Assembly (NCBI GenBank): GCA_028699085.1
Contig: JAQVVF010000005.1
Location: forward strand, 79-64,078
Direction: 5' to 3'
Origin: Patescibacteria group bacterium
Lineage (GTDB): Bacteria; Patescibacteriota; JABMPQ01; JAQVVF01
Length of the DNA stretch: 64,000 nucleotides
Part shown: one piece after another, positions 1 through 64,000 of the stretch
Position numbering within the stretch: position 1 is the first letter of the stretch
Layout: the number at the start of each line of letters is the position of its first letter
Program-made: the position numbers and the translations under genes
The notes under the pieces: generated by a model
The model's database searches: none
What the model saw: only the letters and a program-made list of their open reading frames with translations
What the model was told of the DNA's origin: nothing

Positions 1-63
1 TTCCTTTTTGCCCGCCTGCTTGGGCTTCGCCCCCAAAACTTTTCGGCGGTCGGTCGGCGGGAC
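1..63. repeat. GC-rich element, partial copy truncated by the window edge. It is the reverse complement of 7846..7908, with a 49-bp perfect match.
   Basis: Bases 1-49 (ttcctttttgcccgcctgcttgggcttcgcccccaaaacttttcggcgg) are the exact reverse complement of 7857..7905. About 65% GC, against a ~30% background. Confidence 0.7.
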
Positions 64-150
64 AGAAAACAAAAGAGAAGATAAAAGAGGAATAACGCTT
101 GCCCCACCCACCCGTGCGCGCGTTATGTCGAATGAACTCCCTAATTTTGT

Positions 151-179
151 TTGACTAAATGCTAAAAATTTCATATACT
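151..179 (+). promoter_or_regulatory. Putative sigma70-like promoter of the HTH-hsdR-hsdMS-rloC operon
   Basis: TTGACT at 151-156, a 17-nt spacer, then TATACT at 174-179. Located ~60 nt upstream of the first ATG at 239. Confidence 0.45.
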
Positions 180-238
180 AACTCTTGATAAGTGATGATT
201 TTAATACTATATAACTATAATAGTAAAACTATACGAAT

Positions 239-448
239 ATGTCAAACGAAAAATCCACAATTGGGGACAACATAAGAAAATACCGAAACAAACTCGGTAT
301 TTCTCAAGATGTGCTTTCAAAGAAAGCAGATTTGGCTTTTCATACAATCGCCAAGATTGAAGCTGGCTCTACTCCAAACCCCACAATTGATACAGTCAAA
401 AAAATAGCGGACGCTCTCGGCGTTTCGCTTGATGATTTAATGAAATAA
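239..448 (+). CDS. XRE-family helix-turn-helix transcriptional regulator (R-M controller/C-protein-like)
   Basis: 69 aa. Cro/C1-type HTH (GISQDVLSKKADLAFHTIAKIE). First gene of the R-M operon, 4 nt before hsdR. Confidence 0.8.
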   Translation: MSNEKSTIGDNIRKYRNKLGISQDVLSKKADLAFHTIAKIEAGSTPNPTIDTVKKIADALGVSLDDLMK

Positions 449-452
449 AATT

Positions 453-2966
453 ATGACAAATTCTAAAGAAGCAAAAGCACGAATAAAAATAAACAAATTG
501 CTTGAACAAGCGGGCTGGAGATTTTTTGATAATGAAAAAGGACAAGCAAACATTTCACTTGAACCAAATGTAAAACTTACCCAAAAGGACATTGACGCTT
601 TTGGTGAAGATTTTGAATCTACAAAAAACGGCTTTATTGATTTTTTATTGCTTGATGAAAAAGGTTTCCCACTTGTTATTTTGGAAGCCAAAAAAGAAGA
701 TAAAAATCCACTAGACGGAAAAGAACAAGCGAGAAAATATGCTCATACTGAAAATGCTCGTTTTGTAATTCTTTCAAACGGCAATCTTCATTATTTTTGG
801 GACTTGGAACGAGGCGATCCTGAAATTATCACGGAATTTCCAACGCAAGAATCTTTGAAGCACAGGCAAGATTTCAAACCCGACAATCAGCGTTTAGCAG
901 ACGAAGAAGTCAAAGAGGATTATATTGCGTTTACTCAAAATCCAAATTTCAAAGATGATCCTCGCTATCTCAACAAAGAAACACGAGAACAATATCTTTG
1001 GGACGAAAACTTGCGAATTTTACGCCCATATCAGCTCAAAGCGGTTCACGCTTTGCAAAAATCCGCCGAAGCTGGAAATGATCGTTTTCTTTTTGAAATG
1101 GCAACGGGAACAGGAAAAACGCTTATTTCCGCCGCCATTATTAAACTTTTTTTAAGAACAGGAAACGCAAAAAGAATTTTGTTTTTGGTTGACCGTTTGG
1201 AATTGGAAGATCAAGCACATAAAAACTTTGTCCGCTATTTGAGCAACGATTTTTCCTCTGTTATTTATAAGCAAAATCGTGATGACTGGAAAAAGGCGGA
1301 AGTGGTTATCACAACCGTTCAAAGTCTTTCATCGCAAGACAAATACAAAAAACTATTTTCACCAACTGATTTTGATTTAGTTATTGCTGATGAATCACAC
1401 CGAGCAATCGGCGGAAATTCGCGCGCAGTTTTTGAATACTTTATCGGCTACAAATTGGGCTTAACCGCAACACCGAAAGACTATTTGAAAAATGTTGATC
1501 CACAAAAGTTATCGCAAAAAGACCCGCGAGCTTGGGAAAGACGGCAATTGCTTGATACTTACACGACTTTTGGTTGCAAAAACGGCGAGCCGACTTTCCG
1601 CTTTAGTTTGCTTGACGGCGTGCGAGAAGGATTTTTGATCAATCCTATTGTTTCGGACGCTCGGACAGACATCACAACTGAATTGCTTTCAGAAAAAGGC
1701 TATGCGGTCATGATTGAAGATGAAGAAGGTGGCGAAAGCGAAGAAACATTTTTTCAAAAGGATTTTGAAAAGAAATTCTTTTCCGAAAAGACAAATCGTG
1801 TCTTTTGCCAAACATTTATCGAAAATTCTCTCAAAGACCCGATAAGCGGTGAAATCGGCAAAAGTATTATATTTTGTGTAAGCCAAAAACATGCTTCAAA
1901 AATTACCCAAACACTCAACCAAATGGCGAGCCAGCTTTGGCCCGACAAATACAATTCTGATTTTGCCGTGCAAATAACCTCAAACATTGCCGATAGCCAA
2001 CAATTCCCGATCAATTTTGCCAATAACAATTTAAGCGGGCATACAAAATTTTTAGAAAACTACAAATCAAGCAAAACCAGAATTTGTGTAACTGTCGGAA
2101 TGATGACGACTGGCTATGATTGCCAAGATATTTTGAATCTTGCGCTTATGCGTCCCGTCTTTTCGCCGACTGATTTTATCCAGATCAAAGGACGAGGAAC
2201 AAGAAAATTTACTTTTGAATATACCGACGAATACGGCGAAAAGCACAAAGCAATAAAAGATCATTTCAAATTTTTTGATTTTTTCGCTAACTGCGAATAC
2301 TTTGAAGAAAAATTTGATTATGACGAGGTTTTGCTGTTGCCTATCAAACAAAAAGGAACTGGTGGAGAAGGACCTGTCGGCGTTGATATTGATGAAATAG
2401 AAATTTTCAATCCCGACAAGGTAAAATCCCTCACCGAAATACCCGTTGGAATTGAGGGAATGAAAGTTGATCGAAAACTTTTTGAGAAAGCCCGCGAGGA
2501 ATTACAAAACGATCCCGAAGTAAAAACTGCCGTTGAAAGCGAGCAATGGGAAAAGGCGGTGCAGATAATGCGGAACAAATACGAAGACAAACCGCAATTA
2601 TTCCTAAATCTTGAAAAAATCCGCAAGAGTGAAAATCTTGATCGCCGTATTTCTTGGCGTGAATTTTTAGAGCGAGCTTTCGGCTTGATTGATGTTTTCA
2701 AATCCAAAGACGAGAAATTGGAAGAAGAATGCGAAAAATTTATTTCAATCTACAAACCCGAAAGCAAATATGTTCCACATATCAAAAATTATCTGAAGGC
2801 GTATGTTACGGATTCAGAAATTCGCGACATTATAGATTCCAAAGAATATGGGCGTTTTGCAACCAATCCAAAAGTTACGATGAAAGATTTTCGAGATCTG
2901 AATGGATATCGTGAAGTCGTCCCTGAATATGTAAAGGATTATGTAGCTATTAACGCTTTCATGTAA
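453..2966 (+). CDS. hsdR: Type I restriction enzyme R subunit (HsdR-like endonuclease/helicase)
   Basis: N-terminal HsdR_N/Mrr-like PD-(D/E)xK region (DFLLLDEKG...ILEAKK). SF2 helicase motifs: I ATGTGKT, II DESH, III LTATP. 837 aa. Operon with a methylase. Confidence 0.85.
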   Translation: MTNSKEAKARIKINKLLEQAGWRFFDNEKGQANISLEPNVKLTQKDIDAFGEDFESTKNGFIDFLLLDEKGFPLVILEAKKEDKNPLDGKEQARKYAHTENARFVILSNGNLHYFWDLERGDPEIITEFPTQESLKHRQDFKPDNQRLADEEVKEDYIAFTQNPNFKDDPRYLNKETREQYLWDENLRILRPYQLKAVHALQKSAEAGNDRFLFEMATGTGKTLISAAIIKLFLRTGNAKRILFLVDRLELEDQAHKNFVRYLSNDFSSVIYKQNRDDWKKAEVVITTVQSLSSQDKYKKLFSPTDFDLVIADESHRAIGGNSRAVFEYFIGYKLGLTATPKDYLKNVDPQKLSQKDPRAWERRQLLDTYTTFGCKNGEPTFRFSLLDGVREGFLINPIVSDARTDITTELLSEKGYAVMIEDEEGGESEETFFQKDFEKKFFSEKTNRVFCQTFIENSLKDPISGEIGKSIIFCVSQKHASKITQTLNQMASQLWPDKYNSDFAVQITSNIADSQQFPINFANNNLSGHTKFLENYKSSKTRICVTVGMMTTGYDCQDILNLALMRPVFSPTDFIQIKGRGTRKFTFEYTDEYGEKHKAIKDHFKFFDFFANCEYFEEKFDYDEVLLLPIKQKGTGGEGPVGVDIDEIEIFNPDKVKSLTEIPVGIEGMKVDRKLFEKAREELQNDPEVKTAVESEQWEKAVQIMRNKYEDKPQLFLNLEKIRKSENLDRRISWREFLERAFGLIDVFKSKDEKLEEECEKFISIYKPESKYVPHIKNYLKAYVTDSEIRDIIDSKEYGRFATNPKVTMKDFRDLNGYREVVPEYVKDYVAINAFM

Positions 2967-2971
2967 AAATT

Positions 2972-5428
2972 ATGCTTAATCAAGATACAAAACGAAAAAT
3001 TGACTCTGCCCGTAATATCCTTGTCGGCAAAGTTCCTGATCCAAAAGCACAGGTTGAGCAAATCACGACTGCTCTCATCTATAAATTTATGGATGATATG
3101 GACAAGGAAGCTCAAGAGCTTGGCGGTAAGGCAAGGTATTTTACAAATGGCTACGAAAAATATTCGTGGACAAAATTGATGGATGTAAAACTTGGTGGGC
3201 ATGAACGCTTGAACCTGTATTTTGAAGCAGTGAGCAGTCTTGGTCGCAATCAGCACATGCCACAAATTTTTAGAGATATTTTCGGCGATAAATCATTGCC
3301 ACCCTATCGTGATCCGCAAACCCTCACTCTTTTTTTGAAAGAGATAAATGGCTTTAATTTTGATCACAGCGAAGATTTGGGTGACGCTTATGAATACCTG
3401 CTTAATGTTATTGGCACATCTGGCGAAGCGGGACAATTTCGCACGCCTCGCCAAATTATTGATTTTATAGCAACAGCGGTTGATCCAAAAAAAGGTGATA
3501 CAGTTTGCGATCCTGCCTGCGGAACGGCTGGCTTCTTGATTTCTGCCTACAAACATATTTTAAAACAGCATGACGGTTTAGATGATCCCGAAAAAACAGA
3601 AAAACCGCTTACTCCAGACGAAAAGAAAAATTTGATGAATCATTTTGTCGGCTACGATATTGATCCAGGAATGGTGCGGATTGCTACGGTAAATATGTAT
3701 TTGCACAATTTTCCTGAACCGAAAATTTTTGAATACGACACGCTCACTTATGAGGACAGGTGGGACGAAACTTTTGATGTGATTCTCGCCAATCCGCCAT
3801 TTATGACACCAAAGGGCGGAATTCGTCCGCACAAGCGTTTTAGTATTCAAGCGAACCGATCGGAAGTCCTTTTTGTTGATTATATTGCCGACCATTTGAA
3901 TCTAAACGGCAAGGCGGGCGTGATTGTTCCCGAAGGGATTATTTTCAATAATCAAGTTGCATACAAGAATTTGCGAAAAAAATTAGTGGAAAGTTGTTTG
4001 ATTGCCGTCGTGAGTTTGCCTCAAGGTATTTTTATCAAGCCGGGCGGAAAAGGAAATGTCAAAACTGGTGTTTTGATTTTTGACAAAGAACTGGTCAAAA
4101 AAACCAAAGATGTTTTATTTGTGAAAATCAGCAATGACGGTTTTGATCTTGGCGCGCAAAGACGAGTAATTGATAAAAATGATTTGCCCTTGGCTTTGGG
4201 AATTATCAAAAGATATAAATCTGCGTTGAAAAACGGCAAGGATTTTGAATTAGACGAAGAAGAAAACAAAATTGCGCATATTGTTGCCAAAGAAAAAATT
4301 GCTGAAACTGGCGACTATAATTTAACAAATGAACGATATAAAGAAACGGCTGAGCGAATAAATCAAAAATATCCAATGGTTGAATTGGGCGAGGTTTGTG
4401 AGATGTATCAACCAAAAACAATCACCTCAAAAGAAATAAAATCAGAAGGAAAATATAAGGTTTTTGGGGCAAATGGAGTTATTGGATATTACGACAAGTA
4501 TAATCACGAAGATAGCGAGGTTCTTATCACTTGTCGTGGGGCAACTTGTGGGACACTTAATTTATCTGAGCCAAATTCTTGGATTACTGGAAATGCAATG
4601 GTAATAAAGCCAAAGGATGATCGACTTAGCAAGCAGTTTCTTTTTTACATTCTGAAACAATCAAACTTTAAATCGGTAATTTCTGGATCAGCTCAACCTC
4701 AAATAACAAGGACATCATTATCACCTTTAGAAATACCACTTCCGCCGATTGAAATTCAAAAAGAAATCGTTGAGCAGATTGAGGTCAAGCAAAATGCCAT
4801 AGATCACGCCAAGGCGATTATCCAAAATCTAGAGAGAGAGAGACGCTATTTTGGTCAATCACTTAGAAAATTAGAAGGCGTTGAATGGGTGGAATTGGGT
4901 GAAATTTTTGAAAAAGTGAGTGATCAAATCAATCCACAAAATAATTCTGGTTCAGTCGTCTATATTGGACTAGAAAACATTGAATCAAATTCAGGAAATA
5001 TAGTTGGGGAAATAAATACCGAAATGAAATCAATTAGAAGCATTAAAAATGTATTTAAAGAATCAGATATTCTGTATGGAAAACTAAGACCGAATTTAAA
5101 CAAGGTATGGTTATCAGATCGAAAAGGCATTTGCTCTACTGATATTCTGGTTTTAAGGAAAAAGAAAGAAGAAATGAATCCGTGGCTTTACACAATTATT
5201 TTAAGAAGTGAGGAATTTAACACTGAGGTTTTGAAAGGGCTAAAAGGTGCGCAATTGCCAAGAGTGAGTTTTGAGTACTTATCTAAAATCAAAATCCCAT
5301 ACTTGGTAGAAGAATTACAAGAAAGATATTTGAGCGATTTAAAAAATGAGGAAGAAGCAATAAATGCAAACAAAAAAATGATTGAAATTTACGAACAAAA
5401 AATTTCTGATGTGTTAAGCGAAATATAA
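2972..5428 (+). CDS. Type I R-M methyltransferase fused to specificity subunit (HsdM-HsdS fusion)
   Basis: N-terminal HsdM_N region. AdoMet motif DPACGTAGFL. N6-adenine MTase motif NPPF. The C-terminal ~350 aa contain two HsdS-like target-recognition domains (LITCRGATCG...; YGKLRPNLNKVW...) separated by a conserved EIQKEIVEQIE spacer. Confidence 0.8.
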   Translation: MLNQDTKRKIDSARNILVGKVPDPKAQVEQITTALIYKFMDDMDKEAQELGGKARYFTNGYEKYSWTKLMDVKLGGHERLNLYFEAVSSLGRNQHMPQIFRDIFGDKSLPPYRDPQTLTLFLKEINGFNFDHSEDLGDAYEYLLNVIGTSGEAGQFRTPRQIIDFIATAVDPKKGDTVCDPACGTAGFLISAYKHILKQHDGLDDPEKTEKPLTPDEKKNLMNHFVGYDIDPGMVRIATVNMYLHNFPEPKIFEYDTLTYEDRWDETFDVILANPPFMTPKGGIRPHKRFSIQANRSEVLFVDYIADHLNLNGKAGVIVPEGIIFNNQVAYKNLRKKLVESCLIAVVSLPQGIFIKPGGKGNVKTGVLIFDKELVKKTKDVLFVKISNDGFDLGAQRRVIDKNDLPLALGIIKRYKSALKNGKDFELDEEENKIAHIVAKEKIAETGDYNLTNERYKETAERINQKYPMVELGEVCEMYQPKTITSKEIKSEGKYKVFGANGVIGYYDKYNHEDSEVLITCRGATCGTLNLSEPNSWITGNAMVIKPKDDRLSKQFLFYILKQSNFKSVISGSAQPQITRTSLSPLEIPLPPIEIQKEIVEQIEVKQNAIDHAKAIIQNLERERRYFGQSLRKLEGVEWVELGEIFEKVSDQINPQNNSGSVVYIGLENIESNSGNIVGEINTEMKSIRSIKNVFKESDILYGKLRPNLNKVWLSDRKGICSTDILVLRKKKEEMNPWLYTIILRSEEFNTEVLKGLKGAQLPRVSFEYLSKIKIPYLVEELQERYLSDLKNEEEAINANKKMIEIYEQKISDVLSEI

Positions 5429-5430
5429 CT

Positions 5431-7845
5431 ATGATTAGCAAAATCTCAAAACTCGATAAAGTTGCTAAATTTTCTTCCATTACACAAGAGAAGGTTTTTC
5501 AATATGGTGGGAAAGGACAAAACTGCAATATCGTCTTTGGATTTAATGGATCTGGGAAAACCACTCTATCAAATGCAATTTCATTTTTCGCCGACAACTC
5601 CTTTATTAGTGAGGACGAAAAGAAAGAAATATATGATGATATAAAAAATGGTGATGATTCTATCGTTGAATTAAGCACACAAGGAAATTCAACAATAAAA
5701 TACCCTGCCAACAGCGCACATAGTAAAAATATTTATATTTTCAATTCCAACTTTGTCGCTACTCATGTTTTTAACGGCACGAAAGGAAAATTGAAAAAAT
5801 TTTCGAATATAGGCGGTGAAATTAAAAACAAGGAAATTGATAATATCAATCAGCAAATTGAAGTGCTTGACGAGGAGAAGAAAAAGCTAGAAAACGAAAA
5901 TACAAAATTAGGCGAAAAGCACGAGGAAATTACAAAAACCAGAAGCAAAAGTTTTGGTAAAACTTTGACCGATAAAAACAAAAGACTTTTAACTCAAGAT
6001 TTAACTAATGTTCAATTACCCACAGAAACTATTGAAAATCTTGAAGTAAAACTCGCTACATTTTCTGCCGATTATGAATTGAGCAAAAAACAGACTGAGT
6101 TAAACGCCGACCTTGAAGAATTACGACAACTAAATTTTAGCTCATTGGATTTTGATTTTCCAAAATTAGACGAGCTACTGGCAAAAAATATTCAACAACT
6201 GTCAAAAGAAGTTTTGGAAAAAAAGATAAAGGAAGTGCAAAATCTTTTTTCGGATGACCAACATAAACAAAGTGTTGAGAAATGGTTTAGATTTGGAAAG
6301 GATGTTTTAGAGAACACAAACGGGAATGACAAAAAACACTGCCCGATTTGTAATACAGATATATCAGAGCGAATGAGTTTAATTTTGAAGGATTATCAAG
6401 GATATTTTGATGAAAGTTATGAAAATTTTATTAACGATTTAAAGCTAAAAAGTGATGATATTTCAACGAATACCGTCACTTTAGAACAACACGAGCTAAA
6501 TGCTAGTAAATTAGAAAAACTGCAAATCAAGTATGCAAAACTGCTAGGCGAGCTTTCTTTTGAAAAATTTGATTTTAAAGATATTAAAGCTGACCTTGTT
6601 GAGTTAAAAGAAAGTTTTGTTTCAAAAAATGGGAATGTTCAAGACAATTTTTCAAAACCAAAGAATATAGAAAATAATATTACTGCCCTCAATCTTGCCT
6701 TGACAGCGTTTCAAGAACTCAGGAACAATGTTTTGAAACTTTTAGAATCAAAGAAATTAAACACGCACACTATTGAGGGACAAATCAGACAAACCTATAA
6801 CGAAATTATCCTACTAGAATTTAATCAAACTGATAAACTTGGGGCAATAAAGAAGTACAAAGTCAATAAAAATAGAATTGAGGCTATCATAGACAGCAAA
6901 GAGGCAGGTCTTCCTTTTTGGAAAAACAAATTGCTAGAAGAATTAAGGAAGCTCAAAGCTGAATCAAAGAGTATTTCCAGATATTTAAACAAAATGGGGA
7001 TAGATCATTTTGATATTGATATTAACGAAGAAAAACAAGACGAAAATATTATAATCAAATACAAAAATTCGACAAATGAGAAAAATAAGCTCAAAAATTG
7101 TTTGAGCGACGGCGAAAAAACAGCGTTAGCTTTCGCGTATTTTTTAAGTAAATTTGAAAATGAAATAAACACACCAGAAAAAGTGAAAGATTCTGTTGTG
7201 GTTATAGATGATCCGATTTCTAGCTTGGACGATAACAGACTTTACAGCACCGCTCATTTAATTTGGCGCAACTTTGAGGAAGCAAAGCAACTCATCGTAT
7301 TGAGTCATAACTTTCTTTTCTTGAAGTTTTTCAATTCTTTTTATTGTGGAAAAGCAAACTGTTTATTCTTGGATAGTGAAAAGATTACTGATTTGCCAGA
7401 TGAATTAAAAAACTTTGAAACGCCTTATTTTTATATGCTTAAGACAATCATTGATTTCTTGGATCAGAATAATCAAAATGTAAATTACAATGAAGCGAAA
7501 CGATACTTACCGAATTTCATTAGACGAGTTTTGGAAACATTTCTATCATTTAAGTTTTCAAGAACAGTCAACAAATCTGGCGGACATAGAAGTCCTGGAT
7601 TAAACGAATTTGATGAAAATATTGATAATACTGATATGGATGATAAAATAAAGAAAGAGTTGAAAGATAAAATAGCAGAAATAAACAGAATTGCAGATGC
7701 ACATTCTCACGGAAACGCTCATCACACGCAAGAAAATTTTTATATTTCCGAAACCGATCTCAAAACATTATCCCAAAGTGCAATCTCTGTTATTGAAACA
7801 ATGGATAATTTGCACAAGACTTGTTTTGTTAAAATTGAAAATTAG
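5431..7845 (+). CDS. RloC/PrrC-like ABC-type ATPase with a coiled-coil zinc hook and a putative C-terminal anticodon-nuclease domain
   Basis: 804 aa. Walker A GFNGSGKTT. Long K/E-rich coiled coil with a central CPICNTD (CxxC hook). ABC signature LSDGEK. Walker B/D-loop VVVIDDPISSLD. C-terminal region with R/H-rich motifs (NFIRRVLETF; AHSHGNAHH). Located immediately after hsd genes (restriction-linked ORF). Confidence 0.7.
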   Translation: MISKISKLDKVAKFSSITQEKVFQYGGKGQNCNIVFGFNGSGKTTLSNAISFFADNSFISEDEKKEIYDDIKNGDDSIVELSTQGNSTIKYPANSAHSKNIYIFNSNFVATHVFNGTKGKLKKFSNIGGEIKNKEIDNINQQIEVLDEEKKKLENENTKLGEKHEEITKTRSKSFGKTLTDKNKRLLTQDLTNVQLPTETIENLEVKLATFSADYELSKKQTELNADLEELRQLNFSSLDFDFPKLDELLAKNIQQLSKEVLEKKIKEVQNLFSDDQHKQSVEKWFRFGKDVLENTNGNDKKHCPICNTDISERMSLILKDYQGYFDESYENFINDLKLKSDDISTNTVTLEQHELNASKLEKLQIKYAKLLGELSFEKFDFKDIKADLVELKESFVSKNGNVQDNFSKPKNIENNITALNLALTAFQELRNNVLKLLESKKLNTHTIEGQIRQTYNEIILLEFNQTDKLGAIKKYKVNKNRIEAIIDSKEAGLPFWKNKLLEELRKLKAESKSISRYLNKMGIDHFDIDINEEKQDENIIIKYKNSTNEKNKLKNCLSDGEKTALAFAYFLSKFENEINTPEKVKDSVVVIDDPISSLDDNRLYSTAHLIWRNFEEAKQLIVLSHNFLFLKFFNSFYCGKANCLFLDSEKITDLPDELKNFETPYFYMLKTIIDFLDQNNQNVNYNEAKRYLPNFIRRVLETFLSFKFSRTVNKSGGHRSPGLNEFDENIDNTDMDDKIKKELKDKIAEINRIADAHSHGNAHHTQENFYISETDLKTLSQSAISVIETMDNLHKTCFVKIEN

Positions 7846-8215
7846 TCCCGCCGTCCCGCCGAAAAGTTTTGGGGGCGAAGCCCAAGCAGGCGGGCAAAAA
7901 GGAAGGGGGTTGGGGGGAAGGAATTTTTGCCCGCCTGCTTCCGTTCCCGTTCCGTTTGAGCAAAGGAAAAGCGGAAGGGGGGTTTGGGGGGAATTCCGCC
8001 ACGCCCGAGCGAAATCAAATTGTGGACAGCCCCGCCGTCCTGCTCGTTAAGAGCAGAACCCCGCACAAAAGTTTTCTTTTCCTTTTAGAAGAAAAAAATC
8101 GGCGCGCGCAAATCAAAAATTGTGAAGAAAACTTTTTTGCGGGGTGGCGAGGTTTCCGAGCGACGGCGGGGCTGGCTTCCTTATTGGGGGTTTTGCTCAA
8201 AAAAAGTTCGAACAT
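7846..8215. repeat. GC-rich (~60% GC) hairpin-dense element. Possible MITE/att-like element or structured RNA.
   Basis: Perfect 15-bp stem at 7886..7938 (gcaggcgggcaaaaa/tttttgcccgcctgc). Long imperfect hairpin 8025..8067 pairing with 8130..8176. 7857..7905 is the reverse complement of 1..49. No plausible ORF. Confidence 0.6.
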
Positions 8216-8255
8216 CAATCAAAAAACACCGTTTTTTATAAAAAAATATTTTTAT

Positions 8256-8738
8256 ATGGAAAATAACAAACAATCTACACAATGTTGTCCAAAATTTAAT
8301 CCAGAACTTTGGGATAATAAAATTATTACTTGGAATAACAAAAAATTTATCAAAGATAAAGTTTTCACCTTGTTCCACATGCCAATTAATTTTGGTTCAG
8401 TTATGAAAAGAATAACTGAAAAGGTAGAAAAAAATAAAGTTAATATTCCTGGTTATCTTTGCCTATCAGATCATACTTCAAAATGGAATATGGATGTTTA
8501 TTTAGCAGTTGATAAAGAAGTACCTGATGCTGAAAATATTACTTTAAATGGAAAATACTTAAGTAAAGTTTATGAAGGAAATTTTAAAGATACAGGCAAA
8601 TGGAGTGAAGATTTTAAAAATTTTGCTAAAGAAAAAGGTTTTAATATCAAAAAATGGTATATGTGGTATACGACTTGTCCAAAATGCGCCAAAAAATATG
8701 GCAAGAATTATGTAGCAATAATTGCCCAAATTGGCTAA
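8256..8738 (+). CDS. Hypothetical Cys-containing protein (CCPKF..., CPKCAKKYG zinc-ribbon-like end)
   Basis: 160-aa ORF starting at the ATG at 8256. The longer 7869 start lies in a non-coding GC-rich repeat. No recognised family. Confidence 0.45.
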   Translation: MENNKQSTQCCPKFNPELWDNKIITWNNKKFIKDKVFTLFHMPINFGSVMKRITEKVEKNKVNIPGYLCLSDHTSKWNMDVYLAVDKEVPDAENITLNGKYLSKVYEGNFKDTGKWSEDFKNFAKEKGFNIKKWYMWYTTCPKCAKKYGKNYVAIIAQIG

Positions 8739-8796
8739 CTATATCAAAAATATTTTTTGGATAATTTGATTTTAAAAAAATAAATAACGAAAATTT

Positions 8797-9528
8797 ATGT
8801 TAAAAAACAAAACTGCCATTGTAACTGGTGCTGGTCAAGGTATTGGCAAGGGAATTGCCGTAGCTTTGGCAAAAGAAGGTTGCAATATTGTTGTTTCAGA
8901 TATCAATCAGGAAACTTGTGATCAAACTTTTGCTGAGATTACGAAATTGGGAGTTCAATCTATTGCTGTAAAATGTGATGTTTCAAAAAAAACAGAAGTT
9001 AATAATCTTTCAAAAGTTGTCGCAGAAAAATTTAATAAGATTGATATTTTAGTTAATAACGCTGGTATTTTTCCATTTGTTCCTTTTGCCAAAATGACTG
9101 AAGCTGATTGGGACAAAGTTTTAAATATTAATTTAAAAAGCATGTTCCTAACTTCCCAGGCTATTTCTTTGAATATGCCAGAAGGTGGAAAAATTGTTAA
9201 CATCTCCTCAGTTGCTTCTTTCATTGGTTTCGAAGGTTTAGTTCACTATTGCGCTTCCAAAAGTGGTGTTAATGGCTTGGTTAGAGCTTTAGCTTTAGAA
9301 TTAGCCCCTAGAAAAATCAATGTCAATGCTGTTGCCCCAGGAGCTATTGAAACTCCAGGTGCAAAATCGGACGAAAAAACAAAACAGCAAACTTTAATGA
9401 TGATTCCTCAAAAAAGAATGGGTAAACCAGAGGATATTGCTAATACTGTTGTCTTTTTAGCATCTGATAAATCAGATTATATTACCGGACAAGTTATAGT
9501 TGTTGATGGTGGTTGGACATTAAGATAA
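8797..9528 (+). CDS. SDR-family oxidoreductase (FabG-like)
   Basis: TGAGQGIGKG Rossmann motif. NNAG. YxxxK (YCASK) catalytic motif. 243 aa. Confidence 0.85.
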   Translation: MLKNKTAIVTGAGQGIGKGIAVALAKEGCNIVVSDINQETCDQTFAEITKLGVQSIAVKCDVSKKTEVNNLSKVVAEKFNKIDILVNNAGIFPFVPFAKMTEADWDKVLNINLKSMFLTSQAISLNMPEGGKIVNISSVASFIGFEGLVHYCASKSGVNGLVRALALELAPRKINVNAVAPGAIETPGAKSDEKTKQQTLMMIPQKRMGKPEDIANTVVFLASDKSDYITGQVIVVDGGWTLR

Positions 9529-9535
9529 TTATTTT

Positions 9536-10276
9536 ATGCTTAGTGCATTACTACTTACAACAATATCTGGACTGTCAACAGTTATTGGTGGCTTGGCAAT
9601 TTATATTATCAAGAATAAAAACAAATATTATAGTTTAGGAATGGGTTTTGCTGCTGGAGTAATGATTTATATCTCTTTTGTCGAATTACTTGGTAAGAGT
9701 ATAATAAAAATTGGATATGGAAAATCAATACTGTCATTTTTTATTGGGATTATTATAATTTTTCTTATTGATATTTTGATACCTCATCTCTATCAGGAAG
9801 AAAAAAAGATTATAACTAAACAAGGTAAGACTTTTACAAAAAGTGCGATTCTAATAACAATTGGTATCGCAATCCATAACTTTCCAGAAGGCATAGCAGT
9901 ATTCTATTCTTCTCTTGCTGGTTTAAGTTTTGGATTATTTATTACATTAGCAATAATATTGCATAATATTCCCGAAGGTTTTTCAATTGCAATGGCTGTC
10001 AATAAAGCCACAAATAACAGAAGAAGAGCAATCTGGTTTTGCTTTATTTCTGGTATTGCTGAACCAATCGGTGCCTTATTATCCATTATCTTTTTGTATC
10101 GTTTCATTGATCAAAATTTATTAAACATTATTTTAGCTGGAGTCGCTGGAGTTATGATTTTTATTAGTTTTGATGAATTATTGCCTCAAGCTTATACGCA
10201 AAAAAGTGCCCATCTAACAATTGGCGGCATAATAAGCGGTATGGCAATAATGTCAATCAGCTTATATTTCCTTTAA
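9536..10276 (+). CDS. zupT: ZIP-family zinc transporter (ZupT-like)
   Basis: Multi-TM protein with HNFPEG and HNIPEG signature motifs. Confidence 0.8.
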   Translation: MLSALLLTTISGLSTVIGGLAIYIIKNKNKYYSLGMGFAAGVMIYISFVELLGKSIIKIGYGKSILSFFIGIIIIFLIDILIPHLYQEEKKIITKQGKTFTKSAILITIGIAIHNFPEGIAVFYSSLAGLSFGLFITLAIILHNIPEGFSIAMAVNKATNNRRRAIWFCFISGIAEPIGALLSIIFLYRFIDQNLLNIILAGVAGVMIFISFDELLPQAYTQKSAHLTIGGIISGMAIMSISLYFL

Positions 10277-10278
10277 TT

Positions 10279-11595
10279 ATGTCTCACAAAGAAAAAATTT
10301 TAGATATTATAAAACAATTAAAAAATTTAAAATCAAAGAATCAACCTGTTTCTTTTTCCAAAAAAACAGTTTCTCATTTTGTTCCATCAGCACACACATC
10401 AAGAGAAAAACTGCCCAAATTAGATTTAAAGTCTTTAGATTCTTTACTTAATATTGATCCAAAAAAAAATATTGGTATTGCTGAACCTGGTCTTACTTTC
10501 TCGGAATTATTAATAGAATCATTGAAATATAATTTAATTCCAGCTGTTGTCCCAGAATTAAAGACCATTACTTTAGGAGGTGCAATTTCCGGATGTTCAA
10601 TAGAATCAATGTCCTACAAGTATGGAGGATTCCATGATAGTTGTTTAGAATATGAAATAATCACTAGCAATGGAGAAATCATTATCTGCTCAAAAGATAA
10701 TAACCAAGATATTTTTGATATGATTCATGGTTCATATGGAACATTAGGAATAATTTCCAAAATAAAATTTAAATTATTGCCTGCCAAACCATATGTTCAT
10801 TTACTTTACAAAAAATATAATAATTTTGAGCAGTATTGGAATGATTTGCAAAAATACTGCCAGGAAAAACAATTTGATTTTATTGATGGAATAATTTATA
10901 ACACAAATTTATTTATTCTTTGTTTAGGCAATATGGAAGATTCTGCTCCTTTTACATCGAAATATGATTGGCTAAAAGTCTTTTATAAAGCTACTGCCAA
11001 GAAAGAAGAAGATTATTTTAAAATTTACGATTATTTTTATCGTTATGATGCTGATTGCCATTGGCTATCAAAAAAAATTCCGTTAATGGAAACATTTTTT
11101 GGCAGATTATTTTTTGGAAAGTTTGTTTTAGGATCAAGCAACTTAATAAAACTCTCCAAAAAGTTTGGGCCAAAAATTAATAAAGGCAAGAAACCAGATG
11201 TTGTTGTTGATGTTTTTATTCCTAACAATAATTTTCCACAATTTTATAATTGGTATAAAAAAGATTTTAATTTTTTTCCACTATGGATTGTGCCATACAG
11301 AGCTCCAAAAATCTACCCTTGGGTTTCTAACAGTTTAGCTAGCAAAATTGAAGATGCTTTTTTCATTGATGCTGCAATCTATGGTAAAGAAAACAATGAA
11401 AAAAATATTGATTATGCTAAAATGCTTGAAGATAAAGTTTTTGAACTTAATGGCATTAAGACTCTAATTTCACAAAACCATTATTCTAGAACAAGATTCT
11501 GGGAAATTTATAATTTTGAAAATTTTAAAAAAGTTAAACAAAAAACAGATCCAAATAATTTGTTTAATGATTTATATAAAAAAATGGTTAGATAG
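10279..11595 (+). CDS. FAD-binding oxidoreductase (FAD_binding_4 / ALO- or DprE1-like)
   Basis: PCMH-type FAD-binding domain (LGGAISGCS...GSYGTLGII). The C-terminal ...DPNNLFN end is typical of FAD-linked oxidases. Confidence 0.7.
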   Translation: MSHKEKILDIIKQLKNLKSKNQPVSFSKKTVSHFVPSAHTSREKLPKLDLKSLDSLLNIDPKKNIGIAEPGLTFSELLIESLKYNLIPAVVPELKTITLGGAISGCSIESMSYKYGGFHDSCLEYEIITSNGEIIICSKDNNQDIFDMIHGSYGTLGIISKIKFKLLPAKPYVHLLYKKYNNFEQYWNDLQKYCQEKQFDFIDGIIYNTNLFILCLGNMEDSAPFTSKYDWLKVFYKATAKKEEDYFKIYDYFYRYDADCHWLSKKIPLMETFFGRLFFGKFVLGSSNLIKLSKKFGPKINKGKKPDVVVDVFIPNNNFPQFYNWYKKDFNFFPLWIVPYRAPKIYPWVSNSLASKIEDAFFIDAAIYGKENNEKNIDYAKMLEDKVFELNGIKTLISQNHYSRTRFWEIYNFENFKKVKQKTDPNNLFNDLYKKMVR

Positions 11596-11615
11596 TTTAG
11601 TAAATAAAAAAAAGT

Positions 11616-12239
11616 ATGAAAACAAAAATGTACGCGTTACCAGCCTTGCCTTATGATTATAAGGCTTTAGTCCCGTTTCTTTCTGAAGAGCAATTAAAAA
11701 TTCATCATGACAAGCATCACAAAGCATACGTCGATAAAGCAAATGAAGTTTTAGGAAAATTAGAAATTGCCCGAAGAGAGGGGACAAAAATTGATGTTAA
11801 AGCAGTATCAAAAAATCTATCATTTCAAGCAGCTGGCGCATTATTGCACTCATTATTTTGGAAAAATTTAGCTCCAAAAGATCAAACGCAAACAGAACCA
11901 ACAAAAATTATTGGCGATGAAATTACAAAAGAATTTAGTAGCTTTGAAAGATTTAGAAAAGAATTTACAGATTGTGCAATCAATTGTGAAGGATCAGGCT
12001 GGGCAACACTTGCCTATGATCGACAGACAAATCATCTCGTAATTATGCAAATTGAAAAGCATAATATTAATATTATTCCAGGTCTAGATTTACTTTTAGT
12101 TTTAGATGTCTGGGAGCATGCTTATTATCTTGATTATAAAAATGAACGTCCAAAATATGTCGAAGCTTTCTGGCAAAATGTTAACTGGCAAGAAGTAGAG
12201 ATCAGATTAGACAAGGCGATACTTACCTTAAAGCAATAA
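11616..12239 (+). CDS. sodA: Fe/Mn superoxide dismutase
   Basis: LPYDYKALVPFLSEEQLKIHHDKHH N-terminal motif and DVWEHAYYLDY C-terminal signature. Confidence 0.9.
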   Translation: MKTKMYALPALPYDYKALVPFLSEEQLKIHHDKHHKAYVDKANEVLGKLEIARREGTKIDVKAVSKNLSFQAAGALLHSLFWKNLAPKDQTQTEPTKIIGDEITKEFSSFERFRKEFTDCAINCEGSGWATLAYDRQTNHLVIMQIEKHNINIIPGLDLLLVLDVWEHAYYLDYKNERPKYVEAFWQNVNWQEVEIRLDKAILTLKQ

Positions 12240-12291
12240 TTAAATAAATAAAAAATCTGCTAATCACTAGCAGATTTTATTTACAAAAGAA

Positions 12292-12702
12292 CTAGATTTT
12301 ATTTGATAGAACTTTTTTAATTCTATGCATCAAATCAGCAATCTGCCATGGTTTTGAAATTGTGAATCTAGCTCCGGAATTTACTGCATCAGCAAGACTT
12401 TTGCTATCACTACCTGACAATATCGCCGTAATAACTATTTTTCGATATTCAGTTTGTTTTTTAGACAGAAAGCGGATTATTTTTATCAAATCAAGACCCA
12501 TTAGTCTAGGTAAGGATAGATCTATCAGAATCAAATCCGGAATATTATCTTCCAACCATTTTAAAGTATCAAAACCATCATTTTCAATATGCACCATATA
12601 TCCTTCTCGCTCTAATAGATCCTTAAGCCTCTGAACAAACAGCGTTTTACCTTCGCTATCAGCAATCAAAATTAGTTTAGGACGTTGTATTTCCTGGCTC
12701 AT
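12292..12702 (-). CDS. Orphan response-regulator receiver (CheY-like) domain protein
   Basis: REC-domain pattern (LILIADSE...DLILIDLSLP...K). 136 aa. Canonical AAGGAGGA SD 5 nt upstream of the ATG. Confidence 0.75.
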   Translation of the reverse strand: MSQEIQRPKLILIADSEGKTLFVQRLKDLLEREGYMVHIENDGFDTLKWLEDNIPDLILIDLSLPRLMGLDLIKIIRFLSKKQTEYRKIVITAILSGSDSKSLADAVNSGARFTISKPWQIADLMHRIKKVLSNKI

Positions 12703-12760
12703 TTTTTCCTCCTTGATTTTAAAGAACTTCTTTCTATTTTAATCCAAAAATAAATAAAAG

Positions 12761-12786
12761 CAAAAAAAATAGATCAAAAATGATCT
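12761..12786 (-). terminator. Putative rho-independent terminator downstream of the tRNA cluster (hairpin readable on both strands)
   Basis: Palindrome agatcaaaaatgatct at 12771..12786, followed on the minus strand by a T-run. Confidence 0.45.
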
Positions 12787-12814
12787 GTTTTTTATTAAAA
12801 TAATTTTATTTAAA

Positions 12815-12887
12815 CGGGCCGGACGGGACTTGAACCCGCGACCTTCTCCGTGACAGGGAGACGTGAACTCCGCTTCACTACCGGCCC
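12815..12887 (-). tRNA. tRNA-Asp (GTC)
   Basis: Cloverleaf with anticodon loop CTGTCAC, GGTTCAAGTCC T-arm and 7-bp acceptor stem GGGCCGG/CCGGCCC. No encoded CCA. Confidence 0.85.
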
Positions 12888-12927
12888 AAATTTATTTCTC
12901 AATGGTTTGCATCACAGATTATATCAA

Positions 12928-13001
12928 TAGCAGGGGACGGATTCGAACCGTCGACCGCCACTTTATGAGTGTGGTGCTCTAACCAACTGAGCTACCCTGC
13001 C
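12928..13001 (-). tRNA. tRNA-Met (CAT), elongator type. Could alternatively be tRNA-Ile2 (lysidine).
   Basis: Anticodon loop CTCATAA, D-arm GTAGCTCAGTTGGTTAGAGC and T-arm GGTTCGAATCC. The anticodon stem lacks the three G-C pairs of an initiator. Confidence 0.75.
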
Positions 13002-13090
13002 TCAAAACAAATAACTAAATTATAAATTAAAAATGACAAAATTTAGAATCGTAAATTTTTCATTTATAATTTAGTTATTTTTAATTCAAA

Positions 13091-13164
13091 ATTGCGGGGG
13101 GCGGATTTGAACCGCCGACCTTCAGGTTATGAGCCTGACGAGCTTCCAAGCTGCTCTACCCCGC
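13091..13164 (-). tRNA. Initiator tRNA-fMet (CAT)
   Basis: The sequence CGCGGGGTAGAGCAGC...GGCTCATAACC...GGTTCAAATCCGCCCCCCGCAA closely resembles bacterial tRNAfMet, including a C1:A72 mismatch. Confidence 0.85.
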
Positions 13165-13605
13165 GATAATACGTATATTATATATTAAACAATAAAAAAA
13201 GCAAGTTCACTTGCTCCTATCGATTATTGATGCAATATAAAATTATTTAGGTCCGAAAAAATATTTTAATAACGGCAAAATAGCATAAAAAATAAATGCC
13301 AGAATTGCCACTAAAATAAGATAAACTCTCAAAATTTTTGCTTCTTCTAACATTTGATCCAAAGTCTAATTACATAAATCAAAGTAAACAACAAAACAAT
13401 TGTCGTGCATGCAAAAAATAATAGTAGTTTTTCTGTTAATTCCATGACTTTAGTGATTAGTAAATAAGTAATTAGTAAGTAGTAAGTCATCTATATTATA
13501 AATAATATTTAAAAAGATGGCAACCTTTTAATTAATGATAATTCTTGTTAAACTGATAGAGAGCGATAACTAGTTACTAGTCACTTATTTACTAATTACA
13601 AAAAT

Positions 13606-14817
13606 ATGCTTACATTTTTACTTATCTTGACATTGATCTTGGTTTTAACTTGTGGCTTTTTAGCTTTCAATTTAATTAAAATTAATAAAAAGTTAGCAGA
13701 GCCTACGGATAATGAGAATGACAAAATTTTGCACGAGCGCATCGATAATTTAAATCAATATGTATCTCAGAATTTAAATCAAACTAACAAATCAATTTCT
13801 GAAAATTTGAATCAAGTTACCAAAACAATGTTAGCCCAAATAAGCTCTCAAACTACTCAACTCAATGAGCGCTTAAAAGAGAATAGTGAATTAATCCAAA
13901 AATCTCAAGGAACTGTTGGTTCGCGTTTAGACAATGCTGCCAAAGTCGTTAGTTCTGTCCAGACAAAATTAGCGCAAATGGAAGAATCAAATAAAAAGAT
14001 TTTTGAAGTCGGTAAAGATATTAGAGGTTTGCAAGAAATTTTGAAAGCTCCAAAACTTCGTGGATCTTTGGGAGAATTATTTTTAGGTGATTTATTATCT
14101 CAGACTTTTTCTAAAAATCATTATCAAGAACAATACATGTTCAAATCAGGTGAAAAAGTTGATGCCGTTATCAAGTTAAAAGATAATATGCTTGTTCCAA
14201 TTGATGCAAAGTTTCCATTAGAAAATTTCCATAAGATGATCAATTTAGCCAAGAATGATCAGGAAAAAAAGATGTACAAAAAAATGTTTAAAGACGACGT
14301 CAAAAAACACATTACCGCAATTTCCAAAAAATATATTTTGCCAGATGAAGGCACAATTGATTATGCTTTGATGTATATTCCAGCTGAAAATGTTTACTAT
14401 GAAACAATAATCAGAGATGAAGATGAAAATAATTTAGTTAATTTTGCTTATACCAAAAAAGTATTTCCAGTTTCTCCAAATTCACTCTACATCTATGTCC
14501 AAGCAATTTTACTTGGCTTAAAAGGCATGCAAATTGAAGAAGGAGCTAAAGACATGATGAATTATATTCAAAGATTGCAAGGTGATTTCAATAAGTTTGA
14601 AGATGACTTTAGTGTTCTGGGAAGTCACTTAAATAATGCCCACAAAAAATTTGATGATAGTGAAAAAAGATTAGGCAAGTTTCATGACAAACTAATCGAA
14701 ATTGATAGCAGAATTCCTCAGCCTGAAAAAATAGTTGTAGATAAAAAAGCTTTACCAATTAAGCCAGAAGTTGCTGTGCAAGTTACAGGGCAAGAAAACA
14801 TTAATTTATATAATTAA
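13606..14817 (+). CDS. rmuC: DNA recombination protein RmuC
   Basis: N-terminal TM segment, long coiled coil and an RmuC core (LRGSLGELFLGDLL...). 403 aa. Confidence 0.75.
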   Translation: MLTFLLILTLILVLTCGFLAFNLIKINKKLAEPTDNENDKILHERIDNLNQYVSQNLNQTNKSISENLNQVTKTMLAQISSQTTQLNERLKENSELIQKSQGTVGSRLDNAAKVVSSVQTKLAQMEESNKKIFEVGKDIRGLQEILKAPKLRGSLGELFLGDLLSQTFSKNHYQEQYMFKSGEKVDAVIKLKDNMLVPIDAKFPLENFHKMINLAKNDQEKKMYKKMFKDDVKKHITAISKKYILPDEGTIDYALMYIPAENVYYETIIRDEDENNLVNFAYTKKVFPVSPNSLYIYVQAILLGLKGMQIEEGAKDMMNYIQRLQGDFNKFEDDFSVLGSHLNNAHKKFDDSEKRLGKFHDKLIEIDSRIPQPEKIVVDKKALPIKPEVAVQVTGQENINLYN

Positions 14818-17678
14818 TGCTTAAAGATCTCAATTTACAACAACGCCAAGCAGTCATGCATCAAAAAGGTCCACTCCTAATTGTTGCAGGCGCTGGCACA
14901 GGAAAAACAACAGCCATTACTAAAAAATTGGCTTATTTAATATTGGAAAAAAAAGTAAAACCAGAAAATATTTTAGCTTTAACTTTCACTGAAAAAGCAG
15001 CTGCTGAAATGGAGGAGAGAGTAGACAAATTAATGCCTTATGGCTATACCGATCTTTGGATTGAAACTTTTCATAGTTTTTGTGACCGGATTTTGAAAGA
15101 TAATGCTCTGGATATGGGGCTAGATCCAAATTACAAATTATTAACATCCGCAGAGCAATGGATGTTCATCAAATCAAAAATTTTTGATTTTGATTTAAAA
15201 TATTATCGACCATTAGGAAATCCAAATTCTTTTATTTCAGAATTAATCAAACATTTTTCGCGTGCCAAAGATGAAAATATTTTGCCAGATGAATATTTAA
15301 AATTTGTCAAAAAATTAAAACCAAACGATGATCTTGATCAGGAAGAAATTGATAAGATATCGGAAATAGCCAAAGCTTACAAGCAATACCAAGAATTAAT
15401 GGTTAAAGAAAGCCAAATGGATTTTGGAGATTTGATTATTCAAACTTTAAGCTTATTAAAAAAAAGAAAGCATCTTCTCAAAAAATATCAAAAACAATTC
15501 CAATATATTTTAGTTGATGAATTTCAAGATACTAATTTCGCTCAATATCAATTATTGCAGCTTTTAGCTCCTCCTCAATTGAATTTAACCGTTGTCGGAG
15601 ATGATGATCAAGCAATCTACAAATTCCGTGGCGCTTCTGTTAGCAATATTTTGCAATTTCAAAAAGATTTTCCCAAAAGCAAAAAAATTGTGCTAACAGA
15701 AAATTATCGTTCAGTTCAGCCGATTTTAGATTTAGCTTATAATTCAATTCAACTTAATAATCCAGATAGATTAGAGGCACAATATAAAATTAATAAAAAA
15801 TTAAAATCGCAAATTAAGTTAACAGACGATTTAGCAATTAATCATATTCATAAGGCAACTTATGAACAAGAAGCAGTAGAAGTCATTAAAAAAATTATTG
15901 AAATAAGACAGAAAGATAAGTCAAGCTGGTCAGACTTTGCTATTCTGGTTCGCGCTAATTCTTCTGCCGAAATTTTCATTAATTTATTATCTTCCAAGAA
16001 AATTCCATATCAATTTGTTGCTTCTCGCGGTCTTTATTCTCGTCCAGAAGTTATGGATTTGATTTCGTACTTACGGGTTGTCGCCAATTTTTATGATGAT
16101 ATTAATTTTTATCGCGTCTTAAGTTTACCAATCTTCAATCTAAATTCAGAAGATATTATTAGATTAGTTGCCTACAGTCGCCGTAAAAATTTAAGCATTT
16201 TTGATTTAGCTAGTACTCCAAGCAGAATAGTCGGCTTGAATAAAGAAAGCGCAGAAAAATTTAAAGTCGTTGTTGAATTAATTAAAAAGCACTCAAAACT
16301 TAGTCTAGAAAAAAATGCTGCTGAAGTTTTATTAGATTTTTTAAGAACATCAGGTTATCTAAAATATTTGCAGGCCAATAAAGATTTAGAAGCAGAAAAA
16401 AAGATTCTGAACATTTCTTTATTTTTTAAAAGAATACAAGAGTTGCAAGAGAACAAAAAATTAACAGTTCCAGAATTTATTGATCAATTAGATTTGATGA
16501 TTGAAGCAGGCGAAGATCCATCGCCAATCCAATTAGACGAAGGCCCAGATAGCGTTAAAATTCTAACCATCCATTCTGCAAAAGGTTTAGAGTTTGATAA
16601 TGTTTTTGTTGTTAACTTAGTTGAAGGAAAATTTCCATCTCGAAATAGAAAAGATTTAATTGAATTGCCAGAAAAATTAATCAAAGAACAATTACCAGGT
16701 ACAAATTCCAATATCCAAGAAGAAAGAAGACTCTTTTATGTTGCGATGACTCGCGCAAAAAAAAGATTATTTTTTACATCTGCCAACGATTATGGCGGTA
16801 AAAGAAAAAAGAAAATATCCAGATTTTTAGTAGAAATTAAAAAGAATATTGATAATTTAGATGATGCAACTTTGAATAATTTGCCTGATTTTAAGACTGA
16901 TGGTAGGGAGCAAAAAAATATTAATTTATCAGCAAAAAAAATAAAATATAAGTTGCCGATCAAATTTTCGTATACGCAGTTAAAAGCTTTTGAAACTTGT
17001 CCGCATCAATATCGCTTTCGTCATATTATTGGTTTACCATCATCAGGCGCTGCTTCTCAAAGCTATGGCAAAACAATGCATGCAGTTTTACAAAACTTTT
17101 TTTCAGATCTCCAAAAAGGAAAAAATCCAACCAAAAAAGATTTATTAAGTTATTACGAAAGTTTTTGGATCAATGATTTTTATCAAGATAAAAAGCACGA
17201 ACAAAAAAGATTTACCGAAGGCAAAAAAGCTTTATTAGAATTTTACAAAATAAATAAAAATAATTTAAAAGCGCCATTATTCTTAGAAAAAGGATTTAAT
17301 TTAAGAATTAAAGATACTTGCCTAAAAGGACAAATTGATCGTATCGATAAATTATCTGATGACACAGTGGAAATTGTGGACTATAAAACCGGCAAACTAC
17401 CAAAGAATGAGAAAGACGTTGAAAAAAATGAACAGTTGTTGATTTATTCTTATGCTTGCCAAAAAGTTTTAAATTTGAAACCATCAAAACTAAGTCTCTA
17501 TTTTATTGATCAAAACAAAAAATTTACTGCCAAGCAAAATCCTATTAAAGAAGAAAAAATAATTCAAAAAGTCCAAGAATTGATTGCTAAAATCAAAGAA
17601 TCTGAATTTAGCGCTAAGCCAGGCTTTGCTTGTAAATTTTGTGATTATAAAGATATCTGTGAATACGCTAGCAGGTAG
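14817..17678 (+). CDS. UvrD/PcrA-family ATP-dependent DNA helicase with C-terminal PD-(D/E)xK (Cas4/AddB-like) nuclease domain
   Basis: Walker A GAGTGKTT. UvrD motifs (DEFQDT, TIHSAKGLEF). C-terminal IDRID...DYKTGK plus CxxC..C cysteines (FeS-type nuclease). The start overlaps the rmuC stop (TAATG). Confidence 0.85.
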   Translation: MLKDLNLQQRQAVMHQKGPLLIVAGAGTGKTTAITKKLAYLILEKKVKPENILALTFTEKAAAEMEERVDKLMPYGYTDLWIETFHSFCDRILKDNALDMGLDPNYKLLTSAEQWMFIKSKIFDFDLKYYRPLGNPNSFISELIKHFSRAKDENILPDEYLKFVKKLKPNDDLDQEEIDKISEIAKAYKQYQELMVKESQMDFGDLIIQTLSLLKKRKHLLKKYQKQFQYILVDEFQDTNFAQYQLLQLLAPPQLNLTVVGDDDQAIYKFRGASVSNILQFQKDFPKSKKIVLTENYRSVQPILDLAYNSIQLNNPDRLEAQYKINKKLKSQIKLTDDLAINHIHKATYEQEAVEVIKKIIEIRQKDKSSWSDFAILVRANSSAEIFINLLSSKKIPYQFVASRGLYSRPEVMDLISYLRVVANFYDDINFYRVLSLPIFNLNSEDIIRLVAYSRRKNLSIFDLASTPSRIVGLNKESAEKFKVVVELIKKHSKLSLEKNAAEVLLDFLRTSGYLKYLQANKDLEAEKKILNISLFFKRIQELQENKKLTVPEFIDQLDLMIEAGEDPSPIQLDEGPDSVKILTIHSAKGLEFDNVFVVNLVEGKFPSRNRKDLIELPEKLIKEQLPGTNSNIQEERRLFYVAMTRAKKRLFFTSANDYGGKRKKKISRFLVEIKKNIDNLDDATLNNLPDFKTDGREQKNINLSAKKIKYKLPIKFSYTQLKAFETCPHQYRFRHIIGLPSSGAASQSYGKTMHAVLQNFFSDLQKGKNPTKKDLLSYYESFWINDFYQDKKHEQKRFTEGKKALLEFYKINKNNLKAPLFLEKGFNLRIKDTCLKGQIDRIDKLSDDTVEIVDYKTGKLPKNEKDVEKNEQLLIYSYACQKVLNLKPSKLSLYFIDQNKKFTAKQNPIKEEKIIQKVQELIAKIKESEFSAKPGFACKFCDYKDICEYASR

Positions 17679-17739
17679 ACAAATTTTGATTTATTTATTA
17701 TAATCATCTTAAGATCTATATATTTTTGTTTTTAAAAAA

Positions 17740-18108
17740 ATGACACTTCGTTCATATTTATTAGGTATGTTCTTCTCCACTATTGTCTGTTGGCTTGCTT
17801 TTGGCTTAATTTTATATTATGTTAACCCTTACAATTCTGGAGCATTGGGCTTAATTGCTTTTTATATTAGTTTATTTTTTGCCAGTATTGGCACTTTGAC
17901 ACTTATTGGATTCTATCTACGTGTTTGGTTTTCCAAAAATGAAATTTTATTTGCTCATGTCAATCCATCTTTCCGTCAAGCAATATTATTATCGATAATC
18001 TTAGTTGGTTCATTAGTTCTACAAGCTTTTAGACTTTTAACCTGGTGGGATGGATCGCTATTCGTTATAAGTATTGTATTAGTAGAATTTTATTTTATCT
18101 CAAGATAA
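17740..18108 (+). CDS. Hypothetical small integral membrane protein
   Basis: 122 aa with 3-4 predicted TM helices. No recognised family. Confidence 0.4.
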   Translation: MTLRSYLLGMFFSTIVCWLAFGLILYYVNPYNSGALGLIAFYISLFFASIGTLTLIGFYLRVWFSKNEILFAHVNPSFRQAILLSIILVGSLVLQAFRLLTWWDGSLFVISIVLVEFYFISR

Positions 18109-18111
18109 TTT

Positions 18112-19152
18112 ATGCAAGATTTACAACAATTGAAACAACAGGCCTTAAATGAAATACGAAACGCTAATTCGACATCAACAGTTGAACAAATTAGAATTAA
18201 ATTTTTAGGCCGAAAGTCTGGTTTAGTCACAAAAATAATTCAGACTTTGCCAAGTTTGAGCGTTGATCAAAAAAAGAGGCTCGGACCATTAGCCAATCAA
18301 GTCAAACATAATATTAATCAAGCTCTAAATAATAAAATCATCGCTTTAAAATCTCCTGATCATCAGACAGGCGAATTTTTTGATACGACCTTGCCAGGCA
18401 TTCGACCAGAAATAGGGCATTTGCATCCAATCACTTTAGTCTCTCGTGAAGTCGAAGAAATTTTTAAATCAATGGGCTTTCAAGTTCACGAAGGAAATGA
18501 GCTAACTGATTTGCATTATAATTTTTTAGCTTTGAATTTTCCAAAAGATCATCCTGCCATGGATAGTTACGACACTTTTTTTATCGAAAATAAAGAAAAA
18601 GATATCAAATTAGAAAACAAAAGAGTTATGCGCGCTCATACATCAAACATGCAAGTCAAAATAATGGAAAGCAAAAAACCGCCATTGCGCGTGATTGTTC
18701 CAGGCAGATGTTTTAGAAATGAATCAACTGATGCTTCACATGAACACACTTTTTATCAATGCGAAGGGTTCATTGTAGATGAAAAAATTTCTGTTGCAAA
18801 TTTAATTTATACTTTGAAAGAATTTTTAAAAGCTTATTTCAAAAAGGATGAAGTTAAAGTAAGACTTAGACCAGGCTATTTTCCATTTGTTGAGCCAGGA
18901 TTTGAATTAGATTTTGAATGTATGATTTGTGGGGGAAAAGGTTGTCCAGTCTGCAAACAAACTGGTTGGGTAGAGTTAATTCCTTGTGGTATGATTCAGC
19001 AAAATGTTTTTAAATCAGCAGGTTATCCAAAAAATAAATATACTGGATTTGCCTTTGGCATGGGTTTAACAAGACTTGCAATGATGAAATATGGAATTAC
19101 TGATATAAGACTTTTTATGTCCGGTGATTTAAGATTCAATAATCAATTTTAA
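18112..19152 (+). CDS. pheS: Phenylalanine--tRNA ligase alpha subunit
   Basis: Class II aaRS motifs (FRNESTDASHEHTFYQCEG; GFAFGMGLTRLAM). 346 aa. Confidence 0.95.
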   Translation: MQDLQQLKQQALNEIRNANSTSTVEQIRIKFLGRKSGLVTKIIQTLPSLSVDQKKRLGPLANQVKHNINQALNNKIIALKSPDHQTGEFFDTTLPGIRPEIGHLHPITLVSREVEEIFKSMGFQVHEGNELTDLHYNFLALNFPKDHPAMDSYDTFFIENKEKDIKLENKRVMRAHTSNMQVKIMESKKPPLRVIVPGRCFRNESTDASHEHTFYQCEGFIVDEKISVANLIYTLKEFLKAYFKKDEVKVRLRPGYFPFVEPGFELDFECMICGGKGCPVCKQTGWVELIPCGMIQQNVFKSAGYPKNKYTGFAFGMGLTRLAMMKYGITDIRLFMSGDLRFNNQF

Positions 19153-19154
19153 TT

Positions 19155-21488
19155 ATGAAAATATCTGTTAACTGGCTAAAAGATTACGTTAAAATTTCTG
19201 ATCCATACAAATCAGCAGAAAGCCTGACAATGGCAATAGCTGAAGTAGAGGATGTTGTAGATTTATCTAAAAAATTTGATGGCATTATTATTGGCGAGGT
19301 CAAAGAAAAAAAGAAGCATCCCAATGCGGATCGTTTGAATTTAGCCAAAGTAAATGTTGGCAAAGAAATTTTAGATATTGTTTGCGGCGCTTCCAATTTA
19401 GCGGTTAATCAAAAAATTGTTGTTGCAACTATAGGTACAAAATTACCAAATGGTTTAGTAATTAAGCCAGTTGCAATTAGAGGCGAAAAATCTTTTGGCA
19501 TGATCTGTTCTGAAGAAGAATTAGGCTTAGCTAAGAAATCAGAAGGCATTATGGTACTAGACAAGGGCGCAAAAGTTGGTGAAGAATTCAGCAAATACCT
19601 GAATTTAGATGATGTTATTTTTAATATTGATAACAAATCTCTGACTCATCGTTCTGATTTATTTTGCCATATTGGCATTGCTAGGGAAATTGCAGCAGCA
19701 GAATCAAAAAAAATATCATTGCCAAAACTTCCAAAAATTAAAAAAGTTGCTAATAAATTTTCAGTTGAAGTTAAGGACAAAAAACTTTGCCCAAGATATG
19801 AAGCAATAAAATTAGACAATATAAAAATAGAGGAATCTCCTCTGTGGATGCAAGCCAGATTAAATTCAGCAGGCATGAGGCCGATTAATAATATTGTTGA
19901 TATTACAAATTATGTGATGTTGGAATTCGGTCAGCCTTTGCACGCTTTTGATGCTGATAAAATTGGTAGCAAGATAATTGTTAGAAAGGCAAAAAAACAA
20001 GAAAACATAAAAACAATTGATGCTAAAATCAGGCAGTTAAGTGAGGAAATGTTAGTTATTGCAGATAGTAAAAAACCAGTTGCTATCGCTGGCGTAATGG
20101 GTGGTTTTGATTCTGAAGTTTCTAAAGATACAAAATCAATTATTCTAGAATCAGCTAATTTTTATGCTTATTCAATTAGGCAAACTGCCAGAAAATTAGG
20201 TTTGCATTCTGAAGCTGCCACTCGTTATGAAAAAAACATTGCGCCTGAACTAACAAATTATGCGCTACTTCGTGCCGTTCAATTATTTCAAGAAATCTGC
20301 AAAGCAAAAGTAGGAAGTATCGTCACCGACATTTATTCTGCTAGACAGAAAACAATTAAAATCAAATTAGATCCAGAAAAGTTTGCCGAATTTTTAGGTG
20401 AAAAAATTTCATTAACAAAAATTAAATCAATTTTGAAATCTTTAGAATTCAAAATCAGTGGTTCTAAAAATATAATTGTTGAAGTTCCATATTTTAGAAC
20501 TGATATCAATTATGAAGAGGATCTTTATGAGGAAATCGCTAGAATCTATGGCTACGACAATATCAAGCCACAGAGTTTGATTCAAAAATTAGAGCCAGTC
20601 TCAAGTTTAGCAGATTTAAAATTAGGAAATTCAGCTCGTGATATTTTAGCTGGTTTTGGTTTTTCTGAAAGCTATAATTATTCTTTTGTTTCTCAAAATT
20701 TATTACAGAAATCAGGATTTAATGTCACAGAAAATATCAAAGTCTTAAATCCGCAATCAAAAGATTTGCAATATTTAAGAACATCACTTTTGCCAGGTCT
20801 TCTAGATAATGTACGCTTAAATTCCAAAAGATTTGAAAGCATTAAGATCTTTGAAATTGGTCATGTTTATCAAGATTCAGAAAAAAAATATTTATCAGGA
20901 ATAATCTGCGGTAAAAAAGAAAAAATATTCTATAATCTAAAAGGAGTTTTGGAAGGCTTATTAATCAAATTAAATATTGCCTGTCAGTTTGTTCTATTGG
21001 AAAATACACCAAAATATTTAACTTCTGGCAAGTCAATTGAAATAAAGCAAGGATCGAAAATAATTGGCAAAATGGGATTAATAAATCAAAGCAATCTTGA
21101 TCAGATGGGAATCAAGAAAATAAAAGTTGCTTTTTTTGAATTAGACATTAATGAATTAGTTAGCGCCTCAAAAAAAGAAAAGAAATTTCAACAGATACCA
21201 AAATTTCCAGCGATAACGCAAGATTTAGCTTTTGTTTTAGACAAGACAATTCCAGCAGCAACATTAGAAAAAGAGATTTTAAAAATCGGCCAGCCATTAT
21301 TAATAAAAGCAAAATTATTTGATGTTTATACTGGCAAGCCTTTATTACCAAATGAAAGAAATCTAGCATATCATTTGATCTATCAAGATCCAAACAAAAC
21401 TTTGCAAGATCAAGAAGTCCAAACAATTCAGCAAAAGATCATTAATCAGATCAGTCAGAAATTTCAAGCCAAAATTAGAACGCACTAA
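19155..21488 (+). CDS. pheT: Phenylalanine--tRNA ligase beta subunit
   Basis: N-terminal tRNA-binding domain, B3/4 and B5 domains. 777 aa. Immediately downstream of pheS. Confidence 0.95.
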   Translation: MKISVNWLKDYVKISDPYKSAESLTMAIAEVEDVVDLSKKFDGIIIGEVKEKKKHPNADRLNLAKVNVGKEILDIVCGASNLAVNQKIVVATIGTKLPNGLVIKPVAIRGEKSFGMICSEEELGLAKKSEGIMVLDKGAKVGEEFSKYLNLDDVIFNIDNKSLTHRSDLFCHIGIAREIAAAESKKISLPKLPKIKKVANKFSVEVKDKKLCPRYEAIKLDNIKIEESPLWMQARLNSAGMRPINNIVDITNYVMLEFGQPLHAFDADKIGSKIIVRKAKKQENIKTIDAKIRQLSEEMLVIADSKKPVAIAGVMGGFDSEVSKDTKSIILESANFYAYSIRQTARKLGLHSEAATRYEKNIAPELTNYALLRAVQLFQEICKAKVGSIVTDIYSARQKTIKIKLDPEKFAEFLGEKISLTKIKSILKSLEFKISGSKNIIVEVPYFRTDINYEEDLYEEIARIYGYDNIKPQSLIQKLEPVSSLADLKLGNSARDILAGFGFSESYNYSFVSQNLLQKSGFNVTENIKVLNPQSKDLQYLRTSLLPGLLDNVRLNSKRFESIKIFEIGHVYQDSEKKYLSGIICGKKEKIFYNLKGVLEGLLIKLNIACQFVLLENTPKYLTSGKSIEIKQGSKIIGKMGLINQSNLDQMGIKKIKVAFFELDINELVSASKKEKKFQQIPKFPAITQDLAFVLDKTIPAATLEKEILKIGQPLLIKAKLFDVYTGKPLLPNERNLAYHLIYQDPNKTLQDQEVQTIQQKIINQISQKFQAKIRTH

Positions 21489-21547
21489 TCGCGCGAATGG
21501 CTTTCCACGAATTACACAAATATTATTTTAATATAATTTAAACAAAA

Positions 21548-21572
21548 AAGATGGAATAGCCGTCTTTTTTTA
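21548..21572 (+). terminator. Rho-independent terminator after pheT
   Basis: Hairpin gatggaatagccgtc followed by TTTTTTT. Confidence 0.5.
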
Positions 21573-21617
21573 TTCGCGTGATTAGAGGCCTTAAGGCATT
21601 AGTGAGATTTATGAGAT

Positions 21618-21643
21618 AAAAAAAGACCGAGGGTTAATCGGTC
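21618..21643 (-). terminator. Rho-independent terminator after the minus-strand orphan gene
   Basis: Minus-strand hairpin gaccgattaaccctcggtc followed by TTTTTTT. Located 7 nt past the TAG stop at 21650..21652. Confidence 0.5.
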
Positions 21644-21649
21644 AAAGAT

Positions 21650-22981
21650 CTATTGTTCCAAAACCATTGAATTTGTTTCATCAGCTCCTCGATTAGACAT
21701 TGCCTGCAAGAAAATTCTCATTGCGAGAAGTTGCTTGCTAGGCGCCAGAGAGTTATAATAGGTCCGCCAAGCCATGCTTTGCTGATCAGTACCGCGAATT
21801 GAAGCGATCAATTCGATCTCTTCTCGCATTTCCTGTTGATTATCAAGCATCTGGCCGACAAACTTGTCTTTGCGCTCTTCAATCAAATCTTCAGCAATCA
21901 TGATCAAAACATCCAAAGCAACTTCATCAGAAGTGATGTACAAACAGAAGTCTCTGTTATCATTATAGATTGCAGAATCATCCAACTCTGGATAGCACGC
22001 CTGCAATCTTTTTTGAATTTCTGTTGTATCAAGATGTTCAGGTGTTTTGTAGTCATCATGGTAAATCACCAGCTGGATTCGCTCGCGGTGCTTCGTGATG
22101 ATACAATCGACCTGCTGCTTGCCATCGAGATAAGGTGGCTTGCCGAAAAAGATCCGAGCAGTCTGTCCGTTTACTCCGGAATCGCTGAAGTCATGGTAGT
22201 ACAGACGAACTCCAAAGAGGGTCTTGTATGTACCTTTTTTGGCTTCATTGAAGTTCCTGCCGAACATCAACCTCACAGACATGAAAGCATCCAAGCTATA
22301 GAACGCTGCGATTACCGCTTCAGCGAAATACGCATCGTCCTTCTTGGTACGCTCGCCGGTCTGCAAGTAGTTGAGTCCTCGGAGCAAATCAGCCAAACCA
22401 TAAAGATTGCGCATCTCGTATTCATTACGACCGTCAAACTCTTTGCCGTAATCTTTGGCATCGATGAATGCAGTCATAACCTTGAGATGCTCATACCTTG
22501 GACTTTCACGCAATCGATCTTCATGCATCCTGAAAACAATGCCAGTAGCAGAAAACCCATTGTCAACGTCGCCGTGATGATCATAGAAAAAAACTCGCTG
22601 TCCGACCTTAAACTTTTCTGGAGTCCAAGGATCAAGCTTCCGGCCAGTGTCAAAGTGGACAATCATCACGCGAGAGCGCTTGACGCCATTTTGCACTGGA
22701 TTCTCAGCGGTTTCATTTTCTTCGTTATCATCATCAGCCTTCTTTACTTCATCAGAAAAAGGAATCCAACGATCTTGATCAGTGTGAAAAAATCCATCCT
22801 GCAGATATTCTTCGCCATTCTTGACAAACAGCAAACGAATTCTTGCATCTTTCCAAGACAATCCAAATGCTTCACAAAACATATACATTGCACAAGAAAC
22901 ATCGCGGTCAGGCAACTGATGCCCAACAAAAAGGAGATAATCAAGATGCAAAAAATAAAACAAATCCTTCTTTGTCACCAT
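21650..22981 (-). CDS. Hypothetical protein, probably horizontally acquired
   Basis: 443 aa when started at the ATG at 22979..22981, which is preceded by AGGAGGA. The ORF-track TTG start at 23032 is less likely. GC content is about 45%, against a ~30% background. No recognised domain. Confidence 0.5.
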   Translation of the reverse strand: MVTKKDLFYFLHLDYLLFVGHQLPDRDVSCAMYMFCEAFGLSWKDARIRLLFVKNGEEYLQDGFFHTDQDRWIPFSDEVKKADDDNEENETAENPVQNGVKRSRVMIVHFDTGRKLDPWTPEKFKVGQRVFFYDHHGDVDNGFSATGIVFRMHEDRLRESPRYEHLKVMTAFIDAKDYGKEFDGRNEYEMRNLYGLADLLRGLNYLQTGERTKKDDAYFAEAVIAAFYSLDAFMSVRLMFGRNFNEAKKGTYKTLFGVRLYYHDFSDSGVNGQTARIFFGKPPYLDGKQQVDCIITKHRERIQLVIYHDDYKTPEHLDTTEIQKRLQACYPELDDSAIYNDNRDFCLYITSDEVALDVLIMIAEDLIEERKDKFVGQMLDNQQEMREEIELIASIRGTDQQSMAWRTYYNSLAPSKQLLAMRIFLQAMSNRGADETNSMVLEQ

Positions 22982-23194
22982 CGTGTCCTCCTTCGAAGTC
23001 AATAATTCAGAGTGCTTACTTGCACAGGTCAAAATATATTAGCATATCTTTTTTATTTTGTCAATCAATACGTTATAATATCCCTTAATTAAGCCAAAAC
23101 AGAATATCACATATCCCCAAATTTTCCTTGCAAAATCATCATTATTTGTTATACTAATATTGTTTAGAAAACTCTAATTTTATGTTTAAAAAAT

Positions 23195-25237
23195 ATGGCA
23201 ACTCAGAAAAAAGATAAAAAAGATACGAATTCATACGGTGCTTCTTCAATTGCTGTTCTAAAAGGTCTTGAACCTGTTCGCAAACGTCCTGGTATGTATA
23301 TTGGCGGAACGGGCATTGAAGGTCTTCATCATTTGATTTGGGAAGTTGTTGATAATTCCATCGATGAAGCCATGGCTGGTTATTGTAAAAATATTACTGT
23401 TACATTGCATGAAGGCAATAAAGTTACAGTCACTGACGATGGTCGCGGTATTCCAGTTGAAATCCACAAAGCAACTAAAAAATCAACGCTAGAAACTGTT
23501 TTAACTGTTTTGCATGCTGGTGGAAAATTTGGTGGTGGCGGTTATAAAGTTTCTGGCGGTTTACATGGTGTTGGTGTTTCTGTTGTTAATGCGTTGTCAC
23601 AATATTTAAAAGCTGAAGTTACAAGAGATGGTTATATCTGGGAGCAAGAATATAAAAGAGGAAAGGCGCAAGGTAAAGTCAAAAAAGCAAAGAAAGCAAA
23701 AGGCACAGGTACAGTAATTACTTTTGAGCCAGATCCAGAAATTTTTCCCAAAATAGAATTTGATTGGAAAACAATTGTTACCCATTTGCGTCAGCAAGCT
23801 TATTTAACCAAAGGGGTTAAAATTTCCATAACTGATAAAAGAAAAGGACATGAGTTAGTACCAAATATTCCACGTTCTTTGACTTTTTATTTTGAAGGCG
23901 GAATTTTATCTTATGTAAAGTTTTTGAATCGAACAGAAAAAGTTGTTCATTCAAATCCATTTTATATTGAAAAAGCAAAAGATGATGTTATGGTTGAAGT
24001 TGCATTACAATATACGGAAGAGATCAAGGGCATTGAGATGACATTTGCTAATAACATTTATACTCCAGAAGGCGGTACTCATCTTATGGGCTTTAGAACT
24101 GCTGTGACAAGAGTTATCAATGATTATGCTCGAAAGAATGGTTATCTTAAAGAAAAAGAAGATAATCTAACTGGCGATGACGTAAGAGAAGGACAGACAG
24201 CAGTTGTTTCATTAAAGCTTCCAGATCCTCAATTTGAAGGCCAGACAAAGGCAAAATTAGGTAACTCTGAAATAAGACCAATAGTAAGTTCAATCGTTTA
24301 TGAATATTTTTCACAATTTTTAGAAGAACATCCACAAGACGCGCGTCAAATTATTGCTAAAACTTTATTAGCTTGCAAAGCTAGATTAGCAGCTAAGGCA
24401 GCTAAAGAAACCGTTATTCGTAAAGGCATTATGGAAGGATTGACCTTGCCAGGAAAACTAGCTGATTGCTCATCTAGAAAGCCAGAAGAATCAGAATTAT
24501 ATATCGTCGAGGGTGACTCCGCTGGAGGTTCTGCAAAACAAGGACGTGATAGAAATTTTCAAGCCATTCTTCCTTTACGCGGTAAAATTTTAAATGTTGA
24601 AAGAGCTAGAATTGATAAGATGTTATCTTCCAAAGAAATCAAAGCTTTAATTATTGCCATGGGCATGGGAGTAGGGGAAGAAAAAGAAGTTGAAAAGATG
24701 CGTTATCACCGAATCATCATCATGACTGATGCTGATGTCGACGGCGCTCACATTAGAACATTGCTATTAACTTTTTTCTATCGTTATTATTCAGAAATTA
24801 TCGACAAGGGCTATCTATATATTGCCCAGCCGCCATTATATCGAATTGAAAAAAATAAAAAGGTCAACTATGCTTATACTGATCAAGATAAAGAAAGATT
24901 ATTAAGTCAATTTGAAAAAGAAATTAGCAAGAAACCTAAAAAAAGCAAAATTGAAAAAGTTGGATTTATTGTCAAAGAATTAGAAGATGCAGAAACAGCT
25001 GGTGAAGAAAAAATCGCTGGTGTTAGCATCCAACGTTACAAAGGCTTAGGCGAAATGAATCCAGAACAGCTTTGGGAAACAACAATGGATCCAAAAAATC
25101 GTGTTATGCTTCAAGTCAAAGTTGAAGATGCAGCCAAGGCTGATGAGACTTTTGATATTCTAATGGGCAATGAAGTCGAACCAAGAAAAAGGTTTATCCA
25201 GACACATGCAGTAAAGGTCAAAAATTTGGATATATAA
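23195..25237 (+). CDS. gyrB: DNA gyrase subunit B
   Basis: GHKL ATPase (EVVDNSIDEAMAG), Toprim (EGDSAGGSAK) and C-terminal tail. 680 aa. Confidence 0.95.
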   Translation: MATQKKDKKDTNSYGASSIAVLKGLEPVRKRPGMYIGGTGIEGLHHLIWEVVDNSIDEAMAGYCKNITVTLHEGNKVTVTDDGRGIPVEIHKATKKSTLETVLTVLHAGGKFGGGGYKVSGGLHGVGVSVVNALSQYLKAEVTRDGYIWEQEYKRGKAQGKVKKAKKAKGTGTVITFEPDPEIFPKIEFDWKTIVTHLRQQAYLTKGVKISITDKRKGHELVPNIPRSLTFYFEGGILSYVKFLNRTEKVVHSNPFYIEKAKDDVMVEVALQYTEEIKGIEMTFANNIYTPEGGTHLMGFRTAVTRVINDYARKNGYLKEKEDNLTGDDVREGQTAVVSLKLPDPQFEGQTKAKLGNSEIRPIVSSIVYEYFSQFLEEHPQDARQIIAKTLLACKARLAAKAAKETVIRKGIMEGLTLPGKLADCSSRKPEESELYIVEGDSAGGSAKQGRDRNFQAILPLRGKILNVERARIDKMLSSKEIKALIIAMGMGVGEEKEVEKMRYHRIIIMTDADVDGAHIRTLLLTFFYRYYSEIIDKGYLYIAQPPLYRIEKNKKVNYAYTDQDKERLLSQFEKEISKKPKKSKIEKVGFIVKELEDAETAGEEKIAGVSIQRYKGLGEMNPEQLWETTMDPKNRVMLQVKVEDAAKADETFDILMGNEVEPRKRFIQTHAVKVKNLDI

Positions 25238-25282
25238 AAAAGAGACAAAGTCTCTTAGCATGGAATGAACATAATTAATTTT

Positions 25283-25465
25283 TTATTGTTTCGGTTTTTC
25301 TTTTTTCTGCGAAGGTGTTTCTTTATCGGACGGATTTACTAGATATGTTAATCCAGTTTTCGGATCACGCCGAGCTAAGCCAAGAGCGAATGCAATTACA
25401 AGCAGATCTTCAGCCTCTTGTTCTAAAAAAGTCATTGGCTTGACTTCGAGATCATTCTTAGCCAT
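25283..25465 (-). CDS. Hypothetical small protein (60 aa) with strong SD
   Basis: MAKNDLEVKPMTFLEQEAEDLLVIAFALGLARRDPK.... AGGAGGAA 4 nt upstream of the ATG at 25463..25465. Lies between gyrB and secE. Confidence 0.35.
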   Translation of the reverse strand: MAKNDLEVKPMTFLEQEAEDLLVIAFALGLARRDPKTGLTYLVNPSDKETPSQKKEKPKQ

Positions 25466-25593
25466 CTTGTTCCTCCTACTATTGCATAAGCATAGCATAG
25501 ACAAAACAAAAGCACTTGACAATATATTTTTAATAAATTATAATGGAACTAATAAATAGTGGTTCCAGCCGCTGTTTTTTAATAAAGAAACTT

Positions 25594-25791
25594 ATGAAGA
25601 TCAAAGAAATTTTTCCAAGAATTATTAATTATTTTAAAGAATCCAGAGAAGAATTAAAAAAAGTTGTTTGGCCAACTAGACAAGAATTATTTCGCCATAC
25701 TTTAATTGTGATTGGTGTTTCATTAGCAACTGCTGCATTTTTAGGAATCTTTGATTATGGTTTTTCTAAACTATTACAGTTATTTATTTAA
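25594..25791 (+). CDS. secE: Preprotein translocase subunit SecE
   Basis: 65 aa from the internal ATG at 25594. Single C-terminal TM and KKVVWPTRQEL motif. Immediately upstream of nusG (conserved synteny). Confidence 0.7.
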   Translation: MKIKEIFPRIINYFKESREELKKVVWPTRQELFRHTLIVIGVSLATAAFLGIFDYGFSKLLQLFI

Positions 25792-25820
25792 TTTTGATTT
25801 TTGAATTTTAATTAATATTT

Positions 25821-26366
25821 ATGCCAAAGCAAATTGGACCAAAAGAAAGACAATGGTATGTTTTGCACACATATTCTGGATACGAAGAGAATGTCTCAGA
25901 AAACTTAAAGCAAAGAATCGAGTCTATGAATATGCAGGACAAGATTTTTAATGTTTTAGTTCCAAAAGAAAAAAAGATCAAAATCAAGAATGGCAAAAGA
26001 AAAACAGTTGAAGAAAAAGTTTATCCAGGATATGTATTGGTTGAAATGATTGTAACAGACGAGTCATGGTATGTAGTTAGAAACACTCCTAACGTAACTG
26101 GTTTTATCGGTTCCGGAACAATTCCACTTCCTATTTCTGAAAAAGAATATGAATCATTGAAAAAGAGAATGGGAGTTGAAGAGCCAAAATTTAAAATTGA
26201 TGTTGCTGTTGGTGAGACAGTAAAAATTACTGATGGTCCATTCAAGGATTTTGATGGCAAGGTTAACAAAATTGACGAAGAAAAAGGAACAGTTAAAGTT
26301 CTTGTTAATATGTTTGGTCGTGAAACTCCAGTCGAATTAGATTTCTTGCAAATCAAGAAAATCTAA
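25821..26366 (+). CDS. nusG: Transcription termination/antitermination factor NusG
   Basis: NGN domain (WYVLHTYSGYE) and C-terminal KOW. 181 aa. Confidence 0.9.
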   Translation: MPKQIGPKERQWYVLHTYSGYEENVSENLKQRIESMNMQDKIFNVLVPKEKKIKIKNGKRKTVEEKVYPGYVLVEMIVTDESWYVVRNTPNVTGFIGSGTIPLPISEKEYESLKKRMGVEEPKFKIDVAVGETVKITDGPFKDFDGKVNKIDEEKGTVKVLVNMFGRETPVELDFLQIKKI

Positions 26367-26425
26367 TTTTAAAAATTATCATTTCTTGTTTTAGCTCGAA
26401 ATGACAGATAAATAAAAACAAAAAA

Positions 26426-26971
26426 ATGTTTTATCTAATTTTTCAAGCGCTTTATTTCATATTACCTGCTGGAATCGCTAACATGGCTCCAGTTTTTGCA
26501 AAAAAGATTAATTTCTTAAATATTCCTGTTGATTTCGGAAAAAGCTTTCGTGGTCAAAGAATTTTTGGTGATCACAAGACTTGGCGTGGATATTTTTCTG
26601 CAATTATAATTGGTGTGATCGTTTCTGGCATTCAAGCTTATCTATATTTCAGTTTTGAATTCTTTCAATCCTTGACAATCTTCCCATTTAGAGAGTATAA
26701 TTTTATACTCTTCGGTTTTTTGTCAGCATTAGGTGCGATGATCGGAGATACAGTTAAAAGTTTCTTTAAACGTCAAGCAAATGTGCAGCCAGGTCAAAAG
26801 TTTATTCCTTGGGATCAAATTGATTTTATTCTCGGTGCATTAATCTTTATTTCATTCTATTTTCGTCCAAACTGGCTAGTTTACGTAATCTTGTTGGTCC
26901 TTGTGCCGTTTCTCCATGTTTTAATTAATAGAATCGGATTCTGGCTAGGTATTCACAAGACAAAATGGTAG
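26426..26971 (+). CDS. CDP-archaeol synthase-like membrane protein (CarS/DUF46 family CTP-transferase)
   Basis: 181-aa polytopic membrane protein with GDHKTWRG and GDTVKSFFKRQ...PWDQIDF motifs, which resemble the CarS family. Confidence 0.6.
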   Translation: MFYLIFQALYFILPAGIANMAPVFAKKINFLNIPVDFGKSFRGQRIFGDHKTWRGYFSAIIIGVIVSGIQAYLYFSFEFFQSLTIFPFREYNFILFGFLSALGAMIGDTVKSFFKRQANVQPGQKFIPWDQIDFILGALIFISFYFRPNWLVYVILLVLVPFLHVLINRIGFWLGIHKTKW

Positions 26972-27092
26972 TTTCAAATTTAAAATGCAAAGATAAAAAT
27001 GCAAAATTACAATTTAAAATTAAAAATTTATTTAATTTTAAATTTTGCACTGTCATTTTACATTTTTATTTTTAAATTTTAATTTTATTATT

Positions 27093-27515
27093 ATGGCTAA
27101 AATTAAGACAGTAATCAAATTACAAATTCCAGCTGCAAAAGCAAATCCAGCTCCTCCAATTGGTCCGGCATTAGGCCAACATGGTTTGAATATTCAGGAA
27201 TTTTGTACAAAATTTAACGCTGCAACAAAAGATAAAGCAGGCGATATTATTCCAGTAGAAATTACAGTTTTTGAAGATCGAACTTATGATTTTATTTTAA
27301 AAACTCCTCCAGCTGCTGAATTATTAAAAAAAGCTGCCAAGATTCAAAAGGGTTCCGGAACACCAAACAAGCAAAAAGTTGGAGTAGTCACAAAGGCACA
27401 ATTGCAAGAAATTGCAAAAGTAAAAATGCCTGATCTAAATACTGACGATGTAGAGCAAGCAATGAAGATCATCGAAGGTACAGCAAAAAATATGGGTTTG
27501 ACCATCAAAGGATAA
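27093..27515 (+). CDS. rplK: 50S ribosomal protein L11
   Basis: [34 protein letters not shown]. Internal start at 27093; the upstream ORF extension is spurious. Confidence 0.9.
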
Positions 27516-27524
27516 GAAAAATAA

Positions 27525-28112
27525 ATGTTTATAAGGGAAATAAAAAAGTATTCAGATAATATTTTACCGCTTAAGTTTTATAAATTCTTAGAGCGAATAG
27601 GGTTGTCTCCAAACAAGCTTACCCTTTTCGCTCTTTTTTTTAAAATTTCGGTCCTTTATTTTTTCTATAACGGGCAAATTGTTCTCGGAGGAATATTTAT
27701 TGCTTGCGATTATTTTTTTGATTATTTAGATGGCACAATGGCAAGAAGATTGGACAGAGTTACTCCATTTGGTACATATTATGATACAGTTCTAGACAGA
27801 TTTTTCAGAACTGCAGGTTGGCCACTCTCATTGGCATTTGGCAGTATAATAACTTTCAAAATTGCAGCTCTTCTTATTGCTTTCAATTTACTCTTGATTT
27901 TCTCTTCAAGTGTGGTAGAATCATATAAATTGCGTCACTTCCCATTTATGTTGAATGTTTTTTATCTCATACCGTATGGCGCATTATTAAATCAAGTCGA
28001 GCTAGCTGCAACATTAGAAGCAATAGTTGCATTTATACTGCTAATAACTAATACAATTACAATAATTGTTTTAAATTTTAGAAATAATAGTGGAAGTCCA
28101 GCACATAAATAG
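27525..28112 (+). CDS. CDP-alcohol phosphatidyltransferase family membrane protein
   Basis: Perfect signature D-G-x2-A-R-x8-G-x3-D-x3-D (DGTMARRLDRVTPFGTYYDTVLD). Multi-TM. 195 aa. Confidence 0.75.
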   Translation: MFIREIKKYSDNILPLKFYKFLERIGLSPNKLTLFALFFKISVLYFFYNGQIVLGGIFIACDYFFDYLDGTMARRLDRVTPFGTYYDTVLDRFFRTAGWPLSLAFGSIITFKIAALLIAFNLLLIFSSSVVESYKLRHFPFMLNVFYLIPYGALLNQVELAATLEAIVAFILLITNTITIIVLNFRNNSGSPAHK

Positions 28113-28202
28113 TTATGTGCTGTGACGTTAAAACCACACGCTTTAAGTTAATTAATTAATCTTTTAATAAAAGTTAATTAAGAAAGCTTAAAGCAAACTA
28201 TA

Positions 28203-29003
28203 ATGGCAAAAGAAAAAGAAGTTAAAGAAGAAAAAAAAGAAGTTGCAGAAGTTGTTGAAGAGAAAAAAGTTGCAACAGAAGAAAAAGAGACAAAGAAAGT
28301 TAAAAAAGTTGTTAAAAAACAACCTCGCAAAAGAAGCAAGAGGTATTTAGCTTTGAAAAAAGAAATTAAAAATCAACGATATTCTGTTGAAGAAGCAATC
28401 GAATTAGCAAAGAAAACATCAACAACAAAATTTGATGGTTCTATCGAAGTTCATGTCAGACTAGGAATTGATATTGGAAAATCTGATCAAATGGTCCGAG
28501 GTTCTGTAAAATTTCCTAATGCTACGGGCAGAAAGATCAAAATTGCAGCATTTGTTGAGGAACAAAATCAAGCAGCTTGTAAAGAAGCTGGTGCAGAAAT
28601 TGTTGGTGGTGAAGAACTAATCAAACAAATCAAAGAAACCAAGAAATGTGATTTTGATATTTCAGTTGCTGAACCAAAAATGATGCCAAAATTAGGCCAG
28701 ATTGCAAAGATTTTAGGTCCAAAAGGTTTAATGCCAACTCCAAAAAATCAAACTGTTTCTCCGACTCCAGAAAAAACTATTAAAGAATTAATGGGTGGAA
28801 AAACAGCTTTTAAAAATGATGCTAATGGTATTATTCATATCATGATTGGCAAAGCTTCATTCGATTCTAAAAAATTAGTTGAAAATTTAAATATTTTTAT
28901 TGAAGAATTAAGAAAACTAAAACCAGAAAAAGTCAAAGGTGAATTTATTAAGAGACTTACTGTTTGTTCCACAATGGGACCTGGAGTAAAAGTCAGAGTT
29001 TAA
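28203..29003 (+). CDS. rplA: 50S ribosomal protein L1 with a ~40-aa Lys/Glu-rich N-terminal extension
   Basis: L1 core (KFDGSIEVHVRLGID..., GPKGLMPTPK). 266 aa. Confidence 0.9.
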   Translation: MAKEKEVKEEKKEVAEVVEEKKVATEEKETKKVKKVVKKQPRKRSKRYLALKKEIKNQRYSVEEAIELAKKTSTTKFDGSIEVHVRLGIDIGKSDQMVRGSVKFPNATGRKIKIAAFVEEQNQAACKEAGAEIVGGEELIKQIKETKKCDFDISVAEPKMMPKLGQIAKILGPKGLMPTPKNQTVSPTPEKTIKELMGGKTAFKNDANGIIHIMIGKASFDSKKLVENLNIFIEELRKLKPEKVKGEFIKRLTVCSTMGPGVKVRV

Positions 29004-29049
29004 TAAAATATAAATTAAATAAAAAAAGGCTAGTAATAGCCTTTTTATT

Positions 29050-29649
29050 TTAGGGTGCATTTTGTGTTTGTGATCTGATTAAATTAACAAATTCTTGGAT
29101 AGGTATATACATAATTCTTAAACCATTGAATTCTTTCAGAAAGGGCTGAATTTTTTCGTTTTCCATCCAAAAAGGTATCCAAAATTGTTTATTGCCATCA
29201 TTGATTTCTCTCAAGCAATAGAAAAGTCTTACAAACAATTCGCAAGCGCGAAAGATTCTACTCTCCATGCAATTTTCTTTTTGAATATCATAAATTAAAA
29301 GCAGTTTTTCTTGAAAATCAGCAGGTAAAAAGATAATCGCTTCTAAGAATTTTTCTCGCTCCAATCTTTCATCAGCTTCAGTTTTGTCCGGTTCTTGAAT
29401 ATCCCCAAAGCCATCCATTGCCTCTCCAAAATCATGAATTGTTCCCAAATCAGAAACAATTTCGCCATTAAACTTAACATCAGGATCGTATTTTTTGATC
29501 ATCGCTTTTGCCAGTTGAATAACAATGCCAAGCTTTATCGTATGCGCGGAAACATTTTCAAGATGTAATTTAGGAATATTTTTCCATCTTTGTTCATCTT
29601 GCAAGCCTTGTACAATTCTTACTAAACCTTCTTCAATCCGATGTGGCAT
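29050..29649 (-). CDS. HD-domain phosphohydrolase (YfbR-like 5'-deoxynucleotidase candidate)
   Basis: H...HD...D pattern (SAHT...IHDFGE...D). 199 aa. AAGGAGGA SD upstream. Confidence 0.6.
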   Translation of the reverse strand: MPHRIEEGLVRIVQGLQDEQRWKNIPKLHLENVSAHTIKLGIVIQLAKAMIKKYDPDVKFNGEIVSDLGTIHDFGEAMDGFGDIQEPDKTEADERLEREKFLEAIIFLPADFQEKLLLIYDIQKENCMESRIFRACELFVRLFYCLREINDGNKQFWIPFWMENEKIQPFLKEFNGLRIMYIPIQEFVNLIRSQTQNAP

Positions 29650-29826
29650 CCTCTTCCTCCTTTTCCCTCTTGTTTTTTTCTTAATTTTTTCTTAAAATAA
29701 AAAGAACACTCAAAATATCGATGATCAAAAAAAATGACAACGATTAGTTAAATTTAACATTTATTGAATAAGGAATCAATAATATAGTTATTTTAAATTT
29801 TTCGCTTTAAATTTTAATTTTGAAAT

Positions 29827-31266
29827 ATGTCAAACAAAAACAGCTGTCAAATTTACGTGTTGGAGGGATTAACGCCAGAAGTCCGAGCAGTCACTTTTGC
29901 CAAGTGTTCGCGTTCAGACAAATCTTTCAGGGAAATTGCCGCAGGCCTAACTGCCGAGAATTCTTCAAAATTCCATGAAAAATGGGTTGTTGGTTATGGC
30001 CATTCTTCAGTTGCTGAGCATGCTCCAATTTCGATTGCTATGGAAAATATTTCACTTCTTGCAGTAGAAGCAATCGAATCAAACCGTTTGGCTTCATATA
30101 CTGAAAAATCTTCTCGTTATCAAATTTATGATGAAGATCGAGTTTATTATCCAAAAGAATTTAAGCAAGATAAAGCGATCGACAAATTATTTCGCGATAC
30201 AATAAAATTACAGTTCGCTTTATATAAAAAAAGCATTAAGCCAATTCAAGAAATTATCTATCAAGAAAATCCAAAAGAAAAAGGCGAAGATCAAAAAGGT
30301 TATGAAGGCAGAGTAAGATCAAAATGGATTGATATGTGTCGTTATCTTTTGCCAAATGCTTGTTTTGCAAATTTAGGTATGACTGCAAATGCTAGAACTT
30401 ATGAAAATGCTTTAGTCAAATGGTTCTCGCATCCTTTATCTGAAGTACAAGAAATTGCGAAACAAGTAAAAAGAGAAGCTCTAAAAATTACTCCAACCTT
30501 AGTTAAATACGCTGATCCAAATAGCTATTTAATTGATTCTTACAAAATCTTGCCTAAAAAAGTAAAAACAATTTTAGGTGCAGAGAAAAAATATCTAGGC
30601 AAAGAAATTTTAGTTGAGTTAGTTGATTTTGATAAAGATGCTGAAAGAAAAGTATTAGCTGCGGTTATCTATCAATTCTCGAATATTCCATACAAAAAGG
30701 CTTATCAAAAAGCCAAAAGTTTAAAGAAAACTGACAAAGAAAAATTATTAGATAATATTCTAAAAAGAATCGGCAAGCATGACAAGCCATTACGTGCTTT
30801 AGAGCTTCCGTATTTTACTTTTGATTGCTTGATTGATCAAGGTGCTTATGCTGATTTAAAGAGAAATCGAATCATGACTCAACTACCACAAACTGTTACT
30901 ACAAAACATGGCTATTTTATTCCAAGAGCTTTTGTTTTGGCAGGTTTAGAAAAAGAATATAAAGAAGTTATGGAAGCAACAGATAAAGCCTTTAAAATAA
31001 TTTCCAAAAAGTTTCCTAATGAAGCAGGCTACATCGCTACAAAATCATATGGCCGTAGATTTTTGATGAAAATGAATCTTCGTGAATTATACTATTTCTG
31101 CTATTACAGAGGTGCAAATCCAGGTGGCCATGTTTCGTATCGTTTTGTCGGTACAAAAATGTATGAGCAAGCTTCTAAAAAATTTCCAACTTTAATGAAA
31201 TATCTACCATACATTTTTGATATGAATAGCAAAGAATTAAATAAATATTTTGAATATATTGCTTAA
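29827..31266 (+). CDS. ThyX-like (flavin-dependent thymidylate synthase family) protein, double length
   Basis: GHSSVAEH and NRLASYTEKSSRY resemble ThyX HxSVxEH and the RHRxxSxxxxSxRY motif (with H replaced by N). 479 aa, against ~250 aa for ThyX. Immediately upstream of tmk. Confidence 0.55.
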   Translation: MSNKNSCQIYVLEGLTPEVRAVTFAKCSRSDKSFREIAAGLTAENSSKFHEKWVVGYGHSSVAEHAPISIAMENISLLAVEAIESNRLASYTEKSSRYQIYDEDRVYYPKEFKQDKAIDKLFRDTIKLQFALYKKSIKPIQEIIYQENPKEKGEDQKGYEGRVRSKWIDMCRYLLPNACFANLGMTANARTYENALVKWFSHPLSEVQEIAKQVKREALKITPTLVKYADPNSYLIDSYKILPKKVKTILGAEKKYLGKEILVELVDFDKDAERKVLAAVIYQFSNIPYKKAYQKAKSLKKTDKEKLLDNILKRIGKHDKPLRALELPYFTFDCLIDQGAYADLKRNRIMTQLPQTVTTKHGYFIPRAFVLAGLEKEYKEVMEATDKAFKIISKKFPNEAGYIATKSYGRRFLMKMNLRELYYFCYYRGANPGGHVSYRFVGTKMYEQASKKFPTLMKYLPYIFDMNSKELNKYFEYIA

Positions 31267-31271
31267 ATTGT

Positions 31272-31904
31272 ATGAACAAAAATAGTTTTATTACTAATCC
31301 ATTTAAAGGCATATTTATTGCCTTTGAAGGATTAGATGGATCTGGGTTATCAACTCAAGTTGATTTATTAAATAAATATCTCAACAAACAAGGCTACAAA
31401 AGTTTTGCTACCAAAGAGCCAACCAATAATATAATTGGTGGTTTGATTCGAGGACTTCTCACTCATATCTGGAAAGCCAGCAATGAATGTTCGCAATTAT
31501 TGTTTACTGCAGATCGCGCCTTGCATTTAGAGAAAGAAATTATTCCAGCCTTAAAAAAGAAAAACATTATTATTACTGATCGCTATTTTTTCTCTACCGT
31601 TGCCTTTGGTTCGCTAAACATCAGAGATTTAGACTGGCTTGTTTCGCTTAATCAACATTTTATCTTGCCGGATTTAATTTTCTTAATTAAAGTTCCGCCA
31701 AAAGAATGTGTTAAGAGAATAAAGTCTTCAAGATTTCATAAAGAATTGTTTGAGGAAGAGATTAAGCTTAAAAAAATTTGGCGGACATATAACAAATTAG
31801 CTAAAATATTTCCGAATATTCACATTATTGACGGAAATCGTGATAAGAAAAAAGTTTTCGAAGAAATTTTTGAAATTGTAATAAAAAAATTAAAAAAGAA
31901 ATAG
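31272..31904 (+). CDS. tmk: Thymidylate kinase
   Basis: P-loop FEGLDGSGLSTQ, DRY motif and lid region. 210 aa. Confidence 0.85.
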   Translation: MNKNSFITNPFKGIFIAFEGLDGSGLSTQVDLLNKYLNKQGYKSFATKEPTNNIIGGLIRGLLTHIWKASNECSQLLFTADRALHLEKEIIPALKKKNIIITDRYFFSTVAFGSLNIRDLDWLVSLNQHFILPDLIFLIKVPPKECVKRIKSSRFHKELFEEEIKLKKIWRTYNKLAKIFPNIHIIDGNRDKKKVFEEIFEIVIKKLKKK

Positions 31905-31960
31905 TCTGTTAATTTTTGATATGGTATAATTCTGTAAGAATATAGAATATTGTTAAATTT

Positions 31961-33457
31961 ATGCAACAAAAATTAGAAACAATCATCGGATTAGAAATTC
32001 ATGTCCAGCTCAAAACAAAGTCCAAAATGTTTTGTTCATGTGATAATAATGCAGAAGGCAAGCAACCTAATTCTTTAGTATGTCCTGTTTGCATGGCTCA
32101 TCCTGGGACTTTACCAGTTATCAACCGCCAGGCAGTTGAATGGACAGTTATGACTGGTCTTGCTTTGAATTGTGATATCCCAGAAAATTCAAAATTTGAT
32201 CGCAAAAATTATTTTTATCCAGATCTTCCAAAGGGATATCAGATTTCTCAATACGATCAGCCTTTATGCATGGGAGGATATTTCGATATTTTAGTTAACA
32301 AACAAAACAAAAGAATTAATTTGGAAAGAATTCATCTTGAAGAAGATGCAGGAAAATTAACTCATTCTAAAAATATAGGTGCAAGTCTTGTTGATTATAA
32401 TCGAGCAAGTACTCCATTGATGGAGATTGTAACCAAGCCCGATTTTAGAAGTCCACTAGAAGCTAAAATATTTTTGCAAGAACTTCGTAATTTAGTTCGC
32501 TATATTAATGTTTCAGATGCTGATATGGAAAAGGGCCATCTCCGTTGTGACGCCAATATATCTATGAGACCTATTGGGACAACAGAATTATCTGCAAAGA
32601 CAGAATTAAAAAACATGAATTCATTCAAAGCAGTTGAAAAAGCTTTGACCTATGAAGTTAATCGTCAAACAAAGCTTTGGCAAGAAAATTGTCAGCCAAA
32701 ATATTCTGCAACCAGATTATGGAATGATGATCAGGAGCAAACAATCGAAATGAGAACAAAGGAAGCATCACATGATTATCGCTATTTCCCAGAGCCAGAT
32801 TTACCGCCTTTAAAATTAGATCAAGAATGGGTCAAAGATCTAAAACAGAAATTACCTGAACTTCCGCAAGCTAAAAAAAATAGATTTATTAAGCAATTTG
32901 GCTTATCAGAAAAAGAAGTTAATCTATTAATTTCAAACCGATTAATCTCTGAATATTTCGAAGATGTTCTAACGGAAACAAGAGCTTGGGTTGATGATTT
33001 AAAACAGAAAGAAGATGATTCGGAAAAGACTTACAAGGAATTAGTAAAAGTAGTTTCTAATTGGTTAACGTCAAAATTGTTTGCTTTATTAAATTCAGAA
33101 AAAATTTCAATTTCAAATTGCAAGATAACACCAGAAAATTTTGCTGAACTTTGCGCCATGCTTTATACTAACAAGATTTCTTCATCAGCAGGACAGCAAG
33201 TTCTAAAAATAATGTTTGATAAAGGTTCTGATCCATCTCAAGTTGTTGAAGAGCAAAATCTAGGTCAAGTATCTGACGAAAAAGAATTAGATACGATTTT
33301 AGATAAGTTAATTGCTGAAAATCCAAAACCAGTTGCTGATTTCAAAGCTGGCAACAAAAATGCTTTGCAATTTTTTATCGGGTTAGCCATGAAAGAAACA
33401 AAAGGCAAGGCAAATCCAAAAGTTGTTATTGATATTCTGACCAAAAAGCTATCTTGA
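31961..33457 (+). CDS. gatB: Asp-tRNA(Asn)/Glu-tRNA(Gln) amidotransferase subunit B
   Basis: MQQKLETIIGLEIHVQLKT...; GatB/YqeY C-terminal domain. 498 aa. Confidence 0.95.
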   Translation: MQQKLETIIGLEIHVQLKTKSKMFCSCDNNAEGKQPNSLVCPVCMAHPGTLPVINRQAVEWTVMTGLALNCDIPENSKFDRKNYFYPDLPKGYQISQYDQPLCMGGYFDILVNKQNKRINLERIHLEEDAGKLTHSKNIGASLVDYNRASTPLMEIVTKPDFRSPLEAKIFLQELRNLVRYINVSDADMEKGHLRCDANISMRPIGTTELSAKTELKNMNSFKAVEKALTYEVNRQTKLWQENCQPKYSATRLWNDDQEQTIEMRTKEASHDYRYFPEPDLPPLKLDQEWVKDLKQKLPELPQAKKNRFIKQFGLSEKEVNLLISNRLISEYFEDVLTETRAWVDDLKQKEDDSEKTYKELVKVVSNWLTSKLFALLNSEKISISNCKITPENFAELCAMLYTNKISSSAGQQVLKIMFDKGSDPSQVVEEQNLGQVSDEKELDTILDKLIAENPKPVADFKAGNKNALQFFIGLAMKETKGKANPKVVIDILTKKLS

Positions 33458-33563
33458 CTTGATAATAAAAACCTGTTATACTGCAAATAATGTGTATGCA
33501 AACAATGAACAGAAAATTTCGCTTCAATCACTTCTATCTCGGAGAATTATTTTAATCCCTTTA

Positions 33564-33589
33564 AAATCCGCTATCGAGCGGATTTTTTG
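33564..33589 (+). terminator. Rho-independent terminator after gatB
   Basis: Hairpin aatccgctatcgagcggatt followed by TTTTTT. Confidence 0.55.
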
Positions 33590-33639
33590 ATACTCGTGCA
33601 CCTTCCCAATTAATAGGAAAGAAAAGGAGGAAAAAGGAA

Positions 33640-34665
33640 ATGGCAACCGACAATATGCCTCAGATGTTTTTGGAAGATGTTGGTAGTTTGGTTCACTCGC
33701 ATGACGGTCAAAATGTTTGGTTGATCAAGGATTTAGATCAGCGCGAGGAATTTGAAGAATACATGTTGCCTCATGATATTTACGTCGTTGATTTTCCTGC
33801 GCTAGGAGTTGGCCAAAGATTTCTGTTAAGTCGTCATCTTTGCGGACCTGATAAGTTTTTCATGCTTCAGCAGATTGGTCATGCAATGGCAAAAATCTGC
33901 AAAAGAACGGGAATGTTTGATGGTGAAAAGCTGGCACAATTCATTATTCTTTACGGTGGTGAAGCCTACAACATGCATTTCTGTCAGCCACCTTTGGTTG
34001 ATGGAATCATGATTGATTCGACTTATATCAAATATGAACGAGTAGAGGATAGTACTCAGCAAAATGGTTTTAGGATCGAAAAACTCGCATTCTCCGGAAA
34101 ATGGTGGCAGGACAATATCTGGCTTTGTCTTGAAGAATGCGTTGCTTCTGGCAGTACAGTTGCGCATTTTGCAAAAGAAGGATTCGTAAATCATAAACCC
34201 AAGAAGCTTTTTATTTTTCCAGCTTGCGGTAGTTTCTTTGGCATTCAAGGAATCTATCAGGCTTGTTTGGAAAACGGAGTCGAGTTTGTTCCAGTATTCA
34301 ACTCTGCCTTGATTGATGTTGCGCCTGAAGGCTTGAAGCTTCCATATACTGATCTTGGCCTGCGTCCTCGTACGATCATGACTCGTGAATTCTGTGCTGC
34401 CGCGCGCCACCGCTATCAAGACACAAGCCTTTGTTTTGTGGGTGATATTGGAGATTCAATTCATCGTACCAAAAGATATATTATGGAAACTCTTGATGAC
34501 ATGCGATTGATTGGCTTTGATTTTGAAAGAGAGGATTGGAGCCGCTGGAATCCCAATGTTTTCTCCGAATATTTTCGCCAAAAGCTTGCAGAAGTATTTC
34601 CAGAAACGAGTCAACATTTTGAAACATTCTTATTCCGCGATTCTAGATTTCTGCTTTCCAAATAA
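33640..34665 (+). CDS. Hypothetical protein with a PRTase-like motif, probably horizontally acquired
   Basis: 341 aa. AAAGGAGGA SD. ~42% GC. IWLCLEECVASGST resembles the type I phosphoribosyltransferase signature but does not match it exactly. Confidence 0.45.
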   Translation: MATDNMPQMFLEDVGSLVHSHDGQNVWLIKDLDQREEFEEYMLPHDIYVVDFPALGVGQRFLLSRHLCGPDKFFMLQQIGHAMAKICKRTGMFDGEKLAQFIILYGGEAYNMHFCQPPLVDGIMIDSTYIKYERVEDSTQQNGFRIEKLAFSGKWWQDNIWLCLEECVASGSTVAHFAKEGFVNHKPKKLFIFPACGSFFGIQGIYQACLENGVEFVPVFNSALIDVAPEGLKLPYTDLGLRPRTIMTREFCAAARHRYQDTSLCFVGDIGDSIHRTKRYIMETLDDMRLIGFDFEREDWSRWNPNVFSEYFRQKLAEVFPETSQHFETFLFRDSRFLLSK

Positions 34666-34712
34666 TTTGTATACTATTATAAAACCGACTCTCATCGGTT
34701 TTTTCTTGGTTA

Positions 34713-35660
34713 TTATTTTAAAAAATTTTTAACTAATTTGTTTGCCTCATTATATTTTTCAATCCATTTTATTTTTTTATCTCTTTTAAACCAGCTTTCT
34801 TGCCGCCTAGCATATTGATGAGTATGAAATTTAATATTCTGAATAATTTCTGTTAAGATTTTTTTATCTTTAATTTTATTTAGCTTACCTTTAAATTCTC
34901 CATAACCAATTCCAGACATTGCTGGCAATTTCCAGGAATATTTTTTATTCAATTTCTTTAATTCTCTAACCAATCCGTTTTTAATCATTTGATCAACTCT
35001 TTTATCGATTCTTTTATATAATTTTTCGCGATCTACTTTAATACCAATTTGCAAAAAATTATATTTCTGTATACCTTTTTGTTGAAATTCAGAAAATGTT
35101 TTACCAGTCTTAATGCAAACTTCTAGAGCTCTAATAATTCTTCTTTTATTTTGTCGCTGTACAAAACTGGAAGCGTTATGATCAAGCTTCATTAATCTTG
35201 TCCATAATTTTTCAATATCCTGTTTTTCAAGATTTTTTCGAAATTCAAAATCAGGTGCGACTCTTGGAATCGTCAAGTTATCAACTAAAGCTTGAATGTA
35301 TAATCCTGTTCCGCCAACCAATATTGGCGTTTTGCCGCGTTTCAAAATATCATCAATAATTTTTTCAGCCTGTTCTTTAAATTCCGCAACAGAATAATTT
35401 TGATTAGGTTTAATAATATCAATCATATAGTGGTCAACATCGTCACTTACGACGATTTTTTGATTTTTGCCTTGCAACTTTTTAATTTTTACTTTTGACT
35501 TTTTAATTTTCGCAGTGCCGATATTCATGCCTTTATAGAATTGCCTTGAATCACAAGAAATAATCTCGCCATTATATTTTTTGGCTAATTTAATACCCAT
35601 TCCGGATTTACCGGAAGCTGTTGGGCCTAAAATGACGATAATTTTTGGTAATATTGACAT
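34713..35660 (-). CDS. miaA: tRNA dimethylallyltransferase
   Basis: P-loop GPTASGKS, ISCDSRQFYKGMNIGTAK. 315 aa. Confidence 0.9.
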   Translation of the reverse strand: MSILPKIIVILGPTASGKSGMGIKLAKKYNGEIISCDSRQFYKGMNIGTAKIKKSKVKIKKLQGKNQKIVVSDDVDHYMIDIIKPNQNYSVAEFKEQAEKIIDDILKRGKTPILVGGTGLYIQALVDNLTIPRVAPDFEFRKNLEKQDIEKLWTRLMKLDHNASSFVQRQNKRRIIRALEVCIKTGKTFSEFQQKGIQKYNFLQIGIKVDREKLYKRIDKRVDQMIKNGLVRELKKLNKKYSWKLPAMSGIGYGEFKGKLNKIKDKKILTEIIQNIKFHTHQYARRQESWFKRDKKIKWIEKYNEANKLVKNFLK

Positions 35661-35717
35661 ATAGAAAATTTTGTGATATAGTGTTTAGAAATTTATGACC
35701 ACTAAGAAGGAGGAAAA

Positions 35718-36170
35718 ATGGCTCATAACAGAAAGATAGCAGCAAAAGATCGAGACAAAGTAGTTAATTTCTGTAGAGAAAAGCTACAACAGATTTTACA
35801 TTTGATTGGACTCGAGTTAGAAGTCGGAAGCTATTTCGGAAAACTAGACAAGCACGGTGCTATTATTCTGGAAATTAAAAAGAGTCAAAATAATTCTGAT
35901 ATTGGTTTAGTCATCGGTCGATATGGCATTACACTATTCGCTATTAAAAAAATATTATCAGCAGCAACAATAAAAGAATTTGGTCATGATTATTACATTG
36001 AAATTAGAGCTGACAGATTTCGTTCTCGAGATCCAGTCAATTGCGTTTCTGTAGCTCAATTCATTGGCTGGGAAGTTCTTGAAGAACCAAACATAAATTC
36101 AAGAATCACATCAATATTTAACGAAGCGAAACAAGAACTCAAAAATTATGAACATTTGCACTCTGACTAG
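35718..36170 (+). CDS. KH-domain RNA-binding protein (Jag/KhpB-like core)
   Basis: GxxG KH motif in IGLVIGRYGITLFAIKKIL. 150 aa. AAGGAGGA SD. Confidence 0.5.
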   Translation: MAHNRKIAAKDRDKVVNFCREKLQQILHLIGLELEVGSYFGKLDKHGAIILEIKKSQNNSDIGLVIGRYGITLFAIKKILSAATIKEFGHDYYIEIRADRFRSRDPVNCVSVAQFIGWEVLEEPNINSRITSIFNEAKQELKNYEHLHSD

Positions 36171-36178
36171 GCTTGCGC

Positions 36179-37435
36179 CTAGTTTTTTATTTCTCCTTGC
36201 AAAATCCAAGCCATTGCTTTAGTTATTTTTACATTAACAATTTTACCAATCAAATCCTTATCAGAATTAAATTTAACTAATTTAAAAGTTCTAGTCCTGC
36301 CAATATCTTTTTTTTCAACCAGAATTTCGCAAGTTTTGCCTAAATATTTTTTATTATTTTTCAATGCTGTTTTTCTCAAAATATCATTCAAAAAATTTTC
36401 TCTCCTTTTCTTTTCGTCTTGTAAAATATCATCTTTCATTTTAAAAGATATCGTCCCAGGTCTTGGCGAATATTTAGCTAAAAAAGCCATATCATATTTT
36501 ACTTCTTTAAATAGTTTGCAAGTATCCAAAAATTGTTTTTTTGTTTCTCCTGGAAATCCAACAATGATATCTGTTGACAAACATGCATCTGGCAAATATT
36601 TTTTGATTGATTTAACAAGCTTCAAATATTTAGCATGAGTATATTTTCGATTCATCTTTTTTAAAATCACATCATTTCCCGCTTGAGCAGGCAAGTGAAT
36701 ATAATGGCAAACCCTTTTGCAATTTTTAATTGTTTTAATCAGTTTCAAGCTCATATCTTTTGGATGTGAGGTTACAAACCAAATCCAAAAATCGCCATCA
36801 ATATCATTTATTATTTTTAACAAAGCGGGGAAGTCAATTTTCTGATTATTAAACTTTCCTGAATAGCTGTTTACATTTTGTCCAAGCAAAGTTATAGCCT
36901 TATAACCTTGTTTAATAAGTGATTTTACTTCTTTGATTATTTCCTTTACTGATCTGCTAACTTCACGACCTCTTGAATATGGCACAACGCAATAAGAGCA
37001 AAAATTATTACATCCTGTCATTATTGGCACATAAGCATGAAATTTTGTTTGATATTTTGGCTGAAATTTTAAATAATTTAATGATCCAAGATCTTGTTGC
37101 AAAGTATTTTTATTTAAAATAATATCTGGCCATTTTTGTAAATCTTTAATATCCAAAACAAAATCTGCAAAATTTTTAAATCTTAATTTTTCTTTAACTG
37201 CAGAACATCCAGTTACAATCGCAACTTGCTTATTTTTCTTGGCATTTTTTAATGTCGAAATTGCTCTATTTTCAGCTGCCTGTCTTACAGAACAAGAATT
37301 TACAATTACAAAATCAGCTAAATTTTCTGAATTTACTTTCTTGAATTTTGCTGATAATAAAACCGTCTCAATTCTTTCCGAGTCAGAAATATTCATTTGA
37401 CACCCAAATGTTTTTATAAAAAATTTATTTTTCAT
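36179..37435 (-). CDS. miaB: tRNA methylthiotransferase (MiaB-like radical-SAM MTTase)
   Basis: UPF0004 N-terminal domain (FIKTFGCQMN), radical SAM CNNFCSYC and C-terminal TRAM. 418 aa. Confidence 0.85.
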   Translation of the reverse strand: MKNKFFIKTFGCQMNISDSERIETVLLSAKFKKVNSENLADFVIVNSCSVRQAAENRAISTLKNAKKNKQVAIVTGCSAVKEKLRFKNFADFVLDIKDLQKWPDIILNKNTLQQDLGSLNYLKFQPKYQTKFHAYVPIMTGCNNFCSYCVVPYSRGREVSRSVKEIIKEVKSLIKQGYKAITLLGQNVNSYSGKFNNQKIDFPALLKIINDIDGDFWIWFVTSHPKDMSLKLIKTIKNCKRVCHYIHLPAQAGNDVILKKMNRKYTHAKYLKLVKSIKKYLPDACLSTDIIVGFPGETKKQFLDTCKLFKEVKYDMAFLAKYSPRPGTISFKMKDDILQDEKKRRENFLNDILRKTALKNNKKYLGKTCEILVEKKDIGRTRTFKLVKFNSDKDLIGKIVNVKITKAMAWILQGEIKN

Positions 37436-37529
37436 ATCTTATTAAAATAACATAAAATTTTAGTCTTGACAAGGCAAGTTAATTATCATAATATTATACA
37501 TTGTAATTTCCAGCAAAGGAGGAGAAACG

Positions 37530-38102
37530 ATGAAAGAAATCCAACCAGTGAACCTTGATAATTATTATGATCTTGCCAAAATAAAAAAAGAGATTGCCAC
37601 AATGAACAAAAAAGTTAATCCTTGGTTAGTTGGTATTCTTTGCGCCATTTCAGCTATCTCATACTTCATTTTTGCGATAAGCGGTGAGAACAGGGTCATT
37701 GGCATCAGCAGTACGATCATTTTTTTGCTTACATTAGCCCCAACAGCATACTTTGGTATTCGTAAATTTGACCAAGTTATGGCTCGAAGTTTGATTGAAA
37801 ATCCTAGCACTTTATACAATAAGCTCTGCATTCAAATCTGTCTGTGGGCAGATTTCGTTAATGCGCAAATTGCTGAATTTAATAGCATTTTGATAAATCA
37901 ATCAGCTGGCGAGTTACAAATCGATTTACTCGAACAGGCGACTGCTCTCGAATCAAAAAAGCGCCAGTTAAACGTTTTTCTAGAAAATCTTTATCGAGTA
38001 AAATCAGTTGATTTTCATCCCAATAATCTTAAAATGATGATTGCTGAGCTAGAAGAAAAAATCAGATTTGAAAATCAAATCAAGGCCATTACAATCGAAT
38101 AA
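37530..38102 (+). CDS. Hypothetical membrane/coiled-coil protein
   Basis: 190 aa. Two TM helices then a coiled coil. AAAGGAGGAG SD. Confidence 0.4.
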   Translation: MKEIQPVNLDNYYDLAKIKKEIATMNKKVNPWLVGILCAISAISYFIFAISGENRVIGISSTIIFLLTLAPTAYFGIRKFDQVMARSLIENPSTLYNKLCIQICLWADFVNAQIAEFNSILINQSAGELQIDLLEQATALESKKRQLNVFLENLYRVKSVDFHPNNLKMMIAELEEKIRFENQIKAITIE

Positions 38103-38377
38103 TCGCACCTTTAAGACCATTTGGTCTTTTTTTATGCTTACAAATCATGCAAATTTAAATTGAATTACGCGGATAAGAAAATATTTTTGAGACTCGTGGT
38201 TGTTAAACATTTACGCGATTAGCAAGTAATGAAATTATCAACAGCTCGTTTGTTTTAATAGCTGTTTTATTGTATAATAAAATAAAGTTTAAAAACATTA
38301 AAAATAAAAATACAAGCTTAAAAAAGCATATCTAGAAATTACATTTTTAGATAATCTTAATTTAAGTTTTTAACAAA

Positions 38378-39211
38378 ATGCCAAACGGAGTTCCTCCAAC
38401 AAATTTACCTACAAATGATCAAAAAAATTCAGCTAATGAACCACCAAAAACAACATTCAAGCCATCTCCTGATAGAGTTAAAAATTTTCGTAAACAAATG
38501 GGAAAAATAAATCCAGAACCTGGAATGCCAAGTCGTCCAACACCACCAACACCACCGACTCCATCAGCACCTCAATCTCCAAAACCACAGCCACCAATGC
38601 CTCCAAAACCAACAACTCCAGAACCTCCTCAATTTGCACCAAAAGCACCTACACCAGCTCCAATGACGCCAAAGCCAACTCCTCCTCCGACTCCAGCACC
38701 AAAACCTAAAGCTCCAGTTCCTCCTCAGCCAAAAAGTCCAGAAATGCCAGAGCAAGCAGACGGTCCTTCAATTGAACAAGTTGAAAAGAAAAATTTAGTT
38801 GTTAAAATAATTATTTTAATTGTTGTTGTTGCTGCTTTAGCTGGATTAGTTTTGGGTGGAGTTTTTGCTTATAATAAATGGCTTAGTCCGTCTTCAAAAA
38901 CAAATACTACTAATACAAATTTGAATACTAATACGCAAGTTATTCCAGAAAACATAATTATTAATGAACAAATTAAAATCAAAGATTCAGATGGTGATAC
39001 AATTACTGATGAATGGGAAATAAAATATGGCCTTGATCCTAATGATCCAGCTGATGCAAATAAAGATAACGACAAAGATAAGCTAATAAATATCGAAGAA
39101 TTCAAATACAAAACAAATCCGAATAGCCAAGACACAGATGGAGATACATTTAGCGATTACATTGAAATACAAAAGGGCTTTAATCCAAACGGTGCCGGTA
39201 AATTAAAATAG
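38378..39211 (+). CDS. Pro/Thr-rich single-pass membrane protein with C-terminal thrombospondin type-3-like Ca-binding repeats
   Basis: (PTPP)n low-complexity region, TM helix (IIILIVVVAALAGLVLGGV) and DxDxDG repeats (DSDGDTITD, DTDGDTFSD). Confidence 0.5.
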   Translation: MPNGVPPTNLPTNDQKNSANEPPKTTFKPSPDRVKNFRKQMGKINPEPGMPSRPTPPTPPTPSAPQSPKPQPPMPPKPTTPEPPQFAPKAPTPAPMTPKPTPPPTPAPKPKAPVPPQPKSPEMPEQADGPSIEQVEKKNLVVKIIILIVVVAALAGLVLGGVFAYNKWLSPSSKTNTTNTNLNTNTQVIPENIIINEQIKIKDSDGDTITDEWEIKYGLDPNDPADANKDNDKDKLINIEEFKYKTNPNSQDTDGDTFSDYIEIQKGFNPNGAGKLK

Positions 39212-39214
39212 TAT

Positions 39215-39739
39215 ATGCAAAATTCTGGATTTAACAAATCAGCACTGTCATCAAGCAATCAGCAAAATCAAAAACCAAATCTAGAATTCCAATATTTACA
39301 ACAAAACAACAAGAAACATTCGATTCTTGTTGTTTTACTGATTATATTTTTAATTATTATTCTCGGTATTATTTGCGTAATTGCTTATGATTTTTTTCAA
39401 AAAAACAAGCAAGCAAATCTAACTGCAGATTTATATAATCAAGATATCGATGGCGATGGGTTGACGACAATTGAAGAGCTAAAATATGGTACTGACCAAA
39501 ATCAATATGATACAGATTTTGATAAAATGCCAGATGGCTGGGAGACAAGAAACAATTTAGATCCAAAAGATTATCTTGATGCAGTTAAGGATAATGATGA
39601 AGATGGCTTAACAAATCTTCAAGAGCTGCAATATAATTCCAACCCGAATATTAAAGATACTGATAATGATGGTTTTAACGATGGCGATGAAGTAAAAAAC
39701 AATTATAATCCTAATGGTGAAGGTAAAATCATTAAATAA
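39215..39739 (+). CDS. Membrane-anchored thrombospondin type-3-repeat protein, paralog of the upstream gene
   Basis: N-terminal TM plus DIDGDGLT, DNDEDGLTNLQELQY and DTDNDGFNDGDE repeats. The C-terminus aligns with that of 38378..39211. Confidence 0.5.
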   Translation: MQNSGFNKSALSSSNQQNQKPNLEFQYLQQNNKKHSILVVLLIIFLIIILGIICVIAYDFFQKNKQANLTADLYNQDIDGDGLTTIEELKYGTDQNQYDTDFDKMPDGWETRNNLDPKDYLDAVKDNDEDGLTNLQELQYNSNPNIKDTDNDGFNDGDEVKNNYNPNGEGKIIK

Positions 39740-41117
39740 AAACTTTAAAAATAAATTTATTTATGCCAAAATTATTTTAATTTTAGGCATAGTTTTGTTT
39801 TTACCAAAAATTTCATTTGCTAAAATTCCATTCAATATTTTGGTCAGCACTGGTTTCGGTGTTAATCCTCAATTAAAAGAATTTTCTAATACTGGAAAAG
39901 TTGCCAGCTATTTATCAAATATAAAACAATTACCAAAAAACAATAAAGGCATTAACGTTGCTTCTGGCGATGTTGATGGTGATGCTATTGACGAGATAAT
40001 AATCGCTCAAAGAGCTGGCGGAAATTCAGAAGTTTTAGTTTTTGAGAAAAACGGCAAATTTAAAAAACCAATTTTGAATCCGTATCCTAATTCAGTTACT
40101 GGAGTAAATATTGCTGCAGGTGATGTTGATAAAGATGGCAAAGACGAAATTATTACAGTTCCTGCAGAAGGTGGAATTGCACAAGTTAAAATATATCGCT
40201 TCAATAAAAAACAAGAAATTATCAAAGAATTCAAGGCTTTTAGTGAAGATAAATGTGGAGGATCTGTTGCCTCAGGAGATATTGATCATGACGACAAAGA
40301 TGAAATAATTGTTGGCAATGGACCAAAATGTCCTCCAAAAGTTCGCGTTTATGAATCTAACGGCACTAGATTGCCATTAGAGTTTTATGCTTTTAATCCA
40401 AATTTTTTGGGCGGAATTGATGTTGCTGCCGGCGATGTTGATAAAGATGGAATTGATGAAATTGGCACTTGCCAATCTCAGCAGCAAGCTTGGTGCAAAA
40501 TTTACAAATATAAAAATTATACTCCTTTAATTGGTTCATGGCTTGCCTATAGCAATTTTGAAGTTGGCGCTAGAATTGATTTTGCTGATTTGGATTCTGA
40601 TGGCCGCGATGAAGTAATTACTGGTACGGCTCATGGCACTCCGCAAGTCCGTTTTTTTGAAGCATCAGGCGCTCCAATCAATATTAATTTTTACCCATTT
40701 CCAAAAAATTATGATTCCGGTATTGATGTCGCTCCATTTTTCGCTAACAACAAATCACAGGAAAAAGTCATTTATGTTGAAGATGGCGACAGTATTTATT
40801 TAACTGATAGTAGGGAAATGCGCTATATCGGTGTTAATGCTCCGGAAGTTGGCAAAAAGTATTATGAGCAAGCAATTAATCTAAACAAAAGGTTAGTTGA
40901 ACACAAAAATATAACTCTAGAATATGATGTTGATCGCGAAGATCATATTGGCCGAGATTTAGCTTATGTCTTTGTTGGAAAAAAATTTATTAACAAAATT
41001 ATAGTCGCCAAAGGCTTAGCCAAGGTTGATACTTATAAGCCAAATGTAAAATATCGATCAGTATTTAAAAAAGCCCAGCGTCGAGCTCAAAGATTGCACC
41101 TTGGAATGTGGAAGTGA
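39714..41117 (+). CDS. Secreted FG-GAP/VCBS-repeat beta-propeller protein fused to a staphylococcal-nuclease (SNase/thermonuclease) domain
   Basis: Signal peptide (...LPKISFA|K). At least five GDVDxDGxDEII FG-GAP-type repeats. C-terminal SNase-like region (IGVNAPE..., RDLAYVFV, ...QRLHLGMW). Confidence 0.65.
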   Translation: MVKVKSLNKNFKNKFIYAKIILILGIVLFLPKISFAKIPFNILVSTGFGVNPQLKEFSNTGKVASYLSNIKQLPKNNKGINVASGDVDGDAIDEIIIAQRAGGNSEVLVFEKNGKFKKPILNPYPNSVTGVNIAAGDVDKDGKDEIITVPAEGGIAQVKIYRFNKKQEIIKEFKAFSEDKCGGSVASGDIDHDDKDEIIVGNGPKCPPKVRVYESNGTRLPLEFYAFNPNFLGGIDVAAGDVDKDGIDEIGTCQSQQQAWCKIYKYKNYTPLIGSWLAYSNFEVGARIDFADLDSDGRDEVITGTAHGTPQVRFFEASGAPININFYPFPKNYDSGIDVAPFFANNKSQEKVIYVEDGDSIYLTDSREMRYIGVNAPEVGKKYYEQAINLNKRLVEHKNITLEYDVDREDHIGRDLAYVFVGKKFINKIIVAKGLAKVDTYKPNVKYRSVFKKAQRRAQRLHLGMWK

Positions 41118-41159
41118 ATATATCGTCGAGAAAAAACAGTTCTGTATCCTAATGCAAGA

Positions 41160-42374
41160 TTAATCAATCAATTTCTTATAGCAAGGTATCGAATAAATAG
41201 ATCCGCAAATCAAAATAGGTAAATTATTTTTCAAAGCCAAATCAATGGCTTTTTTGATTGCTAAATTTAATTCCATGGTTTGTCCATTTTTATAATATTT
41301 TTTTAGTTGAACGGTACTGTACATCAAATCCATTTTTAGTTTAGGAAAAATAATTTCTAAAATTATTGGTTTCAAAATTTTCAAATTTTGTTTTGCATCT
41401 TTAGTTATTTTGGCAGAAAACAAAATGATTGCTTTTTTATATTTCAAATCTTTAAAAGTTTTTACCAAAGTTTTAAATCCGCCAGGATTATGCGCGCTAT
41501 CAATAATAATCGTTATTTTATTTTTACCAAGCTTTTTAAATCGCACATCGAATCTAGTTGGCCATTTAACTTTTAAAAATCCATTTTTAATTGCTTGTTC
41601 AGAAATTTTGTATTTCTCTTTTAGTTCATTTATCGCACTCAAGACAATGCCAGCATTTCGCCTCTGATGCTCACCTAAAAGTTTTAGTTTATACTTATTG
41701 CTTAATTTATCAGTCTTTATCAATTTAGCCTTTTTTTCTTTACAAACTTTTTTAATTACATTTAACGTTGTTCCTCGGTTCGAGGTAACGACAACAGAAT
41801 CAGACTTTATAATACCTGCTTTCTCTTTAGTAATCTTTGCAATTGTGTTACCTAAATATTCTTTATGGTCAATTGAGATATCGGTGATTGCAGAAATTCC
41901 AAGATTTAAAACATTAGTCGCATCTAATCTTCCGCCAAGACCAACTTCAAAGACTACAAAGTCAACTTTTTCGTCTCTAAAATATAATATTGCAATAACC
42001 GTTAAAATTTCAAACCAAGTTGGCTGATCATTTATCTCTTTTTTAACTTTTTTTACATAGGGCAAAATATATTCAAAATATTTCGCTAATCTTTTTTCAG
42101 AAATATCTTGATAATCAATCCTAATTCTTTCCGTCATTTTAAAAATATGTGGGGAAGTGAATAGTCCGACTTTGTATCCAGCTTGTGTCAAAATGCTCTG
42201 TAATGAGGCACTGACAGATCCTTTGCCATTTGTTCCAGCAACATGCACGCCTTTTAAATTATTTTCCGGATTACCAAGTTTCTCCAGCAATTTTTCAATT
42301 CTTCTCAGATCTAACCACGCCTTCTTTTTAGGAGGTGTGTCAAAAAGCTTTTCGTATTTTGTTAGGATTGACAT
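41160..42374 (-). CDS. folC: Folylpolyglutamate synthase/dihydrofolate synthase
   Basis: Mur-ligase family P-loop VHVAGTNGKGSV. 404 aa. Confidence 0.85.
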   Translation of the reverse strand: MSILTKYEKLFDTPPKKKAWLDLRRIEKLLEKLGNPENNLKGVHVAGTNGKGSVSASLQSILTQAGYKVGLFTSPHIFKMTERIRIDYQDISEKRLAKYFEYILPYVKKVKKEINDQPTWFEILTVIAILYFRDEKVDFVVFEVGLGGRLDATNVLNLGISAITDISIDHKEYLGNTIAKITKEKAGIIKSDSVVVTSNRGTTLNVIKKVCKEKKAKLIKTDKLSNKYKLKLLGEHQRRNAGIVLSAINELKEKYKISEQAIKNGFLKVKWPTRFDVRFKKLGKNKITIIIDSAHNPGGFKTLVKTFKDLKYKKAIILFSAKITKDAKQNLKILKPIILEIIFPKLKMDLMYSTVQLKKYYKNGQTMELNLAIKKAIDLALKNNLPILICGSIYSIPCYKKLID

Positions 42375-42463
42375 AAGTTATTAAAGTATAATTAAAAAAC
42401 CAGCCTTTTGCAAGAGCTGGTTCATATATCTTATGCCTTAAATCTTACATCTTATATCTAAAG

Positions 42464-43159
42464 TTAAGCCCATTTCCTAAAGAATTCTTTTGTTATCATG
42501 TATCTGTGAGAAATCCTTAATCCTGACAAATTTACTTTTTTTGATAAATAATTTAAACAAGTATTAAAAATTGTATAGCTTGCCCAAATTCCTGAAGCAA
42601 ATAATCCTCTCTCAACTGCCACAACAGGAATCAAAGCGATCCAAACTGATGCCGGAAGATTAAAGGCATACAAAAACGCCACTGATCCAACAGCATGAGC
42701 AGTAAATGTTGAGCCTAAACTTTTTAAAATCAATCTGTCCGCTTTAAATGCGCAAACAATTGGAATTAGCCAGTATAATGCAAAAAACCAAGCTTGCCTT
42801 CCTTCTGGTTTCAACCAAAAAAGAATCATACAAATAGCTGGAGTTGCAATTCTAAATAATTTAGAATCCTTCTTAATTCCAAAATAAATTGCTGCAAAAA
42901 CCATTGGAAATAATCTGATTATGTTTGTCACATCAAAAGCTTGATGATGAAAAACAGTATTAAATATTTTGACCGCAAGAACAGAAATCGCAGCAGGGAT
43001 TGCACCTAAAAATCCGCCTGACATTGGAGCAAAAAAATCAAAGCCAGTAAATGCTTGTGAAGATCCCATTATTTTTGCAAAAGGGAATTGAAGCAGAATA
43101 TATCCGATAATCGTAAATAAGATTACAAATAAAATTTTTCTAAATAAATTTGATTTCAT
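42464..43159 (-). CDS. Polytopic membrane protein, possible ECF-transporter S component (folate-family candidate given folC adjacency)
   Basis: 231 aa with ~6 TM helices. Adjacency to folC is the only functional hint. Confidence 0.35.
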   Translation of the reverse strand: MKSNLFRKILFVILFTIIGYILLQFPFAKIMGSSQAFTGFDFFAPMSGGFLGAIPAAISVLAVKIFNTVFHHQAFDVTNIIRLFPMVFAAIYFGIKKDSKLFRIATPAICMILFWLKPEGRQAWFFALYWLIPIVCAFKADRLILKSLGSTFTAHAVGSVAFLYAFNLPASVWIALIPVVAVERGLFASGIWASYTIFNTCLNYLSKKVNLSGLRISHRYMITKEFFRKWA

Positions 43160-43235
43160 AAAATAGTTGTAAGTTAGCAGTTATAAGTTACTAGTTAAAA
43201 ATTAAATTAGTGTGTCATAAAAATTAAATTAAATT

Positions 43236-44981
43236 CTACAAACTACGGCTTACAATTTCCTGCTTAACTTTTTCAATAAATTTATCAATTGCAAAATTTT
43301 CAACTTTTCCATCTCGAAGTCTAATTGGTAATTCAGAAGATTTCTCTTCACGTTCTCCAAAAACAATTGTGTATGGAACTTTTTGCTTTCTTGATCCGGC
43401 AATTTTTTTGCCAACACTTTCTTCGCGATTATCAACCTCAACTCTTATTCCTTGTTCTTTGAATTTCTTAGCCAGTTCGTTTGCTTTACCTCCAAATTTT
43501 TCAGAAACTGAAAGAATCAAAACTTGAACAGGGGAGAGCCAAACTGGAAATTTTCCAGCATAATGTTCAATCAAAATTCCTAAAAATCTTTCTGGCGAGC
43601 CAACAATTGCTCGATGAACCATGACAGGTGTTTGCTCTTTTCCATCTTTGTCATTATATTTTAGGCCAAATCTTTGAGGCATAATAAAATCTAGTTGAAT
43701 CGTTGAAATTTGCCATTCTCTGCCTAAAGAGTCTTTTGTTAAAAAATCCATTTTAGGGCCATACAAGGCAGCTTCACCCAAAGCTTTCGTATAGATAATT
43801 TTATTGTCGTTCAAAAATTTTTCTAGTAATTTTTGTGATTTTTCCCAGATCTCTGGATCTCCTAAATATTTTTCCTTTTTTGCTGGGTCCCATAAAGACA
43901 ATCTTATTGAACATTCCATGCCATATGTTTTCAAGGCTTTTTTAACAATTTCGAGAACTGATGAAAATTCATCCACAATCTGATCTTCTCTGCAAAAGCT
44001 ATGTCCGTCATCTTGGCAAAAGCATCGAAGTCTTGTTAAACCATTTAGCTCGCCTGGTTTTTCATCGCGATATAAATTTGCAAAATCAGCAATTCTGATT
44101 GGCAAATCTTTATAACTACGAGGTTGAGAAGCAAAGACTTGAGTATGCTGTGGGCAATTCATTGGTTTCAAGAAAAATTCCTCTTTAGTATAATTTGAAA
44201 TAACCTTAAACATATTCTCTTTAAATTTGTCGTAATGTCCTGAAATTTTAAAAAGTTCTGCTCGATTCATATTCGGACTCCAAACTTCTTGATAGCCAAT
44301 ACTTTTTTGCAATTCATTTATATGGTTAACGATTTCTCTTCGAACAATAGCGCCTTTAAAAGTATAAACTGGCATACCTGCACCAATTAGATCAGAGAAA
44401 ATAAACAAATCCATTTCTTTTCCTAATTTTCGATGATCTCTTTTTTCAGCTTCTAATTTTTGTACCTCATATTTTCTTAGTTCTTTAGCATCCAAAAATG
44501 CCAAGCCATAAATTCTCTGCAACATTTTATTTTTTTCATTGCCTCTCCAATACGCGCCAGCAACACGCTCTAATTTAAAGCTTTTTGGATTGATTTCAGA
44601 TGTATTCTCTACATGAGGACCTAAACACAAATTCTCGAACCAATCTGATTTATAAAAGCTTACATCTTTTTCGCCAGCAGTTTTTAAGTCTTTAATCAAT
44701 TCAGTCTTGTATGGATCATCTTTGTATAAATTTAAAGCCTCATCAAATGACATTTGATGTTGAACAAAAGGAATTCTTTGCTTAATTAATTCTTGCATTC
44801 TCTTTTCTATCCACTCAAAATCCTTTTCAGAAATTTTTTCAGGTAAATCATAATCCTGATAAAAGCCATTTTCAATTGTTGGTCCAACACCAAGTTTAGC
44901 TTTTGGATATTTTTCCAAAATAGCCATCGTCATCAGGTGGGATAAAGAATGTCGAATTTTTTGTATTTGATTATTTTCCAT
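43236..44981 (-). CDS. thrS: Threonine--tRNA ligase
   Basis: Class II catalytic core, zinc site and anticodon-binding domain. 581 aa. The N-terminal TGS domain appears absent. Confidence 0.9.
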   Translation of the reverse strand: MENNQIQKIRHSLSHLMTMAILEKYPKAKLGVGPTIENGFYQDYDLPEKISEKDFEWIEKRMQELIKQRIPFVQHQMSFDEALNLYKDDPYKTELIKDLKTAGEKDVSFYKSDWFENLCLGPHVENTSEINPKSFKLERVAGAYWRGNEKNKMLQRIYGLAFLDAKELRKYEVQKLEAEKRDHRKLGKEMDLFIFSDLIGAGMPVYTFKGAIVRREIVNHINELQKSIGYQEVWSPNMNRAELFKISGHYDKFKENMFKVISNYTKEEFFLKPMNCPQHTQVFASQPRSYKDLPIRIADFANLYRDEKPGELNGLTRLRCFCQDDGHSFCREDQIVDEFSSVLEIVKKALKTYGMECSIRLSLWDPAKKEKYLGDPEIWEKSQKLLEKFLNDNKIIYTKALGEAALYGPKMDFLTKDSLGREWQISTIQLDFIMPQRFGLKYNDKDGKEQTPVMVHRAIVGSPERFLGILIEHYAGKFPVWLSPVQVLILSVSEKFGGKANELAKKFKEQGIRVEVDNREESVGKKIAGSRKQKVPYTIVFGEREEKSSELPIRLRDGKVENFAIDKFIEKVKQEIVSRSL

Positions 44982-45043
44982 AATTTTTAATATTATATAG
45001 CCAGATTAACAGATTTACAAGATTATTTCAAATCCCAAACGCT

Positions 45044-46177
45044 TTATTTTGTAATTATTTCCACGTTTCCAGATCCTCCTGGTACAGTCTTTTGCCAAAT
45101 AGGCGAAAAATAAATATCTACATTTTCAATATCTTCCTGGTATTTTTTATAATAAGTTTTTATTTCATCATAATTAAATCCAGTAATTTTTTCTTTATCC
45201 AATGCTTCTTTAGGTAATACTGGTTTTAAAAAAGCAGAGCAAGATATTTTAAAAATCGCTTGGTTTTTTTGTGGATTCAACTCAATTATTTCAGCTTTTA
45301 AATTATTTTCATCAAGTTCTGCAAATTCTTTTTCACCAATAATTTGTCCTTTTAATTTTGCAATTGCCAGATTTTCTAGCATTTCTTTATTTAACAAAAC
45401 TCCAGCAATTTTTAATTTTAAATCAGCTTTCAATTTATCTGCCTCTTCATTCGCATTGGCTGATGTCTTAAAGCTTGAAATTTCTTTTTTAAAAAGCTGA
45501 TCCCAAAGCTCTTCATTATCTTTTTGTTCATTTTTGATATCAGTCAAAAATTTAGAAAATAAATCATCAACTATTTTATTTCGTAAATTATTTATATCGT
45601 CATCAGAAACAATTTTGCCAGTCTTTTCGCCTCCAGTAAATTCTTCTTTATTTTCAGCATAAACTAAATCTTTCCAGCCAGACCAAAGTTTTACAAAAGT
45701 AAATTTTGTTGGTTTCAAATTTCCGGCAATGCCTTTTTGGCTGGCAATAACTTTCATTTCAACCTTATCTTTCGGTTTTAAAATCAAAGGCCCAGTTGTC
45801 TTAAAAATTATTTCTGAATTATCAGGTTTTAATTGTGAAGAAGCAACTAATGTTAATGCTTTATCTTGTTTGTTATAAACAGTAACTTTTCCAGAAGCAA
45901 AATCATCAACCTTTTTTTCTTTAATGTCTGTAATCTCTTCAGAACCTGCAATTTCTTTTTCCACAAATCTGCCACTAACAGATGTAGCATTAATTTTTTC
46001 TTTGCCAACTGCAATTTCAAAAGTCGTATCAATTTTTTCCTTGCGCAATTCTAAAGTTATCTTGGCTTTAGAGAAAGAAGTATAGAAGACAAAAACTAGT
46101 ACTAAGAAACTTATAATTCCAAAAACAAATATTATTTTATAAGGTGAGCGTGAAGGTCCAATTTTGCCTAAGTTCAT
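45044..46177 (-). CDS. Hypothetical membrane-anchored protein
   Basis: N-terminal TM then a 350-aa K/E-rich domain. No recognised family. Confidence 0.4.
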   Translation of the reverse strand: MNLGKIGPSRSPYKIIFVFGIISFLVLVFVFYTSFSKAKITLELRKEKIDTTFEIAVGKEKINATSVSGRFVEKEIAGSEEITDIKEKKVDDFASGKVTVYNKQDKALTLVASSQLKPDNSEIIFKTTGPLILKPKDKVEMKVIASQKGIAGNLKPTKFTFVKLWSGWKDLVYAENKEEFTGGEKTGKIVSDDDINNLRNKIVDDLFSKFLTDIKNEQKDNEELWDQLFKKEISSFKTSANANEEADKLKADLKLKIAGVLLNKEMLENLAIAKLKGQIIGEKEFAELDENNLKAEIIELNPQKNQAIFKISCSAFLKPVLPKEALDKEKITGFNYDEIKTYYKKYQEDIENVDIYFSPIWQKTVPGGSGNVEIITK

Positions 46178-46692
46178 ATATTTAAAAACCTAAAAAAATT
46201 AAAAATATTAATACGCTTCTTCCTAATTATTCTTCTGCGAATTCTTATATTAAGGCCAATAATCCCAGGCCAATTTTTCTTAAGCCAGATTTTTGATTTC
46301 AAAAAGTAATCATCTAATCCACGGCTTGACATTTCTTTTCTAATTATACCGCCTTGATGAGGGTGGCGAAATGATTGGGCTAGGGGAGAAGAAAAGCCAT
46401 GTGCATAATGAACAAGTTCATGAATAATTGTTGCATCAACTACATACTGAGGTATTTTTTCATCTTTAAAATAAGAGGTTAAAGTTATAATTGTTTGATT
46501 ATTTTCTGGATTAAGCTTGATTGATCCAAGTCTTGCTTTAGCTTTTCGCCCAAACAAAATCACAATATCATTTTTGATTTGTATATCAGAAAAATAATTT
46601 TGTAAAAAAAATATCAGCCGTTGTTTTAGCCAATTATTATCTCTAACCATTAGTTTCTGCTTTAATAATGCTAATATTGCCAGTACCAACAA
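46174..46692 (-). CDS. DUF45/YgjP-like (SprT-like) zinc metallohydrolase
   Basis: HExxH motif in IIHELVHYAHGFSS. 172 aa. The true start is possibly the internal ATG at 46650, which reduces the overlap with dnaE. Confidence 0.6.
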   Translation of the reverse strand: MLVLAILALLKQKLMVRDNNWLKQRLIFFLQNYFSDIQIKNDIVILFGRKAKARLGSIKLNPENNQTIITLTSYFKDEKIPQYVVDATIIHELVHYAHGFSSPLAQSFRHPHQGGIIRKEMSSRGLDDYFLKSKIWLKKNWPGIIGLNIRIRRRIIRKKRINIFNFFRFLNI

Positions 46693-49600
46693 TCATTTCA
46701 AGTTGGCTCAATACTTTCGGATCATATAGAATGCATGACTTTGCCTTAATTTTTTTAAAACTGCCATCATGATACGGAACATTAAGAAAAACAGCAGTAG
46801 AGCCTAAATTATTCAAAATAATCGGTTTTAAATCTTCAATAATTCTTGAATTTGCAGTTTTTGGGATATTAATTTCAATTGATTTCGGAATTTCTTCTTT
46901 AGCGACTTCAATATCCTTGTCAGAAATTATTTTAACTTTATCTGCCAAAATTTTGACTTCGCCATCGCGATCATTAACTTTGCCATCAATCAAAACAATC
47001 TTTTCTTCTTGCCAAATAAGCGGATTCTTTTTCAAAACAGAAGGAAAGACAACAATCTCGCAACTTCCTGTTAAATCTTCAATCTCAACAAATAGCATTG
47101 GTTCATTCTTTTTAGTAAATATTTTCTTGGTCTTTGCAATTACTCCGCCAACTTTAATTTTCTGTTCATTCATGCTTACGTTCAACTGATTAATCGGAAT
47201 TGCGACAGCATTCAAATAATCTTTATATTCATCAACCGGATGTTCAGAAACATAAAGTCCTAATAATTCTTTTTCCCAAAGCAAGCGCTCTTTTTTAGAA
47301 GCAGGTTCTGCAGGATCTAATTTTAAATTAATAGTTGAAACATTTTCTTTTTTATTTCCAAACAAATCAGTCTGGCCAGAATCTAATTCTTTTTGAATCG
47401 ATTTTGAAAAACTTAATATCTTATCAATATTTTGCAATACTTGATTTCTCTCAATTAATGAATCCAAGGCACCAGACTTTGCCAAAGCTTCAATCGATTT
47501 TTTGTTCAAGTCTTTATGTCGAACACGTCGAACAAAATCAGAAAAATCCTTAAATTTACCAGCTTTCTTTCTCTCTTTATAGATTGCGGAAGCTATAGTT
47601 TCGCCAACATTTTTGATCGCATTGAATGCGAATCTAATACATTTGCCACGTTCTTTAACTACACCAAAATTCGGAAAACTTTCGTTTACATCAGGAGGTA
47701 AAACTTCAATTCCCATTTCCTCACATTCAGTTATCTCAATTGCAATTCGATCCATATTCTGTTGATCAGAGGTAAGCAATGAAGCCATAAATTCAACTGG
47801 ATAATGAGATTTCAAATATGCAGTTCTATAGCCAATCAAGGCATAGCAGGCTGCATGAGATCGATTAAATCCATAGCCTGCAAAAGGCTCAATAAATGCA
47901 AAAACTTTTCTAGCAACGTCTTCTAAAATTCCATTTGCAACACAACCTTTTATAAACTTATCTTTTTGTTCTTCCAACAATTCTTTAATTTTCTTACCAA
48001 CTGCTTTGCGCAAAACATCAGCCTCGCCTAAAGTAAAGCCAGCCAAATCTCTGGCAATCTGCATCAATTGTTCCTGATATACTGCAATACCAAAAGTTTT
48101 TTTCAAAATTGGTTCAAGTTTTGGATGAACATATTCAACTTTTTTTCTACCATGTTTGCCATCAATATAAGAAGGTATCCACTCCATTGGACCTGGACGA
48201 TATAAAGCAACCATTGCAATCAAATCTTCAAAGTTAGTTGGTTTTAATAATTTCAGATATCTTCTCATGCCAGCAGATTCCAATTGGAATACGCCTACAG
48301 TCTGCGCTTTTTGCAACAAATCATAAGTTATCTTGTCATCCATTGCCAAATCAGTCATATCAACTTTAACTCCATGGACAGCCTCAATAATTTCCAAAGC
48401 CTTTTCAATAATTGTTAAGTTTGCTAGTCCTAAAAAGTCCATTTTTAATAAACCTAAATTTTCAATGGCATGCATTTCATATTGAGTCGTGATTTCTTCA
48501 TCTCCTCGAGTAGAAAATTGATAAGGCGTATAAGTATCAAGTGGATCTTTAGTAATCACAACTCCGCAAGCATGAGTCGAAGAATGTCTGGCAACGCCTT
48601 CCAGCTTTTTAGCGGAATCAAAAAGCACTTTTGCTTGTGGGTCTCCGTTATAAAATGCTGTCAATTCAGGATTTATCTTAAGCGCTTCAGAAATTGTCGA
48701 GCCAAGTGGGATCATCTTTGCTGCTTTATCGCAATAATCATAAGGATGACTTAAGACCCGGCCAGCATCTCGAACAGCAGCTTTAGCAGCCATTTTTCCA
48801 AAAGTAACAATTTGAGCGACATGATCAGCTCCATATTTCCTTTTTACATATTGCAAAACTTCACCGCGTCTTGTATCAGCAAAATCCATATCGATATCAG
48901 GCATGCTTATTCTTTCAGGATTCAAAAATCTCTCGAATAATAAATCGTTTTTAATCGGATCCAAGTCAGTAATTCTCAATAAATAGGCGATTAATGAACC
49001 AGCAGCTGAACCTCTTCCTGGCCCGACAACAATTCCGGTATCTTTTGCCCAATTCACAAAATCAGAAACAATCAAAAAATATGAAGCAAATCCAGTTTTC
49101 TCAATGACTGACAATTCATAATCTAATCTTTCAGTGATAACTTTATCCAAACTTTCTCGATTTTTACCAAACCTTCTTAGCAACCCTTGTTCACACAAAT
49201 TTTTCAAATAGTCCATTGGCGTCAATTCTTTAGGCACAATGAAATAGGGAAGCTTAGTCTTGCCTAATTCAATTTCAACATTGCACTGTTCAGCAATCTT
49301 TAAAGTATTTGAAATTGCTTCAGGAGTATTTGCAAAAGATCTTTCCATTTCTTCTGTAGGCTTCATTGAAAAATCTTCACCCATCATTGACATCCTATTT
49401 TTGTCATCAACTTTTTTCTGCAATTGGATACAAAGCAAAATATCTTGAATTCGATCATCTTCCTTTTTTAAATAATGGATATCATTAGTTGCAACTAAAG
49501 GAGCGTCAATTTCTTTTGCAATTGCAATTAATTTTTCGTTTGCTTCTGCCTGTTTTTTTATTGTTGGATGATGTTGTAATTCTAAATAATAATTTTCTTT

Positions 49601-50095
49601 TCCAAAAATTTCTTGATATTTTAAAGCAGTTTCTTTTGCTTGCTTTACATTACTCAAAGCTTCGCGTGCAATTTGTCCTTCAATGCAAGCTGTTAATCCA
49701 ATCAAGCCTTTGCAATTACTTGAAAGCAATTCAAAATCTATTCTTGGCTTATAATAAAAACCTTCAACATGCGCCTTTGAGATTAACTTCAATAAGTTTC
49801 TATAGCCTTCTTGATTTTTTGCAAGCAAAATCAGATGATAGGGTCTTGTATCGATATGAGCTCTTTTATCCTGCATTCTATTTGGAGCAACATAAGTTTC
49901 TACTCCTAATATTGGCTTAATACCGGCATTTTTGCAGGCCTGATAAAATTCAACTATCCCATACATCACGCCGTGATCAGTCAAAGCAGCAGCAGGCATG
50001 CCTAATTCTTTTGCATGCAAAACCAGCTCGTCAATTTTTGGCAAGCCATCAAGTAGGGAGTAGTGACTGTGTGTATGAAGATGGACAAAACTCAT
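46643..50095 (-). CDS. dnaE: DNA polymerase III alpha subunit
   Basis: PHP domain (MSFVHLHTHSHYSLLDG), polymerase core and OB fold. 1150 aa. Confidence 0.95.
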   Translation of the reverse strand: MSFVHLHTHSHYSLLDGLPKIDELVLHAKELGMPAAALTDHGVMYGIVEFYQACKNAGIKPILGVETYVAPNRMQDKRAHIDTRPYHLILLAKNQEGYRNLLKLISKAHVEGFYYKPRIDFELLSSNCKGLIGLTACIEGQIAREALSNVKQAKETALKYQEIFGKENYYLELQHHPTIKKQAEANEKLIAIAKEIDAPLVATNDIHYLKKEDDRIQDILLCIQLQKKVDDKNRMSMMGEDFSMKPTEEMERSFANTPEAISNTLKIAEQCNVEIELGKTKLPYFIVPKELTPMDYLKNLCEQGLLRRFGKNRESLDKVITERLDYELSVIEKTGFASYFLIVSDFVNWAKDTGIVVGPGRGSAAGSLIAYLLRITDLDPIKNDLLFERFLNPERISMPDIDMDFADTRRGEVLQYVKRKYGADHVAQIVTFGKMAAKAAVRDAGRVLSHPYDYCDKAAKMIPLGSTISEALKINPELTAFYNGDPQAKVLFDSAKKLEGVARHSSTHACGVVITKDPLDTYTPYQFSTRGDEEITTQYEMHAIENLGLLKMDFLGLANLTIIEKALEIIEAVHGVKVDMTDLAMDDKITYDLLQKAQTVGVFQLESAGMRRYLKLLKPTNFEDLIAMVALYRPGPMEWIPSYIDGKHGRKKVEYVHPKLEPILKKTFGIAVYQEQLMQIARDLAGFTLGEADVLRKAVGKKIKELLEEQKDKFIKGCVANGILEDVARKVFAFIEPFAGYGFNRSHAACYALIGYRTAYLKSHYPVEFMASLLTSDQQNMDRIAIEITECEEMGIEVLPPDVNESFPNFGVVKERGKCIRFAFNAIKNVGETIASAIYKERKKAGKFKDFSDFVRRVRHKDLNKKSIEALAKSGALDSLIERNQVLQNIDKILSFSKSIQKELDSGQTDLFGNKKENVSTINLKLDPAEPASKKERLLWEKELLGLYVSEHPVDEYKDYLNAVAIPINQLNVSMNEQKIKVGGVIAKTKKIFTKKNEPMLFVEIEDLTGSCEIVVFPSVLKKNPLIWQEEKIVLIDGKVNDRDGEVKILADKVKIISDKDIEVAKEEIPKSIEINIPKTANSRIIEDLKPIILNNLGSTAVFLNVPYHDGSFKKIKAKSCILYDPKVLSQLEMIVGTGNISIIKAETNG

Positions 50096-50098
50096 AAT

Positions 50099-50701
50099 TT
50101 ACTTTCTACGTCCTTGAAAATAATATATTGTGCCAACAGCCAATATTGCTATGCCAGCAATCAATAAAATGACAAACAAAACCCAACTAAAGATTAGATG
50201 CGATAATGAGACAAAAAGATCGACAATCATTCTGCCAAAACTGGTTGCATCAAGCAAAAAGATAATTAAGAAAAAAATAAGAAATATTAAAACAAACTTT
50301 TTAATAAAAACTTTAGGCTTTGGTAAAAAAGTGCTCAAATATAACTTTATTTTTTTCATAGCAGACATTTTTTTCTTTTCAAAATCAACTAAATCTTTAA
50401 TTGCCTGATAATAAAAAGCTAAATCATTTTTTATTTCATAATTTGATGCAGAAAAATTTGCTTTTTCGATTGCTTTTTGATACGCGCTTCTAGCTTGTTT
50501 CAAATCTTCATATTCTGAAAAAACAAAGCTTAGAGCCTGAACTTTTCTTTCAAAATCTTCACCGGGCAAATCAAAATTTTCTACAATTTGCTTAAAAATT
50601 TTTTCAGTCTCGACCAAAGACATCAAATCTCCGCCAGCAGTTTTTTCAGCTAGATATTTTTCTACTCTTTCCCATGATAATTCCTTGTTGTTTGTCGGCA
50701 T
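50099..50701 (-). CDS. Hypothetical protein with C-terminal TM helices
   Basis: 200 aa. Soluble N-terminal domain and two C-terminal TM helices. Confidence 0.4.
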   Translation of the reverse strand: MPTNNKELSWERVEKYLAEKTAGGDLMSLVETEKIFKQIVENFDLPGEDFERKVQALSFVFSEYEDLKQARSAYQKAIEKANFSASNYEIKNDLAFYYQAIKDLVDFEKKKMSAMKKIKLYLSTFLPKPKVFIKKFVLIFLIFFLIIFLLDATSFGRMIVDLFVSLSHLIFSWVLFVILLIAGIAILAVGTIYYFQGRRK

Positions 50702-50801
50702 TTATTTTTCAAAATATAAAATATCCTTCAAATCATTATATAATAAAACCAAGTTAAACTCAAACAAACAAAAAGCGGATCTTTCGATCCGCTTTAACAT
50801 C

Positions 50802-53800
50802 CTATTGAGCTATTTTTGTAAATTCTGCGCTATTTAAAAATTCATTCTTGATGTCCTGTATTGATTTTCCTGATTGCTTCCAATAATTCACGCCTGAAAT
50901 ATCTGCAGCTCTTGCATACAAAGTTTCATATAATTCTTCGATTTGTGCTTCTTTGTCTTTGATTGCTTTTAATCTATCGTCATACTCTTTGCTCATAGCC
51001 AGCTCTTTTCTCATTTCTTTTGCATTAGGCAATGCAACCAATTTTTCTATACCTGTTTCGTCACCGCCTCGCTTTAATACTATTTGATATGCTAGGTCAG
51101 CTTCAGCTATCTTCTTTTCTTTTGGCTGCATTTTATTTATATTACCAACAGCTTCTGGACTGACCGAAATTGCAAATTTAGCTCCTGAAATATCAATCTG
51201 TTTATTGTCATTTCTTTCTATTTGCTTTGTCCAGTAATCAACTCCATTTTTATCAACAAATTTCTTTATATTATCTTTATATATTCTATCATGAATGCGT
51301 CGATACAAATTTTCGACAGCTTTTTTTGTACCCAATTTTGCTGCCGTTGCTTGCAGCCTCTTATCAAATTCTTTATATTTTCTGTCATTAAGCAACGTAA
51401 AATGTACCCCTCTCAAACTCAGAGGCTCTTGGTTATTTGTCGGTTTGTAGAAAAAATTTGCTCCACCTCCACGCAAACTTTTATCAGGTTGTACATATTT
51501 ATTAACCTGAAAATTATCTCCAAAGACTAAATTATAATAATAGAGAATTGTCTGAAATCTATTCAGCGTTTTAAAGTCACCAATATCTGAACATCTATCA
51601 GATAAGCTAACTTGGAAATAATATGGTTTTTGTCCAGCCACGTAACCTTGATCATTTTTGTCTGAAAATTCGCCGCCTTTTAGATTTTCAAGCACTGTAT
51701 AATATTTATTTTCATTATTTTCATAGTAGGTTTTTGCGTTCTGCAAATTTCCGCCGACTGCAATGCCATTATTATTAATCACAGCATCAGTAGTATATTT
51801 AAAATCTAGATCTTTATTTTTGTATTCATCCTTGCCAGTTTCCCATTTAATAACAACTCTGTCAGCTCCTCGCTGTATTAACTGAGGATTTTTTAATAAA
51901 TCAGCATCATTGCTCGGGCAAAACGCTTGATCTTCGCTTAATGCAGTAACTTTTATTGGAGCAGCATTAGCTAAAGGATGAACAAAAGTAAGCTTTGCTT
52001 CATATTCTCCAGGGTTTTGATATACGTGTTCAGGATTTGCTACATCTTGCAATGTTGTACCATCACCAAAATCCCAAGTATATGGTACGCCTGTCAGATC
52101 AATATCTTTATATAAATTCTCAAAACTAAAACTGACCGTTAGAGGAGCCTTGCCAGCATTTGGGTTGGCATTGATTTTTACTCCACTGGCGTATATCCAT
52201 GGCCCATTTACATATTTTGTATTTCCATCAGCATCTCTGACTGCCAAAGCTGTACTATAAATCCCAGAGTTTTTATATTTAAAAGTAGGGCTTGATTCAT
52301 CGCTATCAAGCAATTGGTACTCAGAAATCGGCTCCTGATTATACATTTCATCAGATTTTGCGAATTCCCAGTCATATTTATAAGGTCCTTTTCCGCCCGT
52401 TACTGTTGCCGTAAATTTAACATCCATTGGCGCAAGTCCTTGAGTTGGTGTCGCATCAATTGACACATTCAATGCACCCAAATCAACTTCTCCTCCGGGT
52501 GGTTCTGGCAGAGGTTCATCTCCAAGTTCGCCAGTTTTTACGGTAAAATCAAGTCGATCTAAATATATACTAGTTGGCAACGTAACCATCTCCTTTGATA
52601 CAGAGGTATTTGCAGGTACTGCGTTTGGGTCATCCGGAGTAATAATTTGAATATTCGAAATGCCTGGATTTAATGCCTTTATTTTTGCTCCTTGATAACA
52701 TTTTGTCCCAAAACCACCGCTACTGCAATCAACTTCTACAGTATCTAGTTTAATTAAATTTTCAGCAAAATTAGTTTTTGTATCTTCCTTCTGTGCTTGT
52801 TTAAAATCAATCGTGTCAGATTGTGGAATTGTAAAAAAATTTACATCCTCACTACCTTTAAAAGAAACAATATTTTCCAGAGGTTTATTATATTCAACTC
52901 CATTAGGATTACCAGTATTAGTATTAAATTCATATCCTAATGCATATTTTAAACCGCTTGCAGTCTGTTGAAAAATATCCTGATTAAAGTTATAAACAAA
53001 ATTATAATTAATATCTCTTACCAAATCCACTTTTCGCCAAGTCGCTCCTTTGTCAAAGCTAAAAAATAATTTTAAATCACTTGCTTTAATAGAGTCTCGA
53101 TATTCAGCAAGGGGATAATATATTCTATCTAGCCACAATTTACCTTCAATTCCTTTTATGCTTTTTCCGCTAATATTTATTTCATTTGCACCAGCATGAG
53201 TTTCTGATAATTCTTTAGAAAGTATTAATTTATTTGTTAATTTTTCTTCAAAAAATGGTTTTGCAGTTCCGAGCCCAGCATTAGTTATGTTATTAAAAAC
53301 TGCTTCGTCACTTGTTAGGTCGCTGTCTACGGTAATTTCTAAAGAATTACTTGGTATTCCGCAAATTCCAGCACTAATTGTCGATTTTCCTTTAAAAACC
53401 GGTATGATGCTGCCATTGGCTGTCATTAAAAGCACTTTAGGTTGACTCGATTTCCATCTTAAAAGATCAGACCAAGTAATTGAATTATAATTAACAAAAT
53501 CATCGCCAATACTAGATCCATCAAAATCTCCAGTATCTGGATTAATTGGCTTGCCATTTATGCTAATTTGAATTGCGTTTCTTAGTCTATCAATGCCAAA
53601 TCTTAACCAAGAAGATTGGACGCTATTATCAACAATTGTTACTTTCTGAGGGTTTGGAGTGATTTCAATTGTATCAATTTTGTTTGCTAGAGAAGTAGAG
53701 CATAAATAATTTGTTGATTCTGTATTAAGGTCTTTACTAAAACTATTTTCGTTACTTGCTAGCTCAATATTATTATATTCTTCCGTTACATTTTGAAAAT

Positions 53801-54098
53801 TACCATTTGCGTCAACAATTGTAGTCTCTTCTGTTAGGCCGACTAGCTTGCCTTCATTTCCAAGAACTAAATCATTTGCATCATCAAAAGCCTCCGAAAA
53901 TTCAATTGTTCCTGTTCCCAATCTAGCTACACCAAAATACCAGATTGCAGTTCCAATTCCAATAGCAACTAAAATAGCAAAAACGATTCCAGTTGCGATT
54001 CTAGTCCTGCTTCTAGTCGCAGTTTTTGTTGATAACTCTTCTTGATTATTCATATTTTTTTTATTATGCGTCAATGATTTTTGCCATTTTTTTGGCAT
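50802..54098 (-). CDS. Large membrane-anchored surface protein with PKD domains and C-terminal DUF4214-like repeats
   Basis: 1098 aa. N-terminal TM. PKD-like segments (GGKGPYKYDWEF; YTWDFGDGT...GEY). Two C-terminal (D/G)VNYW...EF repeats. Confidence 0.6.
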   Translation of the reverse strand: MPKKWQKSLTHNKKNMNNQEELSTKTATRSRTRIATGIVFAILVAIGIGTAIWYFGVARLGTGTIEFSEAFDDANDLVLGNEGKLVGLTEETTIVDANGNFQNVTEEYNNIELASNENSFSKDLNTESTNYLCSTSLANKIDTIEITPNPQKVTIVDNSVQSSWLRFGIDRLRNAIQISINGKPINPDTGDFDGSSIGDDFVNYNSITWSDLLRWKSSQPKVLLMTANGSIIPVFKGKSTISAGICGIPSNSLEITVDSDLTSDEAVFNNITNAGLGTAKPFFEEKLTNKLILSKELSETHAGANEINISGKSIKGIEGKLWLDRIYYPLAEYRDSIKASDLKLFFSFDKGATWRKVDLVRDINYNFVYNFNQDIFQQTASGLKYALGYEFNTNTGNPNGVEYNKPLENIVSFKGSEDVNFFTIPQSDTIDFKQAQKEDTKTNFAENLIKLDTVEVDCSSGGFGTKCYQGAKIKALNPGISNIQIITPDDPNAVPANTSVSKEMVTLPTSIYLDRLDFTVKTGELGDEPLPEPPGGEVDLGALNVSIDATPTQGLAPMDVKFTATVTGGKGPYKYDWEFAKSDEMYNQEPISEYQLLDSDESSPTFKYKNSGIYSTALAVRDADGNTKYVNGPWIYASGVKINANPNAGKAPLTVSFSFENLYKDIDLTGVPYTWDFGDGTTLQDVANPEHVYQNPGEYEAKLTFVHPLANAAPIKVTALSEDQAFCPSNDADLLKNPQLIQRGADRVVIKWETGKDEYKNKDLDFKYTTDAVINNNGIAVGGNLQNAKTYYENNENKYYTVLENLKGGEFSDKNDQGYVAGQKPYYFQVSLSDRCSDIGDFKTLNRFQTILYYYNLVFGDNFQVNKYVQPDKSLRGGGANFFYKPTNNQEPLSLRGVHFTLLNDRKYKEFDKRLQATAAKLGTKKAVENLYRRIHDRIYKDNIKKFVDKNGVDYWTKQIERNDNKQIDISGAKFAISVSPEAVGNINKMQPKEKKIAEADLAYQIVLKRGGDETGIEKLVALPNAKEMRKELAMSKEYDDRLKAIKDKEAQIEELYETLYARAADISGVNYWKQSGKSIQDIKNEFLNSAEFTKIAQ

Positions 54099-54111
54099 TT
54101 TTTAAATTTAT

Positions 54112-57015
54112 TTATTTCAAAACATTCACAAACTCATCACTCTTTAAAAAATCTTCTTTAATTTGCGGAATGGTTTTATTTGATCCCGCCCAATAATCGA
54201 CTCCAGCAACATCAGCAGGTCTTGCATATAGAGTTTCATAAATTTCTGCAATTGCTGCTTTTCTGCCACCTTCTTTTTCTATAGTTTCTAATCTATTATT
54301 GTATTCAAAACTATTTGCCAAATCTTCGCGCATTCTTTTTTGAGAATCCTTAAAAGTATCAATCAAATAGTTAACTCCGTCTTGATCACCGCCACGTTTC
54401 AAAACAACATTGTAAGAAAATTCTGCATTTGCCTCATCTTTTGAAGCAAATAATTCTTGCAATTGGTTTCGAGCTTCTATACTTGCTGAAATAGCAAATT
54501 TTGCGCCTTCTTTTGAGATACGGTCTTTTTGTCTAATTTTCGTCATTTGTCGATACCAATAATTTACTCCATTATCATCAGCAAACTTGTAGAGATTATC
54601 GTCATAAATTCTATCTAAGCTTTTTTTGTATAACCAGGCTACTAATTTTTTAGTTGTTTTTTTCTTATTCAAATAATTGTTGAATTCTTTGTATCTTCTA
54701 TCATTTAACATCATGAACCTAATACCAGGCAAAGTAATATCTGTATTATACCAGAAATCTACTCCGCCATTTTGAACATTTTTCCATGTATAATCTTTGT
54801 TCAAATCATATTTTCGATCAAAAATCCAATTATAGTAATAGAGGATTGTTCTTTTTCTATTTAATGTTTTAAAATCACCTATAGTATTTTGTCTTTCAGT
54901 ATCTAAAAAGATATCGCTATTTCCAGCTTTGAATTGATAATAATATTGCATTCTGCCATCACTAAATCCATCTTGATCATAACCATCTTTTTTACCGCCT
55001 TGAAGATCTCTTAAAACAGCATAATATTTCGAATCTTTAGTGTCATAATAAACTTTAGCTGTTTTATCCAAATTATTTTTATCAGTTCCATAATTAAACT
55101 TCAAAGTCTTCGCATCAAAAGAGCTTTTTAATTGATTTTTTGTCTCATCATTAGCTCCAGCTAATTTTACTATGACTCTGTTATGACCTCTGTAAATATA
55201 TGTTGAAGTGCCAACGCCTTGATTCTCCGTACCTGGATCATCATCGCCGTCAACTTCATCAGTCTTTATCGCAGTATACGAAATATTCAATTTATCAAGA
55301 TTTAAATATGCATCAGGCAAAACCAAAAAACCAAATTCCTTTTTAGAAAGTACTCTTCTGCCTTCGCCACCATCAGGGGATAAAAAAGTTACTTTTATTT
55401 TCCCATAGCCTACTTTTATTCCTGCTATAATATGGCTTACTGAATTCAAATGATCAGATGGATGACCAGCTTGATCAGTCACTCTGATAATATGATTTTC
55501 ATTTTGACCAGGAACTTGTAAAATCTCAGGGGTAAGGTTTTCAATAATCACATTATCGCTATTAAAATTATCTGTTCCTGCCGGGTCTTGAGTCGGCCAG
55601 TAGTTTTTCTTCAGAAAAAAATAATCTTTAGCATTTTCATTGCCTGCTGTGATAATACCTGCATTTATTAAATCCTCTTCTAACATTTGATTTCTATCAC
55701 TATTATTCTGTATTTCCATTAAAGGTGAGGATGTCATGCCGATTTCAAATCCGCCAGCCTGTCCATTTTGTCCGCCAGGCATTAGATCTGGTGGTGCCAA
55801 ATTTGGGATCTCTTGCTGTGGAATATCTGCTTGGATCCGTCTTAAATTGTATAAACCATTGTCATCAGATTGAATTATTGTAGCCCATTTTAGGGCATGA
55901 CCTTGTGAATTTGTGAAATCATAGCGAAATTTTTTAGCTCCAATTTTATTAATAATATAATCGGATTCTTCACTCAAGTTTTTCCAGTTCTGCCTATCTT
56001 CAGAAAATGCTGATGGTATGTACCATGTTTTTCCGTCATCATTAGATGCTAATAAAGTTATATCGCCTTTTATTTGGTCAGAATCCTGTAGTAAAATTCC
56101 TTCTAGCTCTGAAATATTAACATCAATTTCTGCTTGAGTAATATTATATTTGTCATCCAAATTAGTCGAAATATTTTTTGAGACTGTCTGCCCTTGAATA
56201 AAACTAGTATCAAGGACTTGACCTACCGGATTAAATTGATCAAATTCGCTTATGTCTACAGCAACTTGAGTACTGGCTTTTTTTTGTCCGCAAGCATTGA
56301 CTTGTAATGTTGTAAATCCATCTGGAGCTATCGGTAAAACAGATAATCTTGTTGATCCAAACATATCATTATAGACAACAGCTGCCGTCGGATTTGTTGA
56401 TTGCACCATTGCTTGTGAATAGTTACTGCCTTCGCCATTTTGATCGAAAATTTCATATTCAAATTTATAAGGTAAGTCGCTCTTTTTACCTAATTTAGCG
56501 CCTGTAAAATTCATTGTATTTGTTTGGACTCCGGCTTTTTCTACTTTGAGATTTCTGATATCTACCATATTAGCTAAAGAAATGTCATCAATACATGCTG
56601 GTACATCGCTATCGCCACTAGAATTTGGAGCACAGATTTTTCCGCAAATTTGTTTTGTTAGTCTAGCAGTTTGGTCATTTTCGGTTAATTCTTTTGTCGT
56701 CAAGCTAATTTGCTTACTCGGATTTAATAATAATTTTCCATCTTTTAATACCATTTGAGAATCACTACTATCTCCATCAATGTTATTAAAATTCAAAAAA
56801 TCTTCAGTTTTTGAACAAATATATGTATTATCATCTTGTTTTTGGCATCCAGCAGGCGGAACAACTCCAGCAAAAAATATTGCTGTGCCAATTGCTGTAA
56901 TCACAACTAAAGCAGTTACTAATCCAACAACAACTCTAGATCTGCTAGAGACTCTTGTTTTGGTTTTTACATTATTCATATGTTTTTTATTATTAGTTTT
57001 GTTTTTGTTATTCAT
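54112..57015 (-). CDS. Large membrane-anchored surface protein, paralog of 50802..54098
   Basis: 967 aa. N-terminal TM. Shared C-terminal architecture (DFKTLNR..ILYYYN; GVNYW/GVDYW repeats). Confidence 0.6.
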   Translation of the reverse strand: MNNKNKTNNKKHMNNVKTKTRVSSRSRVVVGLVTALVVITAIGTAIFFAGVVPPAGCQKQDDNTYICSKTEDFLNFNNIDGDSSDSQMVLKDGKLLLNPSKQISLTTKELTENDQTARLTKQICGKICAPNSSGDSDVPACIDDISLANMVDIRNLKVEKAGVQTNTMNFTGAKLGKKSDLPYKFEYEIFDQNGEGSNYSQAMVQSTNPTAAVVYNDMFGSTRLSVLPIAPDGFTTLQVNACGQKKASTQVAVDISEFDQFNPVGQVLDTSFIQGQTVSKNISTNLDDKYNITQAEIDVNISELEGILLQDSDQIKGDITLLASNDDGKTWYIPSAFSEDRQNWKNLSEESDYIINKIGAKKFRYDFTNSQGHALKWATIIQSDDNGLYNLRRIQADIPQQEIPNLAPPDLMPGGQNGQAGGFEIGMTSSPLMEIQNNSDRNQMLEEDLINAGIITAGNENAKDYFFLKKNYWPTQDPAGTDNFNSDNVIIENLTPEILQVPGQNENHIIRVTDQAGHPSDHLNSVSHIIAGIKVGYGKIKVTFLSPDGGEGRRVLSKKEFGFLVLPDAYLNLDKLNISYTAIKTDEVDGDDDPGTENQGVGTSTYIYRGHNRVIVKLAGANDETKNQLKSSFDAKTLKFNYGTDKNNLDKTAKVYYDTKDSKYYAVLRDLQGGKKDGYDQDGFSDGRMQYYYQFKAGNSDIFLDTERQNTIGDFKTLNRKRTILYYYNWIFDRKYDLNKDYTWKNVQNGGVDFWYNTDITLPGIRFMMLNDRRYKEFNNYLNKKKTTKKLVAWLYKKSLDRIYDDNLYKFADDNGVNYWYRQMTKIRQKDRISKEGAKFAISASIEARNQLQELFASKDEANAEFSYNVVLKRGGDQDGVNYLIDTFKDSQKRMREDLANSFEYNNRLETIEKEGGRKAAIAEIYETLYARPADVAGVDYWAGSNKTIPQIKEDFLKSDEFVNVLK

Positions 57016-57116
57016 TATTATTGATTAATTAAATAATTATAAAATAAAATAAAGCAAAACTAAACAACAAAACGTATCATTAACGTAGCAATTTTATCAA
57101 TAAAATTAGTAAAGGA

Positions 57117-57413
57117 TTAGGCAGTTTCTACTGGCCCTTTTATTTCCTTTGCAACTCTTTTTGCTCTTCTTTTGAATTCTGAAACACCGCTTTTTGTTTG
57201 TTCTGAAATCTCTTGAGCTTTTTTCATTCCAGCTTTTTTCCAAGCATCAGCTTTTTCCATACCAACTTTTTTCCATTCATTAGCTTTTTCTTTTAATTCT
57301 TTTCTGGTTTCTTCGCCAGATTTTGGTGCAAACAAAATTCCTAAAGCAGCGCCAATTACAGCACCAATGACAATTCCTCCGACAACACCGCCACCATTGC
57401 AATTACATGACAT
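57117..57413 (-). CDS. YtxH-like small membrane-associated protein
   Basis: N-terminal glycine-zipper TM (GGIVIGAVIGAALGILFAPKSGEETR) and K/E-rich tail. Confidence 0.55.
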   Translation of the reverse strand: MSCNCNGGGVVGGIVIGAVIGAALGILFAPKSGEETRKELKEKANEWKKVGMEKADAWKKAGMKKAQEISEQTKSGVSEFKRRAKRVAKEIKGPVETA

Positions 57414-57449
57414 AAAATTAATGTTAATTTTTTTTATATTAAAAAATTC

Positions 57450-57755
57450 TTATTCTCCTTTAAAAGCGCCAACAATGCTTCTAACTTTTTTGAAAACCTG
57501 TGACAATGATGCAATCGGTTTTAATAAATTATTGTTGATATCTTGAATAGTTGTTGTTAAGCCATTAACAGTTGTTGTCAAATCTTTGACCATTGGATCA
57601 ATTTCATTTAATTTTCTGTTGACATCTTCTACAGTCTTTTTTGATTCTTGGACAATCTTAGTTAAGTTAAAGACTAAATGACATAAAAATCCCGTAAATG
57701 CCAAAATCGCGATGCTTGATGCAATCAGCAAGATATCGTTGCTTGTTTCTAACAT
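57450..57755 (-). CDS. DUF948-like small membrane protein
   Basis: N-terminal TM then coiled coil. 101 aa. Adjacent to the YtxH-like gene (common pairing). Confidence 0.45.
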   Translation of the reverse strand: MLETSNDILLIASSIAILAFTGFLCHLVFNLTKIVQESKKTVEDVNRKLNEIDPMVKDLTTTVNGLTTTIQDINNNLLKPIASLSQVFKKVRSIVGAFKGE

Positions 57756-57900
57756 GTTTTTTAATTTATTTTTTTAAAGTTTTTTAATTACTAATAATAT
57801 AACACATTTTATTTTTACTAACAAATTACAAAAAGTTAACATCTTTTAAATTTTTAGAATTTATGATAGATTAAAGTCGACAAAATTAAAACAAAAATAT

Positions 57901-58755
57901 ATGGACAACAAAAAACAAGTTTCACGTGAGGAATATATAAAATATCAACAAGAGCAAATAGAGAAAGAATTTGATCGAAAAAGGATGTTCCTGAAATATC
58001 AGAAAAGATTTATGATTGCAATAATTATCATTGTTGTAGTAGGAGTTTTAGGAACAATAGGATTTTTTCTTTATCGCTTATTTAATCCTATTGAACAGCC
58101 AATAAATACTCAAATCGTTGATGCTCCTCCAGCTGGTTTTGCAATTACAACCAAACAAGTTGAAATTATTCCAGAAAGTGCTAATAGATATGATGCTTTT
58201 CTTAGGATAATTGATACTGACCAAAATTGGGGAGTTGCAAAGCTGGATTATACAATTTCATTACGAAGTACAGATAAAGCAGTTGTTGGTGAGCGTACAG
58301 GCACAACGTTCATCTTGCCAAATCAAGAAAAATCAATTATTGAACTTGGTATTGATACGACTAATAAAGCAACAACAGCTACCACAGATTTTGAAATCAA
58401 AGAAGTTCAAAAATTAACGGAATCACCAGCATTAAATTTTGCTACAGAAAATTTAGCCTATCAAGTCACCGATGATAAAAGTAAAGTTACTGGTACGATT
58501 GTAAATCAAACAGTATTTGGTTTTAGTGAAATTATCATCAATGTTTTAGTTTATAACGAGCAAAATAATTTAGTTGGCTATAATTTTACAACAGTCAATG
58601 ATCTCACTCCGAATCAGAGAAGAGATTTTACAGTTTTCTGGCGAAAAAATCTTAATGTTAAAAAACCAAGAATCGTTGTTGAATCATATGTTAATCCTTT
58701 TAACTCAATGCCGTTTTTAGATATCTACAGCCAAGGACAGATGCTGGAATATTAA
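57901..58755 (+). CDS. Hypothetical membrane-anchored protein
   Basis: TM helix near residue 40 then a ~230-aa extracytoplasmic domain. Confidence 0.4.
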   Translation: MDNKKQVSREEYIKYQQEQIEKEFDRKRMFLKYQKRFMIAIIIIVVVGVLGTIGFFLYRLFNPIEQPINTQIVDAPPAGFAITTKQVEIIPESANRYDAFLRIIDTDQNWGVAKLDYTISLRSTDKAVVGERTGTTFILPNQEKSIIELGIDTTNKATTATTDFEIKEVQKLTESPALNFATENLAYQVTDDKSKVTGTIVNQTVFGFSEIIINVLVYNEQNNLVGYNFTTVNDLTPNQRRDFTVFWRKNLNVKKPRIVVESYVNPFNSMPFLDIYSQGQMLEY

Positions 58756-58757
58756 TC

Positions 58758-58905
58758 GAATTTCTAATTTTCAATTTCTAATTTCTATTGAATATTTAAT
58801 TTCTAATTTTCAAACCTAAAGTTTAGAAAAATTAGGATGAATTTTGTTTAGAAATTAATTATTTAAAATTTAATAGAAATTTAAAATTAGAAATTAGAAA
58901 TTTCA
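58758..58905. repeat. AT-rich imperfect inverted repeat built from TTCTAATT/AATTAGAA boxes around a central ctaaagtttag palindrome
   Basis: Left arm 58758..58812 is ~75% identical to the reverse complement of right arm 58851..58905. Intergenic, directly upstream of ftsW/rodA. Confidence 0.5.
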
Positions 58906-58909
58906 TCAT

Positions 58910-60010
58910 ATGCTCAAGTTTCTCCAAATATTTAAAAAACTTGATTGGTTTTTATTTTCATCAATGCTTTTATTGGCTATTTTAGGTTTAGCTGCAATTA
59001 TCAGCACTACTTATCAAGATGGGTTACAAGATTTCGTCATTAAGCAGATAATCGCAGTTGTTCTCGGCTTAGTACTGTTTTTTATATTAATTATCCTAGA
59101 TTATCGAATATTTCAAAACTATGCTTATGTTTTATATGGAATTTTCGCGATCTCTCTTGTTTTAGTGCTTTTTCTAGGCACAATCTTCCAGGGAACTAAA
59201 GGTTGGTTTAATCTCGGTTTCTTCCAATTTCAGCCTGCAGAATTCATGAAAATTGCCTTAATTATTATTCTAGCTCGATATTTTGTTTATGCAAAAAAAC
59301 AAAGTACTTTGAAACATATAATTATATCAGGAACAATTATGGCGATTCCTTCCTTCTTGATTATGCTTCAGCCTGATATGGGTTCAGCATTAGTTTTAGT
59401 TGTCATTTGGTTTGGTATGTTATTGATTTCTGGATTAAAGCGTTCTTATGTCTTAACAATTGTATTTATTGGCTTAGCGCTTGCATCAGTTGTTTGGAAT
59501 TTCTTTTTATATGATTACCAAAAGAATAGAATCACAAGCTTTATAAATCCAGAAAATGATCCGTTAGGTCAAGGATATAATATGATTCAAGCCAAGATAG
59601 CAATTGGTTCAGGAGAACTATCTGGCCAAGGGCTTGGACATGGCAGTCAAAGCCAGCTCAAATTTTTGCCAGCTCAACACACTGATTTTATCTTTGCTGT
59701 AATTTCTGAAGAGCTTGGTTTTATCGGTAGCGCATTTTTATTAATTTTATTTTTTGTCCTAATTTTTAGAATTTTGAGAACAGCCATGAAAGCTCGAGAT
59801 GAATTTGGGCTAATGGTATGTTGTGGCATAGCAATTGGTTTCACTTTCCAAATTTTAGTTAATATTGGAATGAATTTGAGTATTATGCCAATTGCTGGAG
59901 TTCCTCTTCCTCTTGTCAGCTATGGTGGCAGTGCTATGATTGCCAGCTTAATCTCTTTAGGGATAGTCCAAAGTATTTTTGTGCGCTATAAAGGATTAGA
60001 GTTTAAATAG
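58910..60010 (+). CDS. ftsW: SEDS-family peptidoglycan glycosyltransferase (FtsW/RodA)
   Basis: 10-TM FtsW/RodA/SpoVE family (...GSALVLVVIWFGMLLISG...). 366 aa. Confidence 0.85.
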   Translation: MLKFLQIFKKLDWFLFSSMLLLAILGLAAIISTTYQDGLQDFVIKQIIAVVLGLVLFFILIILDYRIFQNYAYVLYGIFAISLVLVLFLGTIFQGTKGWFNLGFFQFQPAEFMKIALIIILARYFVYAKKQSTLKHIIISGTIMAIPSFLIMLQPDMGSALVLVVIWFGMLLISGLKRSYVLTIVFIGLALASVVWNFFLYDYQKNRITSFINPENDPLGQGYNMIQAKIAIGSGELSGQGLGHGSQSQLKFLPAQHTDFIFAVISEELGFIGSAFLLILFFVLIFRILRTAMKARDEFGLMVCCGIAIGFTFQILVNIGMNLSIMPIAGVPLPLVSYGGSAMIASLISLGIVQSIFVRYKGLEFK

Positions 60011-60053
60011 TATTCTCCTTGAAAAAAAAGTTATTCAATATATAATAAATAGT

Positions 60054-60383
60054 ATGCTAGAAGATAATAGCAAACAACATAACCATAAAATATTAGAAAA
60101 AGTCAAATGGCTTTCAATTTGTCCATTTTGTAATACAAAATTCAGCATTGATCAGGCTAGAATTATTTCTGAAAAAAAGGACTCTTTCCTTTTGCATGCC
60201 TATTGTCAAAAATGCAAATGCTCAGTTTTGGCTAGTTTAATAGCAAATCCAATGGGTGTCAGTTCAATCGGCTTAGTTACAGATCTTACATATGAGGATG
60301 TCTTAAGGTTTAAAAAGGCCAAAGAAATAGATTCTGATGATATCATTTATGCTTATCAAGACTTGCAAAAAACAAAACTCTAA
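60054..60383 (+). CDS. Hypothetical zinc-ribbon protein
   Basis: CPFC...CQKCKC cysteine pairs. 109 aa. Confidence 0.4.
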   Translation: MLEDNSKQHNHKILEKVKWLSICPFCNTKFSIDQARIISEKKDSFLLHAYCQKCKCSVLASLIANPMGVSSIGLVTDLTYEDVLRFKKAKEIDSDDIIYAYQDLQKTKL

Positions 60384-60510
60384 ATTTTGAAAATTAGTAT
60401 TGCTAAAAAAAATAAAGATGCTATAATTATTCTTGATTGATTTTGCAAAAAATAGTCTTTTTTATTTTATTAAATTTATAATCGTTAGCGGTTCTTAAGT
60501 TAATCCATTC

Positions 60511-60538
60511 TGTTAACTGTTAACTGTTAACTGTTTAC
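60511..60538. repeat. Tandem heptamer repeat (TGTTAAC x3 + TGTTTAC) forming overlapping TTAACTGTTAA palindromes, 7 nt upstream of rplY
   Basis: Read directly from the sequence. A related TAACAGTTAA lies upstream of atpE at 62539..62550. Confidence 0.6.
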
Positions 60539-60544
60539 CAATCT

Positions 60545-61240
60545 ATGTCAGAACTAAAATTAGAAGCAAAAACTAGAGATCTTAAAAAATCTTTGAATGA
60601 ATCAAGAAAAAATAAGATGATTCCAGCTGTATTATATGGAAAGAACTTCAAACCTCTACATATTGAGCTAGTTTACAACAATTTTGTCAAGGTTTATAAA
60701 GAAGCAGGCGAGAGTACAGTTTTGAGCCTTGATATTGATGGCAAAAAAGAAAATACTCTTATCAAAGATCTACAATTTGATCCGATCAAAGACACTGTTA
60801 TTCATATTGATTTTCTAAGAGTTGATATGAATCAAAAAATTACAGCTAATGTTGAATTAAAATTTATCGGTCTTTCAAAAGCTGTTAAGGATTTAGAAGG
60901 TATCTTAGTTAAAAATATTAATGAAATTGAAGTTGAATGTTTACCAGCAAATTTGCCAAAAGAAATCATTGTTGATATTTCATCTCTAAATACATTTGAA
61001 GATGTTATTAAAATAAAAGATCTTCCACTTCCTCAAGATGTTCACACTGCATTAGATCAAGAAGAAGTCGTGGCAACAGTTACTCCTCCTCGTTCAGAAG
61101 AAGAGCTTGAATCTTTGAAAGAAGATGTTGAAGAAGATGTTGAAAAAGTTGAAGGCGTCAAGAAGGAAGAGCCAGAAGCAGAAAGCACAGAAACTGAAGG
61201 CGCTGCTACTCCAGAGAAAAAAGAAGCTAAAAAAGAATAA
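60545..61240 (+). CDS. rplY: 50S ribosomal protein L25/general stress protein Ctc with an acidic C-terminal tail
   Basis: KTRDLKK...IPAVLYGK...VLSLDIDGK L25 core plus beta-barrel. 231 aa. Confidence 0.85.
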   Translation: MSELKLEAKTRDLKKSLNESRKNKMIPAVLYGKNFKPLHIELVYNNFVKVYKEAGESTVLSLDIDGKKENTLIKDLQFDPIKDTVIHIDFLRVDMNQKITANVELKFIGLSKAVKDLEGILVKNINEIEVECLPANLPKEIIVDISSLNTFEDVIKIKDLPLPQDVHTALDQEEVVATVTPPRSEEELESLKEDVEEDVEKVEGVKKEEPEAESTETEGAATPEKKEAKKE

Positions 61241-61289
61241 TTTTAAGGCAAAAGCCAGATGATGGTTTTTGCCTTTATTTTTTTAAAAG

Positions 61290-61550
61290 ATGTCTCAAAA
61301 ACAAACAATCACGCCAAAAGAATTTTCTGCTATTCGACTTTCATTGCAATTTGGTTATACGATTGTTATTCCATTAGTAATCTTCTTGCTGATTGGCATT
61401 TTTCTAGATAATAGATTCAAGACATCTCCATTATTCATTTTTATCGGCGTTATTTTCTCTATCGTTATCTCAACAATAGGAATTTATAAAGCAATTTTAC
61501 CTTTTTTAGAAATATCTAAAAAATCGGATAATTCTAAAGATAAAAAATAA
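61290..61550 (+). CDS. Small two-TM protein, possibly ATP synthase protein I (AtpZ/AtpI-like)
   Basis: 86 aa. Hydrophobic. Immediately upstream of atpB. Confidence 0.35.
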   Translation: MSQKQTITPKEFSAIRLSLQFGYTIVIPLVIFLLIGIFLDNRFKTSPLFIFIGVIFSIVISTIGIYKAILPFLEISKKSDNSKDKK

Positions 61551-61586
61551 AGTAGGGAACAAAAATTTTTGTTCTAAATATATAAT

Positions 61587-62513
61587 ATGAAGATATCTTT
61601 AGTCGCAGAAGAATTATTTCATATCGGAGGTTTTCCTATTACAAATACTTTAATAGTTTCTTGGATTGTAATGGCGGTTTTGGTTATTGTTTCAGTTTTG
61701 GCAACTAGGAATATGAAGCTTGTTCCTACAGGTTTGCAGAATTTGATGGAAACAGTAATCGAAGCCTTATTCAAGCTTTTTAATACTATTACTCAAAGTG
61801 AAAAATTAACTCGCAAATTTTTTCCGCTTGTTGCCACAATATTTTTATTTGTAATAATGTCAAATTGGACAGAAGCTTTGCCAGGATTAGATAGTATCGG
61901 TTTAAAACCGCAACATGAAGTAAAATCAGAAAAAACAATTAGTTCTGGTTTACCAAGCTTAATCGCAATTGCTAAAGCTAATAAGGATACAGAAATTAAA
62001 CAAGAAGAATCAATAAATTCGTACGAAAATTCTGAAAAAGCTGATACTTTGCATATTGAATCAGAGCCAGGCGAGGAAGATGCCGAAGGCGCAACTGAAT
62101 CAAAGGATGAAGAACATATTATTCCTTTTCTTCGTTCTCCAAGTTCTGATTTAAATTTCACTTTAGCTTTAGCGATAATCGCTGTTGTAAGTATCCAAGT
62201 TTTTGGAGTTGCGCTTGTTGGCTTCAAGCATTATTCAAAAAAATTCTTTAATTTTTCTGGGCCAATCCAATTTGCTGTTGGATTGCTGGAGCTTGTTTCT
62301 GAGTTTTCGAAATTACTTTCATTCTCTCTTCGTCTCTTCGGTAATATTTTTGCTGGTGAAGTTTTGTTGATTGTTATTTCATTTTTAGTTCCATATTTAG
62401 TTCCGATTCCATTTATGGGTATGGAATTATTTGTTGGTTTTATTCAAGCCTTAATTTTTTCAATGTTAACTTTAGTTTTTCTTACAATGGCTGCAACAGC
62501 TGAAGAGCATTAA
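61587..62513 (+). CDS. atpB: F0F1 ATP synthase subunit a
   Basis: LSFSLRLFGNIFAGE signature. 308 aa, with an ~80-aa acidic insertion. Confidence 0.9.
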   Translation: MKISLVAEELFHIGGFPITNTLIVSWIVMAVLVIVSVLATRNMKLVPTGLQNLMETVIEALFKLFNTITQSEKLTRKFFPLVATIFLFVIMSNWTEALPGLDSIGLKPQHEVKSEKTISSGLPSLIAIAKANKDTEIKQEESINSYENSEKADTLHIESEPGEEDAEGATESKDEEHIIPFLRSPSSDLNFTLALAIIAVVSIQVFGVALVGFKHYSKKFFNFSGPIQFAVGLLELVSEFSKLLSFSLRLFGNIFAGEVLLIVISFLVPYLVPIPFMGMELFVGFIQALIFSMLTLVFLTMAATAEEH

Positions 62514-62604
62514 AATTATTTATTAATTAGTAATTTTCCTAACAGTTAATTGCCGACTTAAAATAAATTCTTTAGTCGAAAGCTTTTAGCTGTTAGACAA
62601 TAAC

Positions 62605-62832
62605 ATGGATTTAGCAGTAGCAAAGGTCGTGTTCGCTGGCATTACAATTGCCATCGGCGCAGTCGGCCCAGCATTGGGCATCGGATTATTAGCTGGAAAA
62701 GGTTTACAAGCAATTGGTCGCAATCCTGAAGCAGCTCCAAAAATTCAAACAGCTATGATTTTAGCTATGGCTTTTACTGAAGCTATCGCTATTTATGCAT
62801 TAGTTGTTGCATTGATTATCAAGTTTGTTTAG
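62605..62832 (+). CDS. atpE: F0F1 ATP synthase subunit c
   Basis: GIGLLAGKGLQAIGRNPEA...AFTEAIAIYALVVAL. 75 aa. Confidence 0.9.
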   Translation: MDLAVAKVVFAGITIAIGAVGPALGIGLLAGKGLQAIGRNPEAAPKIQTAMILAMAFTEAIAIYALVVALIIKFV

Positions 62833-62939
62833 TAACTTTTATAGATCAGCACAAGCAATAATTTGTTGCTTGTGTGAATTTGTAAAGATTACGACGAATA
62901 TTTTTAATTTTTCATTTTTACTTTTTAATTTTCAAACAT

Positions 62940-63452
62940 ATGGAAGTCTTTACTCAACTAGGGATCAAGCCATTATTACTAGTAGCCCAAATTATCAACT
63001 TTTTAATATTGATGTTTTTATTAAAAAGGTTTTTATATAAACCAATTTTAAAAATGCTTGATGACAGAAAAAAGAAAATCGAAGAAAGTATGCAACAAGC
63101 AAAAGACATCGAACAGCAATTACAAAATGCAGAAAAAATGAAATTAGAAAAGCAAGAAGATGCAAAGAAGCAGGCTTCCAAAATCCTTGATCAAGCCAAA
63201 AAAGATGCTGAAATGATTAGGAAAGATATCTTGACAAAGTCAGATGATGATGCAAAGAGGGTTATCAAAAAAGCAACTGACGAGATGAAAGGCGAGAAAG
63301 AAAAATTACTTAGTGACGTCAAAAAGCAGGCTGCTGATCTTACAATGTTAGCAACTCAGACAGTATTGAAAAAAGGATTGGATGAGCAAAAGCAACGAGA
63401 ATTAATTGGTGAAGCAATCAAAGAAATCGACAATTTTAAAATTAAGTCTTAA
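62940..63452 (+). CDS. atpF: F0F1 ATP synthase subunit b
   Basis: N-terminal TM then a long charged helix. 170 aa. Confidence 0.8.
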   Translation: MEVFTQLGIKPLLLVAQIINFLILMFLLKRFLYKPILKMLDDRKKKIEESMQQAKDIEQQLQNAEKMKLEKQEDAKKQASKILDQAKKDAEMIRKDILTKSDDDAKRVIKKATDEMKGEKEKLLSDVKKQAADLTMLATQTVLKKGLDEQKQRELIGEAIKEIDNFKIKS

Positions 63453-63460
63453 GTAAATTT

Positions 63461-64000
63461 GTGTCAAAAAGTTTATCAGAGATAAAACAATACGTACAAG
63501 CTTTATATGATCTTGCAAGTTCTGAAAATATCTTAGATAAGATAAATTTAGAATTGCGACTTTTTATTGCTAAGACAAATGAAGATTTAAAATTAAAAAA
63601 ATATCTTTCCAATCCAATCGAAAATATCGTTAGCAAAAAAGCGACAATCAAGGATTTATTTCAGGATCAATTATCAACTTATACTCACAATTTTATTTAT
63701 ATCTTTTTGAAAAAAAATGAACTAGAAATTCTAGAAGCAGCACAAAAATATTTTGAAAAATTGATCAAAGAAAGAAAGAACGTTATTGATGCAAAAATTA
63801 TTTCTGCAATTCCATTAACAAAAGATGAAGAAAACATTATTAAAGAAAAATTAGCTACTCAAACTAATAAGAAAATTAATTTAAATATTGCTGTTGATCC
63901 AAATATTTTAGGCGGTTTAGTTATTCAAACAAGGGATCAAATGGTTGATGCCAGTCTTTTAGGTAAAATCAACAATCTCCGTCAAAATGTTTTATCATAA
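63461..64000 (+). CDS. atpH: F0F1 ATP synthase subunit delta (OSCP)
   Basis: OSCP-like helices. C-terminal ...GGLVIQTRDQMVDASLLGKI. GTG start. Confidence 0.8.
   Translation: MSKSLSEIKQYVQALYDLASSENILDKINLELRLFIAKTNEDLKLKKYLSNPIENIVSKKATIKDLFQDQLSTYTHNFIYIFLKKNELEILEAAQKYFEKLIKERKNVIDAKIISAIPLTKDEENIIKEKLATQTNKKINLNIAVDPNILGGLVIQTRDQMVDASLLGKINNLRQNVLS

Follow-up and report, generated by a model that had tools for sequence, protein, structure and literature searches.

ThyX is an enzyme of de novo dTMP synthesis. The canonical enzyme is a homotetramer with four active sites, each of which is built by three subunits, and it is of interest both as an antibacterial target and for this textbook active site common to three subunits. 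Canonical ThyX has, to our knowledge, no dedicated second-nucleotide site, since NADPH must compete for the flavin pocket. Canonical ThyX (FDTS) structures include those of Thermotoga maritima (TM0449, 1O26), Mycobacterium tuberculosis (Mtb; 2AF6/3GWC), Helicobacter pylori (3N3Y) and PBCV-1 (2CFA/4FZB). In the Mtb enzyme, subunit A contributes R95-H96-R97 and R199, subunit B contributes S71 and R190, and subunit C contributes R87, Q103, S105, R107 and Y108; the first arginine of the RHR motif touches both flavin and dUMP (PMC6514825). A domain-duplicated, uncharacterised ThyX of Chloroflexi was described by Valas and Bourne in 2009, and the duplicated ThyX was the only form found in Chloroflexi other than Dehalococcoides (PMC3224940).

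This study was concerned with a 479-aa ThyX homologue encoded in a 64-kb stretch of bacterial DNA, which was analysed as a whole and is referred to as the window. The features of the locus are as follows.

29050..29649, minus strand: HD gene, YfbR-like 5'-deoxynucleotidase homologue, 199 aa (PF12917)
29650..29826, no strand: AT-rich spacer of 177 bp separating the divergent HD gene and thyX
29827..31266, plus strand: tandem thyX ORF, 479 aa (Pfam Thy1, PF02511)
29827..30534, plus strand: ThyX N-terminal domain, residues 1-236 (Thy1, 103.1 bits)
29998..30021, plus strand: GHSSVAEH, residues 58-65, equivalent to Mtb ThyX G68-H75 (H69, S71, E74)
30079..30120, plus strand: SNRLASYTEKSSRY, residues 85-98, in which a degenerate RHR (S-N-R) comes before an intact SxxxxSxRY dUMP loop
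30535..30612, plus strand: inter-domain linker, residues 237-262, a helix and then a loop (model secondary structure)
30613..31266, plus strand: ThyX C-terminal domain, residues 263-479, and stop codon (Thy1, 60.5 bits)
30862..30870, plus strand: R346-N347-R348, equivalent of the RHR motif
31108..31110, plus strand: R428, equivalent of the dUMP-binding arginine Mtb R199 / T. maritima R174 (alignment)
31272..31904, plus strand: tmk, dTMP kinase, 210 aa (TIGR00041, PF02223)
31961..33457, plus strand: gatB, 56 nt 3' of tmk, unrelated in function
41160..42374, minus strand: folC, folylpolyglutamate/dihydrofolate synthase, context only (TIGR01499)

Two ThyX folds in one chain

In the 479-aa protein, two ThyX folds are joined within a single chain. 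The whole protein matched the Thy1 profile at 159.4 bits (gathering score 24.8) in two stretches. When the halves were scanned separately, residues 1-238 scored 103.1 bits over profile positions 9-191 of 191 and residues 239-479 scored 60.5 bits over positions 1-191 of 191, and both matches are far beyond chance. BLASTP of the N-terminal half against the C-terminal half gave no significant match, and profile methods were required to relate the two. The profile comparison aligned them with a probability of 80% and an E value of 1.5e-5, placing S85-N86-R87 on R346-N347-R348. In addition, the N-domain HMM matched Mtb ThyX at 78 bits and the C-domain HMM at 44.7 bits, with the two RHR motifs aligned, and a profile of the tandem family aligned Mtb ThyX as a chimera, with residues 62-154 falling on the N domain and residues 166-234 on the C domain.

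The structural models gave the same result. The AF2 model of the full-length protein had a pLDDT of 91 and a pTM of 0.89, with the order of secondary structure elements occurring twice, and the C-terminal half modelled by itself had a pLDDT of 92.2. In Foldseek searches the C-terminal half alone matched T. maritima ThyX with a TM score of 0.70-0.75 (rmsd ~3 A, ~220 columns). ThyX chains were the sole matches; PolB (4P5B) was among the structural matches, and the canonical ThyX structures scored as high as PolB or higher. The first-pass annotation had found GHSSVAEH in a 479-aa ORF, both of which were confirmed at the coordinates listed above, and had taken the C-terminal half for a second ThyX-like repeat, with AlphaFold suggested as a check for two folds per chain. 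This reading held, as the Thy1 score, the profile alignment, the confident AF2 models with their repeated secondary structure and the Foldseek matches all agree.

The TIGR02170 thyX equivalog model was built from single-domain ThyX, and the tandem protein scored 67.2 bits against it, under the cutoff of 87.9. NCBI names the tandem homologues FAD-dependent thymidylate synthase despite the sub-cutoff score seen here.

The tandem protein is an ordinary member of a large, already annotated and little-studied family. A homology search returned 6,679 matches, and in the best 120 of these the alignment took in 93-100% of the query, with identities of 45-92%. Full-length homologues of 460-530 aa number more than 6,000. 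Clustering at 50% identity gave 631 clusters for the family (E<1e-30), and the loop of the inter-domain linker varied in length among the aligned homologues. In GTDB species genomes at least 583 tandem thyX loci were confirmed, a lower bound drawn from one genome per species. The nearest sequence in this one-genome-per-species set was 51% identical, and a 92%-identical relative was found in GCA_964574655.1; the protein of the window itself had no identical entry when its exact sequence was looked up. Homologues are found in Anaerolineae, Patescibacteria and DPANN archaea, where the usual annotation is FAD-dependent thymidylate synthase or thymidylate synthase ThyX. A subgroup retrieved in a second homology search, started from P0146, consisted of DPANN archaea. 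In Anaerolineae, many Patescibacteria and DPANN archaea, the tandem form appears to serve as the standard thymidylate synthase.

Searches of the PDB found no structure of a tandem ThyX, and no biochemical study of one was reported within the literature searched. The tandem form may therefore fairly be called structurally uncharacterised, but the suggestion that it would be a structural novelty goes too far. Nor is the protein atypical as had been proposed, given the thousands of homologues of 460-530 aa with the same architecture and a duplication that has been in print since 2009 (PMC3224940).

Neighbouring genes

The gene downstream of thyX encodes a dTMP kinase, which scored 149.2 bits against TIGR00041 (cutoff 83.25) and 147.4 bits against PF02223. 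The first-pass annotation was correct in the identity and adjacency of tmk, but the gap from the thyX TAA (31264-31266) to the tmk ATG (31272) is 5 nt, not 1. Adjacent thyX and tmk were found in nine related loci, and the gene order L1-thyX-tmk-gatB is conserved, gatB included. A 341-aa ORF 3' of gatB had no match in Pfam, NCBIfam or the PDB. Since the tight linkage of thyX and tmk recurs in related loci, the earlier proposal of an operon leading from dUMP to dTMP to dTDP is well placed, and it is reasonable to regard thyX and tmk as a putative gene pair for these two steps.

The HD gene does not belong to this unit. Its product scored 37.8 bits against the YfbR-like profile PF12917 (cutoff 25.9), 30.9 bits against the NF003009 equivalog (cutoff 122) and only 25 bits against the E. 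coli YfbR 5'-deoxynucleotidase (2PAQ). Residues W22, H36, H72-D73, E76 and D82 align with YfbR W19, H33, H68-D69, E72 and D77, and the fourth metal ligand of YfbR, D137, aligns with a Glu. The 92% relative (L081) carries the gene, which is missing from L082, L083 and other syntenic loci; a 74%-identical relative lacks it at the same position. By this distribution the HD gene is a lineage-specific insertion. A sigma-70-like match (10/12, plus strand, 29754-29783) lies in the spacer between the HD gene and thyX and is a consensus match only.

Enzymes of the YfbR-like HD family dephosphorylate dNMPs. The first-pass annotation had described the HD gene as followed by thyX and had labelled the locus a nucleotide-salvage cluster. 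The HD gene, being on the minus strand and separated from the divergent thyX by the 177-bp spacer, does not precede thyX in one operon, and the salvage label does not suit a de novo enzyme beside a homologue of dNMP-dephosphorylating enzymes that is on the opposite strand and not conserved at the locus. A salvage operon that includes the HD gene was rejected on grounds of strand and non-conservation.

Elsewhere in the window, FolC scored 353.5 bits against TIGR01499 (cutoff 162.65). ThyX depends on folates, and the presence of folC indicates that the organism is able to handle them. No thyA, second thyX or folA was found within the 64-kb window. As regards the window, the thyX finding means only that the organism would produce dTMP and dTDP for itself and is able to handle folate.

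Active-site residues and the proposed assembly

Residue conservation was counted in 136 aligned sequences, the query and 135 representatives of the 50%-identity clusters. In the N domain, S95 (135 sequences), R97 (135), Y98 (131), E93 (134), R172 (135), S61 (134) and R190 (129) are conserved, and position 85, which corresponds to Mtb R95, is D or S, being acidic or small in 136 of 136 and never Arg. The first Arg of the RHR motif and its His are thus gone from the N domain, which has kept the dUMP loop and the flavin-phosphate residues. In the C domain, R346 (135), H347 (125), R348 (134) and R428 (134) are conserved, and the loop that follows varies, none of the Ser, Arg and Tyr of Ser-x-Arg-Tyr being conserved in it among the 136. 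The query matches the family pattern except at H347, which is Asn in its clade, giving RNR rather than RHR.

The contiguous motif RHRxxSxxxxSxR is absent from either single domain and is complete only when both domains are combined. The first-pass annotation had read NRLASYTEKSSRY, located at residues 86-98, as carrying the RHR motif with His replaced by Asn. However, the first Arg of the N-domain motif is gone as well (S85-N86-R87), and the true counterpart lies in the C domain, at R346-N347-R348. The alignment of active-site residues that it had called for did find them over the two domains taken together, with the motif whole in neither and with one exception: the N-domain position equivalent to Mtb R87 lacks conservation, being L77 here and I, R or N in the family. 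Apart from Mtb R87, each of the listed Mtb residues that contact dUMP or FAD is conserved in one of the two domains.

We consider it probable that the locus encodes a tandem-domain ThyX, co-transcribed with tmk, that its domains are complementary and that a pair of its chains assembles into a pseudo-tetramer in which two composite active sites are present. The C domain would take the role of subunit A, with the RHR arginines for flavin and dUMP and the R199-type arginine. The N domain would take the role of subunit C, with the Ser-x-Arg-Tyr dUMP loop and the equivalents of E93 and R172, and it also appears to keep the H, S and R residues of the subunit B role. The complementary split of residues points to a dimer of four ThyX domains in which the complete composite sites would number two, compared with four in the canonical tetramer. 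With methylene-tetrahydrofolate, FAD and NAD(P)H, these sites would convert dUMP to dTMP, which Tmk would in turn phosphorylate to dTDP. The dimer, the number of sites and the activity are all predictions from sequence; that the tandem form is a working thymidylate synthase is suggested by its being the sole ThyX form in Chloroflexi outside Dehalococcoides (PMC3224940).

Several other explanations were weighed against this assembly. The degenerate pockets retain conserved R87, K198, R323, R419 and N417 and may be non-inert. It is unlikely, in our estimate, that they have been repurposed as a second-nucleotide site, such as one for NAD(P)H or for a structural or regulatory flavin or adenylate, and we hold it equally unlikely that the fusion fixed an obligate division of labour, which is part of the same reading. 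The conservation of R87, K198 and R323, together with that of β-role residues in both domains (S61, R190 and N188 in the N domain; R419, N417 and E326 in the C domain), would also be expected if both domain types formed active sites, four per dimer, with non-homologous residues replacing the missing ones. Substitutes imagined for such sites were K198 for R199 and another Arg for R95 and R107. Some Arg does occur in the C-domain loop (349-362) in 41 of the 136 sequences, but the lack of a conserved Ser, Arg or Tyr in this loop argues against four sites, as does the invariably acidic or small residue at the N-domain position where the Mtb Arg contacts both flavin and dUMP, and we regard this arrangement as rather improbable.

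Another reading is that the protein is not the thymidylate synthase of the cell but a ThyX-fold enzyme that acts on a different substrate or catalyses a different reaction, for instance as a PolB-like methylase of UMP/dUMP or in some other modification of pyrimidines. This would be consistent with the sub-cutoff TIGR02170 score, with PolB among the structural matches and with the 14-20% identity of the tandem family to characterised ThyX. We judge this very unlikely, because the Mtb contact residues other than R87 are conserved across the two domains, tmk directly follows thyX in nine loci, canonical ThyX structures equal or exceed the score of PolB, and the tandem form is reported as the sole thymidylate synthase of Chloroflexi bar Dehalococcoides (PMC3224940). 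Finally, the unusual length, and nothing more, would suggest that two adjacent thyX genes had been merged through an error in sequencing or assembly or through the loss of a stop codon. This was rejected as having a negligible chance of being correct, as the continuous architecture recurs at 94-100% query coverage in thousands of sequences that were obtained independently, by many projects and from many phyla. Also, the two halves are only distantly related, which indicates an ancient fusion and not a recent tandem gene pair.

In the tandem ThyX with complementary domains, which we prefer, natural fusion fixes the residues that each domain contributes. It would thus offer a clean system for studying how many of the four sites the enzyme requires and at which place the reductant is bound.

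Comparison with known ThyX systems

Another long ThyX is that of Chlamydia trachomatis (CT632), which has ~529 aa, twice the usual length, and was reportedly characterised biochemically by Griffin et al. (J Biol Chem, 2005). The chlamydial ThyX was omitted from early phylogenies for want of sequence identity (PMC6171736). No chlamydial member was present among the matches listed in the homology searches, in the P0146 search or among ten cluster representatives of 520-530 aa.

The closest described systems are the domain-duplicated ThyX proteins found in Patescibacteria, in DPANN archaea and, among Chloroflexi, in Anaerolineae and relatives, which share the two Thy1 domains, the length class and the split motif with the query at 43-52% identity over 94-100% of its length. 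The query's clade differs from these in two respects. Its C domain has RNR, with N347 in place of the His found in 125 of 136 aligned sequences, and tmk lies in the predicted thyX transcription unit, whereas tmk was not detected beside thyX in ~70 Chloroflexi loci. Compared with canonical ThyX, each tandem half has the same fold (TM ~0.7) at 14-20% identity to the solved structures, all catalytic residues of the Mtb enzyme but R87 are present when both domains are summed, and the chemistry is presumably shared. Unlike canonical ThyX, the tandem protein has fused domains, a motif split between them and two predicted complete sites rather than four.

Genomic context of thyX

The thyX gene encodes a 479-aa protein, in which the sequence strings quoted in the first-pass annotation were found, and it is discussed here with the following genes of the window.

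26426-26971: CarS-like CDP-archaeol-synthase-family gene (PF01864, 110.8 bits)
27525-28112: CDP-alcohol phosphatidyltransferase gene, inside the nusG-L11-L1 cluster
End at 29003: ribosomal protein L1 gene, just upstream of the HD gene
29050-29649, minus strand: HD gene, 199-aa ORF
29827-31266, plus strand: thyX, 479-aa ORF
31272-31904, plus strand: tmk, 210-aa ORF
31961-33457: gatB, downstream of tmk
41160-42374, minus strand: folC (TIGR01499, 353 bits)

The tmk product is a clear dTMP kinase (TIGR00041, 149 bits). A gap of 5 nt, rather than the single nucleotide first given, separates the start codon of tmk from the thyX stop. The order L1-thyX-tmk-gatB was also found in a 92%-identical relative (L081, in GCA_964574655.1), two 74% relatives (L082 and L083) and the related loci L011, L020, L054 and L056. 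The thyX-tmk unit is real. In L002 and the Aenigmatarchaeota locus L070, tmk lies 5' of thyX. The Tmk homologue in L002 (4781-5866) is a 361-aa ORF upstream of thyX, compared with about 210 aa for those downstream elsewhere, and may carry an extra domain. A small Tmk HMM detected no tmk within about 6 kb of thyX in approximately 70 Chloroflexi loci. Thus, the thyX-tmk linkage is a trait of small-genome lineages.

The HD gene is divergent from thyX across a 177-bp AT-rich spacer. Its protein is YfbR-like, with a PF12917 match above cutoff and most of the YfbR catalytic residues aligned. The HD gene was rejected as a member of the thyX operon because it is on the opposite strand and is missing between L1 and thyX in the 74% relative, where thyX directly follows L1. 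It was seen only in the window and the 92% relative, and is treated as a lineage-specific neighbour. The activity of the YfbR-like family, which converts dNMPs to deoxynucleosides, is not anabolic salvage. For these reasons, the earlier description of the locus as a "nucleotide-salvage cluster" was abandoned. Nearly all ORFs of at least 120 aa in the 64-kb window were scanned against Pfam or NCBIfam, and no thyA, folA, dut, dcd or second thyX was found among them. From the folC sequence, the organism is predicted to polyglutamylate folates, which bears on the folate-dependent ThyX.

The organism is a bacterium with a GC content of about 32%, and we infer its taxonomic placement. Its closest syntenic relatives carry a Patescibacteria label; certain automated MAG records assign them to "Gammaproteobacteria," a label we doubt. 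Two lipid-synthesis genes sit within the ribosomal-protein cluster nusG-L11-L1 (25821-29003), and this order with interleaved lipid genes was also observed in L081, L082 and L083. Directly 3' of gatB, a 341-aa ORF (33640-34665, plus strand) matched nothing in Pfam, NCBIfam or, by sequence, the PDB. A 342-aa counterpart occupies the same position in L081, and the strings ECVASGST and VGDIGDS in the 341-aa ORF appear by eye to resemble a phosphoribosyltransferase.

Elsewhere in the window, GyrB is 680 aa (23195-25237), compared with 1,119 aa in GCA_964574655.1 (L081 863-4222), where it carries an intein (PF14890). A type I restriction-modification set (453-7845, plus strand) includes an HsdR-like helicase and an 818-aa fused methylase and specificity subunit, followed by an 804-aa AAA_13 ATPase. 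Three tRNA genes are clustered at 12815-13165 (minus strand). Two ORFs overlap on opposite strands, 21650-23032 (minus, 460 aa) and 21836-23005 (plus, 389 aa), neither with a Pfam match, in a stretch where GC rises locally (0.387). The real gene is probably the one on the minus strand, because relatives carry a minus-strand gene of about 440 aa, likewise without a Pfam match, upstream of gyrB. Large, probable surface proteins are encoded at 50802-57015 (minus) and 38378-41117 (plus). Among them are two with PKD and DUF4214 domains (1,098 and 967 aa), two TSP3-repeat proteins and an FG-GAP protein (39714-41117) fused to a staphylococcal-nuclease domain, which could scavenge external nucleic acid.

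Two ThyX domains in one chain

The proposal that one chain contains two ThyX domains was borne out, as both halves match Thy1 separately and the model of the C-terminal half matches ThyX structures. The whole protein matched Pfam Thy1 in two stretches (159 bits), and residues 1-238 and 239-479 scanned separately scored 103 and 60.5 bits, each covering nearly the entire 191-position profile. The halves were too diverged to match each other by BLASTP; a profile-profile comparison (25 homologues) aligned them over 122 columns with a probability of 80% and an E value of 1.5e-5. The AlphaFold2 model of the full protein (121 sequences, pLDDT 91, pTM 0.89) contains one succession of strands and helices that occurs twice. 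When residues 251-479 were modelled on their own (pLDDT 92.2), the only PDB matches were ThyX structures; the superposition on T. maritima TM0449 had a TM-score of 0.70-0.75 and, over about 220 columns, an rmsd of about 3 A. Therefore, the C-terminal half does not have an unrelated fold.

A search of 5.8 billion proteins with the query returned 6,679 matches. The best 120 were all 451-499 aa, with 45-92% identity and 93-100% query coverage, and for many of them the NCBI or JGI name is "FAD-dependent thymidylate synthase" or "thymidylate synthase ThyX". HMMER, run exhaustively on 1.84 billion cluster representatives, identified 631 clusters at 50% identity (E<1e-30), with representatives of 430-560 aa in nearly all those listed. 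In GTDB, with one genome per species, at least 583 loci carry a relative of the tandem ThyX; the majority of the best 80 are from Anaerolineae or other Chloroflexota, and the remainder include Patescibacteria, Woesearchaeota and Aenigmatarchaeota. A second search with a 524-aa member as query identified a large DPANN-archaeal subgroup. Many members of this wide set of homologues of the same length class already bear ThyX names, so the tandem architecture is known and annotated, and not atypical or new as first thought. No paper characterising a tandem ThyX was found in the literature searched, and none is in the PDB, where no chain matched by sequence or fold exceeds 270 residues. The 479-aa ThyX belongs to a known, widely annotated and experimentally neglected subfamily.

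Active-site residues and proposed assembly

Three subunits build each active site of M. tuberculosis (Mtb) ThyX (PMC6514825). From subunit A come R95-H96-R97, whose contacts are the FAD phosphates and ribityl (for R95 the flavin and dUMP as well), and R199, which contacts dUMP; subunit B supplies the FAD-phosphate contacts S71 and R190; and subunit C supplies R87, S105 and R107, together with the backbone of Q103 and the lid residue Y108 (PMC6514825). The Mtb residues were placed on the query by alignment and then tallied in 136 aligned sequences, comprising the query and 135 cluster representatives of 30-52% identity. Mtb H203 is presumably an FAD contact, judging by T. maritima H178.

Counterparts of Mtb ThyX residues (subunit role in parentheses) in the N and C domains, the two halves of the query.
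S71 (B): N, S61, 134/136; C, R323 at that position, 129/136
R95 (A): N, D 86/136, S 23/136, never Arg, query S85; C, R346, 135/136
H96 (A): N, variable, query N86; C, H347, 125/136, Asn in the query's clade
R97 (A): N, R87, 129/136; C, R348, 134/136
Q103 (C): N, E93, 134/136; C, none conserved
S105 (C): N, S95, 135/136; C, none conserved
R107 (C): N, R97, 135/136; C, none conserved
Y108 (C): N, Y98, 131/136; C, none conserved
R172 (not among the roles listed in PMC6514825): N, R172, 135/136; C, not retained
R190 (B): N, R190, 129/136; C, R419, 128/136
R199 (A): N, K198, 113/136; C, R428, 134/136
H203: N, H202 position, S 63/136, H 56/136; C, H435, 124/136

The C-domain loop following RHR (349-362) was variable in the 136 sequences, without a conserved Ser-x-Arg-Tyr. 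When the family profile was compared with the PDB, Mtb ThyX aligned as a chimera, residues 62-154 with the N domain and 166-234 with the C domain. Together, the residue counts and this chimeric alignment show that the ThyX motif is split between the domains, the N domain holding SxxxxSxRY and the C domain RHR. The replacement of His by Asn in RHR, noted in the first-pass annotation, is real; its place is R346-N347-R348 of the C domain and not NRLASY of the N domain.

From the conserved residues and the published subunit roles, we infer a split-motif, two-site model. Two chains would form a four-domain pseudo-tetramer with only two complete sites, those in which a C domain takes the A role and an N domain the C role. 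Both domains are candidates for the B role, as equivalents of R190 and N188 are kept in each; the N domain additionally retains H59 and S61, and in the C domain an invariant R323 replaces S71. Residue conservation favours neither domain over the other. The two incomplete pockets may not be inert and, because the basic residues R87, K198, R323 and R419 stay conserved there, it might be speculated that they are repurposed. The split-motif, two-site model may or may not already be described in the literature; the ThyX of Chlamydia, a possible member of this subfamily at about 529 aa, was reportedly studied biochemically in 2005.

Follow-up and report, generated by a model that had tools for sequence, protein, structure and literature searches.

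What does the stretch of three genes at positions 38378-41117 of the window (the whole 64,000-nucleotide stretch of patescibacterial DNA analysed here) encode, and do its products act together at the cell surface? An initial annotation had described three co-oriented genes for a cell-surface, calcium-organised nuclease apparatus. Three same-strand, closely packed open reading frames, designated A, B and C, are present on the + strand, with a spacing of 3 nt between A and B and an overlap of 26 nt between B and C.

38113..38128, + strand: hairpin with a T-run, terminator-like, which closes an upstream 190-aa gene and sets the 5' limit of the A-B-C unit
38378..39211, + strand: gene A, 277 aa, single-pass membrane protein with a Ca-binding TSP3 unit
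39215..39739, + strand: gene B, 174 aa, single-pass membrane protein, paralogue of A
39714..41117, + strand: gene C, 467 aa, predicted secreted FG-GAP propeller/SNase fusion

The hairpin resembles an intrinsic terminator and divides A-B-C from the upstream gene (37530-38102), which encodes a two-TM/coiled-coil protein. This gene was considered as a fourth member and left out, because of the intervening terminator and its absence from deeper related loci. The gene downstream of C is FolC-like and convergent. Gene spacing, the upstream terminator and the conservation of the block predict that A-B-C is one operon of this Patescibacteria (CPR) bacterium. The surrounding genes in the window are housekeeping genes. 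A PADLOC search returned a domain-level SNc+LTD match only (E 3.3e-9), plus a low-complexity match in A, and a PHROGs search returned an SNase match at the domain level only; a defence-system or phage origin was ruled out by these domain-level matches together with the housekeeping surroundings.

Gene C had been described as a signal-peptide protein that joins FG-GAP/VCBS repeats to a C-terminal SNase domain, and its predicted features are as follows.

39714..39821, + strand: Sec-type signal peptide, aa 1-36, assigned heuristically, with predicted cleavage between SFA and KIP
39831..40748, + strand: FG-GAP beta-propeller, aa 40-345, assigned by Pfam and by the strand count of the AF2 model
40752..41114, + strand: SNase (thermonuclease) OB-fold domain, aa 347-467, assigned by Pfam, PDB sequence match and Foldseek
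40836..40838, + strand: AAT codon of Asn375, at the site of Ca ligand D40 in S. aureus nuclease

The N-terminus of C divides into a K-rich n-region (MVKVKSLNKNFKNK), an 11-residue hydrophobic core (IILILGIVLFL) and a c-region (PKISFA, with cleavage before K) bearing small residues at -3 and -1. These small residues are conserved in orthologues, where A36 is at least 90% conserved and the site reads VLA, SYA, SSA, SQA or ALA, and by these heuristic features C likely possesses a Sec-type signal peptide, as had been claimed. There is no lipobox Cys within aa 1-50 of C, and no LPXTG motif in A, B or C.

Both halves of the fusion were recovered by Pfam above the gathering score. The propeller region matches FG-GAP_3 (E 4.4e-20, 72.5 bits against a cut-off of 26.9) and FG-GAP (E 5.2e-16, 58.6 against 22.1 bits), and aa 369-467 match SNase PF00565 (E 8.2e-16, 58.8 bits against a 21-bit cut-off). 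The propeller contains five DxDxD loops, at aa 86, 137, 189, 241 and 292, in agreement with the claim of at least five repeats. In the AF2 model of C (pLDDT 83.9) it has 24 predicted strands, which suggests about six blades, five with Ca loops and one closing blade; the FG-GAP propeller of integrin alpha is closed and has seven blades. A Cys253/Cys261 pair in the propeller is invariant in orthologues.

No sequence relatives of the propeller were found in the PDB at E <= 0.01, and 733 cluster representatives match it at E <= 1e-30. Among the best 120 matches, the partner domains include SNase, YkuD, GH18, M23, S8, deacetylase, M14, metallophosphatase and amidase_2. Enzymes or surface domains of at least 11 further types are joined to the propeller, which can therefore be regarded as a generic carrier module. 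In Patescibacteria, many other enzymes that act on the envelope or degrade polymers also carry this propeller. The literature on FG-GAP domains in CPR bacteria gives them passing mention only.

The SNase domain matches PDB SNase sequences by phmmer (E 2.5e-14), and Foldseek superimposes the AF2 model on S. aureus nuclease with a TM score (target) of 0.86 and an rmsd of 1.7-1.8 A over 127 columns at 33% identity, showing that C shares the OB-fold catalytic domain of Nuc and Nuc2 (PF00565). C is placed by sequence in the SNase family and is not an equivalog of NucI (87 against a cut-off of 250 bits) or EcnA (40.1 against 180 bits), both NCBIfam scores lying below the cut-off. The equivalents of the S. 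aureus active-site residues are D357/D359 (D19/D21), R370 (R35), N375 (D40), E378 (E43) and R414 (R87), and in C the T41 site is occupied by A376 and the Y85 site by I412. C and Nuc/Nuc2 thus have the catalytic Arg/Glu/Arg and D21 in common, whereas D40 of the S. aureus enzyme is Asn in C. All 17 fusion orthologues have D21, R35, E43 and R87; in a wider set of 89 SNase homologues, D19, D21, R35 and E43 are present in all 89 and R87 in 88. At the D40 site, Asn is found in the window and in relatives at >= 61% identity, and Asp in deeper orthologues.

The replacement of a Ca ligand raises the alternative that the domain is degenerate and, like that of eukaryotic Tudor-SN, does not cut but binds nucleic acids or acts as a scaffold. 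The residues at 375, 376 and 412 would fit such a loss, but the five active-site residues D19, D21, R35, E43 and R87 are all kept and are invariant in orthologues, deeper orthologues retain Asp at D40, and otherwise intact natural homologues from many phyla possess Asn at D40 (24/89) or Ala at T41 (29/89). A degenerate domain is therefore very improbable, and an inactive SNase was ruled out as a reading, given that the catalytic residues are all kept and that Asn is frequent at the D40 site in natural homologues. The frequency of both substitutions in natural homologues indicates that N375 and A376 are probably compatible with Ca binding. The side-chain oxygen of Asn is still able to ligate Ca2+. 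A literature search on D40N in staphylococcal nuclease found nothing relevant. The initial annotation had named missing catalytic residues or a missing signal peptide as grounds for giving up its reading; with R35, E43, R87, D21 and the signal-peptide features all found, neither ground applies to C.

Genes A and B had been described as membrane-anchored paralogues with DxDxDG repeats, one of them with a long PTPP linker.

38378..38779, + strand: Pro-rich PTPP-type N-terminal tail of A, aa 1-134 (47 Pro in the first 140 aa)
38798..38872, + strand: TM helix of A, aa 141-165 (Kyte-Doolittle peak 3.13)
38969..39208, + strand: TSP3/Binary_toxB-like Ca-binding unit of A, aa 198-277 (TSPdom HMM 9.9e-35)
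39320..39388, + strand: TM helix of B, aa 36-58
39437..39736, + strand: ectodomain of B, aa 75-174; it contains four DxDxD Ca loops, and its PDGWE motif is invariant

Each protein possesses one TM helix, and the two share 50% identity across the 74-aa C-terminal unit (E 1e-19). TSP3_bac was recovered above its 25-bit gathering cut-off in both, at 26.5 bits in A (E 5.7e-6) and, over three stretches, at 42.4 bits in B (E 6e-11), and the Binary_toxB Ca-domain was recovered at or above the gathering score in A (E 6.7e-6). The description as membrane-anchored paralogues therefore holds, and the Pfam searches that the initial annotation had suggested recovered the TSP3_bac, FG-GAP and SNase domains at or above the gathering score. 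The PTPP linker, however, was misplaced: the Pro-rich region of A lies N-terminal to the TM helix instead of linking anchor and repeats, and is therefore probably a cytoplasmic tail. The topology of A and B was assigned by heuristics, and the positive-inside rule is ambiguous for both.

The Ca-binding unit of A contains three DxDxD loops and ends in NPNGAGKL. A is orthologous to the first TSP3 gene of related loci, which encodes 353-420 aa, and lacks the extra C-terminal domain of about 140 aa seen in those orthologues. A weak 9-nt tandem repeat lies at 38537-38571, in the region of the A tail. B is 100% identical to NCBI PHN19_03335 from a Patescibacteria group bacterium, and its ectodomain is modelled by AF2 with pLDDT > 93. 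The sole local PDB match of this ectodomain is the Ca-binding EF-hand pair of S. aureus Bap (44 residues, rmsd 1.1 A). Foldseek comparison with the thrombospondin type-3 structures 1yo8 and 2rhp gave E 2.6-2.8 and rmsd 9-10 A, and a thrombospondin-like fold for B was dropped for lack of a significant match. Pfam Dockerin_1 and Cohesin gave no match in A, B or C at E <= 0.1, and membership of these families was likewise rejected. The DxDxDG-type Ca loops of A and B are common to bacterial TSP3 surface proteins (PF18884; Myxococcus CglD/MtsD) and the Bap EF-hand pair, whereas A and B differ from these in being very short single-pass membrane proteins with one compact unit.

Two or three TSP-unit genes lie directly upstream of an FG-GAP-SNase gene in eight distinct loci (the window, L001/2, L003/4, L005, L006, L007, L090 and L093), in which the relatives of C exhibit 35-86% identity. 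By this comparison, A, B and C form a lineage-conserved block. TSP-unit neighbours were found at none of the 80 listed stand-alone SNase loci, 10 of them from Patescibacteria; these derive from a contig profile scan that keyed on SNase motifs, and are a control set rather than orthologues. In a metagenome scan seeded with B, the matches were mostly generic large TSP3-repeat proteins, and the scan yielded the operon copy L093 and a set of fusion architectures. At least 7 of the 80 TSP-unit loci (L091, L096, L099, L100, L120, L139 and L140) encode a propeller and a PDGWE/DxDxDGLTN unit in one chain, and two more gave weak single-chain matches to both. All three complete single-chain sequences inspected end in a C-terminal TM anchor, and the propeller in these fusions is of the PQQ/BamB-like FG-GAP subtype.

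These data bear on a possible but less favoured explanation, that the genes are co-located and functionally independent, with A and B as Ca-dependent surface structural or adhesion proteins and C as a released soluble nuclease. The propeller of C would then bind a substrate or host-surface ligand, or merely stabilise the enzyme. MiaB and ThrRS, which flank the block, are also kept in the same related loci, suggesting that gene order is generally stable in the lineage and that part of the A-B-C adjacency may therefore be plain synteny. Two paralogous propeller enzymes, L008 (SNase-N/propeller-C) and L009 (GH18), have no TSP3 neighbours, the check on non-SNase propeller enzymes covering one locus, L009. 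In relatives, additional TSP3 anchors carry ectodomains that are unrelated (one cupredoxin-like, one a 140-aa domain of no named family), suggesting that the anchors have jobs of their own. Among NCBIfam models, the cohesion/gliding adhesins MtsD and CglD come nearest to A and B, with scores far under the cut-off. Against independence stand the 3-nt gap and 26-nt overlap, the persistence of the block down to ~35% identity of C, the lack of such neighbours at the 80 listed stand-alone SNase genes, and the existence elsewhere of single-chain proteins with propeller, TSP unit and TM anchor. The fusions are weak evidence of specific binding, because each of the two extracellular Ca modules, FG-GAP and TSP3, is promiscuous; the PQQ/BamB-like subtype of the fused propellers also counts against the tether reading.

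The preferred reading, as a whole of middling confidence, is that the operon would encode an extracellular, Ca2+-dependent, sugar-non-specific SNase-family nuclease and two membrane-anchored Ca-binding partners, likely a tether, with a role in salvage. C would be exported by Sec and its signal peptide cleaved, and the mature protein would consist of a Ca-loaded, ~six-blade FG-GAP propeller bearing a catalytically competent SNase domain. As C possesses no membrane anchor, lipobox or sortase signal, its retention at the surface would have to be non-covalent, and the propeller is its likely retention or targeting module. A and B would be N-in/C-out single-pass proteins that expose, close to the outer face of the membrane, a conserved Ca-binding TSP3 unit of 75-100 aa. 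They would most likely tether the propeller near the membrane or act as its scaffold there; operon conservation and the single-chain propeller-TSP3-TM proteins found elsewhere suggest that A, B and C may form one physical, calcium-organised apparatus.

A large part of uncultured bacterial diversity consists of Patescibacteria, which as a rule cannot synthesise nucleotides and are believed to feed on hosts or on polymers from their surroundings. The operon would likely serve to break down nucleic acids from the environment or a host and so allow nucleotides or phosphate to be salvaged. Salvage-type genes in the window encode ThyX, thymidylate kinase and a YfbR-like 5'-deoxynucleotidase. De novo nucleotide synthesis, which the initial annotation took to be lacking in this organism, is typically missing from members of the phylum (PMC10633639) and may be missing here. 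Scavenging of DNA is a reasonable idea and not a new one: SNc-type secreted nucleases were found in 15 of 28 Patescibacteria MAGs, for which nucleobase salvage was proposed (PMC11495043). It is unlikely that the nuclease serves mainly non-nutritional ends, such as remodelling of or escape from an eDNA matrix (biofilm or host surface), host attack, or limiting foreign DNA. Such ends would accord with the action of Nuc/Nuc2 in biofilm control (PMC3994088), with the range of roles reviewed for extracellular nucleases (PMC6085458), and with the cell-wall hydrolases (M23, amidase_2, GH18) that the C-type propeller also carries and that could act on a host envelope. In S. epibionticum, the one genetically tractable patescibacterium, the DNA uptake (com) genes are dispensable for growth (PMC10633639), which weakens a nutritional role for extracellular DNA but does not exclude it. 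The salvage-type genes count against these ends, however, and no pointer to defence or attack is present at the locus, where PADLOC and PHROGs gave domain-level SNase matches only.

Comparison with known systems shows that the arrangement is a new accessory layout on a well-known nuclease type, and not a new kind of system. Nuc2 is a surface-attached, Ca-dependent extracellular nuclease (PMC3994088); it possesses an N-terminal signal anchor and Nuc is a free single-domain enzyme, whereas C has a predicted cleavable signal peptide followed by a 300-aa FG-GAP propeller. The B. subtilis nucleases YokF/YncB (lipoprotein) and YhcR (sortase substrate) and H. volcanii Hvo_1477, an SNase + lamin-tail lipoprotein, are surface-bound SNase-family enzymes that metabolise extracellular DNA (PMC3929857, PMC11458576). 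The proposed physiological logic is the same for C, but those enzymes are attached covalently by lipid or sortase, whereas C has neither lipobox nor LPXTG, bears a propeller and is encoded beside two TSP3 membrane proteins. C lacks the lipid and sortase anchors that Firmicutes and archaea use. The conserved operon, which would pair a competent secreted nuclease with two membrane anchors dedicated to it, is a concrete, clonable candidate for keeping a scavenging enzyme at the patescibacterial cell surface; if the tether idea is wrong, C is just a further secreted nuclease of the SNase family to which a propeller has been added.

A broader and quite unlikely proposal is that short TSP3-unit membrane proteins could serve the propeller-tagged exoenzymes of Patescibacteria as a docking platform that depends on Ca2+. 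The nuclease, L,D-transpeptidases, M23/S8 peptidases, GH18 enzymes, deacetylases and phosphatases, which have one FG-GAP propeller in common, would then be displayed through non-covalent propeller-TSP3 binding. A monoderm ultra-small bacterium would thus have a surface display resembling that of the cellulosome or of integrin and thrombospondin, and the nuclease operon would be merely the place where the anchors are encoded. The cohesin-dockerin pair of the cellulosome is an analogy only, in that a small duplicated Ca module could mediate non-covalent display of exoenzymes; there the Ca unit sits on the enzyme, whereas in A-B-C it sits on the anchor, and the binding proposed here is hypothetical.

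The wider point, that one FG-GAP propeller tags many patescibacterial exoenzymes, may prove of greater use than the nuclease, as a common tag offers a testable targeting or retention module for surface biology across the phylum. Patescibacterial VCBS/FG-GAP exoenzymes share the propeller module of C at 30-49% identity, likewise fused to a secreted enzyme, and differ from C in the catalytic partner. No experimental characterisation of them was found in the literature searched. They include proteins named 'VCBS repeat domain-containing M23 family metallopeptidase' at NCBI and fusions of FG-GAP with L,D-transpeptidase, GH18 or S8.

Three co-oriented open reading frames, here called A, B and C, are present on the forward strand where the initial annotation had placed them:

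38113-38128, hairpin and T-run that terminates the preceding 190-aa gene
38378-39211, + strand, gene A, 277 aa, membrane protein with TSP3-type calcium repeats
39215-39739, + strand, gene B, 174 aa, second such membrane protein
39714-41117, + strand, gene C, 467 aa, FG-GAP propeller/SNase fusion
41160-42374, convergent, Mur-ligase/FolC-like gene, next downstream of C

A and B are spaced by 3 nt and B runs 26 nt into C, and given this packing, the upstream hairpin and the convergent downstream gene, A-B-C would most simply be one transcription unit. The 190-aa gene (37530-38102, +), set apart from the operon by the terminator, encodes a protein that has two TM segments, ends in a coiled coil and falls in no Pfam family; its counterpart (36% identity) occurs only in the closest related genome, at locus L001, where an uncompared second gene of 238 aa adjoins it.

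The proposal that C joins FG-GAP repeats to a C-terminal SNase domain agrees with Pfam matches at or above gathering scores (FG-GAP_3, 72.5 bits; FG-GAP, 58.6 bits; SNase, 58.8 bits against a gathering score of 21). Residues 351-466 align to S. aureus nuclease (phmmer against the PDB, E 2.5e-14), and in an AlphaFold2 (AF2) model of C with 18 orthologues as input (mean pLDDT 83.9) the C-terminal domain fits solved SNase structures at a TM of 0.86 and an rmsd of 1.7-1.8 Å. Aligning 17 fusion orthologues to S. aureus nuclease shows D19/D21, R35, E43 and R87 (D357/D359, R370, E378 and R414 in C) to be invariant, and the sole deviation among these active-site positions is at the Ca ligand D40, which is Asn375 in the window. 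This site is Asn in the window and the five relatives nearest to it (61-96% identity); deeper orthologues have Asp. A set of 89 SNase homologues from many phyla, collected with a scan pattern that permitted D or N here, has Asn in 24 and Asp in 65; all 89 retain D19, D21, R35 and E43, and 88 retain R87. Since Asn occurs in these 24 with the other active-site residues kept, the alignment indicates that Asn375 is an ordinary natural variant rather than a mark of decay. The catalytic Arg, Glu and Asp residues, whose absence the initial annotation took as the sign against a nuclease, are retained, and with one altered ligand set against these, a dead SNase domain is highly improbable. The domain is an ordinary PF00565 member, not an equivalog of NucI or EcnA. 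Deeper FG-GAP-SNase orthologues carry an aromatic/amphipathic C-terminal extension of 20-40 aa, e.g. FWDLFDFFKMLF, that is absent in the window's clade and, judging by its composition, might be a membrane-associating tail (alignment A1: P0006, P0007, P0011, P0013, P0014, P0019, P0030).

The N-terminus of C comprises a lysine-rich n-region, an 11-residue hydrophobic core and SFA/K at the putative cleavage site. Small residues at -3/-1 are kept in orthologues (VLA, SYA, SSA, SQA, ALA), A36 is at least 90% conserved in them, and in the AF2 model residues 9-28 form an isolated helix with a disordered stretch after it. The signal peptide claimed earlier is therefore recognisable, and its cleavage is predicted. 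The invariant Cys253/Cys261 pair of the propeller fits an extracytoplasmic protein, and neither a lipobox nor an LPXTG motif was found in C. C is probably an active secreted nuclease.

A matches TSP3_bac (26.5 bits; gathering score 25) and Binary_toxB, the anthrax-PA-type Ca domain, and B matches TSP3_bac in three stretches (42.4 bits, at or above the gathering score). Each has one strong hydrophobic helix (A residues 141-165, B residues 36-58), and their Ca units, at the C-terminus, share 50% identity (E 1e-19), in keeping with the two membrane-bound calcium-repeat paralogues described previously. The PTPP 'linker' reported alongside them does not stand: in A, the PTPP-rich region precedes the TM helix on the N-terminal side and so, from its position, is a tail. 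The B ectodomain is modelled at pLDDT >93 with short helices between the Ca loops. In the PDB, structure and sequence searches both lead to only one neighbour, the EF-hand pair that binds Ca in S. aureus Bap (44 residues at 1.1 Å rmsd, Foldseek E 0.13, phmmer E 0.005), and the PDB structural search gave no significant match to thrombospondin. The positive-inside rule gives no clear orientation for A or B; the ectodomains are presumably C-out, as Ca sites of this kind depend on the Ca concentrations found outside the cell.

An NCBI protein labelled 'Patescibacteria group bacterium' matches B with 100% identity, and the closest source-annotated relative of C (P0003, 85% identity) is labelled likewise. 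When the contigs of progressively more distant C orthologues were looked up, two or three genes encoding a TM helix and the TSP unit (the conserved Ca-binding ectodomain unit of A and B) were found immediately upstream of the FG-GAP-SNase gene in L001-L007, with C identities of 85% by BLASTP and 86% in alignment (L001/L002), 41% (L003/L004), 35% (L005), 36% (L006) and 41% (L007). Starting from B homologues adds further copies of the block at L090 and L093, the latter a metagenomic copy with a transposase-like gene inserted between the B and C orthologues (L093:1548-2189, -, 213 aa, assigned by sequence alone). By blastp, A is the orthologue of the blocks' first gene without its extra ~140-aa domain and B that of the last, and the window's clade lacks the TSP3+cupredoxin gene that stands between these two. 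Deeper relatives have three TSP-unit anchors compared with two in the window (L003:3381-5976, L005:3035-5835, L006:3066-5881, L007:3161-5826, L090:1963-5068); their middle gene joins a TSP3 unit to a cupredoxin-like domain, and the extra C-terminal domain of the A orthologue is uncharacterised and bears the motif WLKQDRGNF.

With HMMs for the TSP unit, propeller and SNase domain applied to ±6 kb, none of 80 stand-alone SNase loci among the matches listed (10 from Patescibacteria) has a TSP-unit gene in that range, and TSP3 neighbours are likewise absent around two paralogous propeller proteins, L008 and L009. All block loci have MiaB and ThrRS on the flanks of the block, which points to generally conserved gene order in this lineage and limits what can be drawn from linkage. 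Between the recurrent block and this conserved setting, independent function of anchors A/B and enzyme C is possible but unlikely. A and B are, tentatively, the best candidates for a membrane-proximal partner of the propeller.

In at least 7 of the 80 metagenome loci fetched with the TSP unit, one chain combines a signal sequence, an FG-GAP/PQQ-like propeller and tandem TSP units with the same PDGWE...DxDxDGLTN...EEY...TDP motif as A and B (L091:1814-4930, L096:609-6770, L099:3519-5837, L100:1444-3750, L120:103-2133, L139:6281-7966, L140:326-2668). Pfam confirms the architecture, e.g. in L120 (FG-GAP_3 2e-39, TSP3_bac 5e-17). The TM anchor is C-terminal to the TSP units in the three complete sequences inspected (L096, L099, L120) and is the last element in L099 and L120. 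The TSP units thus lie between propeller and membrane, the geometry expected from the operon if the C propeller sat on A or B. By analogy, these chains offer Rosetta-stone-type evidence for a propeller/TSP association, which is weak given that propeller and TSP unit alike are promiscuous Ca-binding repeats of extracellular proteins. The single-chain loci are possibly archaeal, since Heimdallarchaeaceae or Njordarchaeota is the source label of some B homologues.

The propeller, at 30-49% identity over ~300 aa, is common to patescibacterial proteins with differing catalytic domains. Approximate partner counts among the best 120 matches to C are L,D-transpeptidase YkuD ~24, SNase ~18, GH18 ~14, M23 peptidase ~13, S8 protease ~10, Glyco_hydro_cc ~4, He_PIG ~4, polysaccharide deacetylase ~3, M14 ~3, metallophosphatase ~3, amidase_2 ~1 and GHL15 ~1. 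With GH85 grouped with GH18, at least 11 non-SNase enzyme or surface-domain partners occur in Patescibacteria (fusion examples: P0010, P0015, P0025, P0039, P0057, P0075, P0087, P0056, P0049). When the propeller alone was run by phmmer exhaustively against 1.84 billion cluster representatives, 733 matched at E <= 1e-30 and 16,819 at E <= 1e-3, with the module at either protein end. Given the many differing catalytic partners, the 733 matches and the either-end placement, the propeller looks like a generic module that carries or targets secreted enzymes across the phylum. Many propeller-bearing enzymes act on the cell envelope. A distinctly doubtful extension is that many exoenzymes are displayed at the cell surface through Ca-dependent docking of propeller to TSP3 unit. 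A literature search found no description of the propeller as a shared exoenzyme tag, of the C architecture or of the A-B-C operon.

In the best reading as a whole, to which we give an even chance, C would be secreted, bind Ca2+ in propeller and active site, and cleave DNA or RNA outside the cell. As C has no covalent anchor, the propeller would most likely provide non-covalent retention or targeting, with A/B as partner, and the likely purpose would be nucleotide or phosphate salvage. This role fits the typical lack of de novo nucleotide synthesis in Patescibacteria (PMC10633639), the SNc-type secreted nucleases in 15 of 28 Patescibacteria MAGs, for which the same salvage hypothesis was proposed (PMC11495043), the growth on extracellular DNA supported by surface-bound SNase nucleases in B. 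subtilis and Haloferax (PMC3929857), and the salvage-type genes within the window (ThyX, thymidylate kinase and a YfbR-like 5'-deoxynucleotidase). Set against these, a non-nutritional role for C is rather improbable. The salvage idea is already published and the catalytic domain is ordinary; the difference lies in C's equipment. Unlike Nuc, Nuc2, YokF, YhcR and Hvo_1477, C has a Ca-loaded propeller rather than a signal anchor, lipid or sortase signal, and is encoded together with two dedicated TSP3 membrane proteins in a conserved operon. Automatic database labels for such proteins include 'FG-GAP-like repeat-containing protein' and 'endonuclease YncB'.

The salvage-type cluster spans 29050-31904, with the YfbR-like gene on the - strand, and its ThyX is unusually long (479 aa, two matched stretches). 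ORFs of 341 aa (33640-34665) and 231 aa (42464-43159) have no Pfam match at E <= 0.1, nor do those of 377 aa (45044-46177) and 284 aa (57901-58755) at E <= 0.001. A 460-aa ORF (21650-23032, -) without a Pfam family is locally GC-richer (0.39 compared with ~0.32) and is overlapped on the + strand by a 389-aa antisense shadow ORF. At 453-7845 (+), a Type I restriction-modification cluster comprises an HsdR-like helicase, a fused HsdM+HsdS (818 aa) and an AAA_13 ATPase (804 aa), and is followed by a 'Bact_hydrolase' gene (7869-8738). This bacterial genome also encodes a 181-aa CDP-archaeol synthase family match (26426-26971, +; CarS-like, PF01864, E 1e-31) near a CDP-alcohol phosphatidyltransferase (27525-28112), from which the ribosomal L11 gene (27045-27515) separates it. 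Encoded at 50802-57015 (-) are two probable surface proteins of very large size (1098 aa and 967 aa) that carry PKD domains as well as DUF4214 domains at the C-terminus.

Follow-up and report, generated by a model that had tools for sequence, protein, structure and literature searches.

Much of bacterial diversity belongs to Patescibacteria, and an S-layer-like envelope has been seen on ultra-small bacteria. To our knowledge, all cultivated Patescibacteria live attached to other cells, and little is known to us of their surface molecules beyond type IV pili and a few Saccharibacteria adhesins. In other bacteria, CWB2 proteins of C. difficile and SLH-domain proteins combine a conserved wall-binding module with variable functional domains and are encoded by clustered paralogs. 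DUF4214 (PF13946) is a widespread domain of unknown function. Psh, a DUF4214 protein of P. putida, binds the LPS O-antigen, and its authors suggest that DUF4214 helps to stabilise the complex (bioRxiv 10.64898/2026.09.02.748959); in segmented filamentous bacteria, DUF4214 has been termed a likely surface-anchoring domain (PMC12780176).

The two adjacent genes considered here, ORF2 and ORF1, are located in a 64-kb stretch of DNA analysed as a whole (the window), which comes from a genome of Patescibacteria, in agreement with the episymbiont-like genome suggested by an earlier sequence-only reading. Like Psh and other DUF4214 proteins, the encoded proteins carry C-terminal helical repeats above the Pfam threshold, are predicted to be extracytoplasmic and have variable partner domains, and a surface-docking role, proposed for Psh and in segmented filamentous bacteria, is proposed for them too. 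Unlike Psh, they have neither RTX repeats nor a T1SS, and would be exported via an N-terminal TM anchor; their family differs from other DUF4214 proteins in having a fixed set of four repeats together with a beta-sandwich, the whole 360-aa unit being conserved only in this family. One module for docking (a putative role in the pair), many surface domains and clustered paralogs are features common to the pair and the CWB2 and SLH families, but the module of the pair has the DUF4214 fold, the N-terminal TM helix is kept, and the genes occupy a housekeeping slot beside dnaE. Invasin, intimin and Lig proteins are similar in their serial beta-sandwiches (Big_2-like and PKD in the pair), although the structural likeness is weak; the pair lacks a C-type-lectin tip and is not anchored by an outer-membrane beta-barrel or as a lipoprotein, and the chain ends, on its far side from the membrane anchor, in a conserved helical module, not in a variable binding domain. 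The DUF4214 repeats, in a low-confidence model, also match the fold of the phycobilisome linker (PF00427), and of 67 generic DUF4214 proteins, 24 have a cross-match to PF00427, but neither ORF matches it by sequence and the phycobilisome context is absent; the resemblance may be that of a docking helical module, with no shared function implied.

Architecture of the gene pair

ORF2 (A-type, 967 aa, 54112-57015) is the first gene of the pair and ORF1 (B-type, 1098 aa, 50802-54098), the second; both are intact, are encoded on the minus strand, as are all features listed below between 46643 and 57755, and are separated by 13 nt. The coordinates, lengths and strand read earlier from the sequence have been reproduced exactly. 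In an independent assembly (L010) ORF2 is identical, and ORF1 also comprises 1098 aa. The true start of ORF1 may be Met16, because the alignment with its mosaic allele P0013 (see below) begins at this residue.

Both proteins contain a single strongly hydrophobic segment, at aa 28-52 of ORF2 (56860-56934, Kyte-Doolittle 2.57) and aa 34-58 of ORF1 (53925-53999, Kyte-Doolittle 2.45), preceded by nine K/R residues in both cases and, in ORF2, by no D/E. Residues 1-27 of ORF2 form a K/R/T-rich tail, predicted to be cytoplasmic, and in the region of the tail and the TM helix ORF1 and ORF2 are 46% identical across 37 aa (BLASTP). The hydrophobicity scan yields no second TM candidate in either protein. 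An N-terminal hydrophobic helix with a positive charge bias is present in all family members examined; it is Gly-rich and has a mean pairwise identity of 36%, compared to 15% in the adjoining ectodomain, and this higher conservation speaks against a signal peptide that is cut off. The single N-terminal TM anchor proposed earlier is supported and probably not cleaved, and the predicted topology is N-in/C-out, with everything beyond the helix outside the membrane.

Other modes of attachment have also been considered. A lipoprotein was rejected: in A-type proteins the helix is followed by a conserved P-(A/S)-G-C, in which Pro at -3 breaks the lipobox [LVI][ASTVI][GAS]C, and B-type proteins do not have this motif. 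LPXTG with a hydrophobic tail is absent, the C-termini (...AEFTKIAQ and ...DEFVNVLK) falling within the last DUF4214 repeat. SLH and CWB2 have no Pfam match in ORF1 or ORF2, nor among the matches reported for 30 family members, and RTX/HemolysinCabind repeats have none in the two ORFs.

Both ectodomains are large and all-beta, with a Big_2-like Ig domain and a beta-sandwich bearing an Asp-box. In ORF2 (aa 53-606, 55198-56859), a Big_2-like segment is present, and the motif scan places the Asp-box, SNDDGKTW, at aa 324-331 (56023-56046). In ORF1, the N-terminal, all-beta ectodomain (aa 59-545, 52464-53924) includes a Big_2-like segment at aa ~205-260 (53319-53486) and an Asp-box hairpin SFDKGATW at aa 347-354 (53037-53060, also by motif scan). 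It is followed by two PKD domains at aa ~548-715 (51954-52457; Pfam aa ~555-712), with scores of 56.5 bits for PKD_4 (PF18911) and 54.6 bits for PKD (PF00801), both above the Pfam gathering score, and with a match to PKD domains of ColH in PDB (E 6e-10). PKD-like beta-sandwiches had indeed been expected in this protein; they are confined to ORF1, as Pfam and the comparison of linkers detect none in ORF2 and none in P0013. The domain search thus recovered PKD (ORF1 only) and DUF4214 (both proteins) from among the domains suggested for it, but not Pfam Big_2, which is under the threshold in both ORFs, Big-like domains being found in just 3 of 30 relatives. The central regions, described earlier as divergent, do diverge fast, but their homology is still detectable by profile-profile comparison (probability 97%, E 8.5e-11, ~200 columns).

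An AF2 model of the ORF1 ectodomain (pTM 0.70, the confident part being model residues 1-335) has weak Foldseek matches (E 5e-4 to 1e-2, TM score about 0.13) to Ig-like arrays of invasin InvD, intimin, LigA, SbsC, Sap and EA1. Structural matches to phage BIG2 proteins are observed as well.

The C-terminal parts of ORF1 and ORF2 are 41% identical across 380 aa (BLASTP, E 2e-69), confirming that the genes are tandem paralogs with a common C-terminal module. This module of ~360 aa occupies aa 607-967 of ORF2 (54115-55197), where a beta-sandwich and four DUF4214-like repeats are identified by Pfam, BLASTP and the module HMM. In ORF1, the beta-sandwich sub-domain at aa 741-840 (51579-51878) is Fn3/Ig-like, judging by predicted strands and Foldseek matches, and is followed by DUF4214-like helical repeats R1-R4 at aa 841-1098 (50805-51578). 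The DUF4214 scores are 33.3 bits for ORF1 and 28.9 bits for ORF2, with the Pfam cut-off of 23.2, and the repeats of ORF1 align with each other in hhalign (R1-R2, E 2e-4; R2-R4, 4e-6; R3-R4, 2e-4). Hence, DUF4214-like repeats in a conserved C-terminal module were recognised correctly from the sequence, and the motifs quoted for them, DFKTLNR...YYYN and GVDYW/GVNYW...EF, are found in the proteins; the repeats were, however, taken to be two, while there are four, located after a beta-sandwich of ~100 aa. The helical part matches phycobilisome linkers 3nph and 3osj (Foldseek probability 1.0, TMt 0.55-0.58), but the match is only indicative, since the model was built from 7 sequences and has a mean pLDDT of only 50. 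Comparison of the module profile with PDB sequences yields nothing significant (the top match is AccD, E 1.4), and Pur_ac_phosph_N, the purple acid phosphatase N-terminal domain, is matched in two family members. Within the window, the module HMM identifies the module in ORF1 and ORF2 only (E 3.5e-195 for ORF2).

Family, genomic slot and divergence

An exhaustive HMM search has identified the full module in about 30 clusters or representatives among 1.84 billion. All family members bearing source names belong to Patescibacteria and are annotated as hypothetical; this is a family of Patescibacteria-restricted cell-envelope proteins, so far undescribed. The module is located at the extreme C-terminus in every member, DUF4214 is matched by Pfam in 29 of the 30, and the protein length varies from 504 to 1315 aa, with PKD, an LVIVD propeller, or LamG with GH123_N as cargo on the common scaffold. 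The minimal members, P0005 and P0006, consist of the TM helix, a Pro/Glu-rich linker of ~110 aa and the module, so that the irreducible unit is the module alone, held off the membrane. As the full module is found in few lineages, it does not belong to the envelope of Patescibacteria in general. A scan of GTDB genomes with back-translated patterns matched one species, probably because these patterns are very strict.

Comparison of synteny with loci L001, L003, L005, L008 and L009 has revealed arrays of two to four copies between ytxH/DUF948/rodA and dnaE, and this slot is fixed even in distant lineages, Doudnabacteria among them. In five loci other than that of the window, all 14 tandem genes encode the N-terminal TM helix and the C-terminal module. 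In the window, genes for two small membrane/coiled-coil proteins identified by Pfam, YtxH-like (57117-57413) and DUF948 (57450-57755), are situated upstream of the pair. Downstream are genes for a 200-aa membrane protein (50099-50701), which has no Pfam match and is recognised by synteny, and for DnaE (46643-50095; Pfam and synteny). Just past the stop codon of ORF1 lies a terminator-like hairpin with a 10-bp stem and a T-run (50772-50795), at which a joint transcript of ORF2 and ORF1 probably ends; the two genes are probably co-transcribed. The promoter scan gave no signal (36 sites, 37 expected), and no T1SS genes are present beside the pair, the neighbours being YtxH, DUF948, RodA and DnaE. 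Phage origin was rejected, as PHROGs gave one insignificant match, and so was a defence system, PADLOC yielding zero matches.

The modules form A-type and B-type clades, and orthologs of both types are retained in the same order across related genomes. From this conserved order, ORF2 and ORF1 are judged to be old A-type and B-type paralogs; the duplication proposed earlier stands, and it is not a recent one. Variation in copy number and sequence, suggested earlier as a check, is observed among related loci, as two to four copies per locus and a mosaic allele.

The orthologs of ORF2, P0002 and P0003, are 65% and 59% identical to it, respectively, with 80-91% identity in the module and only 44-45% in the ectodomain. 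DnaE, RodA and L25 show 89-94% identity (the neighbouring DnaE and RodA, 90-94%), compared to 59-65% for ORF2, and by these comparisons the ectodomains are the fastest-evolving sequences of the neighbourhood. The allele P0013 (locus L011) is mosaic relative to ORF1, with 97% identity in the N-terminal half and 61% in the module, and has a Cys-rich linker in place of the PKD domains. The approximate recombination breakpoint is at aa ~530 of ORF1 (52490-52520; blastn and BLASTP against L011 and P0013), where nucleotide identity of 93% on the 5' side is followed by a non-homologous stretch and then by 71% identity (blastn).

Diversifying selection, suggested earlier for the pair, is not borne out: dN/dS equals 0.10 on one measurable stretch, from the sole pair of sequences close enough, so that such selection is not demonstrated. 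At 41-65% amino acid identity, as between ORF1 and ORF2 or distant orthologs, synonymous sites are saturated. The pattern is suggestive of very fast long-term divergence combined with mosaic recombination. Gene conversion was rejected, as ORF1 and ORF2 have no repeat of at least 30 nt in common and the rest of the window contains none; DGR-type hypermutation was rejected too, with no direct repeat of at least 30 nt involving the pair in the window and no RT among the annotated ORFs.

Possible roles of the conserved module

The assignment of ORF1 and ORF2 to surface proteins is well supported, because DUF4214 elsewhere accompanies surface and cell-wall domains. The partners in 67 generic DUF4214 proteins include BspA-type LRR (LRR_5), Big_2, CHAP, NlpC/P60, G5, sortase and choline-binding repeats, and no intracellular enzyme family is present among the 25 partner families listed for these proteins; the extracytoplasmic placement made from the sequence has withstood this comparison.

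The explanation that we prefer, with confidence slightly short of even, is that ORF2 and ORF1 are A-type and B-type envelope proteins, probably co-transcribed, in which a docking module is combined with a variable displayed ectodomain. The basic tail and the TM helix would fix the protein in the membrane, N-in/C-out, while the partner of the C-terminal module would be some conserved envelope constituent of the same cell, such as wall glycopolymer, peptidoglycan or S-layer, or, alternatively, the module of an adjacent copy. Both ends of the protein would then be fixed, or the protein would be tethered to the outer layer of the envelope, with its variable Ig-like/PKD middle exposed to the outside world, that is, a host cell, phage or grazer. 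Exchange of paralogs or alleles would alter the displayed surface, with the docking chemistry staying the same. The resemblance of the helical part to the phycobilisome-linker fold, a known docking module, is indicative in this respect, and the docking role is proposed by analogy with DUF4214 proteins of only partly established function. On the other hand, a protein already anchored by an N-terminal TM helix has no need of a second anchor, which counts against docking, and if the chain is extended, the module would lie at its far end, a position that suits binding of something external just as well.

The latter possibility leads to host-attachment adhesins, a rather unlikely alternative, in which the proteins would project from the epibiont membrane, host binding would fall either to the variable Ig-like/PKD ectodomain or to a distal DUF4214 module, and the paralogs and mosaic alleles would track the diversity of host surfaces. 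It agrees with the presence of PKD domains, the resemblance of the ectodomain fold to Ig-like arrays of InvD, intimin and LigA, and the position of these genes as the fastest-evolving ones of the neighbourhood, with a mosaic allele and two to four copies. Moreover, the N-terminal anchor allows for a distal C-terminus, binding to a surface glycan is known for Psh with its DUF4214 domain, and epibiotic growth of Southlakia requires multiple adhesins, as shown by Tn-seq (PMC10633639). However, the most conserved part would be distal, unlike the tip of a host-specific adhesin, and this module is kept in lineages with presumably different hosts; the locus is a fixed core-genome slot and not an island, dN/dS is low where measurable, and the weak structural matches include S-layer proteins just as well.

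These matches to SbsC, Sap and EA1, weak as they are, are consistent with an S-layer or surface coat, the proteins forming the lattice or its membrane stalks, the latter comparable to membrane-anchored S-layer stalk proteins of archaea. The DUF4214 module would then provide the contacts of lattice or stalk, with the paralogs serving as alternative subunits or assembling together. Such a coat seems doubtful, although large size, multiple Ig-like domains, tandem arrays of paralogs and a conserved module for interaction, whose modelled fold resembles the protein-docking one of phycobilisome linkers, would suit it, and a 2024 survey predicts novel S-layer classes in Patescibacteria and counts TM helices among S-layer anchoring modes (bioRxiv 10.1101/2024.05.28.596244). 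The proteins of that survey gave no link to the present family, Pfam detects no SLH, CWB2 or other known S-layer domains in the two ORFs or among the matches reported for 30 family members, and the extreme architectural variety (504 to 1315 aa, some enzyme-like cargo) is unusual for lattice subunits. We consider it similarly improbable that the products of the ytxH-dnaE arrays make up the main surface coat, as membrane-rooted subunits or stalks of an S-layer-like envelope; the Fn3 and four-DUF4214 module would then serve as the interface of self-assembly or anchoring, and the recombining Ig-like/PKD ectodomain, as a swappable outer face setting host and phage specificity. If true, this would open the Patescibacteria envelope to molecular study for the first time, and DUF4214 would gain a defined function, while ordinary surface decoration would still mean useful annotation for roughly 30 "hypothetical protein" clusters.

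A receptor-masking coat, in which the DUF4214 module would attach to a surface glycan of the same cell and phage receptors would be shielded by the bulky ectodomain, is very improbable: rapid ectodomain turnover and recombination fit an arms race, and the RTX-DUF4214 protein Psh binds O-antigen, probably masks phage receptors and confers broad phage resistance (bioRxiv 10.64898/2026.09.02.748959), but this analogy comes from one preprint, RTX repeats and T1SS neighbours are absent from the pair, PADLOC finds no match, and LPS O-antigen is not expected in Patescibacteria.

Under the preferred reading of a docking module with a displayed ectodomain, the family exemplifies bipartite evolution, the module, presumably a docking one, being constant and the display region hypervariable and recombining. 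The pair are reasonable, though unproven, candidates for cell coat or host contact, and the results add evidence for DUF4214 as a surface or cell-wall docking module. The family is suited to experiments, as its fixed slot can be traced by synteny, and the natural minimal forms (TM helix, linker and module) isolate the conserved unit for binding assays.

Three more tandem ORFs of ~800 aa (453-7845), considered as possible paralogs, proved to be a type I R-M cassette, comprised of HsdR, a fused HsdM-HsdS and an AAA_13 ATPase.

The ORF1–ORF2 gene pair and its domains

Two intact ORFs lie in tandem on the minus strand, ORF2 (54112–57015, 967 aa) and ORF1 (50802–54098, 1098 aa), separated by 13 nt and exactly at the positions given in the sequence-only reading. 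A strong terminator-like hairpin on the same strand (50795–50772) directly follows the ORF1 stop codon, suggesting that ORF2 and ORF1 probably form one two-gene transcript. In an independent assembly (L010) ORF2 is identical, and ORF1 has 1098 aa. The two proteins align by BLASTP across 380 C-terminal residues (41% identity, E = 2e-69) and in the tail/TM segment (46% identity), and are paralogs, as had been proposed; the original observation is confirmed, far beyond chance.

In each protein a single strongly hydrophobic helix (aa 34–58 in ORF1, aa 28–52 in ORF2) follows nine K/R residues, with no second helix of comparable strength elsewhere in either sequence, in line with the single N-terminal TM segment noted earlier. 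The helix is retained whichever start codon is used. The starts themselves are ambiguous (54053–54098 and 56979–57015): P0013, an ORF1-like relative, begins at the equivalent of ORF1 Met16, ORF2 has an in-frame Met13, and no clear Shine–Dalgarno motif is seen in the AT-rich upstream sequence. Family-wide, the mean pairwise identity of the TM helix is 36%, compared to 15% for the adjoining ectodomain (the part between the helix and the C-terminal module), and this region shows a G-I-G motif that recurs and a basic tail in which T and K alternate. Such conservation would not be expected of a cleaved, discarded signal peptide. The predicted cytoplasmic tail (ORF1 aa 22–33, ORF2 aa 16–27) carries an alternating Thr/Lys-Arg motif, T-K-T-K-x-K-x-x-T-R, kept in very divergent members, which may reflect a sorting signal or an interaction in the cytoplasm that has been conserved. 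In ORF2-like (A-type) proteins the helix is immediately followed by a conserved P-(A/S)-G-C, with a second Cys 9–10 residues on (ORF2 aa 53–68, window 56850–56860 region); it resembles a lipobox but fails the consensus, and a small disulfide-closed loop at the surface of the membrane is more likely.

The shared module of ~360 aa (ORF1 aa 741–1098, ORF2 aa 607–967) starts with a ~100-aa beta-sandwich (predicted strands; Foldseek matches to Fn3/Ig domains), followed by four DUF4214-like helical repeats, R1–R4. The C-terminal DUF4214 of both proteins and the two PKD domains of ORF1 (aa ~555–712), anticipated by the sequence-only reading, score above the curated Pfam cut-offs, while the repeat count of two has to be raised to four by profile-profile comparison of the segments (R1–R2, E = 2e-4; R2–R4, E = 4e-6; R3–R4, E = 2e-4). 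The helical part resembles the phycobilisome-linker fold (3nph, 3osj; probability 1.0, TMt 0.55–0.58) in a low-confidence model (pLDDT 50), a match that is supportive only and agrees with cross-matches to PF00427 in 24 of 67 generic DUF4214 proteins. By sequence, the module has no match among solved structures.

The central regions, described earlier as divergent, do differ in the presence of PKD domains, but are not unrelated: separately built profiles of A-type and B-type (ORF1-like) ectodomains align over ~200 columns (probability 97%, E = 8.5e-11; ORF1 aa ~177–396 with ORF2 aa ~155–388). The aligned stretch includes a Big_2-like segment (...G-x-I-x-P-x3-G-x-T-x-I-x-A-x2-C-G) and an Asp-box (S-x-D-x-G-x-T-W), the latter found in 23 of the 27 long members of the family. 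ORF1 aa 60–545 is all-beta in an AlphaFold model (pTM 0.70, confident over model residues 1–335). Structurally, the model is weakly similar to Ig-like arrays of the adhesins InvD, intimin and LigA, to those of the S-layer proteins SbsC, Sap and EA1, and to a Big_2–CBM56 pair; in a viral library, the neighbours are BIG2-domain proteins.

The module family and its genomic slot

Word-indexed searches yielded a small number of relatives. Querying 1.84 billion representatives exhaustively with an HMM of the module returned about 30 clusters in which it is complete (31 at E <= 1e-30); ~2000 further proteins are matched by generic DUF4214 repeats alone. In the window, no ORF other than ORF1 and ORF2 carries the module. 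It occupies the extreme C-terminus without exception, in proteins of 443–1315 aa; all source-named members come from Patescibacteria (“Patescibacteria group”, Doudnabacteria, Andersenbacteria) and are annotated as hypothetical. DUF4214 is detected in 29 of 30 members, PKD in six, Big-like domains in three, an inserted LVIVD propeller in one (P0007), and LamG with GH123_N in one (P0015). P0005 and P0006, the minimal members (~505 aa), comprise the tail/TM segment and the module joined by a Pro/Glu-rich linker of ~110 aa, nothing else, and P0004 adds one PKD domain to this plan. What is invariant in the family is thus the TM helix at the N-terminus and the module at the C-terminus, with variable cargo in between. 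This cargo is of quite different kinds in P0007, P0015 and P0016, the last with a sequence that looks enzyme-like by eye, and the scaffold may therefore also display enzymes.

The gene order in the window is ATP synthase, L25, RodA/FtsW, a 284-aa protein, DUF948, YtxH, the array, a 200-aa membrane protein and DnaE, with ThrRS further downstream. The core order is kept in two close relatives (L001, three copies; L003, two copies), in L005 (504-aa and 1036-aa copies), in the distant lineage L008 (three copies, toxin–antitoxin pairs interleaved) and in distant Doudnabacteria (L009, four copies). Each of the 14 tandem genes of these five loci encodes both elements, the TM helix at the N-terminus and the module, in full, at the C-terminus. 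The 200-aa protein is absent in L009 and lies on the opposite side of the array in L008. The ytxH–dnaE site is a slot of the core genome rather than a mobile island.

The slot gathers small insertions (L008 8940–9779 and 13723–14453; L008 6618–8043; L003 9052–9408 and 16372–16818; L005 8599–9000): HEPN/nucleotidyltransferase toxin–antitoxin pairs immediately upstream of the array and also between the first and second of its genes, as well as Avd-like (23S_rRNA_IVP/bAvd) and PDDEXK_3 genes. The Avd-like genes were rejected as evidence of a DGR, no reverse transcriptase being seen at L003, L005 and L008; the window has no DGR-like repeats. A ~377-aa protein with weak Baseplate_J matches adjoins dnaE in the window (45044–46177, minus strand; also a faint ThsA_Macro match), L003 (20792–21925) and L008 (1847–2986), and is two genes away from dnaE in L005 (from 21409). 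Between the 284-aa gene and rodA (58756–58902) lie AT-rich imperfect palindromes of AATTTCTAATTT-like units (arms of 42–57 nt, 74–82% complementary), which may be a regulatory or terminator element.

Divergence and exchange

The modules fall into several clades: A-type (ORF2, P0002, P0003, P0007; 67–91% identity within the clade), B-type (ORF1, P0013, P0009, P0010, P0011; 61–72%), C-type (P0004, P0008; 75%), short (P0005, P0006; 71%) and PKDx2 (P0012, P0018; 64%). A-type and B-type orthologs stand in conserved order in L001 and L003, and the ORF1/ORF2 duplication is thus old. Between the window and these two loci DnaE, RodA, L25 and DUF948 are 89–96% identical, compared to 59% (L001) and 65% (L003) for whole ORF2, 44% and 45% for its ectodomain, and 80% and 91% for its module; in ORF1 the module alone is alignable (61%). 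ORF1 and ORF2 are by far the fastest-evolving genes of the neighbourhood, with divergence concentrated in the ectodomain.

P0013 (contig L011) reverses this pattern, being 97% identical to ORF1 over aa 60–530 and only 61% in the module, with a Cys-rich linker in place of the two PKD domains. DNA identity is 93.2% up to aa ~530, followed by a non-homologous block and then by 71%. Recombination alone accounts for this switch, making ORF1 or P0013 a mosaic. No DNA repeats are common to ORF1 and ORF2. The near-identical half (dS 0.18, dN 0.019, dN/dS 0.10) is under purifying selection on the short time scale, and hence the diversifying selection suggested earlier is not demonstrated; what the alignments do demonstrate is cassette exchange and fast long-term divergence.

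Possible role at the cell surface and other features

By the positive-inside rule, the N-terminus would be in the cytoplasm and all else outside; an extracytoplasmic location would suit the conserved Cys pairs and the Cys-rich linkers. The sequence-only reading would have failed had the C-terminal repeats matched an intracellular enzyme family; among the 25 partner families listed for the 67 generic DUF4214 proteins, which came from the exhaustive HMM search, there is no such family, and the partners are surface or wall-associated: BspA-type LRR, Big_2, CHAP, NlpC/P60, G5, DUF11, Listeria-Bacteroides repeats, sortase, choline-binding repeats, beta-helix and MACPF. The co-occurrence with wall hydrolases and choline-binding repeats points to a wall-targeting context. 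DUF4214 has been described as a likely surface-anchoring domain in segmented filamentous bacteria (PMC12780176), and another study connects DUF4214 proteins with S-layer-anchored enzymes (PMC11970703); none of the ten papers found to mention DUF4214 deals with Patescibacteria.

Our preferred reading, at slightly less than even odds, is that the module serves as a docking unit for a conserved envelope component of the cell itself, or for further copies of the module, and the variable Ig-like/PKD region is the exposed face. It draws on conservation of the module across lineages while the rest changes, its placement beyond a long Pro/Glu-rich spacer in minimal members, and the company of wall-active domains elsewhere. 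An adhesin, with the N-terminal anchor leaving the module as the distal tip, is a less probable alternative, as this putative tip is conserved and the locus belongs to the core genome. An S-layer or coat, to which weak fold matches and general features point, seems rather improbable. Receptor masking is very unlikely, the single analogy being Psh of Pseudomonas putida, a secreted RTX-DUF4214 protein that binds the LPS O-antigen, with DUF4214 suggested to help stabilise the complex (bioRxiv 10.64898/2026.09.02.748959).

For the docking reading, the closest working likeness is to modular wall-protein families of monoderms, with a conserved docking module (putative here), variable surface domains and clustered paralogs. 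Both proteins belong to the DUF4214 family and ORF1 to the PKD family; they lack the defining features of the SLH, CWB2, LPXTG, RTX/T1SS and invasin/intimin families. Four features appear undescribed: the joining of a beta-sandwich to four DUF4214 repeats as a fixed 360-aa unit, the pairing of this unit with an N-terminal TM anchor, the conserved ytxH–dnaE slot and the mosaic allele structure. The two proteins are well-defined candidates for the Patescibacteria surface and lend themselves to experiment.

Elsewhere in the window (38378–41117, plus strand), another cluster encodes proteins that are likely secreted: two with TSP3 (calcium-binding) repeats and one of 467 aa in which FG-GAP repeats (156-nt tandem DNA repeats) occur together with a C-terminal staphylococcal-nuclease domain, the last plausibly an extracellular nuclease. 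A perfect 49-nt GC-rich inverted repeat (1–49, cut by the window edge, and 7856–7904) surrounds an entire 7.8-kb type I R-M cassette (453–7845; HsdR, fused HsdM-HsdS, AAA_13 ATPase), whose first 4 kb exceed most of the window in GC; the unit could be mobile or invertible.

The window GyrB is 100% identical to that of an NCBI MAG labelled “Patescibacteria group bacterium”, its nearest named relatives being Moranbacteria, Parcubacteria and Veblenbacteria (64–67% identity). The contig of L003/L007 (CAZNOH010000004.1), with genes 89–92% identical to those of the window, is labelled “Candidatus Saccharibacteria”, which may be inaccurate because the nearest named relatives of the window GyrB are Moranbacteria and Parcubacteria. 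GyrB presumably of the L003/L007 genome (1119 aa) contains an intein domain (PF14890), and the window GyrB is intein-free.
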